NCBI GenBank assembly: GCA_029858565.1
Contig: JAOUEV010000025.1
Span: 1 to 47,631, forward strand
Source: Nitrospirota bacterium
Lineage (GTDB): Bacteria; Nitrospirota; UBA9217
DNA length: 47,631 nucleotides
Direction of reading: 5' to 3'
The notes under the pieces are model-generated. The model saw only the letters and a list, made by a program, of their open reading frames with translations. It was not told where the DNA came from and searched no databases. Both the position numbers and the translations under genes were made by a program. Shown here one piece after another: positions 1 to 47,631 of this stretch (positions are counted from its first letter, which is position 1; the number at the start of each line of letters is the position of its first letter).

Positions 1-319
1 AATCTGTCCTTCCACCTGCTGCTTTGACCTTTGCTTTCAATCCTTCGCGCAGCTCAACACTCTTCCTGATGAGCTTTTCGAACCGCTGGGGATCGAAATC
101 CACGTTCGTGAGCGTTGAAAAGAGCCCTTTGGTCAGGAAGAGATTCACTTCCTGATCATTGACGCCATGCCCCCGGCCCTCGACCGCGACGAGCGCAAGC
201 CCTTTCATGGAATAGATCAAAAGGTCCTGCAGCGACGAGACCTCCGGGTCCTTACCACATACTCCGATCTTGGTGCATCCCTTGCCGTTTGCAGCCTGTT
301 CGCACTGATAACAGAACAT
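1..319 (-). CDS. hcp: Hybrid cluster protein (hydroxylamine reductase), 5' part; runs off the window edge
   Basis: Manual translation from ATG at 319 gives MFCYQCEQAANGKGCTKIGVCGKDPEVSSLQDLLIY..., the Hcp N-terminal cubane motif. RBS AGGAGG lies upstream. Absent from the ORF track because it has no stop in the window. Confidence 0.95.
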   Translation of the reverse strand, partial: MFCYQCEQAANGKGCTKIGVCGKDPEVSSLQDLLIYSMKGLALVAVEGRGHGVNDQEVNLFLTKGLFSTLTNVDFDPQRFEKLIRKSVELREGLKAKVKAAGGRTD

Positions 320-392
320 TGTTGCCTCCTTGAGTAGATGGTGTTGTTCTCGGTGATGGGAGCCATACTAACTGGAAGGCACAGTGAGCTCA

Positions 393-408
393 TATGACAT
401 GAATCATA
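393..408. promoter_or_regulatory. CRP/FNR-family (HcpR-like) binding palindrome upstream of hcp
   Basis: TATGA-catgaa-TCATA is a perfect 5-6-5 palindrome resembling TGTGA-N6-TCACA. A minus-strand TAGTAT -10 at 369-364 places it near the class II activator position. Confidence 0.7.
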
Positions 409-615
409 ATAGTTGCATAAATGTGAAACTAATAAGATCCGCGGATCCCGCCGAGATCAGGGCGCGTGAGCCTGCCCGGTGTATCCCCGATCACCCTGAA
501 AATCCTTTGACTCTCCAAGGAGCACATGTTATGCATTACAGGGAATTGAGTATCCGGCAGGTCCGGGAATTCCCTGTGCTCGGCACCTCAGGCTGCTCTA
601 TACGTTTAACTATCC

Positions 616-1770
616 ATGATCATCAAGACCACCTGCACACCAGCATCGATGTTCTCCGGCGAGCGGTTCTCGGTCACCTACCGGATCTACGGCGACGAAA
701 AAGAGGCCCGGGCCAAAGCTGAGAGCATCTGCATCGAGCAGACCGTGGAGTTCCCTGCCGAGTGCGTTGGCAAGGGAACGATCCGCGACCATGTTTTCGG
801 CAAGATCGAATCCTTCGAACGCCGTCACGGCGACAGTTTCCACGCGGTCATCAGCTATGCCGTGGAGATCGCCGCAGGCGAGCTGACGCAGCTGCTGAAC
901 GTCATCTTCGGGAACACGAGCATCAAGCCCGGCATCCGCGTTGAACATCTTGACCTTCCCTTTACTCTCACCACAGGGTACCAGGGACCCCGTTTCGGCA
1001 GAAAAGGGCTGCGGGAACTGCTGCGCATCCCCGCCCGTCCTCTTCTCTGTACGGCCATCAAACCCATGGGACTGTCCTGCGACGAGCTCAGCGACATGGC
1101 CTATCACTTCGCGCTCGGCGGCATGGACATGATCAAGGACGACCACGGTCTGACCGATCAGCGCTGCTCGCCCTTTGAAGAACGCGTGAAGAAGTGCGCT
1201 GAAGCGGTCGGGAAAGCGAACAAGGAGACCGCCGGATCGACTATATATGTCGCGAACATTACCGGTCCGAGCAGCAAGATCAGGGATCGGGCGATATTCG
1301 CGAAGAAGGCCGGAGCAGGCGGACTCATGATCGCGCCGGGGCTCGCGGGATTCGACCTTATGCGGGAGCTGGCGGAAGACGACTCGATCGGATTGCCCAT
1401 CCTAACCCACCCGGCCTTCCTGGGAAGCTTCGTGACCGGCCACGGCGGCATGGCGCACGGCGTCATCTTCGGCCAGCTTGCGCGGCTCGCCGGCGCTGAT
1501 GCCACGATCTTTCCCAATTTCGGCGGACGGTTCTCCTTTTCCCGCGATGAGTGCGCCGCGATCGTGCAGGGGACCGTTGAGCCCATGGGCCATCTCCGGA
1601 CGATCTTTCCCGCTCCCGGCGGCGGCATGAGCCTGAGCCGCGTTCCCGAGATGCTCGAGACCTACGGCCGGGACCTTATCTTCCTGATCGGCGGCGGCCT
1701 GTTCCAGCACGGCCCGGACCTGGCGGAGAACTGCAGGCACTTCCGGACGATGGTGGAGAAGATGGAATGA
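616..1770 (+). CDS. RuBisCO-like protein (form IV), probably 5-methylthioribulose-1-phosphate isomerase type; alternative start 649
   Basis: Motifs TAIKPMG, GGMDMIKDDHGL (KDDH rather than KDDE), HPAF, IFPNFGGRF, PAPGGGM and IGGGL. No small subunit gene nearby. Confidence 0.9.
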   Translation: MIIKTTCTPASMFSGERFSVTYRIYGDEKEARAKAESICIEQTVEFPAECVGKGTIRDHVFGKIESFERRHGDSFHAVISYAVEIAAGELTQLLNVIFGNTSIKPGIRVEHLDLPFTLTTGYQGPRFGRKGLRELLRIPARPLLCTAIKPMGLSCDELSDMAYHFALGGMDMIKDDHGLTDQRCSPFEERVKKCAEAVGKANKETAGSTIYVANITGPSSKIRDRAIFAKKAGAGGLMIAPGLAGFDLMRELAEDDSIGLPILTHPAFLGSFVTGHGGMAHGVIFGQLARLAGADATIFPNFGGRFSFSRDECAAIVQGTVEPMGHLRTIFPAPGGGMSLSRVPEMLETYGRDLIFLIGGGLFQHGPDLAENCRHFRTMVEKME

Positions 1771-1819
1771 GACCTGCGCCGCGCTGTCCGCGATCAATCC
1801 CCGTTGCGCCTCTTAGGTG

Positions 1820-1849
1820 TTGACACCTGTTTGTCGAACGGATTAACAT
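1820..1849 (+). promoter_or_regulatory. Putative sigma70 promoter for the yeeE-like gene
   Basis: TTGACA-18 nt-TAACAT. Confidence 0.45.
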
Positions 1850-1927
1850 GCTCCAGCATCATGATTGACGCGGGCAGGGAAGATCGATACGCGATCTGTG
1901 CAATCATCGTCGGGGAGGTTCAGGTCC

Positions 1928-3097
1928 ATGTCGGAGCATCCCTTTGTTTTCCTCGGAGCGGTCTCTCTCCTGCTCGGCCTTGCCGCGGGATTTATCATGC
2001 ATCGGTCAGACTTCTGCATCGCCGGCATATTCCGCGATCTCTTCCTTTTTCGCCGTACAGTGATGATGCGGTCCTTTGTCCTTCTTGTCGTGGCCACCAT
2101 GGCCCTTTTTGAGGCTGCCCGTCTCTTCGGGCTCCTGTCCGCCTATCCCTTTCCGCTCCTCTACGCGCCGTCCGCGGCGAACCTCATCGGCGGCCTCCTC
2201 TTCGGCATCGGCATGGTGCTGGCAGGCGGGTGCGTTGTGGGAACGCTGTACAAGGTCGGAGCGGGCAGCGCGCTCAGCATGACCGCCCTGGCAGGCCTTA
2301 TCATCGGCAGCGGCCTCTATGCCGAGTTCCATCCTGCCTGGGCCGCCTTTGTAAAGCGCACGACCCTTTTTCCGGGCAAGGTCACCATTGCCCAGATCAT
2401 GGGCGTCGATCCATTCATTGTCGTTCTTGTTGTCTTCATTCCTGCCTCACTTCTTCTCCTCTCCTGGCGCCGCCGCGGCGCATTCACCCACCAAGCCTTT
2501 GCCGCCGGTTATCTCCAGCCCTCGCGGGCGGCCTTGCTGCTTGCTCTGATCAGCGCGGCGTCCTATGTCCTTGTCGGCATGCCCCTGGGGGTTACCTCAT
2601 CGTTCACCAAGGCAGCCGGCCTGGTGGAAAGCGTGATACTGGACAGACACTATGAAACGCTGGCGTTCTACAAGGCCATGCCGCTGAATTTCATCCATCG
2701 CCTGACCGGCCCTGAACCGCTGATCGGCGGCGTGGGCCCGAGCTATGACACCCTGGCTGCTATCCAGCTGCCGCTCATTCTCGGCATCATGGCTGGCAGC
2801 GCGGGCTCGGCCCTCCTGCTCGGAGAGTTCCGGTTCACCTGGCGCGTGCCGGCCAGGCAGTATGCGCTCGCGGCCGGCGGAGGCATCATCATGGGACTCG
2901 CCTCCCGCATAGCCCCGACCTGCAACGTCTGGCACCTCATGGGCGGACTGCCGCTGCTGGCAGCCTCAAGCATCCTCTTTCTTATCGGCATTAGCGGCGG
3001 CGCATGGCTCGGCGGTCTGCTTCTTCTCCGGCTCCTCGGTGTCGGCTGCGGCAAGGCAGCAGACGGGCTGTGTGCTCCTCGCCGGCATGGAGCGTGA
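1928..3097 (+). CDS. YeeE/YedE family sulfur-compound (thiosulfate-type) transporter
   Basis: Highly hydrophobic, with conserved Cys motifs RSDFCIAG, GMVLAGGCVVG and RIAPTCNVWH. GGGGAGG precedes ATG 1928. Confidence 0.88.
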   Translation: MSEHPFVFLGAVSLLLGLAAGFIMHRSDFCIAGIFRDLFLFRRTVMMRSFVLLVVATMALFEAARLFGLLSAYPFPLLYAPSAANLIGGLLFGIGMVLAGGCVVGTLYKVGAGSALSMTALAGLIIGSGLYAEFHPAWAAFVKRTTLFPGKVTIAQIMGVDPFIVVLVVFIPASLLLLSWRRRGAFTHQAFAAGYLQPSRAALLLALISAASYVLVGMPLGVTSSFTKAAGLVESVILDRHYETLAFYKAMPLNFIHRLTGPEPLIGGVGPSYDTLAAIQLPLILGIMAGSAGSALLLGEFRFTWRVPARQYALAAGGGIIMGLASRIAPTCNVWHLMGGLPLLAASSILFLIGISGGAWLGGLLLLRLLGVGCGKAADGLCAPRRHGA

Positions 3098-3175
3098 TCA
3101 TATTCGGAAAGGGTTCTGGATATTCCGGTCAACTGCTATAATTCATGACAAAGAAAGGACCGCACAGGATACGGC

Positions 3176-3418
3176 ATGGAAACCATCGAAATAGACATGC
3201 GCGGCCAGCTCTGTCCCGCAACGCTCCTTGTGGCGCTCAAGGAGATCAATGCCCGCGCCTCCCTGCTGCGCAAGGGCGCGGTGAAGCTCTGCTTCCTCAT
3301 TGACAATCGTGACGCGACCGGCACGATCCCCGAGTCAGCCTCCAACATGGGCTATGCCGTGACCGTGGCAAAGCAACCCGAAGGATGGTACCGCATCGAG
3401 GTCGCTGTGCGGACCTAG
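3176..3418 (+). CDS. TusA/YeeD/SirA-like sulfur carrier
   Basis: 80 aa with IDMRGQLCPATL, a variant of the DxRGxxCPxP motif. Follows yeeE. Extended -10 TGCTATAAT at 3134-3142. Confidence 0.88.
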   Translation: METIEIDMRGQLCPATLLVALKEINARASLLRKGAVKLCFLIDNRDATGTIPESASNMGYAVTVAKQPEGWYRIEVAVRT

Positions 3419-3434
3419 TCCCGGGCAACTGTCC

Positions 3435-5957
3435 GTGAACACTACCCAGGAACCTATGCAACCCTCTGAACGACAGCAGCATGCCGACCTCCTCCGGGAG
3501 AACAAAGCGCTCCGCCAAAGAAACGCGGCCGCGATGCAGTATATCCGCCGCAAGGTCGACCAGCTTCTGACGGTGATGGGCACGTCGCCGCTCCGGGCCG
3601 AGGAGCTTGACGACAACACGCTGATCGAGCTCGACCCCATCGGGATCGTCAGCGACTCCTTTGTGCAGGTCCTGCACCACCTCAAGGAAACTAACGATCA
3701 GCTCAAGACAGCCCACGACGAGATCACCGCTATCTTTAAATCGGCCGGCATGGGGATACTGGTGATCGACCGGGACCTGCGCGTTCTCGCATATAACCGC
3801 AAGATCCAGGAACAGTTCTGCGTCACGCAGAACGTCAAGGACTCGGTTACCTGCCGGGAGATCCTCTGCCAGACGGTCAAGGATGAGAATTGTCCGGCGC
3901 GACAGGCAATTCGAAGCGGAACAAGCGTCCGCCGCGAGATGGACCTGGCCGGACGCCGCTTCGACATGATCGCCACGCCGATCCAGGACAAGCAGGGTGC
4001 GGCGTCGCAGGTCGTGCTCGTGTACATGGACCTGACCGACCGCATCCAGGCCCAGGAAGATCTGCGCAGGAGCGAGGAACGCTACCGCGACCTTTTCGAG
4101 AACGCCACGGACCTGATCCAGGTCCTGAACTCCGATGGTTCGATCCAGTATGTCAATCATGCCTGGCAGGAGGCGCTCGGGTATAGGGCCGAGGATCTGG
4201 TCGGCATGTCGATCTTTGACGTCATCCATCCCGATTGCACAGATTGCGGGCCGGAGTTCAAAAGTGTCGTCTGCGGCCACAAAGGCGGCAGGTTCGAGAC
4301 CCTTTTCATCACCAAGGCCCGGAGAACGCTCGTGGTGGAAGGCAACGTAAGCCCCATTGTGGAAAACGGCGTGTTCGTCGGTACCCGCGGCATCTTCCGG
4401 GATATCACCGAGCGAAAACGGTCCGAGACCACTGTGGCAGCCGAGCGGGAGCAGCTTGCCGTTACCCTGCGGAGCATCGGCGATGGAGTTATCACCACCG
4501 ATATCAACGCGCGGGTTGTGCTGATCAACAAAGTAGCCGAACATCTGACCGGTTGGCGGCAGGATGAGGCTGTCGGCAGAACGATCCAGGAGCTGTTCCC
4601 GATCAAGGACGAGAGGACCGGCGCGGACCGCGTCTGCCCGGTGGAGAAGGTGCTCCAGACCGGAACACCCTGCGAACTGGAGGGGAACGCGGTCCTGGTG
4701 GCCCGGGACGGAGCCCGGCACCTCATCACCGACAGCGTCGCGCCGATCCGCGATCGCGACAGCAATGTGAGCGGAGCGGTCCTGGTCTTCCGGGACGTGA
4801 CCGAACGCAAGAAGCTTGAGAACCGGTTGATCAAGTCCGAGAAGATCGAATCTCTCGGCGTACTGGCAGGCGGCATCGCCCATGACTTCAACAACCTCCT
4901 GAACTCCATCATCGCCAATATCGACATTGCTACACGCCTTGTCAAGCCTGACAGCGACGTACAGCAGAGCCTCCAGCGCGCCCAGAAGGCGTCCACCAAG
5001 GCCAAGGAGCTCACTCAGCAGCTCCTGACCTTTTCCAAGGGCGGCGCTCCGGTCAAGAGGCTGGCTTCCATCGCGGACCTGATCCGCGACACGGCGGACT
5101 TCGGCGCCCGGGGCACCAATGTGCGGTGCCAGTATGACTTTGCCCCTGATCTCTGGAACGCAGAGGTCGATGAGGGCCAGATCAGCCAGGTGATCCAGAA
5201 CCTTGTCATCAACGCGGTCCAGGCCATGCCCCAGGGCGGGACGATAGAGATCGCTGCCCGCAACCTTGAGTTCGGCAGAATGACATCCCCGGCGCTCGGA
5301 CCGGGACACTATGTGATGATCACCGTGCGCGACCACGGCCATGGCATTCCTCCGGAGAACCTGAACCGGATCTTTGAACCCTATTTCACCACAAAATCCA
5401 CAGGCAGCGGACTTGGCCTGGCCACGACCTACTCGATCGTCAAAAAACATGACGGCGCGATCGATGTGGAGTCTTCGCTCGGGAACGGCACGATCTTCTC
5501 CCTGTACCTTCCCGCCACGCTGGCCGCGGCTGCCCCTGTTGAGCGCTCTGCAGCGCCGCTCCCCCGGCAAGAGCAGAGCGGCAGGATCCTGGTCATGGAC
5601 GATGATGAGCTGGTCAGGGAGACAGCGGGCGTGCTCCTGGACCTGCTCGGTTATCAGGCGGACTTCGCTGTTGACGGCGAGCGTGCCCTGGAACTATATC
5701 AGCAAGCGCAGCAGGCCGGCGCTCCCTTTGACGCCGTCATCATGGACCTGACGATACCCGGCGGAAAAGGCGGACTCGCAACGATCCGCCAGCTCCTCAA
5801 GATCGATCCCCAGGCCCGGGCCATTGTGTCGAGCGGATACTCCACCGACGCGGTCATGGCGAACTACAGCCAGCACGGTTTCTCCGGGATCGTGGTCAAG
5901 CCCTATACGCTCGATGAATTGGGAGATGAACTGCAGCGGGTGCTTGGAAAGAAGTGA
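3435..5957 (+). CDS. Multi-PAS hybrid sensor histidine kinase/response regulator
   Basis: Three PAS/PAC-like segments, H-box GGIAHDFNNLL, N-box NLVINA, G boxes DHGHGI and GSGLGL, and a C-terminal REC domain (MDDD...IMDLTIP...KPY). Confidence 0.95.
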   Translation: MNTTQEPMQPSERQQHADLLRENKALRQRNAAAMQYIRRKVDQLLTVMGTSPLRAEELDDNTLIELDPIGIVSDSFVQVLHHLKETNDQLKTAHDEITAIFKSAGMGILVIDRDLRVLAYNRKIQEQFCVTQNVKDSVTCREILCQTVKDENCPARQAIRSGTSVRREMDLAGRRFDMIATPIQDKQGAASQVVLVYMDLTDRIQAQEDLRRSEERYRDLFENATDLIQVLNSDGSIQYVNHAWQEALGYRAEDLVGMSIFDVIHPDCTDCGPEFKSVVCGHKGGRFETLFITKARRTLVVEGNVSPIVENGVFVGTRGIFRDITERKRSETTVAAEREQLAVTLRSIGDGVITTDINARVVLINKVAEHLTGWRQDEAVGRTIQELFPIKDERTGADRVCPVEKVLQTGTPCELEGNAVLVARDGARHLITDSVAPIRDRDSNVSGAVLVFRDVTERKKLENRLIKSEKIESLGVLAGGIAHDFNNLLNSIIANIDIATRLVKPDSDVQQSLQRAQKASTKAKELTQQLLTFSKGGAPVKRLASIADLIRDTADFGARGTNVRCQYDFAPDLWNAEVDEGQISQVIQNLVINAVQAMPQGGTIEIAARNLEFGRMTSPALGPGHYVMITVRDHGHGIPPENLNRIFEPYFTTKSTGSGLGLATTYSIVKKHDGAIDVESSLGNGTIFSLYLPATLAAAAPVERSAAPLPRQEQSGRILVMDDDELVRETAGVLLDLLGYQADFAVDGERALELYQQAQQAGAPFDAVIMDLTIPGGKGGLATIRQLLKIDPQARAIVSSGYSTDAVMANYSQHGFSGIVVKPYTLDELGDELQRVLGKK

Positions 5958-6023
5958 ACGAATTGCGAGCTATTATCTGGTCGGTGGCAGAAGTTCATCT
6001 AGCCGGGCTGGCAAGGGTGATGA

Positions 6024-6776
6024 TCACTTGATGCCCCGGGTGACCTCTTCATGGATGAACTGCCTGATATACTCCTGGTCGTGCGACGCGATCTCCTTGA
6101 AAAGTAATCCCATTCCCGGCTCGCGAAAGGGCCCCTCCCCGAAACGGTGGCTATAGCGCACCTCGGCAGTAAGAGGGATCGCGCGTCCTTTTATCATGAG
6201 CGTGACCGAGATCAGGGATTTCACCGGAGACGGCCGGAGCGTCCGGATGTACATGCCGTGCTCCGACAGGACCGACGCGCACTCGCCTTCAACGCAATCC
6301 AGAGGTTTCCCGTTCACCGTGACCGGCAGTTTGGTCTGGATCCTGATGTTCGCGCGCGGCACAGGCTCGGTCAAAGCCTGGACCGTGCGATACAGGTCTT
6401 CAGCCTGCAGGGGCTTGTGAAGACAGGCCCGAAAGCCCGCGCGGAGGTAGGTCGCCGGATCAGCTCCATTGGTGAGCTGTCCGATAACAGGGGTGGACGC
6501 TGTTTGCGGGTTCAAGCGCAGGTGCTCAAGAAGATGAAAGGCGCCTCTACCCGGAAGGTCCACATCGGTGATGACCAAAGCAGGCACCGCAACCGCCAGA
6601 TTTTCAAGGGCTTCGACAATGCTGCCCGAAGCGAGGATGCGGTAATTGAAGCGCTGCAGCTGCATGGCCAGTATGAATCGATGCTGGGGGTCCCGGTCAA
6701 CAACAGCGAGAAAACGCTGCTGACGCCCCTCTCCGTTCTGCGCTGTTATCTTGTTCTCTTCCGGTTTCATGTACAT
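6024..6776 (-). CDS. Response regulator receiver plus PilZ domain protein; start uncertain
   Basis: N-terminal REC (VVDRD, ITDVDLP, HKP). C-terminal RxxxR (RANIR), LSEHGMYI and PGMGLLF are typical of PilZ. Confidence 0.8.
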   Translation of the reverse strand: MYMKPEENKITAQNGEGRQQRFLAVVDRDPQHRFILAMQLQRFNYRILASGSIVEALENLAVAVPALVITDVDLPGRGAFHLLEHLRLNPQTASTPVIGQLTNGADPATYLRAGFRACLHKPLQAEDLYRTVQALTEPVPRANIRIQTKLPVTVNGKPLDCVEGECASVLSEHGMYIRTLRPSPVKSLISVTLMIKGRAIPLTAEVRYSHRFGEGPFREPGMGLLFKEIASHDQEYIRQFIHEEVTRGIK

Positions 6777-6998
6777 CCTCAGTTCCGCCAAAAGAAATAA
6801 TAACGTCCGATATGGTACCACAGCAGTCCATGGCCACGCAAACGATCCAGCAGGGTATCTTTCGGGTATTCCCTGCCCCCCCCTGGCCATGTTCCGCCCT
6901 GTCTTGACCTCATTGCCGTGAACAAGCGATTATTCTATTGATCAGCTTGCGCTTTCCGGGCAGGTGTATTATCCTTTTCACAAAGGAGGTTCGCGCTC

Positions 6999-7607
6999 AT
7001 GACCATCCCTATCACGATCTATTCCGACTATATCTGACCATTCTGCTTCATCGGCGAAGGCGTCGTCGAAAAGCTGAAGCAGGAGTTCGATCTCACTGTG
7101 GACTGGATCGGCATCGAGATCCATCCCGAGACGCCGGCAGGCGGCAGGCCGCTCACGGAGCTCTTTCCCGCGGCCGACATCAAGCGAATGACAAATCATC
7201 TCCGCACCATGGCTGCGCCCTTTGGCATCACCTTCGCGGATTTTGCCAATCTGCCGAACAGCCGCAATGCCCATCTTGCCGCGGAATACGCCCGGGCGCA
7301 AGGGAAATTCCCGGAACTTCACGCTTCCCTATTCTCCGCCTACTTCTCCGAAGGCCTCGACATCAGCGATCTGGAAATTCTCGCTGAACTTGCAAAGGAC
7401 GCAGGACTGGACAGCGCCGAGCTGGTGAGGTCGATCCAGCAGGGAACATTCAGCGAAAAGCTCAGCCAGGCTCAGAAAAAAGCAAAGGACCACGATGTGT
7501 CCGGCGTGCCCGCGTTCTTTATCGGTGACAAAGAGCGGATCATGGGGGCTCAGCCGATCGAGGTGTTTCGGAAGGTGCTGAAGACGATCGAGTCAAACCG
7601 TAGCTGA
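6999..7607 (+). CDS. DsbA/FrnE-like oxidoreductase, predicted selenoprotein (UxxC)
   Basis: AAGGAGGT RBS, then ATG 6999: MTIPITIYSDYI-TGA(7035-7037)-PFCFIG, in frame with ORF 7098..7607 (GVPAFF, GAQP). The TGA occupies the first Cys of CPxC. Confidence 0.9.
7041..7084 (+). other. Bacterial SECIS-like hairpin
   Basis: CTGCTTCA/TGAAGCAG lower stem, TCGGCGA/TCGTCGA upper stem, and AGGCG loop starting 21 nt after the UGA. Confidence 0.75.
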
Positions 7608-7666
7608 CGAACCGCAGGGGCGGAGAATACAGCATCAACACCCCTGATAGTTCAAGGAAGTCCGCC

Positions 7667-8054
7667 ATGAAACAGCTTGAGAAGTATACGAACGAGATTT
7701 ATGCCATGCTTCGGATCCTTTCGGGATTTATGTTTTCGCTCCACGGCTTTCAGAAGATCTTCGGCCTTCTCTGCGGCATGCAGCGTGCTATCGGATCGCT
7801 GCTCTGGATAGGCGGTGTTATAGAGATGATCGGCGGCATCCGGATCATGGTCGGGCTCCAGACCCGCAGGGGCTGCCTTCATCTGCAGCGGCCAGATGGC
7901 GTTTGCCTATTTCCAGTTCCACTGGAAGTTTTAGATGGGAGAAGCCTTCTTCCCGGTGGTGACCAAGGGTGAGCTTGCCGCGCGGTACTGCTTCGTGTTC
8001 CTGCTCATTGCGACCAAGGGCACGGTCCTGTGGGGAATTGACAAGAAGGATTGA
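7667..8054 (+). pseudogene. DoxX family membrane protein, frameshifted with an internal TAG
   Basis: LRILSGFMFSLHGFQKIFG...GLQTR, then a frame change near 7868 to AAFICSGQMAFAYFQFHWKF*MGEAFFPVVTKGELAARYCFVFLLIA...WGIDKKD*. Confidence 0.8.
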
Positions 8055-8316
8055 AAGGCTACGATCACCGGTACGCCTGCAGGACTTCATGTTCTGCAGG
8101 CATTCTTTTTTCTTGCGACCCCGCAGTAGTTATAGTATCCTTGCTTTACTAATTCCAGACCCGTCGCAGGACTGAAGCAGGAACCCCCTCTTTTAATAGA
8201 TAATCCAGATTGATGGAACGGACACGACGAACTATCAGGGTGTAGGTTATTCTGAAAATCCACCTTGTCCATTCGTTATAGCCAAAAAAGAACACGACGA
8301 GCACCAGGAGGCCACG

Positions 8317-8916
8317 GTGAAGTGGATATATTCGATATGTTTTATAATAATTTGCTGTGCTGCTCATCCGCTTACCGCATACGCAGAATTTCTCGGACCC
8401 TATTCCGGCACGGTATACGACTCAACATCCGGTAAACCCATCGAGGGGGCATCAGTACTTTTTTATTGGATGAAGAGAGTGCCTCACTTCGAGATTGTAA
8501 CCGAGCTTATAGACACGAAGCTGACGCGTACAAATGCTAAGGGCACCTACGAGCTGTCGATAGCATTAGCAAGTACAGGCTTGCTCGAAGCCCTTGACTC
8601 CACACATGTGCTGATCTATGAACCGGGATACAAAGTATATATAAAGATGATCGATCATGATAATCCTTACGCAAAATCCGATCCGGAATTTCGAAACCGC
8701 AATAATGTGGTCAAACTCGAGCGCATCCCGCCCGATTTCGATCACAAAGCTCATTGCGAGCGAATAGAGCAAGCCTTGTGGAGTTTGGAACGCCAGTCGC
8801 ATTCGGAGGACAAGGGTGTGAGTGGGTTCGGGAGAAGCATGCCCTTTGAAAAGGGGCTGTTTCTCAGGCGCGTAGAATGGGAGAAGCGCAGGCAACTGAG
8901 GGAGGGTCGCAAGTGA
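8317..8916 (+). CDS. Secreted hypothetical protein with carboxypeptidase-regulatory-like (beta-sandwich) domain
   Basis: Signal-peptide-like N-terminus; YSGTVYDSTSGKPIEGASV...TNAKGTY...PGY pattern. Confidence 0.7.
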   Translation: MKWIYSICFIIICCAAHPLTAYAEFLGPYSGTVYDSTSGKPIEGASVLFYWMKRVPHFEIVTELIDTKLTRTNAKGTYELSIALASTGLLEALDSTHVLIYEPGYKVYIKMIDHDNPYAKSDPEFRNRNNVVKLERIPPDFDHKAHCERIEQALWSLERQSHSEDKGVSGFGRSMPFEKGLFLRRVEWEKRRQLREGRK

Positions 8917-11900
8917 GGTCATCTTTCCTATGGGGCTGCCTAGCTCTCTGTCTCAGCCTTTTTCCTGCTACAGGAATTTCAAGCGATCAAGATAGATACT
9001 TGTCCTACTGGCTGGAGCTATTGAGACAGGGGAATGCTCAAGAGAAGCAACTGGCGCTGGGTAGCCTGGGCATCCTCCGTTATGAAGAATACAGAAAGGA
9101 CACCAAGGTGCTCGATCCGATCTTCGCAGCGCTTAAGGATAAGGATTCTGCCGTGCGTGAAGCTGCCGCAGCATTTTGGACGCATATGGAGGGCCCTCTT
9201 GGTATTTCCATGTTCAAGTCGAATATGGCCTCCCATTTTTTACCTGCATTGCAGGATGATGTGCCCGCTGTGCGTGCTGAAATAGCGAAGGCGATTGCGG
9301 TTCAGCAGTCCTTCGCCAACCAGCAATTGGTCGACGCTCTCATCAAAGGTCTAAGGGATAAGGACATTTGGGTAAGGGTGAATGTTGTTTACGCGCTTGG
9401 AGAGCTTGGGAAAAAGTATTGGTCTTTTTCTACGAAGAAGATACCTTTGCCGGATCAACAGCCGATCATGCCCCGAGATAATCACAAGCGAAGGACAAAA
9501 TCCGGTGCGGTGCCTGGTGGTGTAACGGCCCCGGGAGCAGATCCGCCATATCGCTCGACCAACAAGGATGGGTCTCGCGGACGACGACGAGCGGACACTC
9601 ACGAGATAGCTCATCATCCGGCTCTTGAAGACGAGTCAGCACTCAGCGATTGTGTTCCTTCCGGAAACGGCTATAAGGTGGAGATAACTAAGCAATTGTT
9701 GGCAAGCGCTCAATCTCTTGATGTAAGCGGCGCCATAGTATCCATGACGAGACTGCTCGAAGAGGACGTTGACTGGCGTGATGTATTCGTCAAACAAGAG
9801 GTCGTGTATGCCTTTGCAAAGATGCATGTCGAGGATGAAGAGGCTATTGGCACGTTGTTGCGGAAGTACGATCATCCCTATTTGAAGAAACCAATCATAG
9901 AAACCCTGGGTATTATCGGAGCGCTCCAAGCCGAGCAGGCGCTCTTGAGATCGCTCGAGGACAATGATGAAAGCATTCGAAAGATCGCTCTTAATTCGCT
10001 GTCGGCGCTGCCGATCAAATGGGCGGAGCGAAAGAAGGAAAGAACTATTCAGATCTACAAGGATCAACTGACCAATCGATACCCGGAAGCCCGAATATAT
10101 GCCGTACGAGTTTTGGCTCGGGCAGCCTTTGTGGAGTGCGAGAAGCTTATTGTTTCCTTGCTTGGCGACAGAAATGAATCGGTCGTGATAGCGGTCGTAG
10201 AGGAACTGGGGCGACGCTGCGACGACAGGTTCCTTAAGGATCTCATCCCCCTTTTCGCGAGTGATAATGAGTTGGTACGAGATGCATCCGTTAAGGCCTT
10301 TCATCAGATTGCCGAGAGGACCACAAAGGAGCACGCTCTTGGCGAGCGAAAAGGCACATCGCGGTCTACTATAATGTTGAGTGATAATATGCCGCGACTG
10401 CATGCTCGCCAGATTCATCGAACAGCCTCCGGGTTGCTCATTGCGGTATTGGCAAAAGGAAGTGTAGTCGGGACAATGAGCGCATTGAGTATACTTGACG
10501 ATTTCGAAGATGAAAGGATCGAACCCCAACTGATCCGGTTGCTCGATAATAACTCGCTGAAAGTGCGCAATCGATCCGCATTCCTCCTCCGAGAATATGG
10601 GACCGACCAGGCTGTGGCGGCATTGGTCAAGGCACTCGATACCGCAGACAGATCGCTTAAGCTGAATTTGATATTTGCACTGGATGTCATTGGAGATATG
10701 CGCGCGAAAGATCCCTTGATTGCAATGCTTAAAGACAAGGACGAGACTGTCCGGTCCTATGCGTTAAGTGCGCTTGGGAAATATGATGATTCGTCAGTAG
10801 CAGATGCCTCCCTTCGCTCGCTCTCCGGTGAAACATCGGGAGCGGATCGAGCTTCTGCAATCAAGCTGTTAGGCAATAAACGGGATCCGCGTGCTGTGGA
10901 GTTGACGTTGAGTGCGCTGAACGAATATTGGGGACCCTCTGAATTCATGTTGAGCGAATTTGGTGATGTATCCTCTCAACAACGTGTGAGCGAAATTCTT
11001 GAGCGGTATGGATTGTTGAAAGATCAAGAGCTCATCATAAGCTTGAACAAATTGCTAGACAAACCAGATCTGTACAAGAAAATAAAGCATGATCACGAGT
11101 GGCAGCGTATATCGAAACGACTGGAAATGCTTGAGCAGAGATACAACAGGTCACAAAAGGCACCAGAGCTTCGTATATTGAACCGTGGGGTTTTGGAAGA
11201 ATTCTACCCGCAGGCGTTCCACAAGAGATATGACGACAAGACCGGTAACGTGATCAAGGTGATGCCAGAGCTTGAGTATTTGGGTAAGATTGGTGAAAAG
11301 CGGGCCGTCGAGCCCATCCTTTCTATTCTCGAAAATGAAATGAAGAAAGGGCCGGGGGTCGATGACCATTACAAAGTTCCGCTGGTCTCTGCACTCGGTC
11401 GACTGGACGATCTGCGACCTGTAGGGGTATTCGCTCAACTCCTGAGGTGCAAGGAGTCGTCGAATCCACTGAAAGAGGAAGTTCTCAAGGCATTAGGCCG
11501 GCTGAAAGCACGTGAAGCTGTTTCCCTGCTGCGGCAAATGTTGCAGGATGGGCGGAACGGGCTAGTTATGCGAGCGATTCAGGCCCTCGGAGAAATTGGC
11601 GATCCGCAAGTTATCGATGATTTGAAGGCAAAACTGTATCAAGATACCAGTATGTCGCCGTATGTAGTAAAAGCACTTTTACAGATCGGCGGCGACCGCG
11701 CGACTCTCGTGCTTATCGAGTACATGGTGGGGGACGGCGCCATGTCGAGCCATGATGATATATTCAGCTTTGTTCAGAGCTTGGACAGAAATCAGGCGGT
11801 CAGATTTTTCTTGAAATTCGCCGGAACAGCAGGTCGCGCAGATCGTCGGATCGTGAAGGTCGTTGAGATTCTTAAGACCTATAAGCCGCTGGCACAGATC

Positions 11901-13382
11901 GAGCAAATTGCACGCAGAAGCGAGGAGGAGGACCGGGACCTGTGGGTGGGCTATGTGCTCTTACTGGGAGAATTGCGGGACCCCGCCTTCATCAAGCCGC
12001 TCAAACAATATCTGAGAGATCCCGATCCTCGAGTGCGTAAAATAGCCCAAGAATCTTTGGAAGTCATCGAAGCCTCGAGTGTCGGTAACAACGCAGAAAA
12101 AGCACTGCCTGCTTCACAAGGAAAAAGGAATTTCGATGCCAGTATAAAGAACCGCTTGTGGTCGCAACGCTTGGCTATCAGGACAGCTTTTGCGAATGCC
12201 GTTCCAATGGCGCTAGATGGTCAATCTATTTACCTGGGGGGGTTCGGCGCAAGGACCAATCCCCGCTATCCAGTGCTTGACACGGCCTGGAAATTGGAGA
12301 AACGGGCTGTAGCGGATGGCGCGTCGATTCCGAAATTCGGCGACCAAGGAATAGTTTCAACCGATGCCACAGGCCGTATTACCGGCTTGGCTATTGAGGC
12401 GGCGTCCATCTATATGTGCGGATTTGACGAGGAGTTGACCACTCGGCGCTACCTGTGGCGTGTCGAAAAGAGACGATCTGAAGACGGTCTTCTTGACCCT
12501 GAGTTTGGCACCGGCGGAATAGTTAAAGTAAAACCCCAGAGTAATAATGAAAATTTAATGCCGTCGGCAATTCTATCTGTTGAGGATAATCTTATTGTCG
12601 CGGGTCACTGGACCAGATCCTCGCCCATGTATACGAGCCAAGCTCGGTTAGAAAAGCGCTCGAAGAAAACCGGTGCTTTGGTCGCTAAGTTTGGCATGCA
12701 GGGCGTCGTAATGATCGATGCATATGATATCCTAGCTGTCGCTGCCGATGCTTCCAACATCTATGTAGCAGCCGTGGATCACTCACTTGGAGTATCTGAT
12801 GCGCGCTGGCATATTCAGAAAAGATCATTAGAAAATGGCTCGCTTGTCTCATCATTTGGCCTCGATGGAATAGTAACTGAGAATCCGGGGCCGAGCGAAG
12901 ATCAGATCAATGCGCTTGCGGTCGAGGGCGACTATCTTTATGCTGTTGGCTTCAGCGTTATACCAGGAAAGTACACTGAGTGGCGAATTGAAAAACGCCG
13001 AACATCTGACGGCGCACTTGTTCCTTCATTCGGCAGGGCAGGTATTGTAACGAGCAGCAGGGGCACTGGATACGATCGGGCAATATCATTGGCGATCGAT
13101 CGGATAACGCCCGGGTTCATGTATATCGTTGGCAGGCATTCCGCGGGAGGTACCAAAGATAAACAATGGCGAATCGAAAAGCGTCGACTGGACAACGGAT
13201 CGCTTGTTGCTGATTTCGGAGAAGAAGGAATCATAACTTACAATCCAAGCGAACTCAGTGAAGGGGCTGCAGGTATAGTCGCAGACGATAGATTCATCTA
13301 TGTTACTGGAGACGATTACAGTCAGGTTAAATCCAATAGCGCGGGAGGCGGTATGTGGCAGTTGCTGAAATTTGCAAAGTAA
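8913..13382 (+). CDS. Large exported HEAT-repeat protein with C-terminal delta-60-like beta-propeller repeats
   Basis: GTG start overlaps the upstream stop (GTGA) with a GGAGG RBS. Many LxDxDxxVRxxAxxALG repeats, then six WxxEKR...G.L...FG..G.V repeats. Confidence 0.85.
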   Translation: MRSSFLWGCLALCLSLFPATGISSDQDRYLSYWLELLRQGNAQEKQLALGSLGILRYEEYRKDTKVLDPIFAALKDKDSAVREAAAAFWTHMEGPLGISMFKSNMASHFLPALQDDVPAVRAEIAKAIAVQQSFANQQLVDALIKGLRDKDIWVRVNVVYALGELGKKYWSFSTKKIPLPDQQPIMPRDNHKRRTKSGAVPGGVTAPGADPPYRSTNKDGSRGRRRADTHEIAHHPALEDESALSDCVPSGNGYKVEITKQLLASAQSLDVSGAIVSMTRLLEEDVDWRDVFVKQEVVYAFAKMHVEDEEAIGTLLRKYDHPYLKKPIIETLGIIGALQAEQALLRSLEDNDESIRKIALNSLSALPIKWAERKKERTIQIYKDQLTNRYPEARIYAVRVLARAAFVECEKLIVSLLGDRNESVVIAVVEELGRRCDDRFLKDLIPLFASDNELVRDASVKAFHQIAERTTKEHALGERKGTSRSTIMLSDNMPRLHARQIHRTASGLLIAVLAKGSVVGTMSALSILDDFEDERIEPQLIRLLDNNSLKVRNRSAFLLREYGTDQAVAALVKALDTADRSLKLNLIFALDVIGDMRAKDPLIAMLKDKDETVRSYALSALGKYDDSSVADASLRSLSGETSGADRASAIKLLGNKRDPRAVELTLSALNEYWGPSEFMLSEFGDVSSQQRVSEILERYGLLKDQELIISLNKLLDKPDLYKKIKHDHEWQRISKRLEMLEQRYNRSQKAPELRILNRGVLEEFYPQAFHKRYDDKTGNVIKVMPELEYLGKIGEKRAVEPILSILENEMKKGPGVDDHYKVPLVSALGRLDDLRPVGVFAQLLRCKESSNPLKEEVLKALGRLKAREAVSLLRQMLQDGRNGLVMRAIQALGEIGDPQVIDDLKAKLYQDTSMSPYVVKALLQIGGDRATLVLIEYMVGDGAMSSHDDIFSFVQSLDRNQAVRFFLKFAGTAGRADRRIVKVVEILKTYKPLAQIEQIARRSEEEDRDLWVGYVLLLGELRDPAFIKPLKQYLRDPDPRVRKIAQESLEVIEASSVGNNAEKALPASQGKRNFDASIKNRLWSQRLAIRTAFANAVPMALDGQSIYLGGFGARTNPRYPVLDTAWKLEKRAVADGASIPKFGDQGIVSTDATGRITGLAIEAASIYMCGFDEELTTRRYLWRVEKRRSEDGLLDPEFGTGGIVKVKPQSNNENLMPSAILSVEDNLIVAGHWTRSSPMYTSQARLEKRSKKTGALVAKFGMQGVVMIDAYDILAVAADASNIYVAAVDHSLGVSDARWHIQKRSLENGSLVSSFGLDGIVTENPGPSEDQINALAVEGDYLYAVGFSVIPGKYTEWRIEKRRTSDGALVPSFGRAGIVTSSRGTGYDRAISLAIDRITPGFMYIVGRHSAGGTKDKQWRIEKRRLDNGSLVADFGEEGIITYNPSELSEGAAGIVADDRFIYVTGDDYSQVKSNSAGGGMWQLLKFAK

Positions 13383-13543
13383 CCTTTGGGACTCCTCGGC
13401 AAACACACAATAGACACAAGATGAGAAAGTGGATTAGTATCGATCTGTGACATAGTTCTTTATAGGAAGGCGACTGATACATACGGTGCTACTCGATGAT
13501 TCATCGCGATGCATTCTGAGAGCCAACTTTCCCAAGGTTTCAG

Positions 13544-13638
13544 ATGAACCGCGGCGAGCTTGCCACGTTGTACTGCTTCGTGTTCCTGCTCATCGCTGCA
13601 AAGGGAGCAGGATCTGGTCGCTGGACAGGAAGGATTAG
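13544..13638 (+). pseudogene. Second copy of the doxX 3' end (fragment)
   Basis: NRGELATLYCFVFLLIAAKG.../WSLDRKD* parallels 7965-8054. A 24-bp core is identical at 7985-8008 and 13570-13593. Confidence 0.8.
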
Positions 13639-13697
13639 CACTACATCCAGGCAAGTCCCCCCTCACCCGGGGGAGAGGATAAAAAGGAGGCACTATC

Positions 13698-14429
13698 ATG
13701 AAATACCTACTTCCCCTGCTGCTTTTGACGCTGCTCGCCACGCCCCTTCACGCACAGGAAGCATTTGAAAAGGATGTGATCAAGACCTCTGGCGGCGATC
13801 TGGAGATCACCTTTATCGGCCATGGTACGCTCATGATGAAGTTCGGCGGTAAAGTGATCCATGTAGACCCCTTCAGCAAGGTCGCGGATTATTCCAAGCT
13901 GCCGAAGGCGGACCTGCTGCTGATCACCCACGAGCACCAGGACCATCTGGACATGGCGGTGATCGGCGCAATCAGGAGGCCGGACACGAGGGTGGTCCTG
14001 ACCGAGGAGGGCGCGAAGAAGCTCTCTGACGGCATGATCATGAAAAACGGCGACGTCCAGACCGTTTTGGGTGTGAAGATCGAGGCAGTGCCTGCCTACA
14101 ACCTGGTGCACAAGCGCGAGAACGGCCAGCCCTATCATCCCAAGGGACAGGGGAACGGGTACGTGCTGACCTTCGGCGCTACGCGGCTCTACATCGCCGG
14201 GGACACCGAGAACACGCCGGAGATGACAGCGCTCAAGAACATCGACGTCGCTTTCCTGCCCATGAACCTTCCCTACACCATGACGCCCGAGATGGTGGCG
14301 GACGCTGCAAAGGCATTCAAGCCCAAGGTGCTCTATCCTTATCATACGGGGGATTCTGATGTGACGAAACTCATCAGCTTGATGAACGATGCGGGAAATG
14401 TTGAAGTGAAGATCAGGAAGATGAAATAA
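13698..14429 (+). CDS. Exported metallo-beta-lactamase-fold Zn hydrolase
   Basis: Signal peptide; GHGT, THEHQDH, YIAGDT and YPYH motifs; AGGAGG RBS. Confidence 0.9.
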   Translation: MKYLLPLLLLTLLATPLHAQEAFEKDVIKTSGGDLEITFIGHGTLMMKFGGKVIHVDPFSKVADYSKLPKADLLLITHEHQDHLDMAVIGAIRRPDTRVVLTEEGAKKLSDGMIMKNGDVQTVLGVKIEAVPAYNLVHKRENGQPYHPKGQGNGYVLTFGATRLYIAGDTENTPEMTALKNIDVAFLPMNLPYTMTPEMVADAAKAFKPKVLYPYHTGDSDVTKLISLMNDAGNVEVKIRKMK

Positions 14430-14523
14430 GCATTATCTCCTGAGCGAATTCAGTGCTATACTCTTTGGAAGCAGCGGGTGTCCTTCCGCAAAGCGGCACT
14501 TGATATCTACCAAGAGGTCCTGC

Positions 14524-16017
14524 ATGGCAATTACGCTCCGTCCTGACGAGAACATCGACCGCTTCAAGCTCGGCCTGAACCACAAGTACCTTCATTTCCG
14601 CAGGACCAAGATCATCGCCACCATCGGCCCCGCGTCCTCCAGCCCCGTCATGATCAAAAAGCTGCTCAGGAGCGGCATGAACGTGTGCCGCATCAACTTT
14701 TCCCACGGCAAGCCGGATGATCATCTCAAGACAATGGCGCTGATCAGGAAGATCTCCGCCCAGCTCCGCATCCCGGTGGCGATCCTCGGGGACCTCTGCG
14801 GCCCCAAGATCCGCGTCGGCAGGTTCCGGAATGACGCCGTGACGCTGAAGGACGGTTCCATCGTTATGATCACCGTGGATAAGGTGCTGGGTACGGAAAC
14901 GCTCATTCCCTGCCAGTACAAGCAGCTGGTACGCGAGGTGAAGGTCAACGAACAGATCCTGCTCGACGACGGGAACCTGGAGCTGAAAGTGCTGGGCAAG
15001 GAGAACGGCCGGGTCCGTGCGCGGGTGGTGCGCGGCGGCATCCTCAAGAACAACAAAGGCATGAACCTGCCGGACACGAAGCTGAAGGTCGCTGCCCTGA
15101 CGGCAAAGGACCGAAAGGACGCGATCTATTGCATCAAAGGCGGCGTGGACTACATCGCCCTTTCCTTTGTGCGGAAATCCCGGGACATCGAGGACTTGAA
15201 AAAGATCCTGCGCCGCAGGAAGGCGGACATCCATGTGATCGCCAAGATCGAGAAGCCCGAGGCGCTCGACAATATCCGCGAGATCATCGCGGCAGCCGAC
15301 GGCATCATGATCGCCCGGGGCGACCTGGGTGTCGAGCTGCCCGCGAAAAAGGTGCCTTTTATCCAGGACACGCTGATCGAAGCCTGCATCTCCGAGCGGA
15401 AGCCGGTGATCGTGGCAACCCAGATGCTCGAAAGCATGATGGAACACGGCCGGCCCACGCGCGCCGAGGTCACCGACGTGTCCATGGCCTGCGACTCCGG
15501 CGCAGACGCGGTGATGCTCTCGGGCGAGACAGCATCAGGCAAATATCCCCTGGAAGCGCTTACCACCATGGACGCGATCCTTCGGGAAACCGAGTCCTAT
15601 CGGTTCTTTGCCCGGGGCGGCCTGTTCCGGGACCCGCTGACGCGGCCCACGCGGGATGTACAGGACGCGGTGAGCGCAGCGATCTCCCAGCTCTCCCGCG
15701 ACCTCATGGTCCGCTGCGTTCTGACCGAGACCCGGACCGGCCGAACCGCCATCGTCGTGGCGGCTGACAGGCCCTCCTCGCCGATCCTCGCCCTGACACC
15801 ATCGGTCTCGGTGCTGCGAAAACTGCTGCTCATATGGGGCGTTGTTCCGAACCTGACCACGGGAAAGCTCTTCTCCGTGGACAAGAGCCTTGCTTTCGCG
15901 GAATCTTTTATGCGGAAACAGGACATTGCCAAGTCCGGCGACTACATGCTCCTCGTGCGAGGCATCGGATATAAGAAGACCGACATCCAGTCGATCATCG
16001 TCCACCAGATGTCCTAG
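14524..16017 (+). CDS. pyk: Pyruvate kinase
   Basis: RRTKIIATIGP, RINFSHG, IAKIEK, MIARGDLGVE, ATQMLESM, PTRAEVTDV and VMLSGETA motifs. Confidence 0.97.
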   Translation: MAITLRPDENIDRFKLGLNHKYLHFRRTKIIATIGPASSSPVMIKKLLRSGMNVCRINFSHGKPDDHLKTMALIRKISAQLRIPVAILGDLCGPKIRVGRFRNDAVTLKDGSIVMITVDKVLGTETLIPCQYKQLVREVKVNEQILLDDGNLELKVLGKENGRVRARVVRGGILKNNKGMNLPDTKLKVAALTAKDRKDAIYCIKGGVDYIALSFVRKSRDIEDLKKILRRRKADIHVIAKIEKPEALDNIREIIAAADGIMIARGDLGVELPAKKVPFIQDTLIEACISERKPVIVATQMLESMMEHGRPTRAEVTDVSMACDSGADAVMLSGETASGKYPLEALTTMDAILRETESYRFFARGGLFRDPLTRPTRDVQDAVSAAISQLSRDLMVRCVLTETRTGRTAIVVAADRPSSPILALTPSVSVLRKLLLIWGVVPNLTTGKLFSVDKSLAFAESFMRKQDIAKSGDYMLLVRGIGYKKTDIQSIIVHQMS

Positions 16018-16108
16018 CCAAATCTCTTGCCATTTTGCTCCTGATAATGTAATTTTCCCGAGGATCCCGGCACGCTCGTCGCAGACTCTATTCCACGAGG
16101 AGTACACA

Positions 16109-17119
16109 ATGATGCATTTGCCCTTTTCGCGTTCCCGTTGCGGGTGTTCTGTCGCAGCAGTGCTGCTTGTCGCATTGTTGTCCGCTTTTGGATGCGCTGA
16201 GAAAACAGCGGCGCCAAAGCTTACTTCCGAAGAAAAAGACAGAGAACGCGCGCGGGTGAAAGCAATCTTCACCCAGATCGACCAGGAGAACAATACGGTG
16301 AAGCGTACGGCCGGGTGGTTGAAGGAAGCGTACCAGGGGATCGGGATCAAGAAATTGAACGATGTCCCCCGGGACAGCTTCTCGTCCTACGCCAGCTTTC
16401 TTTACAAGAATCAGGTCTACGTCATAGTCCATCCGGGATACTTCACTTTTTTCCAGAACACCGGCGATGTCCCTCTTGGCCAGGTCGTTGAGGGGATGCC
16501 CATATTGAATGTGGTCGAGCGGTTCACCATGGATCTCAAGCCGGAGCAGCAGAACCTTCGCATCATGAGGGAACAGGAGCGCATTCTTCGCGACTTCATG
16601 GAGTTCATGTCCCGCGACAAGAAGCTTCTCATCGTGGTCGTACCCGGTGACTACCGTGCCCATATATCGGTCAAGGGAGCGGATGCCGGTGATGAATACG
16701 CCCGCTTCCTGAATGACCTCACCAATCGGTCGGAGTCGGTGCTGTACGTGGAATCGGAGACCTGGAGCAACGGCTTCCTGGCCCAGCGGGAACTGAACCT
16801 GTTCGCTGATTTCGTGAACGCTGTGGGCGCGAAGCGGGTCGTAATCGGCGGAGGATACATCGGGATGTGCCTGGACAATTTCTACGCGTCCATTGTGAAG
16901 GAGAAAATACCGCGCAGCAAGGCATCCTTTGCACTTGATCTCACCACGATCTCTCCGGCCATGGAGGTCCCGTCCGGCATCGAGGTGCTGGACCAGTCCG
17001 GCAGGCTGGATTTTGCCGGTGTGAAAAAATATTTCCGTTCCAGGGGCGATACGATGCTGCAGGATGAGGCAAAGCGGCTTCGGAAAAATCCTTTTTACGA
17101 TGTGTATGCGCACCGCTAG
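16109..17119 (+). CDS. Hypothetical lipoprotein
   Basis: GAGGAG RBS before ATG 16109; lipobox-like AFGC; long GC3-biased ORF ending at a terminator. Confidence 0.7.
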   Translation: MMHLPFSRSRCGCSVAAVLLVALLSAFGCAEKTAAPKLTSEEKDRERARVKAIFTQIDQENNTVKRTAGWLKEAYQGIGIKKLNDVPRDSFSSYASFLYKNQVYVIVHPGYFTFFQNTGDVPLGQVVEGMPILNVVERFTMDLKPEQQNLRIMREQERILRDFMEFMSRDKKLLIVVVPGDYRAHISVKGADAGDEYARFLNDLTNRSESVLYVESETWSNGFLAQRELNLFADFVNAVGAKRVVIGGGYIGMCLDNFYASIVKEKIPRSKASFALDLTTISPAMEVPSGIEVLDQSGRLDFAGVKKYFRSRGDTMLQDEAKRLRKNPFYDVYAHR

Positions 17120-17134
17120 GGTCCGGCACCGAGC

Positions 17135-17171
17135 AAAAAAACCCTTCACCATCAGCGGTGAAGGGTTTTTT
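17135..17171. terminator. Bidirectional intrinsic terminator
   Basis: AAAAAAACCCTTCACC-atcagc-GGTGAAGGGTTTTTT between convergent genes. Confidence 0.92.
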
Positions 17172-17192
17172 ATTTCGTTAAGGAAACCGGCG

Positions 17193-17810
17193 TTATTTCT
17201 TCTTCATTGCTTCGGCAACCCGGCCGACCATTTTGATGGACGGCTTGAGTGTCACATCGCCCTTCCGCTTCCATTGCGCCGGCACTGCTTCCGCCGGGCT
17301 TCCGGCCAGAAGGATGTTCGCACGGATCTTTCTGATCAGCTCGTCGATGTTCCTTCCGAGATTATAGAAGTTCATCTCTGAGTTCAACAGCACGCCCTGG
17401 GGGCTGATGATGTAGGTTCCGCGCAAGGCCAGGCCTGTTGCTTCGTCAAGCACATTGTAGGCGTGGCATGCCGCGCCCGTGGGATCGGACCCCATAAGGT
17501 AGCGAACGTTCGCCAGGGCCTTTTCATCCCGCTGCCATGCCAGATGCACGAACTTGGTGTCCCTGCTCACGGTGATCAGCTCGGCCTTCAGGTTCCGGAA
17601 CTCCTCCTGCCGCTCTGCCAGGGCGGCGAATTCCGTTGCTCAGACAAACGTGAAGTCCGCAGGATAGAAAAACAGCACTGTCCATTTCTTTGCGGCCATG
17701 AGCTTCTTGAGACTGACCTCTCCGAATACCTGTTTTGCCGGATCAAATGTTTCCAGGAGAAAATCCGGCGCCTTCTGACCGACCCTGAGTGAACCGCAGC
17801 ATTCTGACAT
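17193..17810 (-). CDS. AhpC-type peroxiredoxin, predicted selenoprotein (TFVU)
   Basis: ORFs 17640..17912 and 17193..17570 are one frame joined by TGA 17642-17640: FFYPADFTFV-U-ATEFAAL. AGGAGG precedes ATG 17810. Confidence 0.92.
17596..17635 (-). other. Bacterial SECIS-like hairpin
   Basis: CGGAATTC/GAGTTCCG lower stem, GCCGC/GCGGC upper stem, and apical GGC about 21 nt after the UGA. Confidence 0.72.
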
Positions 17811-17918
17811 GAGAGCCTCCTTTGGTGGTTTTAACTTCCCCGGTGTCCTTTTCCAGTTTAGCTGAGTTATCGATCGCCCTCGAGGAAACGCGCTTCTGCA
17901 GGTCATCAGCAAGAGACC

Positions 17919-18404
17919 TCAGAATCCCCGGTACACACCAATGCCGAAGGAGAAGCGGGGGCCTTGATAGGGCGACCAGAGATGGACGTCCCGCGCTGAC
18001 AGCGCGGGATAGCCGTACTCTATCTCTCCGAGCGGATGGACCTCGACTCCCGCGACCTCTGCGATCACCGTGACCGAACGTCCGCGATGGTAGATGGCGG
18101 CATCCAGGAACTGCGCAACATGCACGATGAACCTGCCGCCTGTCTCATCGGTCATGAGCGGCCTGCCCTGGCTGTCCAATGGCTTCTGGAGCACCTCGAT
18201 ACGCGTGCCCTCCTTCTGGTTCTTGGTCTCGACGATCGTCCCTCCGACCATGACAAGCGCTCCGGAGAACCGCTCCGGTGATCTTTGCAGATCAGCATAA
18301 GCGGCATCGGGCGTCAACTTACCGAGCAGGTCCTTGGGAAAAGGCGGCGCGCACCCGGCCAGAACAGCAACGGCCAAGACAGCTGCACTGAGAATTCTTT
18401 TCAT
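17919..18404 (-). CDS. Slp family outer membrane lipoprotein
   Basis: Lipobox VLAGC; GGTIV...EVLQKPLD..GRP...GGRF...FLDAAIY..GR..TV signature. Confidence 0.88.
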   Translation of the reverse strand: MKRILSAAVLAVAVLAGCAPPFPKDLLGKLTPDAAYADLQRSPERFSGALVMVGGTIVETKNQKEGTRIEVLQKPLDSQGRPLMTDETGGRFIVHVAQFLDAAIYHRGRSVTVIAEVAGVEVHPLGEIEYGYPALSARDVHLWSPYQGPRFSFGIGVYRGF

Positions 18405-18463
18405 GCTTGTATTATACCGCAGGTCAGAAAAAGACGGGGACAGCGGACGGCGAAGGCGGAATC

Positions 18464-18937
18464 TCAGCGAACCGCCCGATCGGACAGCGGGTCTATCCAC
18501 GAAGGATCGCCGGCAGCAGGCCGGGACCGGTCCCAGAGCCGCATCTCCTTCGCGGTAATGACCGGCATTTCGCGTTCCGCGGAGGAGACCGTGCCGCCAA
18601 CGGTGATCTCCCTGCCCGGAGAGTAGATCATGGCATCGAGGTATGCGCGATGGCGTACCAGGAATCGGCCTCCGGTCCGATCGGTCCTGCGGGGCCTGCC
18701 CCAGAAATCGAGGTCCTTCTGGACGATCTCGATCTCTGTTCCGATCTTAAGGTTGCGGAGCTCAGCGATAACGCCGCCGAGGATCACGGTCTTCCCGTTG
18801 TGCGCATCGGGCTCGGCCCGAAGGAGTGCGAATGTGAGGTTGGTGTCTGCGGTGCTGGTGAGTTCGGGGGAAAGGGCGGAACCGCAGCCGGCCAGGAGGA
18901 TACAGACCATGACGCACGGAAAGATGAAGGAACGCAT
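18464..18937 (-). CDS. Slp family outer membrane lipoprotein (tandem paralog)
   Basis: Lipobox LLAGC; GGVI...EIVQKDLDFWGRP...GGRF...YLDAMIYSPGREITV. Confidence 0.85.
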   Translation of the reverse strand: MRSFIFPCVMVCILLAGCGSALSPELTSTADTNLTFALLRAEPDAHNGKTVILGGVIAELRNLKIGTEIEIVQKDLDFWGRPRRTDRTGGRFLVRHRAYLDAMIYSPGREITVGGTVSSAEREMPVITAKEMRLWDRSRPAAGDPSWIDPLSDRAVR

Positions 18938-18965
18938 GCTGATCTCCTCCGTCCTTCCGGACGGT

Positions 18966-19256
18966 TCACGCCGAAAGTTTGAGCGGGGCCTGCCGGTCCG
19001 ATTCCTGATCGATCTTCTTTTTTACGCGGTCGGAGAGTTCGACCGCGCTGAGGTCGAAGCGGCTCAGCTCCCGGGCCAGCAGGGCGGTCTTGTCATTGAT
19101 ATGCAGATGCTTGTTGATGATGATGCGCCGTGTTTCCAGGACCCGGCAGGACCCTCCCCGGGACGACTTGAGGTCCTCGTAGGTCACCTTGATCGCGAGG
19201 GCTTTTGCCACCTGTTCGAGCTCGGCCAGCGAGGTCTTTGTGCTCATGGTTGCCAC
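18966..19256 (-). CDS. Small hypothetical protein
   Basis: Operonic position; GGSCRV...IIINK...LARELSRFDL pattern resembles a degenerate ImmA/IrrE-like N-terminus without HExxH. Confidence 0.65.
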   Translation of the reverse strand: MATMSTKTSLAELEQVAKALAIKVTYEDLKSSRGGSCRVLETRRIIINKHLHINDKTALLARELSRFDLSAVELSDRVKKKIDQESDRQAPLKLSA

Positions 19257-19264
19257 CGGGGACC

Positions 19265-19390
19265 TTACGCCTCTTCCTTGTGGATCTCCATGATGCTCAC
19301 GACGTTGATGTTCGCGTCCTTGAGCGCCTTCTGCACATCCGCGAGCTTCGCATCCTGCACCTTGAGAATGAAGTTCGATTTCGTAGCCAT
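19265..19390 (-). CDS. 41-aa hypothetical protein
   Basis: GGAGG RBS before ATG 19390; MATKSNFILKVQDAKLADVQKALKDANINVVSIMEIHKEEA with host-like codon usage. Confidence 0.65.
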   Translation of the reverse strand: MATKSNFILKVQDAKLADVQKALKDANINVVSIMEIHKEEA

Positions 19391-19545
19391 GTTATTCGCC
19401 TCCGTCGCAATGAGTATCGCCGCCGTCCGGCAAGCACACCCTATCATAAATACCCAGCCGAAGTCAACGGGAAACCGGGCGTTCGCCGCGTGCGACAATA
19501 CCCGGAAAATACCCCGAATCAGCTAAGAACTGTTAAAAATTTCGC

Positions 19546-19574
19546 TTGCTATTTTCAAGGATACTAGCTATACT
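19546..19574 (+). promoter_or_regulatory. Sigma70 promoter of the HU gene
   Basis: TTGCTA-17 nt-TATACT with an AT-rich upstream region. Confidence 0.65.
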
Positions 19575-19646
19575 TCGTCACGGAACATTGATAATACTGG
19601 TGTAAAGAGCACTTTCTAATTCAAAGAGATTCAAGGAGGAGGATGT

Positions 19647-19934
19647 ATGGCAAAAGCCATGACGAAGTCTCAGATTGCGGATCACATTGCGAAGAAGGCT
19701 GACATCAAGAAGAAACTGGCGGTTCAGATCCTCGAGGACATCGCAGCACTGGCGTACAAGGAAGCAAAGAACTCCTTCACGCTGCCGGGCCTCGGCAAAC
19801 TCGTGCTCGTGAACCGCAAGGCGCGCATGGGCCGCAATCCCCAGACCGGCGCTGCCATCAAGATCCCTGCCAAGAAGGTCGTGAAGTTCCGCGTGGCCAA
19901 GGCTTGCAAAGAATCCATCCTCGGCAAGAAGTAA
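19647..19934 (+). CDS. hup: HU family DNA-binding protein
   Basis: MTKSQIAD...PGLGKL...RKARMGRNPQTGAAIKIPAKKVVKFR; strong RBS. Confidence 0.95.
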   Translation: MAKAMTKSQIADHIAKKADIKKKLAVQILEDIAALAYKEAKNSFTLPGLGKLVLVNRKARMGRNPQTGAAIKIPAKKVVKFRVAKACKESILGKK

Positions 19935-19966
19935 CCTGCTCCTGCGCGCAACCGTATCAATAACGT

Positions 19967-19998
19967 GGGCATCCCGGACAACTCCGGGATGCCCTTTT
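19967..19998 (+). terminator. Intrinsic terminator after hup
   Basis: GGGCATCCCGGA-caac-TCCGGGATGCCC-TTTT. Confidence 0.8.
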
Positions 19999-20009
19999 CA
20001 TTCACTCTT

Positions 20010-20711
20010 ATGGAAACGCTGCTCTTCATTCTCTATCCGGCCGCGCTCCTGCGCGTCCGGCTGATCATCCCGGCGCTGCTGCTCCACGGCTGGCTCGTGC
20101 TCGATTCGGCCTTCCGCTACGGCCGGGTGCCGCTCATCGGCACCCGTGATACGCTGGGATTCCTGGCCTTGGCACTGGGCGCGGCGTTCCTCGCATTCCG
20201 GTGGAACCGTAAACGCGACGTTGCCGGGCCGCTGGTGATCGCCCTCATCCTCGCGATCCTTGCCGGCTCCTGGGTCTCGCCGGTCATGCGCGGTCCGCTG
20301 CCGCCCGTGCTCCGGACGATCTGGTTCGAGCTCCATGTGATCCTTTCCTTTGTCTCCTACGCGCTGTTCGGTCTGGCCGCGGTCTTCGGGATACTGTTCC
20401 TCCGCGGAAACGCGGTGCAGGACGAACAGGACCAGTATCGATGCGCCCTGCTCGGCTATGCGCTGTTCTCCCTGGCCATGATATTCGGCGGGATCTGGGC
20501 GCATCTCGCCTGGGGGACCTACTGGCTCTGGACGCCCAAGGAGCTATGGACAACTATCGTCTGGTTCTTCTACAGCCTTTACCTCCACGCGCGCCTCGTG
20601 CGCGGCTGGACAGGACGGCCCGTTGCCGCAATGGGAATCGTCGGATTTCTTATCGTGATGTTCACCTACGTTGGCGTGGGGCTATTGATGAAAAGCTCCC
20701 ATGAGTTCTAG
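20010..20711 (+). CDS. ccsA: Cytochrome c biogenesis protein, CcsA/ResC type (system II)
   Basis: WFELHV, GGIWAHLAWGTYWLWTPKE (WWD domain), YLHAR and terminal H. Confidence 0.9.
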   Translation: METLLFILYPAALLRVRLIIPALLLHGWLVLDSAFRYGRVPLIGTRDTLGFLALALGAAFLAFRWNRKRDVAGPLVIALILAILAGSWVSPVMRGPLPPVLRTIWFELHVILSFVSYALFGLAAVFGILFLRGNAVQDEQDQYRCALLGYALFSLAMIFGGIWAHLAWGTYWLWTPKELWTTIVWFFYSLYLHARLVRGWTGRPVAAMGIVGFLIVMFTYVGVGLLMKSSHEF

Positions 20712-20713
20712 AC

Positions 20714-21430
20714 ATGAAGAACTTCTTCCTCTCACTCAAAACTACGGTCTGGACGCTCTTCGGCCTGATCTGCATCTTCTTCCTGGGCTCATACCTCATG
20801 CCGGCCCACCGGGACGTGCACGGCTCCATGAACGACCAGCTGCTGTTCCAATGGGTCTCCGAAACCGCGGTCCTGCACCCCTGGGCAGCGAGCTGGTTCT
20901 TCCTTTCGCTCGCCGGCCTTGCCCTGCTGACCGTGAACACGGTCGTATGCAGTGTACAGGCGATCCGCGGGAAATGGTCGCGCGCGGACTTTCTGCTGCG
21001 CATGGCTCCCCAGATCGTCCACATCGGTTTTCTCTGCATCCTGCTCGCCCATTTTCTCGGGGCGGGCTGGGGTTACCGCTTGGCAGGGTCATTGCCCGTC
21101 GAGATGTCTGCCAGGCTTCCGGACGACCGGGTCCTGTTTCTCAATGATCTTCGTCCCCAGATAGATTCGAGAGGCAGCCTGACGGGTTGGGCAGCTGAGG
21201 TCGTGATATTCGAAAACGGGCAGCGTGTTGCCGAAGGAGTCCTGGGACCGAATGAACCGCTCTTCTACAAAGGCATGGGTGTTTACCTCAAGAGCTTTGA
21301 CCTTCAGGACCGACCGATCGCCCACCTCATGGTGAACCGGGATCCCGGTGCATTTTGGGCACTGTTCGGCTCAGCGCTTTTCATTGTCGGCGCGACAATG
21401 ATCCTCCTGCTCAAGTGGAACAGGGCGTGA
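20714..21430 (+). CDS. Short ResB/CcsB-like cytochrome c biogenesis protein
   Basis: FFLSLKTTV, SWFF...NTVVCS, VHIG, PNEPL.YKG and RDPG motifs; adjacent to ccsA. Confidence 0.8.
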   Translation: MKNFFLSLKTTVWTLFGLICIFFLGSYLMPAHRDVHGSMNDQLLFQWVSETAVLHPWAASWFFLSLAGLALLTVNTVVCSVQAIRGKWSRADFLLRMAPQIVHIGFLCILLAHFLGAGWGYRLAGSLPVEMSARLPDDRVLFLNDLRPQIDSRGSLTGWAAEVVIFENGQRVAEGVLGPNEPLFYKGMGVYLKSFDLQDRPIAHLMVNRDPGAFWALFGSALFIVGATMILLLKWNRA

Positions 21431-21503
21431 TCCGCCGGGCTCCATGCCGTTCTGATCAGGCATGCCGTCGGCCATCCCTCCCGATTGTGCTACACTCACT
21501 GAT

Positions 21504-22547
21504 ATGACATATCGTGTTCTCGTCGCCATGAGCGGCGGAGTGGACAGCTCGGTCACCGCCGCGCTCCTCCGGCAGCAGGGCCATGCAGTTGTCGGCGTTA
21601 CCATGAAGCTGGCCGCCGGTGTCTGCTGTGACATTGCCTCCGCGATGGCGGTCTGCGATCGCCTCGGCATTCCGCACCGCGTGATCGACGCTCAGGACTT
21701 GTTCTCCCGCGAGATCATCTCTCCATTCGTTACCGACTACCTGGATGGCCGCACTCCCAATCCCTGCGTACGCTGCAATGACCTTGTCAAATTCCACCTG
21801 CTCCTTGATTATGCCCGTGCTGCGGGTTTTACCCATCTGGCAACGGGCCACTATGCCCGCGTTGAACAGGACCATCATGCCGGCCATCCTCTGCTGAAAA
21901 AGGGCGTTGATCCGGCCAAGGATCAGAGCTATTTCCTCTATCGTCTGTCCGTGGACCAGCTTCGCCAGATCCTTTTCCCCCTGGGCGAGTATCGCAAGAC
22001 CGATGTGCGGCGCATTGCCGGGGAACTGCGGTTACCTGCCGCCGACCGGCCCGAGAGCCAGGAGATCTGCTTTATTCCGGACAATAATTACCGCTCCTTT
22101 GTCAAGGAACACGCGAACGAAGGGCTTCAGCCCGGAGACCTGGTCATGACCGACGGCACTGTGGTGGGTCGCCATGACGGCATCGCCCTGTTCACGGTGG
22201 GCCAGCGTAGAAAGCTGGGAGTCGCCGCAGGGGAGCGGCTCTACGTGGTCCGTATCGAGCCGGACAAGCGGCGCGTTGTGCTCGGGAAAAAGCAGGACCT
22301 CGAGGTTTCCGTGCTCATGCTTGCGGATACGCGATTCCCTGCTTTTGACAGGCTCGTAGAGCCTATTCGCGTGGAAGCAAAGATCCGCTACCGGTCCCCT
22401 CTGGCACAGGCGCGGATCGAGCCTGCCGGCGACAACAGGATCCGGGTGACCTTTGACCATCCGGTCCTCGGCGTCTCGCCGGGGCAGGCCTGCGTTTTCT
22501 ATAAAGGGGACGTGGTGCTGGGAGGCGGGACAATACAAGGGGCCTGA
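21504..22547 (+). CDS. mnmA: tRNA 2-thiouridylase MnmA
   Basis: AMSGGVDSS, TPNPCVRCN, ATGHYAR, KDQSYFL, ESQEICF, TVGQRR and PGQA motifs. Confidence 0.97.
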   Translation: MTYRVLVAMSGGVDSSVTAALLRQQGHAVVGVTMKLAAGVCCDIASAMAVCDRLGIPHRVIDAQDLFSREIISPFVTDYLDGRTPNPCVRCNDLVKFHLLLDYARAAGFTHLATGHYARVEQDHHAGHPLLKKGVDPAKDQSYFLYRLSVDQLRQILFPLGEYRKTDVRRIAGELRLPAADRPESQEICFIPDNNYRSFVKEHANEGLQPGDLVMTDGTVVGRHDGIALFTVGQRRKLGVAAGERLYVVRIEPDKRRVVLGKKQDLEVSVLMLADTRFPAFDRLVEPIRVEAKIRYRSPLAQARIEPAGDNRIRVTFDHPVLGVSPGQACVFYKGDVVLGGGTIQGA

Positions 22548-22554
22548 CCGCTGA

Positions 22555-24873
22555 TCACCGGCTCTTTCGATTCAGCAAGAGACCGGCAATGCCCATACCG
22601 ATGATCCCGAGCACTGTGGGTATCGCAACCGCCAGGTATCCGATCAGGACAAAACGATATGCCGGCTTGAAGATGAACTCCACCACATGCCGGCCTTCCG
22701 GCACCTCCACAGCCTTCAATACGCCCATCGCCTTGAGCACCGGGACCTGCTGGCCATCAATCTTCGCAATAAATCCCTCATGATAGGTGTCCGTATACAG
22801 CAGAAATCGCGGACCTTCGGTCTGCGTCTCCAGAACGAGCCTATTCGCCGATTTATGCAGCACCTGTGGCTCCGGGCCATCCCTCGTATCAGGGGCCGGT
22901 CCAGACCGGGATTCCAGCGGCTGAAGGACCAATGACCTATTCCGGACGAGGGCGTCACTTTCCAGAACGATTGTCCCCTGCTCCAGAAGGCTGCCGTATT
23001 CTGTGATGGTCTTCTGGATACTGAAGGCAGAGAACCAGCGGAATTTCCTGCGCATGAGTTGATCAAATCCATCAAGATCGGAGAACCGGTAGTATTCTTT
23101 TGAGACAAACTGCGTGTGCATCGATTGCCAGTGGTCAAAGAAATAGGGCGCATCGATCCGCTTAGCAAGGTAATAATAATCGACACAGCACTCGCCGCCA
23201 AACTGCGGACCCAGGGGTTGTACGCGAAGATACTCCGTTGGACGCTCAAAGGAAAAACCGAACCCGTCGCTATAAGAAAACATGTTGCTTTGCCAGTTAT
23301 GGTATGCCCGCATCCCCGTCAGACGATGGAGTGACAGCGCACCATTGACAAGAAGCAGTGCGAGGAGCACTAGCGGAACAATATGAGCACGCATATCGCT
23401 CCAGCGGGTTGTCAGCATCGGCCAGACGATCAAAGCAGCCATTAGGAAGATCGCGATCAGCGGCCCGAGCCGCTGATCTGCAGGCAGGAAAAACAGGAGC
23501 CCAAGCTGCAAGACCACAAGTACAATCGGTCCGGCAGGGGACAGCGGCCTGCTCAACATGATCAGGGGACGCCGCGCCGCGACAAGGAACCTTCGAACGC
23601 CCAGTGAGGCCAGCACGGAAAAACAGAAGACCAGGAAACTCTCGAAAAACACCCAGGAGCGGATAACCGTGTAGAATGGCGAAATATATCGCATGATCCA
23701 ATACATCGGCGTTGCAGGTCCCACGGCATTGAACGCCATAATGACCGCCGCGGCAAACCAGAAGCCTCCACTGCGGGAGCAGGCAACCAGTTCATAAAGC
23801 GCAAAACCAAGCGCCAGGACTCCCACCATCGGAGCACCGTCACCGTAATCCGCGGTCGGCGTGATGAATAGGTCCTGCACAAGCTGTTTAAACCGCTCGA
23901 CGGCCGTTGCCAGGTCCAGGAAGGGAAGCGCGACGAACTGCTCCGTCTGCTCTGGGCCGGTGTAGCGAGCGATCTGATAATAGTTCGACACGATGTCATG
24001 ATAGATACTGTATGTTGGAAGAATGAGTGCTCCCGCAAGGAGGGCGCCAAGGAGGCAATGCCGGACCAGGAGCCGGTGGTTCACCACGCGGAGAAGTTCA
24101 GGATAATAAACCATCAGTAAAATCAGCAGCGTGACGATAAATGCCGCCAGGTAGGCCGGATAATAAACGTTCATGGAGATCGCAATGATGAGCGCCGCCG
24201 CGCTGATGCGTCCCGCCGTTTGACGCCGCACATAGCGAACGACCGCATAGAGCACCCAGGGAACATATTCAATGATCCCGAGCCGATAGATCTGGGTCGT
24301 CCAATAGCCTGCTTCACCGCAAAAAAGAAGAATCGTGAACATCGCGGTTCCCGCAACGGTGCTTCGCGTTAACTCGCGTACGAAAAGCAGCCCTCCAAAA
24401 GAAAAGAAGACCACCTCGGTAAGATGACAGGCGACGAATATCTGCTTCGGCGGCATATGAGCAATTGTGCCGAGAGCGAACCATATCCAGGCAATAGGAT
24501 TTAGCAGGAGACCATGATTCAACAGGAGATAGAAGGGCTGCCCGCCATAAAGGTATGAATTCCACAGCGGAAGCTCCCCCTGGCGAAAGGATGCGTAGGC
24601 ATAGAGGAACTCGGTAAATTGGGTCAGCGTATCATGGAGAGGAATCCAATTGGGATCCCAAATTGCCCGTCGGTAGAGCAGGAGAAGCAGACCGACGGCG
24701 GCAGGAACAACGAGGAACAGGTGCCGAACAGGCCTATTGTATCGGGATTTGCCCTTTTGCATTCCGAGCTGAAGTCCTTGTCCGGTGGTCGGCAGCCACG
24801 CTCTGAATTTCCTTTGTTCCTCGGGAGGCCCATTTACATGCACGGCGGCCTTCATCCGGCTGATCGTTATCAT
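22555..24873 (-). CDS. YfhO-like GT-C fold membrane glycosyltransferase (copy 2)
   Basis: HD...GELPLWNSYLYGGQPF, about 13 TM segments, and C-terminal DTYHEGFIAKIDG...AVEVPEGRHVVEF. ATG overlaps the upstream TGA. Confidence 0.8.
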   Translation of the reverse strand: MITISRMKAAVHVNGPPEEQRKFRAWLPTTGQGLQLGMQKGKSRYNRPVRHLFLVVPAAVGLLLLLYRRAIWDPNWIPLHDTLTQFTEFLYAYASFRQGELPLWNSYLYGGQPFYLLLNHGLLLNPIAWIWFALGTIAHMPPKQIFVACHLTEVVFFSFGGLLFVRELTRSTVAGTAMFTILLFCGEAGYWTTQIYRLGIIEYVPWVLYAVVRYVRRQTAGRISAAALIIAISMNVYYPAYLAAFIVTLLILLMVYYPELLRVVNHRLLVRHCLLGALLAGALILPTYSIYHDIVSNYYQIARYTGPEQTEQFVALPFLDLATAVERFKQLVQDLFITPTADYGDGAPMVGVLALGFALYELVACSRSGGFWFAAAVIMAFNAVGPATPMYWIMRYISPFYTVIRSWVFFESFLVFCFSVLASLGVRRFLVAARRPLIMLSRPLSPAGPIVLVVLQLGLLFFLPADQRLGPLIAIFLMAALIVWPMLTTRWSDMRAHIVPLVLLALLLVNGALSLHRLTGMRAYHNWQSNMFSYSDGFGFSFERPTEYLRVQPLGPQFGGECCVDYYYLAKRIDAPYFFDHWQSMHTQFVSKEYYRFSDLDGFDQLMRRKFRWFSAFSIQKTITEYGSLLEQGTIVLESDALVRNRSLVLQPLESRSGPAPDTRDGPEPQVLHKSANRLVLETQTEGPRFLLYTDTYHEGFIAKIDGQQVPVLKAMGVLKAVEVPEGRHVVEFIFKPAYRFVLIGYLAVAIPTVLGIIGMGIAGLLLNRKSR

Positions 24874-27068
24874 CTGTATGCATTTCTTATAGTATCGAGC
24901 ACAACATAGCACGCAAGAGACAAAATGAACATTCCCGTTACGCACAGGTAGGCAACCAGTACAAAGCGATATCGCGGTCTGAATAGGAACTCAACAATGT
25001 GCTTACCCGGTTTCAGCCTGACCGCCTTAAGAAATCCCATGCCTTTAATGAGTGCGACGGATTCGCCGTCCACACGCGCTATGAAACCATCATGATACGT
25101 ATCCGTATACAGAAGATAGAGCGGTCGCTCCGCACTGACCGTGAACGCCACGTCGTTTGCCGTTTTATACAGAAGGTTGTACTGTCCCGCCGCCAGGTCT
25201 GCCGGGACGAGCGGTGCGCCCTGCGCGCCCCCCAGACAGCCCGCACCACCTCCCGAGCCCTGCGACGGCACGGGCAGGATCGCAGATCCCAGATAGGGTC
25301 GGTAATCATCAATCCTGCCCACGGCGCTGCAGCCGGAGAATAACCACAGCTTTCGCTGCATCAGGGCATCCACTCCAGGTGCGGCTGCATGATAATACTC
25401 CTTTGAAACGAACAGGGTGTGCGGCGAACCCCAGAGACCGAAATAGTAAGGGCCGTCAATTTTTTCCGCCATATGATAGTTTGTACTGCAGCACTCTCCT
25501 CCAGCTTCCAGCGGCTGAACAACGGTAAATTCCCGGGGGCGGATAAAGTCGAAGGAGAACAGGTTCGTGTAGGAAAACATAGGATATTCGACTTTTACCA
25601 GGGGATTCGTCTCGAGGAGCCATTGGTGATAGCCTCCCATAACAACCAGTAGCGACATGAGCGCTGCCGCTGCGATAGGAGGGACAGAGTATGCTGTGTT
25701 CGATCCATATCGTGCTATCACAACGATCACGGCGATTCCGATAAGACCGATTGTGGAAGTGATCCACCCGGCTTTCCCCAGGACCAGGAACAATAGGAGC
25801 GCCGAACCAGTAAAAGGAACGGTCAATTTATCATAACGCGGTATTTGTACTGCACGGATCATGGCTAAGAGCCGAAGGGCGCCGAGTGAGGACATGATGG
25901 CCAGGCAGAGGATAACGTAGCCGGAAAAAAAAGATGGCGACCGGATAATGCCGTAGTAAGGAATGAGCTTACCGGCAATACTGAAGAATGGGGTCGTATT
26001 CCCCAGATAATGCAGAAACATGAAACAGGTCATGGCAAGCCAGAACAGCGACCTGCGCGAGAAGGACAAGACCTCTATCAGCGCCAGAAGCACCGCACCG
26101 ACGCCGACAAAGGGAAGCGCCTCCCGGTATCCTGACTGCTCGATCCTCATGATACTCTTAACCGACGCCGTATACTGAGGACCGGTCGGTGGCATGGCCG
26201 GCAAGTTGGACCGACCACCCTGCTCCTCCTGTCGCACATCACTGTACCGTGAGACCTGATAATAATTGGCGGTAATATCACGATAGATCAGATATGTTGG
26301 CAGCAACAGGGCGCAGAAAAGTGGAAGCGCAAGAAGTGCGTGCTTCCCCGCTGCAGGAAGATTGACATAATGCCTGACCGTGCGGCTGTAGAATACCAGG
26401 AGACAAATACCAAGCGTTGCGAAAAAAGCCGCCACATAGGACGGATAATAGCTATTCCCGGCTATACCGAGGACTATGGCGACTGCTAATGCATTTTTCG
26501 CTGTCTGGTTCCGAATATAACGAAGAATAAAGAAGAGGCTCCACGGAACAAATGCTATGACGGCAAGCGGATAGACCTGAACCTTCCAGAACGTAGCTTC
26601 ACCGCTAAAGAGCAAGACCAGAAAGCAGATGGCACCAGCATATCGGCTGCGAGTGAGCTGTCGGACAAATGCAAATCCGCCGAATGCAAGGAGGAGCACT
26701 TCGCTGAGATGGTAAGCTGCGAAGATCCGGGGCGGGTCAAGATGCACAACCGTTCCCAGCGCGATCCATATCCAGGCAACAGGGGTGAGCAGAAGGCCGT
26801 GATTCAAATACAAGTAAAAGGGTTGGCCGCCGTACAGGTAGGAATTCCACAGCGGCAGCTCTCCTCGTTGGAATGATGAGAGCGCATAGAGGAACTCGGT
26901 ATATTGCGTCAGCGTATCTCGAACAGGTACCCAGTCGGGATGTAAAAAAGGCTTGCCGCCTATGACCAGAAACACAGCGACCGAAAAGAACATCAAGAGA
27001 TAAGGAGCACGGCGTGCCAGATGGAACATAGGAGAACTTGCCGCTATTTTACCGGTTGACCGTATCAT
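24870..27068 (-). CDS. YfhO-like GT-C fold membrane glycosyltransferase (copy 1)
   Basis: RD...GELPLWNSYLYGGQPF, multi-TM, and DTYHDGFIARVDG...PGKHIVEF. TAATG coupling to the upstream gene. Confidence 0.8.
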   Translation of the reverse strand: MIRSTGKIAASSPMFHLARRAPYLLMFFSVAVFLVIGGKPFLHPDWVPVRDTLTQYTEFLYALSSFQRGELPLWNSYLYGGQPFYLYLNHGLLLTPVAWIWIALGTVVHLDPPRIFAAYHLSEVLLLAFGGFAFVRQLTRSRYAGAICFLVLLFSGEATFWKVQVYPLAVIAFVPWSLFFILRYIRNQTAKNALAVAIVLGIAGNSYYPSYVAAFFATLGICLLVFYSRTVRHYVNLPAAGKHALLALPLFCALLLPTYLIYRDITANYYQVSRYSDVRQEEQGGRSNLPAMPPTGPQYTASVKSIMRIEQSGYREALPFVGVGAVLLALIEVLSFSRRSLFWLAMTCFMFLHYLGNTTPFFSIAGKLIPYYGIIRSPSFFSGYVILCLAIMSSLGALRLLAMIRAVQIPRYDKLTVPFTGSALLLFLVLGKAGWITSTIGLIGIAVIVVIARYGSNTAYSVPPIAAAALMSLLVVMGGYHQWLLETNPLVKVEYPMFSYTNLFSFDFIRPREFTVVQPLEAGGECCSTNYHMAEKIDGPYYFGLWGSPHTLFVSKEYYHAAAPGVDALMQRKLWLFSGCSAVGRIDDYRPYLGSAILPVPSQGSGGGAGCLGGAQGAPLVPADLAAGQYNLLYKTANDVAFTVSAERPLYLLYTDTYHDGFIARVDGESVALIKGMGFLKAVRLKPGKHIVEFLFRPRYRFVLVAYLCVTGMFILSLACYVVLDTIRNAYR

Positions 27069-28507
27069 TATCGCAGCCGTCCCTGCAGGTGCCACCGCGC
27101 GTAAGTCATGCCTGCCTGGAGCCAATACCGTACGTCGGACCAGCTTCGTACCGACGCAATCTGCCGTGCAATGTAGGACGGCCGCAGATAAAAGCTCCGG
27201 GTCAATGCCTTCTGCAGGCGCAGCAGTTCGGCCGCGTCAAAGTGCGCTGTACGCCAGCGAGGGATTGTCCCGAACATCTCGTAATCCTCCCATGTCGCGG
27301 ACGGATCGATCAAGCCGCGCGATTCCATCAATGACCGGACCGGGGTTCCGGGATACGGCACAATGATGGAAACCGACACGAATGTCCAGGGGAGCGTCAT
27401 GATCAGCTCCCTGGTCAAGGCTATATCCGCAGACGTCTCGTCGGGATCGCTGCCGATGATGAAGTTCCCTTCCACGTGCTCGATCCCTGCTTCGCTCGCG
27501 AGCTGCACGGCCTCCCGGACCTGTTCTATCGTGATCCGCTTGCGGATGCGCTCCAGGACCTGCGGACTGCCCGATTCGACACCAAAAGCGACCTTGCGGC
27601 AGCCGCTCTGCTTCATGGCCTGCAGAAGCTTGCGGGATACATGGGTCACCCGGGTGTCACAGCTCCATGAAGGCACGTTTGCACCGGCGAGGATCTCGCA
27701 GATCTCCAGGGTCCGGTCGGGCCGGAGGGTGAATGTGTCGTCGGCAATGATGACATGACCGAAATGGTACTGCTCCATGAATTGGCTGACTTCTTCGCGG
27801 ATGGAGGCAGGGGAGCGGAACCGGACCGTCTCGCCAAAGGTCGCGCGGATCGCGCAGAAGGTACAGGGAAACGGACAACCGCGGGAAGTGAACAGTTCCG
27901 TTGAAAGAGCCTTGTTCGAGAATCCGCGCGAGGAATGACCGGCCTGTTCCGCGTAGGAGATCAGGTCCCGGGCCGGGAACGGCAGCGTGTCAATGTCCTC
28001 GATCAGCGGCCGCGCCGCTTGCCGCACGATCTGGTCACCCGACCGGTGTACCGTGCCCTTGATGCCGTCTACCCTCTTTCCGGCAGCCACGTTGCGGCAT
28101 ATCTCGGCGAAGGTCTCCTCGCCCTCTCCGAAGGCAGCAATATCGATGAACGGAAATTCGCGAAGGGTTTCCGCCGGAAGACCGTTCACATGGGGTCCAC
28201 CGACGACCGTGGTGATGGAGGGATGGCTGGTTTTGACCATTTCGCAGATACGGCCGGTGTTGATGATCGTCGGTGTGACGCTTGAGATTCCAATGATAAG
28301 CGGCCGCGTCTTCTCAACAAGGTCCAGCAGCTTCCTGTCCGAATAGGCCTCGACCTCGAAGTCCACAAGGGACACAGAAAATCCATCGCGCCGGAGATAG
28401 GAGGCGAGATAAGCGAGGTTCATGGGCCTCGTATGGCTGAGCAGGGATACGTGCTGCAGAGGGTCCGGAGGCCGGATAAGGAGGATATGTGCAGTTGTGC
28501 TCTTCAT
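27068..28507 (-). CDS. Cobalamin-binding radical SAM enzyme (class B methyltransferase-like)
   Basis: N-terminal B12-binding segment (LAYLASYL, GIS, VVGGPH); SRGCPFPCTFC; DDTF; GVESGS; PYPGT. Confidence 0.92.
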   Translation of the reverse strand: MKSTTAHILLIRPPDPLQHVSLLSHTRPMNLAYLASYLRRDGFSVSLVDFEVEAYSDRKLLDLVEKTRPLIIGISSVTPTIINTGRICEMVKTSHPSITTVVGGPHVNGLPAETLREFPFIDIAAFGEGEETFAEICRNVAAGKRVDGIKGTVHRSGDQIVRQAARPLIEDIDTLPFPARDLISYAEQAGHSSRGFSNKALSTELFTSRGCPFPCTFCAIRATFGETVRFRSPASIREEVSQFMEQYHFGHVIIADDTFTLRPDRTLEICEILAGANVPSWSCDTRVTHVSRKLLQAMKQSGCRKVAFGVESGSPQVLERIRKRITIEQVREAVQLASEAGIEHVEGNFIIGSDPDETSADIALTRELIMTLPWTFVSVSIIVPYPGTPVRSLMESRGLIDPSATWEDYEMFGTIPRWRTAHFDAAELLRLQKALTRSFYLRPSYIARQIASVRSWSDVRYWLQAGMTYARWHLQGRLR

Positions 28508-28509
28508 GA

Positions 28510-29268
28510 TCAACGATGGCCCGGCTTTCTCGCTATGGCATAGACCGACAGCCCGACGGGAAGACGGACATGCCGAAGCAGCATGTTCTCGAACCGCATG
28601 ACCGCAAGCAGAATACGGTTGATCGGGCCGGGAGGCATCCATGCATCAGAAGGTGCTTGCCTGTCGGACCCGCGAAGCGGCAGGCGCTTGCTGATCAGCC
28701 GATAGGCCGCCAGGAGCGGAAAGAGCAACCCCACCCGGTACGTCGCCCTCTCAATGATCAACCCCGCGTCCTTCAGCAGTCCGGCTATCTCCCCCCGGCA
28801 ATAACGCCGACGCGTGAACACTGCCTCGTCATGGCTGCTCCTCAGAAACTCCAGGGCGGGAACCTGCAGGATCACGATCCCCCCGGGCCGGAGTGCTTTC
28901 GCAAAGCGCTCCAGGACCATCTTCTCGTCCGTTACGTGGCGGTGATAGAGCACATCGATCGATGTGATGACATCGTAGCGGCCCTCGCCCAGGTTTGCGG
29001 TCGTGAGATCCTTGACCGTGACCCGCGTCAGCCCCCGCTCCCTGCAGAACGACACGGCCTGGTCGGAACTGTCGATCCCTTCTGATTCTCCATAGGCAGA
29101 CAAGAGCTGAAGCAGCCGGCCGGTCCCACAGCCGGCATCAAGCATGACGAGCGGGCCTTTTGACCGGAATTCCTCATCAACTGCCTCAAGGATCAGCTCG
29201 TGAAGAGACCGGTACCACCAGTGCCGTTCTTCGACCGCGAACATTCTGCCGTATTCTTCCTGGCGCAT
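28510..29268 (-). CDS. Class I SAM-dependent methyltransferase
   Basis: EERHWWY, LDAGCGTG, DVLYH and LRPGG motifs; a type common in surface-glycan loci. Confidence 0.9.
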   Translation of the reverse strand: MRQEEYGRMFAVEERHWWYRSLHELILEAVDEEFRSKGPLVMLDAGCGTGRLLQLLSAYGESEGIDSSDQAVSFCRERGLTRVTVKDLTTANLGEGRYDVITSIDVLYHRHVTDEKMVLERFAKALRPGGIVILQVPALEFLRSSHDEAVFTRRRYCRGEIAGLLKDAGLIIERATYRVGLLFPLLAAYRLISKRLPLRGSDRQAPSDAWMPPGPINRILLAVMRFENMLLRHVRLPVGLSVYAIARKPGHR

Positions 29269-29277
29269 GCCGCCTCC

Positions 29278-30396
29278 TCAGGCTTTCCTGAAGAACGACC
29301 GGATCTCTGTGATCACTTCACCAACCTCGGCTTCGGTCAGGCCGGGAAAGAGCGGCAGGGACAGTATCTCGCCGGCAAGCCGCTCGGTCACCGGCAGGGC
29401 TCCCGGCTCCAGGCCGAGGAACCGGTAGCCGCTCATCAAATGCACCGGCACGGGATAATTGATCTTTGTCTCGATGCCCTTCTCCCGCAGGAAGGACAGG
29501 AGCCGGTCGCGTGAGCCCGTCCGGATGGTGTATGCGTAGAACTGATGGGTGCGGTCGCTGCCGGTGATCGGCAAAACGATATCGCCGACATCGGCCAGCT
29601 CCCTGGTGTAATTTTCCGCGATAGCTCGCCGCCTGGCGACCTGGTCGTCAAGGGTGTCAAGCCTGAGGTCAAGGATCGCGGCCTGCACTTCGTCAAGCCG
29701 CGAGTTGTATCCTTCCTCCAGGGAGTAGTAGGCATCCCGCATGCCGTAGAAGCGGAGCCTCCGCACGCGATCGGCAGACTCCGGGTCGTTCGTGACCACC
29801 ATCCCGCCGTCACCGTAACCACCCAGCACCTTTGTAGGATAGAACGAGAAGGCCGCAAGGTCTCCGAGGCTTCCGACACGTCTTCCCGAGAAGGTAGCGC
29901 CCGCGGCTTGTGCGCAATCCTCAAGAACGTGCAGTTTCTTTGACTGCGCTATAGCGTTGATCGCGGGCATGTCCGCAGGCTGGCCGAACAGATGTACCGG
30001 CACGATCGCCCGGGTTCTCGGCGTGATCGCCGCTTCGATCAGCCGGACATCCAGCAGGAACGTGTCTTCCTCCACGTCCACGAAGACCGGCATCGCGCCG
30101 GCGGCCCGGATCGCCGCGACAGTCGGCACAGCCGTGTTGGCGACGGTGATCACCTCGTCGCCCAAACCGATCCCGAGCGCCTTCATCGCAAGAAACAGAG
30201 CATCGGTTCCGGAATTGACGCCGATGCCGTGCCGCGCCCCGCAGTAGCCGGCAAAGCGTCGCTCGAACCGCTCTCCCTCCGGCCCCAGGATCAGACGGCC
30301 CGAGGAGAACACCCGGTCCACGCGCTCCAGGATGCGGGTCCGGTCAGATGCATAGTCGTCGAGGTACCGCCATAGGGGGATCCGGATCGGTTGCAT
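29278..30396 (-). CDS. DegT/DnrJ/EryC1/StrS sugar aminotransferase (DnrJ/EvaB-like)
   Basis: NSGTDAL, EDCAQA, SFYPTKVLGGYGDGG, RRLRFYGM and NSRLDEVQAAIL motifs. Confidence 0.92.
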   Translation of the reverse strand: MQPIRIPLWRYLDDYASDRTRILERVDRVFSSGRLILGPEGERFERRFAGYCGARHGIGVNSGTDALFLAMKALGIGLGDEVITVANTAVPTVAAIRAAGAMPVFVDVEEDTFLLDVRLIEAAITPRTRAIVPVHLFGQPADMPAINAIAQSKKLHVLEDCAQAAGATFSGRRVGSLGDLAAFSFYPTKVLGGYGDGGMVVTNDPESADRVRRLRFYGMRDAYYSLEEGYNSRLDEVQAAILDLRLDTLDDQVARRRAIAENYTRELADVGDIVLPITGSDRTHQFYAYTIRTGSRDRLLSFLREKGIETKINYPVPVHLMSGYRFLGLEPGALPVTERLAGEILSLPLFPGLTEAEVGEVITEIRSFFRKA

Positions 30397-30397
30397 G

Positions 30398-31384
30398 TCA
30401 CTCCTCCAGCACTATGCTGCGGCATCCCGACCACAGCAGTTCAGCATCCGCAGCAAGTCGGCGGGCCGCTTCGTGGGCCCTGCTGAAATCCTGTTGTCCC
30501 AGGATCAGACCGGCCGCATGTTCGATCGTCAATTGAAAATGGTCGGCCCGCGGCGTTTCAATGCGGTTCACCTGCGATCCGGTCGTGACCTCAATGATGC
30601 CTGCGTGGTCCGCCGGTGTCGTATATGCCCGCTCCAGCCTGATCTTGCCCTTGTCACCGATGAGCTCGTACCAGCATTCATACTGCTGCTCGAAGCCGAT
30701 CGAGCAGAAGAAGCTTTCACCTTCCGTGGACATGCCGCTGGCCTGGAGGGACACGTTCACTCCTCTGCGGTACGACCGGTACCCGGTAACGTCACGCAAT
30801 GCACCGGCGAGATGGTAGCGGGCAGCGCTGAGCGGATAGCGCGCCTGGTCGTTGAACGCGCCTCCGCCCGGGCCGGAGCTGAGACGGAAGTCCCCTGGCG
30901 CGGCCAGCAGAAACCCGAAGGACGACCGGAAAGAACGAAGCCGGCCGATGTCCCCGCGCGCAACGATCTCCCGGATCATCCGGTGCTGGGGATGATGCAC
31001 ATACATGATATTCTCGAACAGCAGCAGTCCCTGCGACTCTGCGAATGCCGTCATCCTCTTGACGCTGTCAAGCGTCAGTCCGAGCGGTTTCTCGCAGATC
31101 ACGTGCTTTCCCGCAGCGAGCGCTTTCAGCGCCCATTCCTCGTGCAGGTGGTTCGGTACCGAGATATAGACGGCATTCACGAGCTCATGCCGGAGCAGGT
31201 CATCATAGCTTACGGCATCGTAATCGGTTCCGGGAAAGAACTGACGGGCCTTCTCAACGGTCCTGCTGGCGCAAGCCACAAGCTTCGCGTTCGCGGCCCT
31301 GAGCAGGCCCGGCAGGAACCTTCTCCGGGCAATATCCGAACATCCAAGGATGCCGATCCCGAGTGTGCGGTCGATCATCTTCAT
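30398..31384 (-). CDS. Gfo/Idh/MocA oxidoreductase, NDP-hexose 3-ketoreductase-like (SpnN/KijD10 type)
   Basis: GILGCSDIARRRFLP, HVICEKPL, ENIMYVHHPQH, GGGAFNDQARYP and RAYTTP motifs. Confidence 0.85.
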   Translation of the reverse strand: MKMIDRTLGIGILGCSDIARRRFLPGLLRAANAKLVACASRTVEKARQFFPGTDYDAVSYDDLLRHELVNAVYISVPNHLHEEWALKALAAGKHVICEKPLGLTLDSVKRMTAFAESQGLLLFENIMYVHHPQHRMIREIVARGDIGRLRSFRSSFGFLLAAPGDFRLSSGPGGGAFNDQARYPLSAARYHLAGALRDVTGYRSYRRGVNVSLQASGMSTEGESFFCSIGFEQQYECWYELIGDKGKIRLERAYTTPADHAGIIEVTTGSQVNRIETPRADHFQLTIEHAAGLILGQQDFSRAHEAARRLAADAELLWSGCRSIVLEE

Positions 31385-31426
31385 AGGGTTTATGTTCGCG
31401 GCTCCGGGTCTGTCCCTGCCCCTGCT

Positions 31427-32983
31427 CTACAAGAGTGTGCCCAGTATGCTGCGGGCACAGGAGTTGACCTGCTCACCGAACAACAGGAACCAGCGGACCT
31501 CCTCCAGGGACATCCAGCGGAACTCAGGAGGGACATCCAGCTCCGCGCCTTCCGGCAGCAGCAGGATGCGGTGCAGATGCTCTTCGCGAAAGAACCGCGC
31601 ACCCTCCTCGGATTGACGGCTCTCCTGAAGCACCGGGAACCTTACCGGACGCATGAACTCCTCGAAGAGAAAGGGTTTCCGAAGCCTTCCGTCATCAGAG
31701 TAGTTCTCCTGGGTGAACTGCACCGTCGGTCCGATCTGGACGATGTTCCTGTTCCCGACCTCAGCTTTTGCCTGCATGAGCAGGCTGGTCCGCTCGCCGT
31801 CCTGGCGCAACAGCAGCCCGATGATCCCTGTCCCGACATTGTCCAGGATCGGCTGGCTCCAGGTCGCTACCTCGCGGGACTGAGATGTCACCTTGATACC
31901 GATGATCTTGAAGAACTTTCCCTGCTTGTGGGAATATGATCCAGACCGGTCCATTTCCCAGTCTGAAAGCCTGTCGAGCCCGATCCGCTTCTGAAAGATG
32001 TGGTTTCGCGCTTTCATGTCATCGAGCCACTGAATGATCTGGTCCAGACCGGCAAGGTCGCGCTCACCCTTCTCCCGCTCCCCGGTCCTAACGGACGACT
32101 GCGGGTCGCAAGAACACCTGCCGGGCTCAGATAACAGTGTGTTGTCCGATCCGGCGTTGATCACGCGCAGGTGCGCCCTTGTCCGCAGTGAGCCGAACAG
32201 GCTGGAGAGAACGCTTCGGGCGCAGGCGTTGACCAGATTGTCCTTTTGCACCAGCCGTGCTATCTGGCGAAGGGTAAGCCAGATAAAACCATCCGGAAGG
32301 TCGTTGGTTTCCTGGTCCTGAGCAAGCACGATCATATTCCTGTTGGACTTGAACAGGAACCTTCCGCCATCCTCTGTCTGAAGTTTGGCATAGAGCCGCC
32401 GGGACCGCTCGGGTTCCATGAACTGCGCAAGGAACGGCGGCAGGGATCCGCCGTGCACGCGCGTGTAATTGCTGTAGGTCGCCTGGACCGTGGGTGACAG
32501 CTGCACGAAGTGCAGGTTGCCAGGCTCCTCTTTGGCCTGAAGACAGAAGTGCAATACCCCGTTGATCCTTTTTGCGAGGATCCCCAGTATGCCGATCTCC
32601 GGCTGATCAATTATCGGCTGGTCCCATTCCAGTTCACCGTACTCTGTCCGGTGCCTCACCGCCAGTCCGGTGATCGAGAAGAATCGCCCGCTGCGATGGG
32701 CTATATTGCCGGACGATGGATCGCGTGCCCACTGGTCGAGCTGGTCGAGCGGGACAACATCAGTACGCAGCCGTGCCTGGAGGCGCTGCTCGCAGATCCA
32801 CCGGTCCACATGATCATCGTCATGGAGACTGTCGCGCGTCAGCCGGGACACGACGACATCGACAATGGTGTTTTGTCCGAAGCCGAGTGCCGCGACCATG
32901 CTCAATTCAGGTTCCTGCTGCAGCCGCGATGCGATGAGCTCGCGGATCTCCGAGGTGACCGGTATGAACTCCTTCTTCGACAT
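31427..32983 (-). CDS. NDP-hexose 2,3-dehydratase (EvaA/SpnO/TylX3 family)
   Basis: Duplicated Nudix-like halves: HRSGRFFSI, WDQPIIDQPEIGILG, QAKEEPGN, QLSPTVQAT.SNY, QTEDGGRF; second half WSQPIL, GPTVQ, QSEEGARFF. Confidence 0.93.
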   Translation of the reverse strand: MSKKEFIPVTSEIRELIASRLQQEPELSMVAALGFGQNTIVDVVVSRLTRDSLHDDDHVDRWICEQRLQARLRTDVVPLDQLDQWARDPSSGNIAHRSGRFFSITGLAVRHRTEYGELEWDQPIIDQPEIGILGILAKRINGVLHFCLQAKEEPGNLHFVQLSPTVQATYSNYTRVHGGSLPPFLAQFMEPERSRRLYAKLQTEDGGRFLFKSNRNMIVLAQDQETNDLPDGFIWLTLRQIARLVQKDNLVNACARSVLSSLFGSLRTRAHLRVINAGSDNTLLSEPGRCSCDPQSSVRTGEREKGERDLAGLDQIIQWLDDMKARNHIFQKRIGLDRLSDWEMDRSGSYSHKQGKFFKIIGIKVTSQSREVATWSQPILDNVGTGIIGLLLRQDGERTSLLMQAKAEVGNRNIVQIGPTVQFTQENYSDDGRLRKPFLFEEFMRPVRFPVLQESRQSEEGARFFREEHLHRILLLPEGAELDVPPEFRWMSLEEVRWFLLFGEQVNSCARSILGTLL

Positions 32984-32984
32984 T

Positions 32985-33959
32985 TCAGGCCTGGTAATCC
33001 TTCAGGTATTTGATCTGGTCCCGCTTGTCCTCACCCGCGAGCTGCTTGTCCCGTATAACGAACTGCGGGTCCTTGTTCAGCGAGAGATATATCCTGCCGA
33101 CGTATTCACCCAGCAGGCTTATCGCGAGCAGGACCATGCCGCGAAATACCATGTTCGCGAACATCAAAGACTCGTAATCCGTGAGAAGCCGCTTCGTGCT
33201 CAGATCATCGAATACTTTATACAATCCGTAGAAAAGCCCGATGACCGAGATAGCAGCGCCCACGAACCCGATGATTCGGAGCGGAACGAGCGAAAAGCTG
33301 ACGATCATATTCCCCCAGAGCGCCACCAGCTTCGCAAGAGTGTACCCGGATTCGCTGTAGGTCCTCTTCCTGTGCAGAAGCTGAACTTTGCCGATATTGT
33401 CGGTCGAGCGAAGGATAATGGCGTCAAGATAAGGGTCGGGGCCGATGTATTTGATTATCTCCTTCATAAGGAAACGATTGACAATCTTAAAGCTCGAAAG
33501 GTACAGGTCCCCTGGTTTCTTCAGAATGACGTTTGCCATCTTGTTGTGCACTTTACTGCCAAAATTCCTGAACCAGCTATCCTTCTTTGACGCGTAATAC
33601 GCATAGACCACGTCGTACCCTTTTTTAATCTCCTCCACCAGCTTGCCGACCTCTTCCGGAGGATTCTGAAAGTCGTCATCCATGATTACACAATAATCGC
33701 CGTTTACGTGGTTCAGACCGGCGAGCACGGCATTGTGTTCGCCGAAGTTCTTCGAAAGTTTTATATAGGATATCTGATCGGGATAGTCCGCGTGGAGCTT
33801 CTTGCAGATGAGATCTGAACCATCTCGGCTGCCGTCGTTCACCAGCACGATATCAAGCTTGTAATGTTTTGTGTACAGATCAATCAACACGGAGCAGAGA
33901 TGCCCAATCGTCTGTTCGCCGTTATAAACGGGAATAACAATGGAAAGTGTGATGGACAT
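32985..33959 (-). CDS. GT2 polyprenyl-phosphate glycosyltransferase (ArnC/GtrB-like)
   Basis: SIVIPVYN, VNDGSRD, LSKNFGEHNA, MDDDFQNPP, two C-terminal TMs and GEYVGRIY; AGGAGG RBS. Confidence 0.92.
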   Translation of the reverse strand: MSITLSIVIPVYNGEQTIGHLCSVLIDLYTKHYKLDIVLVNDGSRDGSDLICKKLHADYPDQISYIKLSKNFGEHNAVLAGLNHVNGDYCVIMDDDFQNPPEEVGKLVEEIKKGYDVVYAYYASKKDSWFRNFGSKVHNKMANVILKKPGDLYLSSFKIVNRFLMKEIIKYIGPDPYLDAIILRSTDNIGKVQLLHRKRTYSESGYTLAKLVALWGNMIVSFSLVPLRIIGFVGAAISVIGLFYGLYKVFDDLSTKRLLTDYESLMFANMVFRGMVLLAISLLGEYVGRIYLSLNKDPQFVIRDKQLAGEDKRDQIKYLKDYQA

Positions 33960-34094
33960 GGAGAGACCCCTCCTCGGCGCGCGGGAACGCGCAATCTGTC
34001 CACGGAGGCACGAAAGCCCCGCGGCGTTCCGTCGCAAAGAAGCGCGAAAGAAAATCTGTTCGTAATGCGATTTCAGGCGGAACGGAGTGCGAAG

Positions 34095-34556
34095 TTATAC
34101 GAAACGGAGCGGAGGAGAAAGGCCGATATGAAGATAGTGAGAACTGTTGGAAAGCCGATGGCGCAGGTCCTGAACGACCATGTATTCCCTGACAGCAGGA
34201 ACGAACTCTTCGTCGTTTTCCAGGAGAACTGGTGATGTCTGTTCAGGTGCTGGCAGCTCCTGGGTATGCCGCAGAACCGCCCGTTTTTTCTTGATAAGGA
34301 AAAAATCCGGGTCCTTCTCGTTCGGAGCCACTTCCAATGGTGCGGTCGTTGCGCCTACGCGATCGTCACTGATGACCGAGGAAAGAACGATGTTCACCCA
34401 CACAATACCGATCGAGATGTCCTTGCCCTCGTCGTCGAAGGACAACGGCTCCAGACTCCTGATCGCCGATGTGGACAGATAGATCGGCGAAAACGCGTAG
34501 ATGCTGTACAGCACCAGGACCGCCGTACGTATCATATGTTTTGCCGTCCAATTCAT
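34095..34556 (-). CDS. Hypothetical protein upstream of the sugar operon
   Basis: 153-aa ORF with an N-terminal hydrophobic segment and C-terminal GLSPP. Confidence 0.5.
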   Translation of the reverse strand: MNWTAKHMIRTAVLVLYSIYAFSPIYLSTSAIRSLEPLSFDDEGKDISIGIVWVNIVLSSVISDDRVGATTAPLEVAPNEKDPDFFLIKKKRAVLRHTQELPAPEQTSPVLLENDEEFVPAVREYMVVQDLRHRLSNSSHYLHIGLSPPLRFV

Positions 34557-34686
34557 TATGTCATATTTTACACCTGCTCGAAGTTGTCAGCAACAGATTT
34601 AATTGCTAGACCCGGCAGGTTCTGCTTTTACCAAGAACGACTCATTCTTGAGCTTTTCCCCGCTATCGTGTATCATCACTTCATCC

Positions 34687-35622
34687 ATGTTCCTCTATTT
34701 CTTAAAACGCCTCCTGCTGTTCGTCCCCACGCTCCTGGGCATCACGATCATCACGTTCCTGCTGATGCAGGCCCTGCCCGGCGATCCTGTCCAGACCCTT
34801 GCGGGCGAACGTGCGGACCCCGGTACGATCGAACGGATCCGCGCCGAACTTGGCACCGACCGTCCGCTGCCGGTCCAGTACATCGGCTACCTCAAGCTCC
34901 TGCTGCAAGGGGAACTCGGACGTTCCTACTACACGAACCGGCGCGTGACCGATGAACTGGCGCAAAAATTCCCGAATACGGTGAAGCTGGCGCTGGCCGC
35001 GGTCCTGTTCGCCTCCGTCGGCGGAGTCGCCCTCGGGATACTGGCTGCGGTCCGGCGCGACACCCTGTGGGACCGCCTGGCATCGTTCCTTTCCGTGGGA
35101 GGCATTTCCCTGCCGGTCTTCTGGCTTGGGCTCACGCTCATGCTCATCTTCGCCCTCCATCTTCGCTGGCTCCCTCCCTCAGGCATGGGGAACGGTCATC
35201 CTGCGTATCTTATTCTTCCCGCGGTCACGCTGGGGACATTTTCGCTTGCCTATATTTCCCGGGTCACCAGATCGTCAATGATCGAAACGCTCTCGCAGCC
35301 ATACATCGCTGCCGCGCGGGCAAAGGGGCTGAGCGGCCGCGTTGTGGTGCTCAAACACGCCCTGAAGAACGCGCTTGTGCCGGTCGTCACGCTCATCGGC
35401 CTTGACCTTGGATCTTATCTTAACGGTGCTGTGCTGACCGAAACGATCTTCGGATGGGACGGCCTGGGTCGCTATGCGCTCGATGGCATCATGAAACGCG
35501 ATTATCCCGTGATCATGGGAGTGGTGCTGTTCGGAGCTGCTCTATTCGTGATCATGAACCTTCTCGTTGACCTTACTTATCACTTGCTGGATCCCCGGAT
35601 GCGCGTGCAAAGCGGATCATAA
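34687..35622 (+). CDS. Peptide/nickel ABC transporter permease (DppB/OppB type)
   Basis: LPGDP, GELGRSY, ARAKGL...KHALKNA, ETIFGWDGLG and RDYPV motifs. Confidence 0.93.
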   Translation: MFLYFLKRLLLFVPTLLGITIITFLLMQALPGDPVQTLAGERADPGTIERIRAELGTDRPLPVQYIGYLKLLLQGELGRSYYTNRRVTDELAQKFPNTVKLALAAVLFASVGGVALGILAAVRRDTLWDRLASFLSVGGISLPVFWLGLTLMLIFALHLRWLPPSGMGNGHPAYLILPAVTLGTFSLAYISRVTRSSMIETLSQPYIAAARAKGLSGRVVVLKHALKNALVPVVTLIGLDLGSYLNGAVLTETIFGWDGLGRYALDGIMKRDYPVIMGVVLFGAALFVIMNLLVDLTYHLLDPRMRVQSGS

Positions 35623-35623
35623 T

Positions 35624-36472
35624 ATGCCTGAATATCGAACAGCCAGCGGTCATTTCGCGCCTCTGTCCGCGGTCATCGCTGCGGCGATACTTGCTGTCCT
35701 TCTGATCACGGCCCTCGCGGCCCCGCTCATTACCCGGCACGTGATCAAGCAGGACCCCTATGCCATGGATCTCGATGCGCTTCGTCAGCCGCCGGGAAAG
35801 GACCATCTGCTCGGAACCGACAGCAAGGGCCGCGACCTGCTCGCACGCATCGTTCACGGTTCGCGCATTTCCCTGTTCGTCGGTTTCAGTGCGGCAATTC
35901 TTTCCCTCGTGATCGGGGTCCTGTTCGGACTGACCGCGGGATACTTCGGCGGCATGGTCGATCTTGTGTTGTCCAGGATCTTCGACATCTTCCTTGCCTT
36001 TCCCAGCCTGCTGCTCGCCATCGGTATCAGCGCGGTCATCCCACCCGGGCTGGGTTCTGCCATGCTCGCTATCACGCTGGTGAGCTGGGCCGGCTTTGCA
36101 CGGCTCATACGCGGCATGACGCTTTCCCTTAAAGAGCTGACTTTTGTGGAGGCGTCGCAGGCCCTTGGCGCTTCAACCGGACGGACGATCTTCCGTCACA
36201 TCCTGCCAAATGCTGCACCGCTCCTACTGGTCGCCGCAGGCCTCCGGGTCGGCGGTTTTATCCTTATTGAGTCGTCACTCTCTTTCCTTGGTCTCGGCGT
36301 CCAGCCGCCGACTCCGACATGGGGTTCCATGATCAGCCTGAACCGGGCTTACATCAACGCTGCTCCCTGGATGGTCATTTTCCCGGGTCTTGCCATCAGC
36401 ATGACGGTCATTGCCTGCAATATCCTGGGAGATCATCTGCGGGACCGCCTTGATCCTCGCTTTCCTGATTAG
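35624..36472 (+). CDS. Peptide/nickel ABC transporter permease (DppC/OppC type)
   Basis: HLLGTD..GRD, GSRISL, FVEASQALGAS, RHILPN and LSFLGLG..PP..WG motifs. Confidence 0.93.
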   Translation: MPEYRTASGHFAPLSAVIAAAILAVLLITALAAPLITRHVIKQDPYAMDLDALRQPPGKDHLLGTDSKGRDLLARIVHGSRISLFVGFSAAILSLVIGVLFGLTAGYFGGMVDLVLSRIFDIFLAFPSLLLAIGISAVIPPGLGSAMLAITLVSWAGFARLIRGMTLSLKELTFVEASQALGASTGRTIFRHILPNAAPLLLVAAGLRVGGFILIESSLSFLGLGVQPPTPTWGSMISLNRAYINAAPWMVIFPGLAISMTVIACNILGDHLRDRLDPRFPD

Positions 36473-36651
36473 CGCTGTAGGTTTCTTATGAGCAGCGATG
36501 AATATTGTTCCGCTAAAATTGCACAGTGGTCATGACAAGATCAGCGGGATATACCTACAAGTCTTCTTCCTGCTTCATGTTATCGCAATGATCTTGGTGA
36601 CAGTTACTTAAATATCTGATCCCGGACGGCATATTTTCAAGGCTGCTTCCA

Positions 36652-37461
36652 GTGACAGAAACGGCAGGATACACTATGCAGGTTTCCCCAAAAAAATCCC
36701 TGGGCCAGAACTTCCTGACCGATCCAAATTACGTGCATAAGATCGTTGATGCTGCTGAGGTCGGCCCGCAGGACCGGATCCTGGAGATCGGTCCCGGTCT
36801 CGGCCATTTGACCCGGGAGCTTGCACGGCGCGCAGGCACGGTGCTCGCCATAGAGCTTGATAACAGAGTGATACCTCACTTGCGCGAAGAGTTTGCCGCT
36901 GCCACAAATGTCGAGATTCTCGAAGCAGATGCTCTGCTTTTCCCCTACGATGGACTGCAGGGAACATGGAAGGTCGTGGCCAACCTGCCTTACTATATTT
37001 CGACCCCGCTTGTGCAGAAACTTCTGTCCATGAAGCAGCTGTTCACCTCCCTTACGATCATGGTGCAGAAGGAAGTGGCAGAACGGATCGTGGCATCTCC
37101 GGGAGGCAAGGACTATGGCGTCCTTTCGATCCAGGTGCAGTACACTGCTAAGCCCCGCATTGCATTCGTTGTACCGTCCGGAGCTTTTACTCCACGTCCT
37201 AAGGTCGACTCCGCGGTCATGGTCCTCACGCCAAGACCTGCTCCCGCTGTAGCTGTTGTGAACGAGGAGTTTTTTTTCCGCCTGGTGAAAGCTGCGTTCT
37301 CGCAACGACGCAAGACCTTGAGAAACTCCCTGGCCCAGCTGGGCTTGGATAGTGCAGCCCTCAAGAACGCCGAACAGCGGTCAGGAATCGATCTCAGTCG
37401 CCGTGCGGAGACATTGACGATCGAGGAATTCGGTATTCTGGCAGGACTTCTGTATCATTAA
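36652..37461 (+). CDS. rsmA: 16S rRNA m6(2)A dimethyltransferase
   Basis: KKSLGQNFL, LEIGPGLG, VANLPYYIS, MVQKEVA, PKVDSA and FSQRRKTL motifs. Confidence 0.97.
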   Translation: MTETAGYTMQVSPKKSLGQNFLTDPNYVHKIVDAAEVGPQDRILEIGPGLGHLTRELARRAGTVLAIELDNRVIPHLREEFAAATNVEILEADALLFPYDGLQGTWKVVANLPYYISTPLVQKLLSMKQLFTSLTIMVQKEVAERIVASPGGKDYGVLSIQVQYTAKPRIAFVVPSGAFTPRPKVDSAVMVLTPRPAPAVAVVNEEFFFRLVKAAFSQRRKTLRNSLAQLGLDSAALKNAEQRSGIDLSRRAETLTIEEFGILAGLLYH

Positions 37462-37568
37462 ACTATCAACAACAAGTTGCATCAGAAATCTTTGGCCAAT
37501 ATTACTGTTACCTGCGCAATAAAATCGCATCGCATTGAAAAATAACAAATATAAACTACACAAAAAAC

Positions 37569-37597
37569 TTGACACCTCCAAAATAATGTGTTATCTT
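37569..37597 (+). promoter_or_regulatory. Strong sigma70 promoter with no coding gene before the next terminator
   Basis: TTGACA-17 nt-TATCTT with extended TG and an A-tract-rich UP-like region. Confidence 0.7.
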
Positions 37598-37603
37598 TTT
37601 CTC

Positions 37604-37732
37604 AACAATTCGCAGCCCTTTCGACCAACAGTCCACCCTGATCTTTGCGACGGATCAGTATGTACCGGACTGCTGGTTATCCCTCCGAAAGCCCCGGCAG
37701 ATGTTTCTCGTTTGCCGGGGCCCTACTTTTTT
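37604..37732 (+). ncRNA. Candidate ~130-nt structured small RNA (family not recognised)
   Basis: Nested stems CTTTCG/CGAAAG, ACCAACAGTCC/GGACTGCTGGT and CTGATC/GATCAG, then a 13-bp terminator-like hairpin and T6. Confidence 0.55.
37691..37732 (+). terminator. Intrinsic terminator-like hairpin
   Basis: GCCCCGGCAGATG-tttct-CGTTTGCCGGGGC, then cctac and TTTTTT. Confidence 0.65.
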
Positions 37733-37808
37733 CTGCAGCGGTGATTTACGATTCAAAACGATTCCTCGCATGCTGCGTGCTGTCATTCCCGAGCAAACCA
37801 ACTTTGCC

Positions 37809-37836
37809 TTGACATTTATCGGTCCTGTCATATAAT
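37809..37836 (+). promoter_or_regulatory. Consensus sigma70 promoter for gmhA
   Basis: TTGACA-16 nt-TATAAT. Confidence 0.8.
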
Positions 37837-37884
37837 CCTACCATTGCATCTGAAGTTGATTATTCCGGTCCATGCGGAGCACGA

Positions 37885-38463
37885 ATGCAGAATACGATAA
37901 TAGGGATTTTCGAGGAGAGCGCGCGGGTCAAAACGGCCTTTGCGCGGGAGAACGCTGAAAGGATCGCAGCGGTTGTGCGGCTTCTTGCGCAGACCTTCCG
38001 CAACGGCAGGAAGGTGATCCTCTTCGGGAACGGAGGCAGTGCCACGGACGCGTCGCACATCGCTGCTGAGTTTGTGAACCGGTTCCTTATGGACCGGCCG
38101 CCGCTTCCCGCGATCGCGCTGAATACCGATCCGGCTGTGCTTACGAGCATCAGCAACGATTTTGGCTATGATCAGATCTTCTCCAAGCAGCTTGCGGCCT
38201 TAGGACAGGAGGGCGATGTAGTTATCGGGATCAGCACCAGCGGGAACTCGCCCAATGTGTTGAAAGCGCTGGACGTGGCAAAGAAGGGCGGCATGAAAAC
38301 CGTGGTCCTGACCGGCGGCACAGGCGGCAAAATGGCGTCCCTGGCGGATCATACGTTCATTGTGCCGTCCCGCCACACACCCCATATCCAGGAAACCCAC
38401 ATCACCCTCGGGCATATCCTCTGCCAGCTCGTGGACGAAGAGCTGTTCGGCGGGAAGCGGTAG
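37885..38463 (+). CDS. gmhA: D-sedoheptulose-7-phosphate isomerase
   Basis: GNGGSATDASHIAAE, ISNDFGY, ISTSGNS and HIQETHI motifs. Confidence 0.96.
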   Translation: MQNTIIGIFEESARVKTAFARENAERIAAVVRLLAQTFRNGRKVILFGNGGSATDASHIAAEFVNRFLMDRPPLPAIALNTDPAVLTSISNDFGYDQIFSKQLAALGQEGDVVIGISTSGNSPNVLKALDVAKKGGMKTVVLTGGTGGKMASLADHTFIVPSRHTPHIQETHITLGHILCQLVDEELFGGKR

Positions 38464-38466
38464 GTC

Positions 38467-39402
38467 ATGGCTGAATTCGATCCGACCAAGATAAAGACCT
38501 ACTCGCTGCGGGAGCGCCAGAGCAAGGTCAAGATCGATGAAATGGCAACACCCCATCGGAAGGGATCTGCCTTCCGGGACTTTCTCTCCTCGTTCCCGAA
38601 CATCCTCGCAGCAAAACAGCTTCGCGATATTGCGGCAGCGGTAGTGCAGGCGCGCAAGGATGGACGGCCGGTCATGCTAGGCATGGGCGCTCATGCCATC
38701 AAGGTCGGCTTGAATCCCTTGATCATTGACCTGCTCCAACGCAAGATCGTCACCAGCCTGCATCTGAACGGAGCGGGGATCATTCACGATTTCGAACTGG
38801 CGCTCATCGGCCACACCTCCGAGGACGTAGACCGGGAGATCCTTTCGGGCGCCTTCGGCATGGCGGAGGAGACGGGCACCATGATCAACGGCGCCATCGC
38901 AGCAGGCGCCGACAAGGGCCAGAGCATCGGCACGGCAGTGGGCTCGCTGATCGAAGGAGGGAGCTTCCCGAACAAGGACAAGAGCCTGCTCGCCGCAGGC
39001 GTTCGGCTTGGTGTGCCGGTGACCGTGCATGTGGCCATTGGAACCGACATCATTCACATGCATCCATCCTTCAATGGCGCTGCGACCGGCAAGGCAGGAG
39101 AGCGGGATTTCAGGACCTTCTGCTCACTGGTCGCCGGCCTCGAAGGAGGCGTCTACATCAATCTCGGCTCCGCGGTCCTGCTCCCGGAGATCTTCCTGAA
39201 AGCCGTGACCCTGGCCCGGAACCTCGGCAATACTGTCCAGCACTTCACTACCGTGAACATGGATTTCATCCAGCACTACCGGCCGAACACGAACGTAGTC
39301 CGCCGGCCGACGCACGGCGGCGGCAAAGGTTTCGCCCTCACCGGCCACCACGAGATCATGCTTCCGCTCCTTGCCGCGGCGGTCATCGAACTGATGGACT
39401 GA
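38467..39402 (+). CDS. Conserved hypothetical protein, deoxyhypusine-synthase-like fold, cotranscribed with gmhA
   Basis: GAHAIKVG, NGAGIIHDFE, GTDIIH, NLGSAVLLPE and GHHE motifs. Confidence 0.7.
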   Translation: MAEFDPTKIKTYSLRERQSKVKIDEMATPHRKGSAFRDFLSSFPNILAAKQLRDIAAAVVQARKDGRPVMLGMGAHAIKVGLNPLIIDLLQRKIVTSLHLNGAGIIHDFELALIGHTSEDVDREILSGAFGMAEETGTMINGAIAAGADKGQSIGTAVGSLIEGGSFPNKDKSLLAAGVRLGVPVTVHVAIGTDIIHMHPSFNGAATGKAGERDFRTFCSLVAGLEGGVYINLGSAVLLPEIFLKAVTLARNLGNTVQHFTTVNMDFIQHYRPNTNVVRRPTHGGGKGFALTGHHEIMLPLLAAAVIELMD

Positions 39403-39438
39403 CAGGCATCCCGAACGCGTTCCGCCCCGTGGTGTTTT

Positions 39439-40086
39439 TCAGCGGATCTCCCGTAAATGGCGAACATACACGTCCGCGACGTAGGCGGCAGCGTGCTCCA
39501 GCTCGGCGGCAAAAAGCCTGCCTTCATCCTGCACATACTCATCAAAGCTCTTCTGGTTCTTCCGGTTGTTGTCAAAAGTAGTGTACTTGAACGACTTTTT
39601 CCACAGGATGTTGCCGGAGGGATCGGTCAGCGTGACCCCGCTCACGGTCCAGAGACCCGCAAGAGAGGAGAGCCTCACGAAACCCGTCTGGAACGTGAGC
39701 AGCGGACCGCGGTCATAAGCATACTCCTTGTCCACCGGATCGCGCAGCACAGCCACCTTCGGCCAGTCAGGCACCTCCTTCCGGACCTGCTCCAGAAAGT
39801 CCTTCATGACTAGTTCGCTAAAATCGGGAAGCACAACGCCCTTTCGCACCTTGCCGGCCACCGAGGCCTCGTGCGCGTATCCCGCCGGAACCGTCGCAAA
39901 ACCGCCGAGCGATACGAGGAGCGCGCCGGTCAGCGTTCTCGTCTCAATGGGCGGGCTCGCTCGCCTCACCGCCTGCATGGGGCCTATTTCCCCGAGATTA
40001 ACTCGTTTCAACGCGATATCTGATGAGCAGGATGCAAGCAGGAGTGCGAACGCCAGGATCATGCAACAGCGAATTCGTTCGGTCAT
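39439..40086 (-). CDS. Hypothetical lipoprotein
   Basis: AAGGAGG RBS before ATG 40086; lipobox LLASC. Confidence 0.7.
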   Translation of the reverse strand: MTERIRCCMILAFALLLASCSSDIALKRVNLGEIGPMQAVRRASPPIETRTLTGALLVSLGGFATVPAGYAHEASVAGKVRKGVVLPDFSELVMKDFLEQVRKEVPDWPKVAVLRDPVDKEYAYDRGPLLTFQTGFVRLSSLAGLWTVSGVTLTDPSGNILWKKSFKYTTFDNNRKNQKSFDEYVQDEGRLFAAELEHAAAYVADVYVRHLREIR

Positions 40087-40237
40087 AGAAGCCTCCTTAT
40101 AATAACAGCAACTCATGGCCACCACGCTCTTCGCGACCGCCAGCCGCTGCTGCGCCGCAGAAGCCCCGGCGTCGGCAAGGTGCTTCGCAGCGTCCTTAGC
40201 TCCACCAGCGTACCCGCCGCCTGTGTTCATTCTGAAA

Positions 40238-41857
40238 TCATGCAATTTCGAGCATGATCAGCCGTTCGCCTTCGCGGGGAACGGCGTCATTAAACCGAAC
40301 ATCGCCTGCAGCATCGACCACGGCGAGCCTTTTTCCCTTCCCTTCACCTACCGGGGTTCCCTTGTCGTTCAGGATCTCTCGAACGACGCAGTTCACACCG
40401 TTCACTTTGATCGTATTGATAATGCCCATGTCCGTTGCCGCTGATGCAAAGGCCGGTGCGGCGATGCTTGATGAACTGAGCGCCACGTGAATGTTGAAAT
40501 GTTTTTCGATCTTCTCGGCAAAGGACTTCTCAAAGATGCGAAGGACCACACGAATGTCCGGATGCAGGCTGCGCGCGTTCAGCCCGATCTCCAGGTTGCG
40601 CATGTCGTCGTCGGTGGCGCAGATGATGGACCTCGCCTCGCCCACGTTCGCATGCAGCAGCGACTCCTCCAGCGTAGCATCGGCGATGATGAGCGGCACG
40701 TTCATCTGCTGCACCGACTGGACGAACTTGCCGTCCGCGTTCCTTTCGATTGCCACGACCTTTTCTCCCAACGTCAGCAAATCCTCAAGAATGCGCATTC
40801 CTACATCGCCAACCCCGCATAGAATTACATGCTCCCTGAGCTTCTGTCGCCGCCTGCCCATAAGTATGTCGAGCCGTTTTTTGAGCATCACGTCGGTCAC
40901 CACGGCGAATAGAAATGCGACGAGCGTTACTCCCGACACCATAAGCAACAGGAACAGCACCCTGGTGACCGGATGGAACTCACGAAATGCCGTATCCTCG
41001 AAACCTCCGCTCGTGAGCGTCGCCAGGATCACGTAGAGAGCATTGAAAAATGTCAGGTTCTCCTCGAACCGGACCATCAGGATGCCCATGCCCATGAGGC
41101 AGAGAACAGCAAACAGGATGAACAGCAGGACGCGGTCCTGCCCCAGCAGCCGCTCATACATCCTTCGCAGGGACCATGTTCTTGCCGGCCGGTCGCAGGA
41201 CCCGGAGGAGCACGCAGAAACGCCTGCGATCATTCGCGCATGCGAACATTTCGCAAAGAGCACGAGTCGGTCGTCCGGCCCGATACTTGTTTCTCCTGGG
41301 GGAAAAAGCGCTTCGTTCACGGCGATAATCTTGATTTCATCGCTCTGCTCGGCGCCCCGAACGGTTCTGCCGGCAAGGCCGCGTCCCGGGCACCTGAAGA
41401 ACGAAAGGATCGTCTTGCTGGTCTCGAAAGACAGGAGGTTGTCTTCAAGGAGGGATGACGCGGTGAAGCTCGGCGAAGCGCGCTGAGAGACGCTCAGCAC
41501 CCTGAAGTTTCTGACACTCTCCTCGAGCTTGCGCGCCAGGTTGAGATTGAAGAGACGGATGACGACGCGAATGTGAGGATTCAGCTCAACCGCGTGCAGC
41601 GCGGCCTGGAGATTGAACTGTTCATTCTCCGAAGTCAGCACGATCGCGCGCGCAGCGGGCAGTTCCAAGGTGTCCAGCCGGCCCGGATCCTTTATATCGC
41701 AGCACGCGGTCCTGATGCCGGCAGCGGCCAGCCTGCCCAGCACCTCCGTCTGCTCCGGCCCCATTGCCACAAGCACCTCTTCTCCGGCATTGTGCAGAAA
41801 TTCCGCGATCCGGATGCCGATGCTGGACAATCCGAAGATAATGACCCTATCCGCCAA
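40238..41857 (-). CDS. RCK/TrkA-N domain ion (K+) channel family protein
   Basis: TTG start 41857 with AGGAGG. N-terminal RCK (IIFGLSSIG), 2TM+pore segment, and second RCK (ILCGVGDVG...ATDDDMRNLE). Confidence 0.85.
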   Translation of the reverse strand: MADRVIIFGLSSIGIRIAEFLHNAGEEVLVAMGPEQTEVLGRLAAAGIRTACCDIKDPGRLDTLELPAARAIVLTSENEQFNLQAALHAVELNPHIRVVIRLFNLNLARKLEESVRNFRVLSVSQRASPSFTASSLLEDNLLSFETSKTILSFFRCPGRGLAGRTVRGAEQSDEIKIIAVNEALFPPGETSIGPDDRLVLFAKCSHARMIAGVSACSSGSCDRPARTWSLRRMYERLLGQDRVLLFILFAVLCLMGMGILMVRFEENLTFFNALYVILATLTSGGFEDTAFREFHPVTRVLFLLLMVSGVTLVAFLFAVVTDVMLKKRLDILMGRRRQKLREHVILCGVGDVGMRILEDLLTLGEKVVAIERNADGKFVQSVQQMNVPLIIADATLEESLLHANVGEARSIICATDDDMRNLEIGLNARSLHPDIRVVLRIFEKSFAEKIEKHFNIHVALSSSSIAAPAFASAATDMGIINTIKVNGVNCVVREILNDKGTPVGEGKGKRLAVVDAAGDVRFNDAVPREGERLIMLEIA

Positions 41858-42021
41858 ATGATCTTCCTCCTGCATGCAATAGACGCTCGGTTTTGTCCTG
41901 ACCGCGAACCCCAAAGAGATCGAATCGCTTTTCTCTTGGCGATCCGTGGCTCGACTCTATCACAGAACGGTTTGCTTCACAACAGATTCCTTTTTTTAGT
42001 GTCAACGCATCTGAATCGAGT

Positions 42022-42609
42022 TCAGGACCCGGCCAGCACCAGCAGGTAGAAAATCGATCCGGGCCAAAGAAGAAAGAGCACCACCACAGCGGAGAAAGCC
42101 CCGATCCGGACCTTCTCCGATTTCCGCTGCTCTTCTATCCGCGCCAGGTCCTCGGCAATCCGCGCCTGCTGTAAGTGAAAATCATAGCACCGCCCCCTGC
42201 ACTCGGGACAGACTGCGGCGCGATGCTCATTCGACAGGATGTGACGCAGAGGCGTCACGCAGGCCTCGCAGAACTCCCTGCCGCAGTCTGCGCAACGCCA
42301 GGATGTCGGGCTCGACGGATGGGTTCTGCAGTACCCCGTCTCGCTCACAGAAACGGGCGCTTCTCCGCTCGCCTCCGGAACCATCTCTTCGCGGACACGG
42401 TGCTTTTCGATCGCATGCTTGTCCTGGGCCCGAGTTCTGTCCAGTTCATGCAGCGCCCCGCGGCGCGGGTTCTTCTCCGCGAAGACGCGGATGTCCCGGT
42501 CGATCTCCTCCTGGCTCCGGCGATCGGAGCCCGCGGGAAGGTCCCGCTTCTTCGGTGCTCCTGCTTTTTGCCTGAGCAACTCCTGCTTTTCCCTGTTCGT
42601 TCTGTCCAT
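42022..42609 (-). CDS. Hypothetical protein with B-box-like Zn finger and C-terminal TM
   Basis: CRTHP...CADCGREFCEAC...CPEC; hydrophobic C-terminus that may be truncated. Confidence 0.65.
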   Translation of the reverse strand: MDRTNREKQELLRQKAGAPKKRDLPAGSDRRSQEEIDRDIRVFAEKNPRRGALHELDRTRAQDKHAIEKHRVREEMVPEASGEAPVSVSETGYCRTHPSSPTSWRCADCGREFCEACVTPLRHILSNEHRAAVCPECRGRCYDFHLQQARIAEDLARIEEQRKSEKVRIGAFSAVVVLFLLWPGSIFYLLVLAGS

Positions 42610-42967
42610 GTTCCCTGCTCCAAAGCTTCGGTAATATGCTGCCATGCATCTTCCGCCGTCTCAACATAGTGAAAGAGCGACAGATCTTCCGGAACGATGC
42701 TCCCCTCTTCGACAAGCGCATCGAAGTTCACGATTCTGCGCCAGAACTGCTCGCCAAAGAGCAGCACCGGCGCGGGCTTCACCTTGCAGGTCTGGATCAG
42801 CGTGAGTGTCTCGAACAGCTCATCCAGCGTTCCGTAGCCGCCAGGAAAAACCACGAGCGCCCGGAGCAGGAACTGCATCTTCCGGATCGCGAAGCAAGGA
42901 TTAATAAGCCCGAGACATCATCCGCGTCCGTGGGGAAATAGCGGTAGCGAAGGTCTTTGGTGTTCAT
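42610..42967 (-). pseudogene. LOG family (TIGR00730-like) remnant with internal deletion
   Basis: FAIRKMQFLLRALVVFPGGYGTLDELFETLTLIQT is the C-terminal half only. It is out of frame with a short N-terminus starting at 42967. Confidence 0.8.
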
Positions 42968-43023
42968 GGAAGATTCCTTTCCTCGAAGGAAGATGGAATG
43001 ATGCATATTCTCCCGAGACGCGG

Positions 43024-43683
43024 CTACCGCGGCACCCACTCCGCCTCCGGCTCGTCCTTCGGCTTCATAAAGAGGTCCTTGCCCTTCGCCGGCAGCTCCT
43101 GCCTGAAGGTTCTGGACCCCTTCGCGTGCGATGCAATCAGTTCGCCGCTGCGCCTGCCGGTCCTCCGGTACTGCAGGTCGACCTCCGGACCGACTGCTAT
43201 CCCCGCCTTGGCGAGGGACTCCGGATACTCACCCGTCTTCTCCAGGACCGTGTCCAGGGCCGACACCCCCTCGCGGATCGCCTGCACAGCTCTGGCGTTC
43301 TTTTCTTTCACCATGATAGCCGACATCATGGACATGACCACATACGCGGGAAATCCGATCACCAGCAGGGTCAGCCCAGCGTTGATCAGCGCGGACCGCC
43401 GGCGCTCCTTCGGGTCAGGCGTCGCGCTTTTGCGCGGCAGGGTCAGGAGTTTTGATACCGCCGCAACAGGGCCGAGCAGCGGCAGAAGGAACGCGACCAG
43501 CATACCATAGAACCCCGGCTCGCGGAAAGGGGCATACCCCTTCCAGCGCAGGGTGAAATAGTGCCCCACCGCGAGCATCGGAACCGCAACCACTATCAGG
43601 AAGGGAACAAACCAGAACAGATGTATCGCTGTTCCCGCCGCTACGAATCCCCATGCGGTCTTCTTTAATTGAGCTTCGGTCAT
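43024..43683 (-). CDS. Membrane protein with C-terminal pilin/pseudopilin-like domain
   Basis: Several TMs, then an amphipathic helix ending GEYPESL and an ASHAKGSRTF motif shared with the 46683 gene. Confidence 0.65.
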   Translation of the reverse strand: MTEAQLKKTAWGFVAAGTAIHLFWFVPFLIVVAVPMLAVGHYFTLRWKGYAPFREPGFYGMLVAFLLPLLGPVAAVSKLLTLPRKSATPDPKERRRSALINAGLTLLVIGFPAYVVMSMMSAIMVKEKNARAVQAIREGVSALDTVLEKTGEYPESLAKAGIAVGPEVDLQYRRTGRRSGELIASHAKGSRTFRQELPAKGKDLFMKPKDEPEAEWVPR

Positions 43684-43710
43684 GGCCTCTCCCTCAGGAC
43701 GGATCCCCGC

Positions 43711-46062
43711 CTACTCCGTCGCTCCCGCCTCTCGCAGGATCTTCGCGATGCGATGCTTGCCGTTCCGCTTTGCGGTCTTGAGCGCCGTAAAGCCATTGGC
43801 CGCCTTCAGTCGAGTGTCGGCCCCGTGTTTGAGCAGCAACCTTACCAGCTCTTCATTCCCTGCGGCGGCAGCGATCGTAAGCGCCGTCTCGCCGCTCTTC
43901 CTAGCCTCGTTGACCGGAGCGCCGGCTTGGAGAAGCAATTCTGCCGCCTCCGTGCTGCCTCCGTCGGCCGCACTGGTCAGCGCTGTCCACACGGCAGCGT
44001 TCCCGGCCCGGACACGAGCTTTCCGCTCGAGCAGCAGCCGTATGATATCGACCGCGCCCGCGCCCGCAGCATTCAACAGCGCCTCGCCGTCCTTTCCATT
44101 CGGGTCAGCGCCGTTCTCCAGGAGGAATTGTACAATGGCCAGATAGTCCTTCGGCGCAGCCGTGCTGCCAAGCCGGCTCGAACCCGCTGCCACGGCAAGA
44201 GCGGCCGGAATGCCCTCCTTCGCTCCCTGTTTTACCAGTAGCCGCACCGTTGAGGCCCGTCCCCGCATGGCAGCCTGCTCCAATGCTGCGTCTTTTCCCT
44301 TCGCCCCCTTTTCGAGCAAAAGCTTCACGATCTTGTCGTTTCCGCCCCGCGCTGCCATCAGCAAGGCCCTGTCGGATGAAGCCGTGGCAATCTCCACGTC
44401 GGCGCCCTTCGCGAGCAGGGCTTTTGCTATGCCCGTATCACCCGCGGCAGCAGCAATCATGAGCGGCGTGTACCCTTTAAGCACTACACCGGTTACCCCT
44501 GCGTTCACCGCCGCGTTTTTATTCAGAAGCGCCTTCACTTCCATTTTTTTGCCGTTGATAACGGCATCCAGGAGGTCGCTTCCTTCCGCAGCCTCGAGCT
44601 CGGCCGTAACCCCGTGTGACCGGAGATACCGCGCGATCTCGGGCCTGCCCCGGTACACCGCCGCATGCAGCAATCCGGTCCCTATCTCATTCCTTGTTTG
44701 CAAGTCGCCGCCGCGCTTCACCAGGAACTTGACCATATCGATATCTCCAAGCGCAACGGCCATCCCCAGCGCCGTCCTGCCGTTCGAAGACCGTAGATTG
44801 ACGTCCGCTCCTCTATCGAGCAGAAGCCGGACAAGCTTCATGTCCTTACTGAGCACCGCAACCTGAAGCGCAGCCTGTTCTTCCTTCGGCACCGCATTCA
44901 CATCCGCACCCTTCGCGAGCAGCAGCTCAACGATCCGGAGCACGGCTGCATCGATCCGCAACTGTCTCGAGGTTGCGTTCCAGAGGTACTGCGTGAGCGC
45001 GGTCTTCCCGCTGCCGTCCGCAGCATTGACATCAGCTCCCTTCTCGATCAGAAGCTGCATGAGCGGCCCGCTCCCGACAAAAGAGGCGGCAAGCAGCGGA
45101 GTGAAACCGTCCATCCCCTTCCCGTTCACGTCCGCGCCCTTTTCGATCAATCGGGCGGCGATCATTTCGTCGCCATTGAACGCGGCGACTAGGAGCGGCG
45201 TGATCTCTTCCTCACGGTCCGTCTTTATAACGATCCGGGCGTCCGCATCGGCACCTGCGCCGAGCAGGTCCTCGGTCATCTCGCTTTCGCCGCCGGCAAC
45301 GGCAAGAGCAAGCGCGAGCCCGGCAGCTGGTCCCTTCATATCCATGCCTCCGCCCTTCAACTGGTTTCGCAGCAAATCCCTGTCGCCTTCGAGAATCGCG
45401 AGCAGCATCTTCGGCTCCTGCTCGTTGACGCTGAATCCCTGTCCGCGGACTGCGCGGAGCATCTCGACCACCTCGCGCTCCTGCTTGCTGTCGACCACCT
45501 GCTCCACGATCAACCCGCCCAGGAACCTGCCGGAAAAGTCGAGCTTCTCGCCGCCCTTCTTGACCAGGTGGGAAAGGGCGCCGGTCTTCTTCATTACGAA
45601 TGCGATCTCTGCTGGCGTCATGGCTCCAGCCTTCAGATTCAGGCGGTCCTTTACCGAAATGCCGCTCGCCAGGAACCGGTCGATCACCTCGGTGCTGCCG
45701 CCGCTGATCGCATAAGCGAATGCCGGGGCTCCGTCGTCAGCGCTTATCATCGTAGCGCTCGCCCCTGCCTTCAGAAGGAGCATCACCATATCCGGCCGTC
45801 CAGCCGCCGCAGCTGCCATTAGTGCCGTGCAGTCGGAGCAGGACTGGGTAGCCACCCTGAACGTGGCCTTCGCGTCAACCGGCCCTTTTGCAGCAAGATA
45901 CTCCTGGACCTTTTGTATGTCCCCGTCAGCCGCTGCCTGCACATAGGCCTGTTTCGCTTCCGTCTTCGGGCTTACCGCTGACGCCGTACCGGCAATCGCT
46001 TTCCCGGGCAACCAAAGTATTGCGGCGACCAGCAACAGGATGATCAGCTTCCGTGCCTTCAT
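43711..46062 (-). CDS. Secreted ankyrin-repeat protein
   Basis: Signal peptide; many G.TPL..AA..G....V..LL..GADVN repeats; GAGGAGG RBS. Confidence 0.92.
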   Translation of the reverse strand: MKARKLIILLLVAAILWLPGKAIAGTASAVSPKTEAKQAYVQAAADGDIQKVQEYLAAKGPVDAKATFRVATQSCSDCTALMAAAAAGRPDMVMLLLKAGASATMISADDGAPAFAYAISGGSTEVIDRFLASGISVKDRLNLKAGAMTPAEIAFVMKKTGALSHLVKKGGEKLDFSGRFLGGLIVEQVVDSKQEREVVEMLRAVRGQGFSVNEQEPKMLLAILEGDRDLLRNQLKGGGMDMKGPAAGLALALAVAGGESEMTEDLLGAGADADARIVIKTDREEEITPLLVAAFNGDEMIAARLIEKGADVNGKGMDGFTPLLAASFVGSGPLMQLLIEKGADVNAADGSGKTALTQYLWNATSRQLRIDAAVLRIVELLLAKGADVNAVPKEEQAALQVAVLSKDMKLVRLLLDRGADVNLRSSNGRTALGMAVALGDIDMVKFLVKRGGDLQTRNEIGTGLLHAAVYRGRPEIARYLRSHGVTAELEAAEGSDLLDAVINGKKMEVKALLNKNAAVNAGVTGVVLKGYTPLMIAAAAGDTGIAKALLAKGADVEIATASSDRALLMAARGGNDKIVKLLLEKGAKGKDAALEQAAMRGRASTVRLLVKQGAKEGIPAALAVAAGSSRLGSTAAPKDYLAIVQFLLENGADPNGKDGEALLNAAGAGAVDIIRLLLERKARVRAGNAAVWTALTSAADGGSTEAAELLLQAGAPVNEARKSGETALTIAAAAGNEELVRLLLKHGADTRLKAANGFTALKTAKRNGKHRIAKILREAGATE

Positions 46063-46682
46063 AAACTACCTCCTCATTGTGTATGACGGACCTTGCCACC
46101 CTGCCCATCAAAGTTTTACGTCCCTAAGCGTCAGAAAGTCGCCCAAGCGTGTTCGTAATGTCTCCGTACGCTGCATCTTTCGCAGGAATTCATATACCTG
46201 CCGCGTTTTCATGTATATCGACCGGATCCGCTCCGGCCCCAATTCCCCAGGGCGGATGAACAAAAGCCTTGATTCACGAACTCGACCTTGAATCGCTTCA
46301 GTTCTTCTTCCTTGAGCAGGGCCGCGATCGCGTCGAGTCCCAAGGCATGAGTGCCGGAGTGGTCCTTCTGCATGGCGGCAGAAAGGTCCACGCTTCCCCA
46401 AGCAACGAGGTCGGCTTGCTGTCATTGCTGAGCGCGAGCCGCTGACCCTTCTGAAGCGCCATGTCCGGCACCGTCGGTCGCGGGTCTGTGAAGACGATTG
46501 CCAGATCCGTCCTATGCTCTCTCTCGGCGGTGTATTGTATCAGGTCGCAGATAATGAACTCCTTCGCACTGTCTTTCCCGCATCATTCCCGTTTTAGTCT
46601 GTGCCTTTTGTCCCTGCTCGGTTTCGTCAGCTGCCTGCTCCCGCCCTTTGCCTACGGCGCTTTCTTGGCTCAAAGAAAGATC

Positions 46683-47288
46683 TCAATAATGTTGCCAAGC
46701 AGCATTCGGGCGGTGTTTGTCGCGCCAGTAGATCATTGTTTCATCAGAAGAGCATTGGTATTCCTTGCTGCCTTTCTTATGCGTGATGAAGAGACGATAT
46801 CTTTCTTTTCCCAACTTATCGTAGACGATGTCGACTTCCTTCGTGCGTTCGACAAGATACGTGCCGTCCATGTCTTCAAGCCGATCGGGATAGGCATGGG
46901 TATCTGCAAGATAGCACTCGAGACCGATCCTCACGTTCATCAGGTCAGACAATGCTGCGCTATTATATGCCCTTATCCTGTAGTCTGAGGGCGAATAGGT
47001 TGCAATGAAAAACGCGAGTGCCAGCTGGAACACGACAAAGGCGATTGCCCATGCGGCCATCCGCATGATTATCTTCGGCTTCGCCCCCCTGGATCTCCTT
47101 TCCTCGTTAGCCTTCTCAAAGAGGTGCATCAGGAGAAACGGGGGGCCAACGAAAAACAGAGTCAGGATCAAAACCAGCGCCACTACTTTGACTTCGTGCA
47201 GCAGGACAAAGAGGAGCCACGCTGCGGTCAGAAACAGCAGACCAAACAACCAGCATTTTCTTTTTTTCTCGATCGCGTCGCCCATCAC
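46683..47288 (-). CDS. Membrane protein with type IV pilin-like helix and C-terminal domain
   Basis: Three TMs, then DYRIRAYNSAALSDLMNVRIGLECYLADTHAYP, which resembles the Geobacter PilA helix. No prepilin G|FTLxE site. Confidence 0.75.
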   Translation of the reverse strand: MMGDAIEKKRKCWLFGLLFLTAAWLLFVLLHEVKVVALVLILTLFFVGPPFLLMHLFEKANEERRSRGAKPKIIMRMAAWAIAFVVFQLALAFFIATYSPSDYRIRAYNSAALSDLMNVRIGLECYLADTHAYPDRLEDMDGTYLVERTKEVDIVYDKLGKERYRLFITHKKGSKEYQCSSDETMIYWRDKHRPNAAWQHY

Positions 47289-47359
47289 ATATTCACTCTC
47301 AACTCAGCGATATCACCGGGTGCGTCTATCATCATGTCAGATCGGCTGAAGGAATGTTC

Positions 47360-47617
47360 TTACATTGCCTGCCACACGGCGTTTAGGTCTTTCCTGTCGC
47401 GCCAGTAGGTCGTTATTTCATCGGAATTGCACCGGTATTCCTTGCTGCCTTTCTTATGCCAGGTGAAGAGCCGGTATCGTTCTTTTCCCAGCTTTTCGTA
47501 GACAAGATCGATATCCTTCGTGCGTTCGAAGGTGTATTCGTCGCCCATCTCCTCGATCCTGTCAGGATACGCTTGCGTATCAGAGCCGGCATCAGCATGC
47601 TGCCGGATTGCTTTCAA
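47360..47617 (-). pseudogene. C-terminal-only duplicate of the 46683 gene
   Basis: DTQAYPDRIEEM...KLGKERYRLFTWHKKGSKEY...YWRDR aligns with the neighbour. In-frame TGA at 47620-47618, and similarity is lost upstream of about 47582. Confidence 0.7.
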
Positions 47618-47631
47618 TCACGTTCTTGTAT

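What the first reader, a model, noticed from the sequence alone, without database searches (positions are those of the whole stretch)
22555..33959. Antibiotic-type 2-deoxy/amino-sugar pathway wired to a lipid-carrier GT2 and two GT-C transferases
Seen: eight tightly coupled minus-strand genes, in order GT2 (ArnC/GtrB-like), NDP-hexose 2,3-dehydratase, SpnN/KijD10-like ketoreductase, DnrJ/EvaB-like aminotransferase, SAM methyltransferase, B12 radical SAM enzyme and two YfhO-like proteins. Known: the 2,3-dehydratase/3-ketoreductase/aminotransferase set makes 2,6-dideoxy and amino-trideoxy sugars for actinomycete natural products and is usually paired with GT1 enzymes and PKS/NRPS. GT2 plus GT-C instead defines extracytoplasmic glycosylation via polyprenyl-P-sugar. 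Inference: an unusual methylated 2-deoxy(amino)sugar is loaded on undecaprenyl phosphate and transferred to LPS, protein or another envelope acceptor in a Gram-negative anaerobe. I do not know of a characterised system with this combination.
Basis: partly seen in the sequence, partly recalled or inferred. Interest (0 to 1): 0.8.

Follow-up and report, generated by a model that had tools for sequence, protein, structure and literature searches.

The report
Lipid-linked deoxy-aminosugar envelope glycosylation operon
A nine-gene operon in a Nitrospirota bacterium appears to make an unusual methylated 2-deoxy amino sugar, load it on the membrane lipid carrier and pass it to two large membrane transferases that decorate the cell surface; the sugar-making core recurs in related bacteria, yet no system of this kind has been studied.

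Summary
Eight translationally coupled minus-strand genes (22555-33959) encode an ArnC/GtrB-type GT2, an EvaA-type 2,3-dehydratase, a KijD10-like ketoreductase, a DegT aminotransferase, a class I methyltransferase, a B12 radical SAM enzyme and two paralogous YfhO-like membrane proteins. A ninth small conserved gene lies upstream (34095-34556).

The operon is not a one-off. A GT2-dehydratase-(ketoreductase)-aminotransferase-methyltransferase cassette stands in 10 of the 11 other dehydratase-bearing genomes, out of 401 sampled in the phylum. Its 3' end is a variable slot. It holds this YfhO subfamily, another YfhO type, a PMT_2 protein, TPR membrane proteins, or nothing.

The dehydratase belongs to a large clade of Gram-negative anaerobes. 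It is 52-65% identical to that clade and about 37% to Streptomyces enzymes.

The best reading is an Arn-like route, in three steps:
- a dTDP-linked N-methylated amino-trideoxyhexose is made in the cytoplasm;
- it is put on undecaprenyl phosphate;
- it is transferred in the periplasm by the YfhO-like pair.

The acceptor, the flippase, the ketoreductase's position and the radical SAM chemistry remain unknown. Comparison with solved GT-C structures could not be run. Seven full-text searches found no characterised system. I rate it a new variant of a known kind.

The parts
34095..34556 (-). Small conserved ORF (153 aa, one N-terminal hydrophobic helix), 135 nt upstream of the GT2. Function unknown. 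Probable first gene of the unit.
   Evidence: Translation. No Pfam family. tblastn finds it at the same position upstream of the GT2 in G001 (38% identity, E 3e-17) and G025 (32%, 7e-12). Matches in G260 and G316 are weak, at E 0.014 and 0.049.
32985..33959 (-). Polyprenyl-phosphate glycosyltransferase of family GT2 (ArnC/GtrB type, 324 aa). It has a DDD motif at residue 94 and C-terminal hydrophobic helices.
   Evidence: PF00535 at 106 bits. NCBIfam ArnC 166.8 bits, below the equivalog cut-off of 529, and PgfS 143 bits. Full-length matches 5-303 to solved ArnC (9hwj, E 4e-40) and GtrB (5ekp, E 6e-37). Hydropathy peaks at 212-242 and 265-283, and the DDD motif.
31427..32983 (-). NDP-hexose 2,3-dehydratase (EvaA type, 518 aa, two Nudix-like halves in one chain).
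   Evidence: PF03559 at 450 bits, two domains. EvaA 4j7g at E 1e-89. Residues aligned with EvaA E139 and E190 are E153 and E204; their catalytic role is taken from PMC8987622 (passages).
30398..31384 (-). GFO/IDH/MocA sugar ketoreductase (328 aa). Its closest solved relative is KijD10. The position it reduces is not settled.
   Evidence: PF01408 and PF22725. KijD10 3rbv at E 1e-50 and 176 bits over residues 8-324; the next entry scores 100 bits.
29278..30396 (-). PLP-dependent sugar aminotransferase (DegT/DnrJ/EryC1, 372 aa), probably acting at C-3.
   Evidence: PF01041 at 396 bits. An SFYPTK motif with lysine stands at residue 184. Best solved relatives score 350-264 bits: 7b0d, 2oga, 3frk, 5u1z and WbpE. 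Perosamine synthase scores 235, ArnB 205 and 2po3 170. Which position each of these enzymes aminates is recalled, not from a call.
28510..29268 (-). Class I SAM-dependent methyltransferase (252 aa). N-methylation of the amino sugar is inferred.
   Evidence: Methyltransf_23/25/31/11/12 at 48-52 bits. Similarity to the sugar N,N-dimethyltransferases 3bxo and 3pfg is weak, E 1e-4, and covers the SAM-binding fold only. It is kept next to the aminotransferase in 8 of 8 cassettes that are complete on the fetched DNA.
27068..28507 (-). Cobalamin-dependent (class B) radical SAM enzyme (479 aa) of no named subfamily. An optional tailoring step; C-methylation is inferred.
   Evidence: B12-binding at 84 bits and Radical_SAM at 87 bits. 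CPFPCTFC at residue 211. The best NCBIfam hits all fall far below their cut-offs: HpnJ 191.6 against 577.6, BchE 168.6 against 481. Solved relatives are AprD4 6fd2 at E 1.5e-28 and TokK at 1.4e-17.
24870..27068 (-). YfhO-like polytopic membrane protein 2 (732 aa), a paralog of the next gene.
   Evidence: 41% identical to the 772-aa protein over 731 residues, E 5e-175. About 12 hydrophobic segments, then a ~220-aa soluble part and a last helix. Pfam YfhO reaches only 17.4 bits, E 0.0015. Its start overlaps the radical SAM stop as TAATG.
22555..24873 (-). YfhO-like polytopic membrane protein 1 (772 aa), the presumed GT-C transferase. A conserved Asp81 lies in the loop after helix 1, followed by a GELPLWNSYLYGGQPFY motif.
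   Evidence: Pfam YfhO covers the C-terminal 70 residues at 25.7 bits, below the gathering score of 28.5. Atlas model: TM 0.72 and 0.67 to YfhO clusters over residues 53-755. The N-terminal core aligns to a protein whose residues 41-405 match the Pfam YfhO model, with hhalign 98.2% and E 4e-14. D81, W104, N105, G111 and P113 are kept in at least 90% of 41 aligned YfhO-type proteins. ATGA overlap with the gene before it.

Best explanation
This is a self-contained operon for periplasmic decoration of the cell envelope with a rare cationic deoxy sugar. It is built on the same logic as the Arn (aminoarabinose) and CsbB/YfhO systems.

Inferred steps:
1. RmlA and RmlB, encoded elsewhere in the genome, supply dTDP-4-keto-6-deoxyglucose.
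2. The EvaA-type dehydratase removes the 2-hydroxyl and gives the 3,4-diketo-2,6-dideoxy sugar.
3. The DegT aminotransferase aminates it, most probably at C-3.
4. The KijD10-like reductase reduces the remaining keto group. This step is absent from some sister loci.
5. The class I methyltransferase methylates the amine.
6. The B12 radical SAM enzyme adds a further modification, probably a C-methyl group, in loci that carry it.
7. The ArnC/GtrB-type GT2 transfers the finished sugar to undecaprenyl phosphate on the cytoplasmic face.
8. An unidentified flippase turns the lipid-linked sugar over.
9. The two YfhO-like paralogs transfer the sugar to one or two acceptors on the periplasmic side. LPS is the first candidate. 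The acceptor is not known.

What is shown is gene content, coupling, homology, kept catalytic residues and recurrence of the cassette. All chemistry, the lipid carrier step and the acceptor are inferred.
For: Operon structure: the gaps between genes are -4 to 9 nt, except for one of 42 nt.

GT2: full-length alignment, membrane helices included, to solved ArnC and GtrB at E 1e-37 to 1e-40.

Dehydratase: two PF03559 domains, and both EvaA catalytic Glu positions are kept.

Aminotransferase: the PLP lysine motif is present. Its best solved relatives are DesV, QdtB, WlaRG and WbpE type enzymes.

Precursor supply: rmlA scores 473 bits and rmlB 488 bits, both over their cut-offs, on contig C5. LpxC is present, so the cell makes lipid A.

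Recurrence: the dehydratase was found in 12 of 401 genomes of the phylum, this one included.
- In 10 of the other 11, a 58-72% identical GT2 stands directly before it.
- 8 of those 10 also show the aminotransferase (63-66% identity) and the methyltransferase (44-53%) on the fetched stretch. The other two contigs end inside the cluster.

A membrane transferase follows the cassette repeatedly:
- a YfhO-like 829-aa protein in G316, with hhalign 99.5% and E 9e-23;
- a PMT_2 protein in G251;
- this YfhO subfamily in G062 and G063.

The closest relative of the first YfhO-like protein (52% identity) shares a contig length of 50576 with the closest dehydratase (64%) and the closest GT2 (77%). Each was seen on exactly one contig.

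This YfhO subfamily also sits with a GT2, a DegT aminotransferase and a B12 radical SAM enzyme in two loci that use other sugar routes: L022 with an SDR, and L030 with a kinase, a nucleotidyltransferase and a transketolase.
Against: - No flippase gene is in the operon. The only GtrA domain in the genome is the C-terminal part of another GT2.
- Neither YfhO-like protein reaches Pfam's gathering score. A profile of the subfamily finds nothing among solved structures. The fold comparison could not be run.
- The YfhO pair is not tied to the cassette. It was found in 0 of 60 relatives. These include G001, G020, G025 and G031, which do carry the cassette.
- The same-genus genome has an unrelated 660-aa membrane ORF at that place.
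- Two cassettes, in G025 and G374, have no large membrane protein next to them.
- The ketoreductase's nearest solved relative reduces C-3, the position I assign to the aminotransferase. One of the two assignments must differ from its nearest relative.
- From recall, characterised ArnC/GtrB-type enzymes use UDP-sugars, not dTDP-sugars.
- There are no expression data.
Confidence: 0.6

Rival explanations
1. The machinery is the same but the sugar differs. The ketoreductase reduces C-3 first, as KijD10 and SpnN do. The aminotransferase then acts at C-4, giving an N-methylated 4-amino-2,4,6-trideoxyhexose.
For: The ketoreductase matches the C-3 ketoreductase KijD10 over its full length, at E 1e-50, far above any other solved protein. 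The gene order dehydratase-reductase-aminotransferase fits this sequence of steps.
Against: Sister cassettes in five genomes run dehydratase-aminotransferase with no reductase. Those genomes hold no close reductase elsewhere; the best match is E 6e-17, against about 1e-100 in reductase-bearing loci. Aminotransferases from loci with and without the reductase are equally similar (62-68% identity) and intermix in a tree. The nearest solved aminotransferases are C-3 enzymes, an assignment I recall; the scores are.
Confidence: 0.25
2. The sugar genes feed an ordinary cytoplasmic (Leloir) glycan such as an O-antigen or capsule. The two YfhO-like proteins are neighbours with an unrelated task.
For: The YfhO pair is missing from relatives that keep the cassette. 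The genome has one Wzy_C O-antigen-ligase-like gene and rml genes.
Against: The only glycosyltransferase in the unit is of the ArnC/GtrB type, which makes polyprenyl-phosphate monosaccharides. It is the most constant partner of the dehydratase, in 10 of 11 genomes. The YfhO genes overlap their upstream genes. The window holds no Wzx, Wzy, priming transferase or further glycosyltransferase among the ORFs scanned.
Confidence: 0.1
3. This is a secondary-metabolite sugar cassette, and the product glycosylates a small molecule.
For: Characterised 2,3-dehydratases come from antibiotic pathways (PMC8987622, passages). 90 of the 93 plasmid records with a homolog are from actinomycetes, 83 of them Streptomyces.
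Against: Those homologs are only 36-39% identical, whereas the Gram-negative clade is 52-65% identical. None of the scanned ORFs in the 47.6-kb window is a GT1, PKS or NRPS gene. The flanks are housekeeping genes (mnmA, ResB-like, ABC permeases, ksgA). The same-genus genome has the ResB-like and mnmA flank too.
Confidence: 0.03
4. The polyprenyl-phosphate sugar, or a glycolipid made directly by the GT2, is itself the end product. The YfhO-like proteins act on something else.
For: Cassettes in G025 and G374 have no adjacent large membrane protein.
Against: Six of eight complete sister cassettes are followed by a large polytopic membrane protein. A transferase encoded elsewhere could serve the other two.
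Confidence: 0.07

Closest known systems
Arn pathway of Enterobacteria and Pseudomonas (ArnB aminotransferase, ArnC GT2, ArnT GT-C, ArnE/F flippase): L-Ara4N on lipid A
   Same: Both combine a DegT aminotransferase, an ArnC-type GT2 and a GT-C-type membrane transferase in one operon. The GT2 aligns over its full length with solved ArnC at E 4e-40. ArnB is a 205-bit relative of the aminotransferase. One sister locus (G251) carries a PMT_2 protein, the family I recall for ArnT. The product would again be a cationic sugar.
   Different: - The sugar comes from a dTDP-6-deoxyhexose through a 2,3-dehydratase, not from UDP-glucuronate.
- None of the eight genes is an ArnA- or ArnD-like formyltransferase, decarboxylase or deformylase.
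- A methyltransferase and a B12 radical SAM enzyme stand in their place.
- The transferase is YfhO-like, not ArnT-like.
- The GT2 scores 166.8 bits against the ArnC equivalog cut-off of 529.
CsbB / GtcA / YfhO three-component glycosylation of teichoic acids in Bacillus, Staphylococcus and Listeria
   Same: Both pair a GT-A-type polyprenyl-phosphate sugar synthase with a YfhO-family GT-C (PMC8035078, passages).
   Different: Those systems transfer GlcNAc made by housekeeping enzymes, in Gram-positive cells, onto teichoic acids, with a GtrA-family flippase. Here the host makes lipid A and the sugar has its own five-enzyme pathway. There are two divergent YfhO paralogs, and no stand-alone GtrA was found.
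Pgf system of Streptococcus mutans (PgfS GT2, PgfM1 and PgfM2 membrane proteins, PgfE epimerase): protein glycosylation
   Same: The GT2 scores 143 bits to the PgfS model. That system has one GT2 with two large membrane partners and a sugar-modifying enzyme; this description of it is recalled.
   Different: The score is far below the PgfS cut-off of 500. The sugar chemistry is different. The acceptor here is unknown.
EvaA-EvaE (epivancosamine), daunosamine and megosamine pathways, and KijD10 of actinomycetes
   Same: The dehydratase is EvaA-type with both catalytic Glu positions kept. The aminotransferase follows the dehydratase directly in sister loci, as EvaB follows EvaA. The reductase is KijD10-like.
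   Different: - Identity to actinomycete dehydratases is only 36-39%.
- There is no GT1, aglycone pathway or EvaC/TylC3-type C-methyltransferase.
- The sugar is handed to a lipid-carrier GT2.
- In six related genomes the dehydratase is split into two ORFs.

Membership tests
NDP-hexose 2,3-dehydratase (PF03559, EvaA type) | Two tandem Hexose_dehydrat (Nudix-like) domains | tested here: met
   450 bits overall. The two domains score 249.5 and 206.1 bits, against a cut-off of 25.
NDP-hexose 2,3-dehydratase (PF03559, EvaA type) | Catalytic glutamates of pocket A (EvaA E139 and E190; role from PMC8987622) | tested here: met
   They align with E153 and E204 of the window protein.
KijD10/SpnN-type sugar 3-ketoreductase (GFO/IDH/MocA) | Full-length similarity to KijD10, with the EKP and GGGA..D...YP motifs | tested here: met
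   E 1e-50 over residues 8-324, with both motifs aligned. That these motifs hold the catalytic residues is recalled.
KijD10/SpnN-type sugar 3-ketoreductase (GFO/IDH/MocA) | Reduction at C-3 of the 3,4-diketo sugar | not testable with these tools
   Comparative data raise doubt. Sister cassettes lack the reductase while keeping an equally similar aminotransferase.
DegT/DnrJ/EryC1 sugar aminotransferase | Family domain, with the PLP lysine rather than the histidine of the dehydrases | tested here: met
   396 bits. SFYPTK at residue 184. The lysine-versus-histidine rule is from PMC8987622.
DegT/DnrJ/EryC1 sugar aminotransferase | C-3 versus C-4 regiospecificity | tested here: inconclusive
   Scores grade from 350-264 bits for enzymes I recall as C-3 specific to 235-88 bits for C-4 enzymes. 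No reference tree with characterised enzymes could be built.
Class B (cobalamin) radical SAM enzymes | N-terminal B12-binding domain plus a radical SAM core with CxxxCxxC | tested here: met
   84 and 87 bits. CPFPCTFC at residue 211.
Named class B radical SAM subfamilies (HpnJ, BchE, PhpK, HpnR, AprD4, KedN5 and others) | Score over the NCBIfam cut-off | tested here: not met
   The best hit is HpnJ at 191.6 bits against 577.6. All 25 listed of the 28 matching families score below their cut-offs.
Polyprenyl-phosphate GT2 (ArnC/GtrB/DPMS type) | GT-A domain with a DXD motif plus C-terminal membrane helices, alignable over the whole length with solved members | tested here: met
   Residues 5-303 align to ArnC 10-311 and GtrB 25-328. 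DDD at residue 94 and hydrophobic peaks at 212-283.
ArnC proper (NF007986) | Equivalog cut-off of 529 bits | tested here: not met
   166.8 bits.
YfhO family (PF09586) | Pfam gathering score of 28.5 bits | tested here: not met
   25.7 bits for the 772-aa protein and 17.4 bits for the 732-aa protein, C-terminal part only. Relatives in the same subfamily reach 29-34 bits.
YfhO family (PF09586) | Homology of the membrane core and overall architecture: polytopic N-terminal part, large extracytoplasmic domain, last helix | tested here: met
   The subfamily profile aligns to residues 49-384 of P0022 at hhalign 98.2% and E 4e-14. That region matches Pfam YfhO positions 30-383 at 83 bits. The Atlas model gives TM 0.72 and 0.67 to YfhO clusters. 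13 of the 15 next-best representatives scanned carry a Pfam YfhO match.
GT-C fold glycosyltransferases | Structural match of the membrane core to solved GT-C enzymes, with an acidic residue in the first outer loop | tested here: inconclusive
   D81 in the loop after helix 1 is kept in at least 90% of 41 sequences. No model could be made. The profile finds no solved chain. hhalign to a PMT_2 protein gives no signal, at probability 0.3%. That YfhO is GT-C is from the literature (PMC8035078).
Three-component transmembrane glycosylation system (GT-A, flippase, GT-C) | A dedicated GtrA-type or ArnE/F-type flippase | tested here: not met
   None is among the operon's genes. The single GtrA domain in the genome is fused to another GT2. 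ArnE/F-type proteins were not searched for in the rest of the genome.

The most novel reading that the evidence does not exclude
A modular envelope-decoration system spans the phylum and probably reaches Geobacter relatives. Undecaprenyl phosphate would carry a 2-deoxy sugar, which would be the first lipid-carrier-linked 2,6-dideoxy sugar. The sugar would be an N-methylated, optionally radical-SAM C-methylated, 3-amino-2,3,6-trideoxyhexose. An exchangeable slot for GT-C enzymes (two YfhO types, PMT_2, TPR-bearing membrane proteins) would direct the same cationic sugar to different acceptors such as lipid A, LPS core or surface proteins. It would be a functional counterpart of aminoarabinose modification in anaerobes, with N-methylation taking the role that N-formylation has in the Arn pathway.
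Probability: 0.3. Interest if true: 0.8.

Novelty: new variant of a known kind. Interest (0 to 1): 0.62.

Why it matters
Sugars made by 2,3-dehydratases are treated in the literature as ornaments of antibiotics (PMC8987622). Here the same chemistry is wired to the lipid-carrier route that Gram-negative bacteria use to remodel their surface. The wiring recurs in many uncultured anaerobes.

If confirmed, it would matter in five ways:
- It adds a new sugar class to the known undecaprenyl-phosphate donors.
- It gives a first function to YfhO-type proteins in LPS-bearing bacteria.
- It offers a natural test bed for how GT-C enzymes are exchanged to retarget one donor.
- It provides a new class B radical SAM activity on a sugar.
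- It supplies enzymes, notably a dTDP-sugar-accepting ArnC-like GT2, that could be used in glycoengineering.

Tried and rejected
No fold search was made.
- The Atlas could not read the 660-aa membrane ORF of G001.

**Searches that returned nothing**
- A profile of the YfhO subfamily against solved structures gave only chance antibody hits, at E 0.03 or worse.
- hhalign of the YfhO alignment gave no signal against a PMT_2 protein (probability 0.3%), a TPR membrane protein (0.4%) and the G001 660-aa ORF (1.7%).
- Relaxed Pfam scans of those membrane proteins found no family. Calling them GT-C would be a guess.
- Rfam found nothing in 21000-36000.
- The promoter scan was at chance level: 7 sites found against 6.8 expected. 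Terminator-like sites numbered 20 against 11.8 expected, none informative.

**Expression and read data**
- No RNA holder is listed.
- Reads of a second study (X2) hold a roughly 95% similar strain. They cover both flanks and 27476-36000 and show no cover on 22670-27475, which holds the two YfhO-like genes. No contig joins across that stretch, so nothing is concluded.

**Cluster look-up and literature**
- The cluster look-up for the three proteins on the 50576-nt contig gave no accession numbers, so adjacency there rests on contig length alone.
- Literature searches found no characterised counterpart: YfhO with 3-dehydratase, 0 papers; YfhO, GT-C and undecaprenyl; 3-dehydratase, EvaA and Geobacter; 7B0D; polyprenyl phosphate, GT-C, aminotransferase and Nitrospir; 3-dehydratase, O-antigen, dideoxy and 3-ketoreductase; ArnC, Geobacter, Nitrospira, Thermodesulfovibrio and EvaA.
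- Supplementary files were not consulted.

**Idea considered and dropped**
- A hopanoid link through the HpnJ-like score of the radical SAM enzyme was dropped. The score is a third of the cut-off, and the GT2 is not HpnI-like: only HpnB appears, at 18.8 bits.

Full report
**1. What is in the sequence**

Between a convergent mnmA gene (21462-22547, + strand) and two ABC permease genes (from 34603, + strand) lie eight minus-strand genes.

Pfam and NCBIfam give the following, in order of transcription:

| Gene | Coordinates | Assignment |
|---|---|---|
| GT2 | 33959-32985 | PF00535; best models ArnC 166.8 bits and PgfS 143 bits |
| Dehydratase | 32983-31427 | NDP-hexose 2,3-dehydratase, PF03559, 450 bits, two domains |
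| Ketoreductase | 31384-30398 | GFO/IDH/MocA oxidoreductase |
| Aminotransferase | 30396-29278 | DegT/DnrJ/EryC1, 396 bits |
| Methyltransferase | 29268-28510 | class I SAM methyltransferase |
| Radical SAM enzyme | 28507-27068 | B12-binding plus radical SAM |
| Membrane protein 2 | 27068-24870 | 732 aa, YfhO-like |
| Membrane protein 1 | 24873-22555 | 772 aa, YfhO-like |

- All eight can start at ATG. The successive gaps are 1, 42, 1, 9, 2, -1 (TAATG) and -4 (ATGA) nt.
- The two large proteins are paralogs, 41% identical over 731 residues.
- A ninth ORF of 153 aa with one hydrophobic helix (34556-34095) lies 135 nt upstream. tblastn finds it at the same place in two relatives, at E 3e-17 and 7e-12.
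- One contig of a DNA run spans 20000-36000 with two differences. That run may be the source of the assembly.

**2. The individual enzymes**

- **Dehydratase.** It matches EvaA (4j7g) at E 1e-89. The residues aligned with EvaA E139 and E190 are glutamates E153 and E204. The passages I read of a review name those two EvaA residues as essential (PMC8987622).
- **Reductase.** It matches the sugar 3-ketoreductase KijD10 (3rbv) over its full length, at E 1e-50 and 176 bits. The next solved protein scores 100 bits.
- **Aminotransferase.** It has the SFxxxK lysine motif. It is closest to 7b0d, 2oga, 3frk, 5u1z and WbpE, at 350-264 bits. Perosamine synthase, ArnB and 2po3 score 235, 205 and 170. From recall, the first group aminates C-3 and the second C-4.
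- **Methyltransferase.** Its similarity to any solved enzyme is limited to the SAM-binding fold. The match to the sugar N,N-dimethyltransferases DesVI and TylM1 is E 1e-4.
- **Radical SAM enzyme.** It has CPFPCTFC at residue 211. It reaches no named subfamily: the best is HpnJ at 191.6 bits against a cut-off of 577.6. Its solved relatives are AprD4 and TokK.
- **GT2.** It aligns from residue 5 to 303 with solved ArnC (E 4e-40) and GtrB (E 6e-37). It has a DDD motif and C-terminal hydrophobic helices.

**3. Are the two large proteins YfhO-type?**

The direct Pfam match is weak. It covers the last ~70 residues only, at 25.7 and 17.4 bits, below the gathering score of 28.5. Four further lines support membership.

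- **Conserved motif.** In an alignment with 39 other proteins, most of which carry a precomputed YfhO assignment, the motif GELPLWN.Y..GG.PF and the preceding Asp81 are kept in at least 90% of sequences.
- **Profile search.** A profile of the subfamily searched against 1.84 billion representatives finds 27,025 proteins at E 0.001 or better. Of the 15 best-scoring full-length representatives I scanned, 13 have a Pfam YfhO match.
- **Membrane core.** One member, P0022, matches the N-terminal membrane part of the Pfam model: residues 41-405 against positions 30-383, at 83 bits. The subfamily profile aligns to exactly that region at hhalign 98.2% and E 4e-14.
- **Predicted structure.** The Atlas's own model of the 772-aa protein superposes on YfhO clusters at TM 0.72 and 0.67 over residues 53-755.

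Hydropathy shows a polytopic N-terminal part, a soluble stretch of about 220 residues and a final helix. Asp81 lies in the loop after helix 1.

That YfhO proteins are GT-C transferases using C55-P-sugars comes from the literature (PMC8035078, passages). The profile finds no solved chain.

**4. How rare is this YfhO subfamily?**

- Only about 14 close relatives appear among 5.8 billion proteins.
- There are five full-length representative clusters above 979 bits and eight fragments (162-429 bits). The next full-length protein scores 183 bits.
- It was found in 0 of 60 relatives of the window's genome at E 1e-20.

**5. Conservation of the gene set**

The window's genome shares its phylum with MAGs titled Nitrospirae. 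The phylum sample contains the contig already reached through locus L023's genome.

The dehydratase was found in 12 of 401 sampled genomes of the phylum, the window's included. Among the other 11:

- In 10, a GT2 58-72% identical to the window's stands directly before the dehydratase. The exception, G108, has a distant dehydratase-reductase-aminotransferase cluster with CMP-sugar genes.
- In 8 of the 10, the aminotransferase (63-66% identity) and the methyltransferase (44-53%) follow on the fetched DNA. In the other two the contig ends inside the cluster.
- The reductase is present in the five cassettes from the window's own family: G001, G025, G260, G251 and G031.
- The reductase is absent from G374, G056, G316 and G064. 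It is also absent from G062, a genome outside the 401 sampled. In these five the aminotransferase follows the dehydratase directly.
- The radical SAM enzyme (57-60% identity) is present in G260 and G251, and in G031 as a broken copy. It is also present in G062.

What follows the cassette differs from genome to genome:

| Genome | What follows the cassette |
|---|---|
| G316 | an 829-aa YfhO-like protein of another subfamily, hhalign 99.5%, E 9e-23 |
| G062 | the window's subfamily plus an 824-aa protein 48% identical to that of G316 |
| G251 | a PMT_2 protein, inserted between the aminotransferase and the methyltransferase |
| G260, G056, G031 | polytopic proteins with C-terminal TPR repeats (in pieces in G031) |
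| G001 | an unassigned ORF of up to 660 aa with nine hydrophobic segments |
| G025, G374 | unrelated genes |

G001 is of the same genus as the window's genome and has the same ResB-like and mnmA flank. Relative to it, the window's genome carries the radical SAM gene and the YfhO pair where G001 has another membrane protein.

**6. Evidence beyond the phylum**

- The 120 best dehydratase relatives are 52-65% identical. The named ones are Geobacter, Geomonas, Citrifermentans, Geomobilimonas, Geobacteraceae, Desulfuromonadaceae and Desulfuromonadales.
- Streptomyces plasmid homologs are 36-39% identical.
- The 120 best GT2 relatives are 57-77% identical. They include Geobacter, Geotalea, Thermodesulfovibrio and Nitrospirae records.
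- 19 exact contig lengths, besides the window's own, occur in both lists. This indicates, indirectly, that the GT2-dehydratase pair is widespread.
- One NCBI contig length, 50576, is shared by the best relatives of the GT2 (77%), the dehydratase (64%) and the 772-aa protein (52%). Each was seen on exactly one contig.

The window's YfhO subfamily also occurs with a GT2, a DegT aminotransferase and a B12 radical SAM enzyme in two loci with other sugar routes:

- L022 runs GT2, methyltransferase, radical SAM, SDR epimerase/dehydratase, aminotransferase, YfhO-like.
- L030 runs B12 radical SAM, transketolase halves, SDR, a short GT2, epimerase, GHMP kinase, aminotransferase, NUDIX, nucleotidyltransferase, YfhO-like.

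**7. Which sugar?**

- rmlA and rmlB are present on another contig, so dTDP-4-keto-6-deoxyglucose is available.
- In the reductase-less cassettes the aminotransferase must take the dehydratase product itself. Those five genomes hold no close reductase elsewhere: the best match is E 6e-17.
- Aminotransferases from cassettes with and without the reductase are equally similar to the window's. They do not separate in a maximum-likelihood tree of 11 sequences, in which forks are weakly supported and three outgroups sit on long branches.
- Together with the nearest solved relatives, this favours amination at C-3, as in the EvaA/EvaB pair.
- The KijD10-like reductase then acts either on the remaining 4-keto group, which would be new for its family, or competes for the diketo sugar. 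The alternative is reduction at C-3 followed by amination at C-4, and it stays open.
- N-methylation by the methyltransferase and C-methylation by the radical SAM enzyme are inferences from family membership only.

**8. How it most likely works**

The nucleotide sugar is finished in the cytoplasm. The GT2 transfers it to undecaprenyl phosphate. The lipid-linked sugar is flipped. The two YfhO-like proteins pass it to periplasmic acceptors.

- The genome has LpxC (two copies), four PMT_2 proteins and one Wzy_C protein, so LPS is a possible acceptor.
- The TPR-bearing membrane proteins in sister loci would rather suggest proteins as acceptors.
- No flippase is evident. The only GtrA domain in the genome is the C-terminal part of another GT2.

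I put 0.6 on this general mechanism. The rivals are a Leloir-type glycan with unrelated neighbours, a secondary metabolite, and a lipid-linked end product. All are weaker, for the reasons given with each rival explanation.

**9. Comparison and novelty**

The logic is that of the Arn pathway and of CsbB/GtcA/YfhO. It differs in five ways:

- the sugar route runs through an EvaA-type 2,3-dehydratase;
- a methyltransferase and a class B radical SAM enzyme stand where Arn has formyl chemistry;
- the host makes lipid A and the transferase is YfhO-type;
- there is a paralogous transferase pair;
- the transferase slot is exchangeable.

Seven full-text searches found no characterised system with this combination. 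Supplements and subscription journals were not covered. I rate it a new variant of a known kind, with interest 0.62.

The bold reading is a modular, widespread cationic-sugar decoration of anaerobe envelopes, with the first lipid-carrier-linked 2-deoxy sugar. The evidence does not exclude it, and I give it 0.3.

Noticed in passing
L063 6102-7776 (G001); also G251, G374, G056, G316 and G203: In six related genomes the 2,3-dehydratase is hit as two separate open frames. The N-half and the C-half are each about 250-300 aa, with a stop between them. In the window it is one 518-aa chain. This may be a naturally split, heterodimeric form of an enzyme whose second half is a vestigial copy.
   Followed up: partly
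L068 9135-16041 (G031): The whole cassette in G031 is broken into several frames, affecting the GT2, the dehydratase, the aminotransferase and the radical SAM gene. This is either a decaying copy or indel errors of the assembly.
   Followed up: no
window 22670-27475: A roughly 95% similar strain in a run of another study covers both flanks and the sugar genes, but shows no contig over the two YfhO-like genes and the 3' part of the radical SAM gene. No contig bridges the gap, so nothing can be concluded.
   Followed up: partly
window 8877-13382: A 1501-aa protein made of HEAT repeats lies in a stretch of lower G+C (0.48-0.52, against about 0.60 around it).
   Followed up: no
window 43711-46062: A 783-aa protein consists almost wholly of ankyrin repeats (Ank_2, 266 bits). 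This is unusual for a free-living bacterium.
   Followed up: no
window 616-1770: A RuBisCO large-chain-like protein (PF00016, 94.5 bits) stands next to a sulphur-transport membrane protein. It is probably a RuBisCO-like protein rather than a carboxylase.
   Followed up: no
L023 3412-8474 (G064): Downstream of the YfhO-like gene and a distant B12 radical SAM gene lie two paralogous ~700-aa membrane proteins. They carry a weak HTH_31 match, and one has a galactose-binding-like C-terminus.
   Followed up: no
window 30395-31939 (+ strand): A 514-aa open frame lies antisense to the reductase and dehydratase genes. I did not scan it against Pfam. The minus-strand genes it overlaps have strong family matches, so I read it as a shadow frame of G+C-rich DNA, not a gene.
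   Followed up: no
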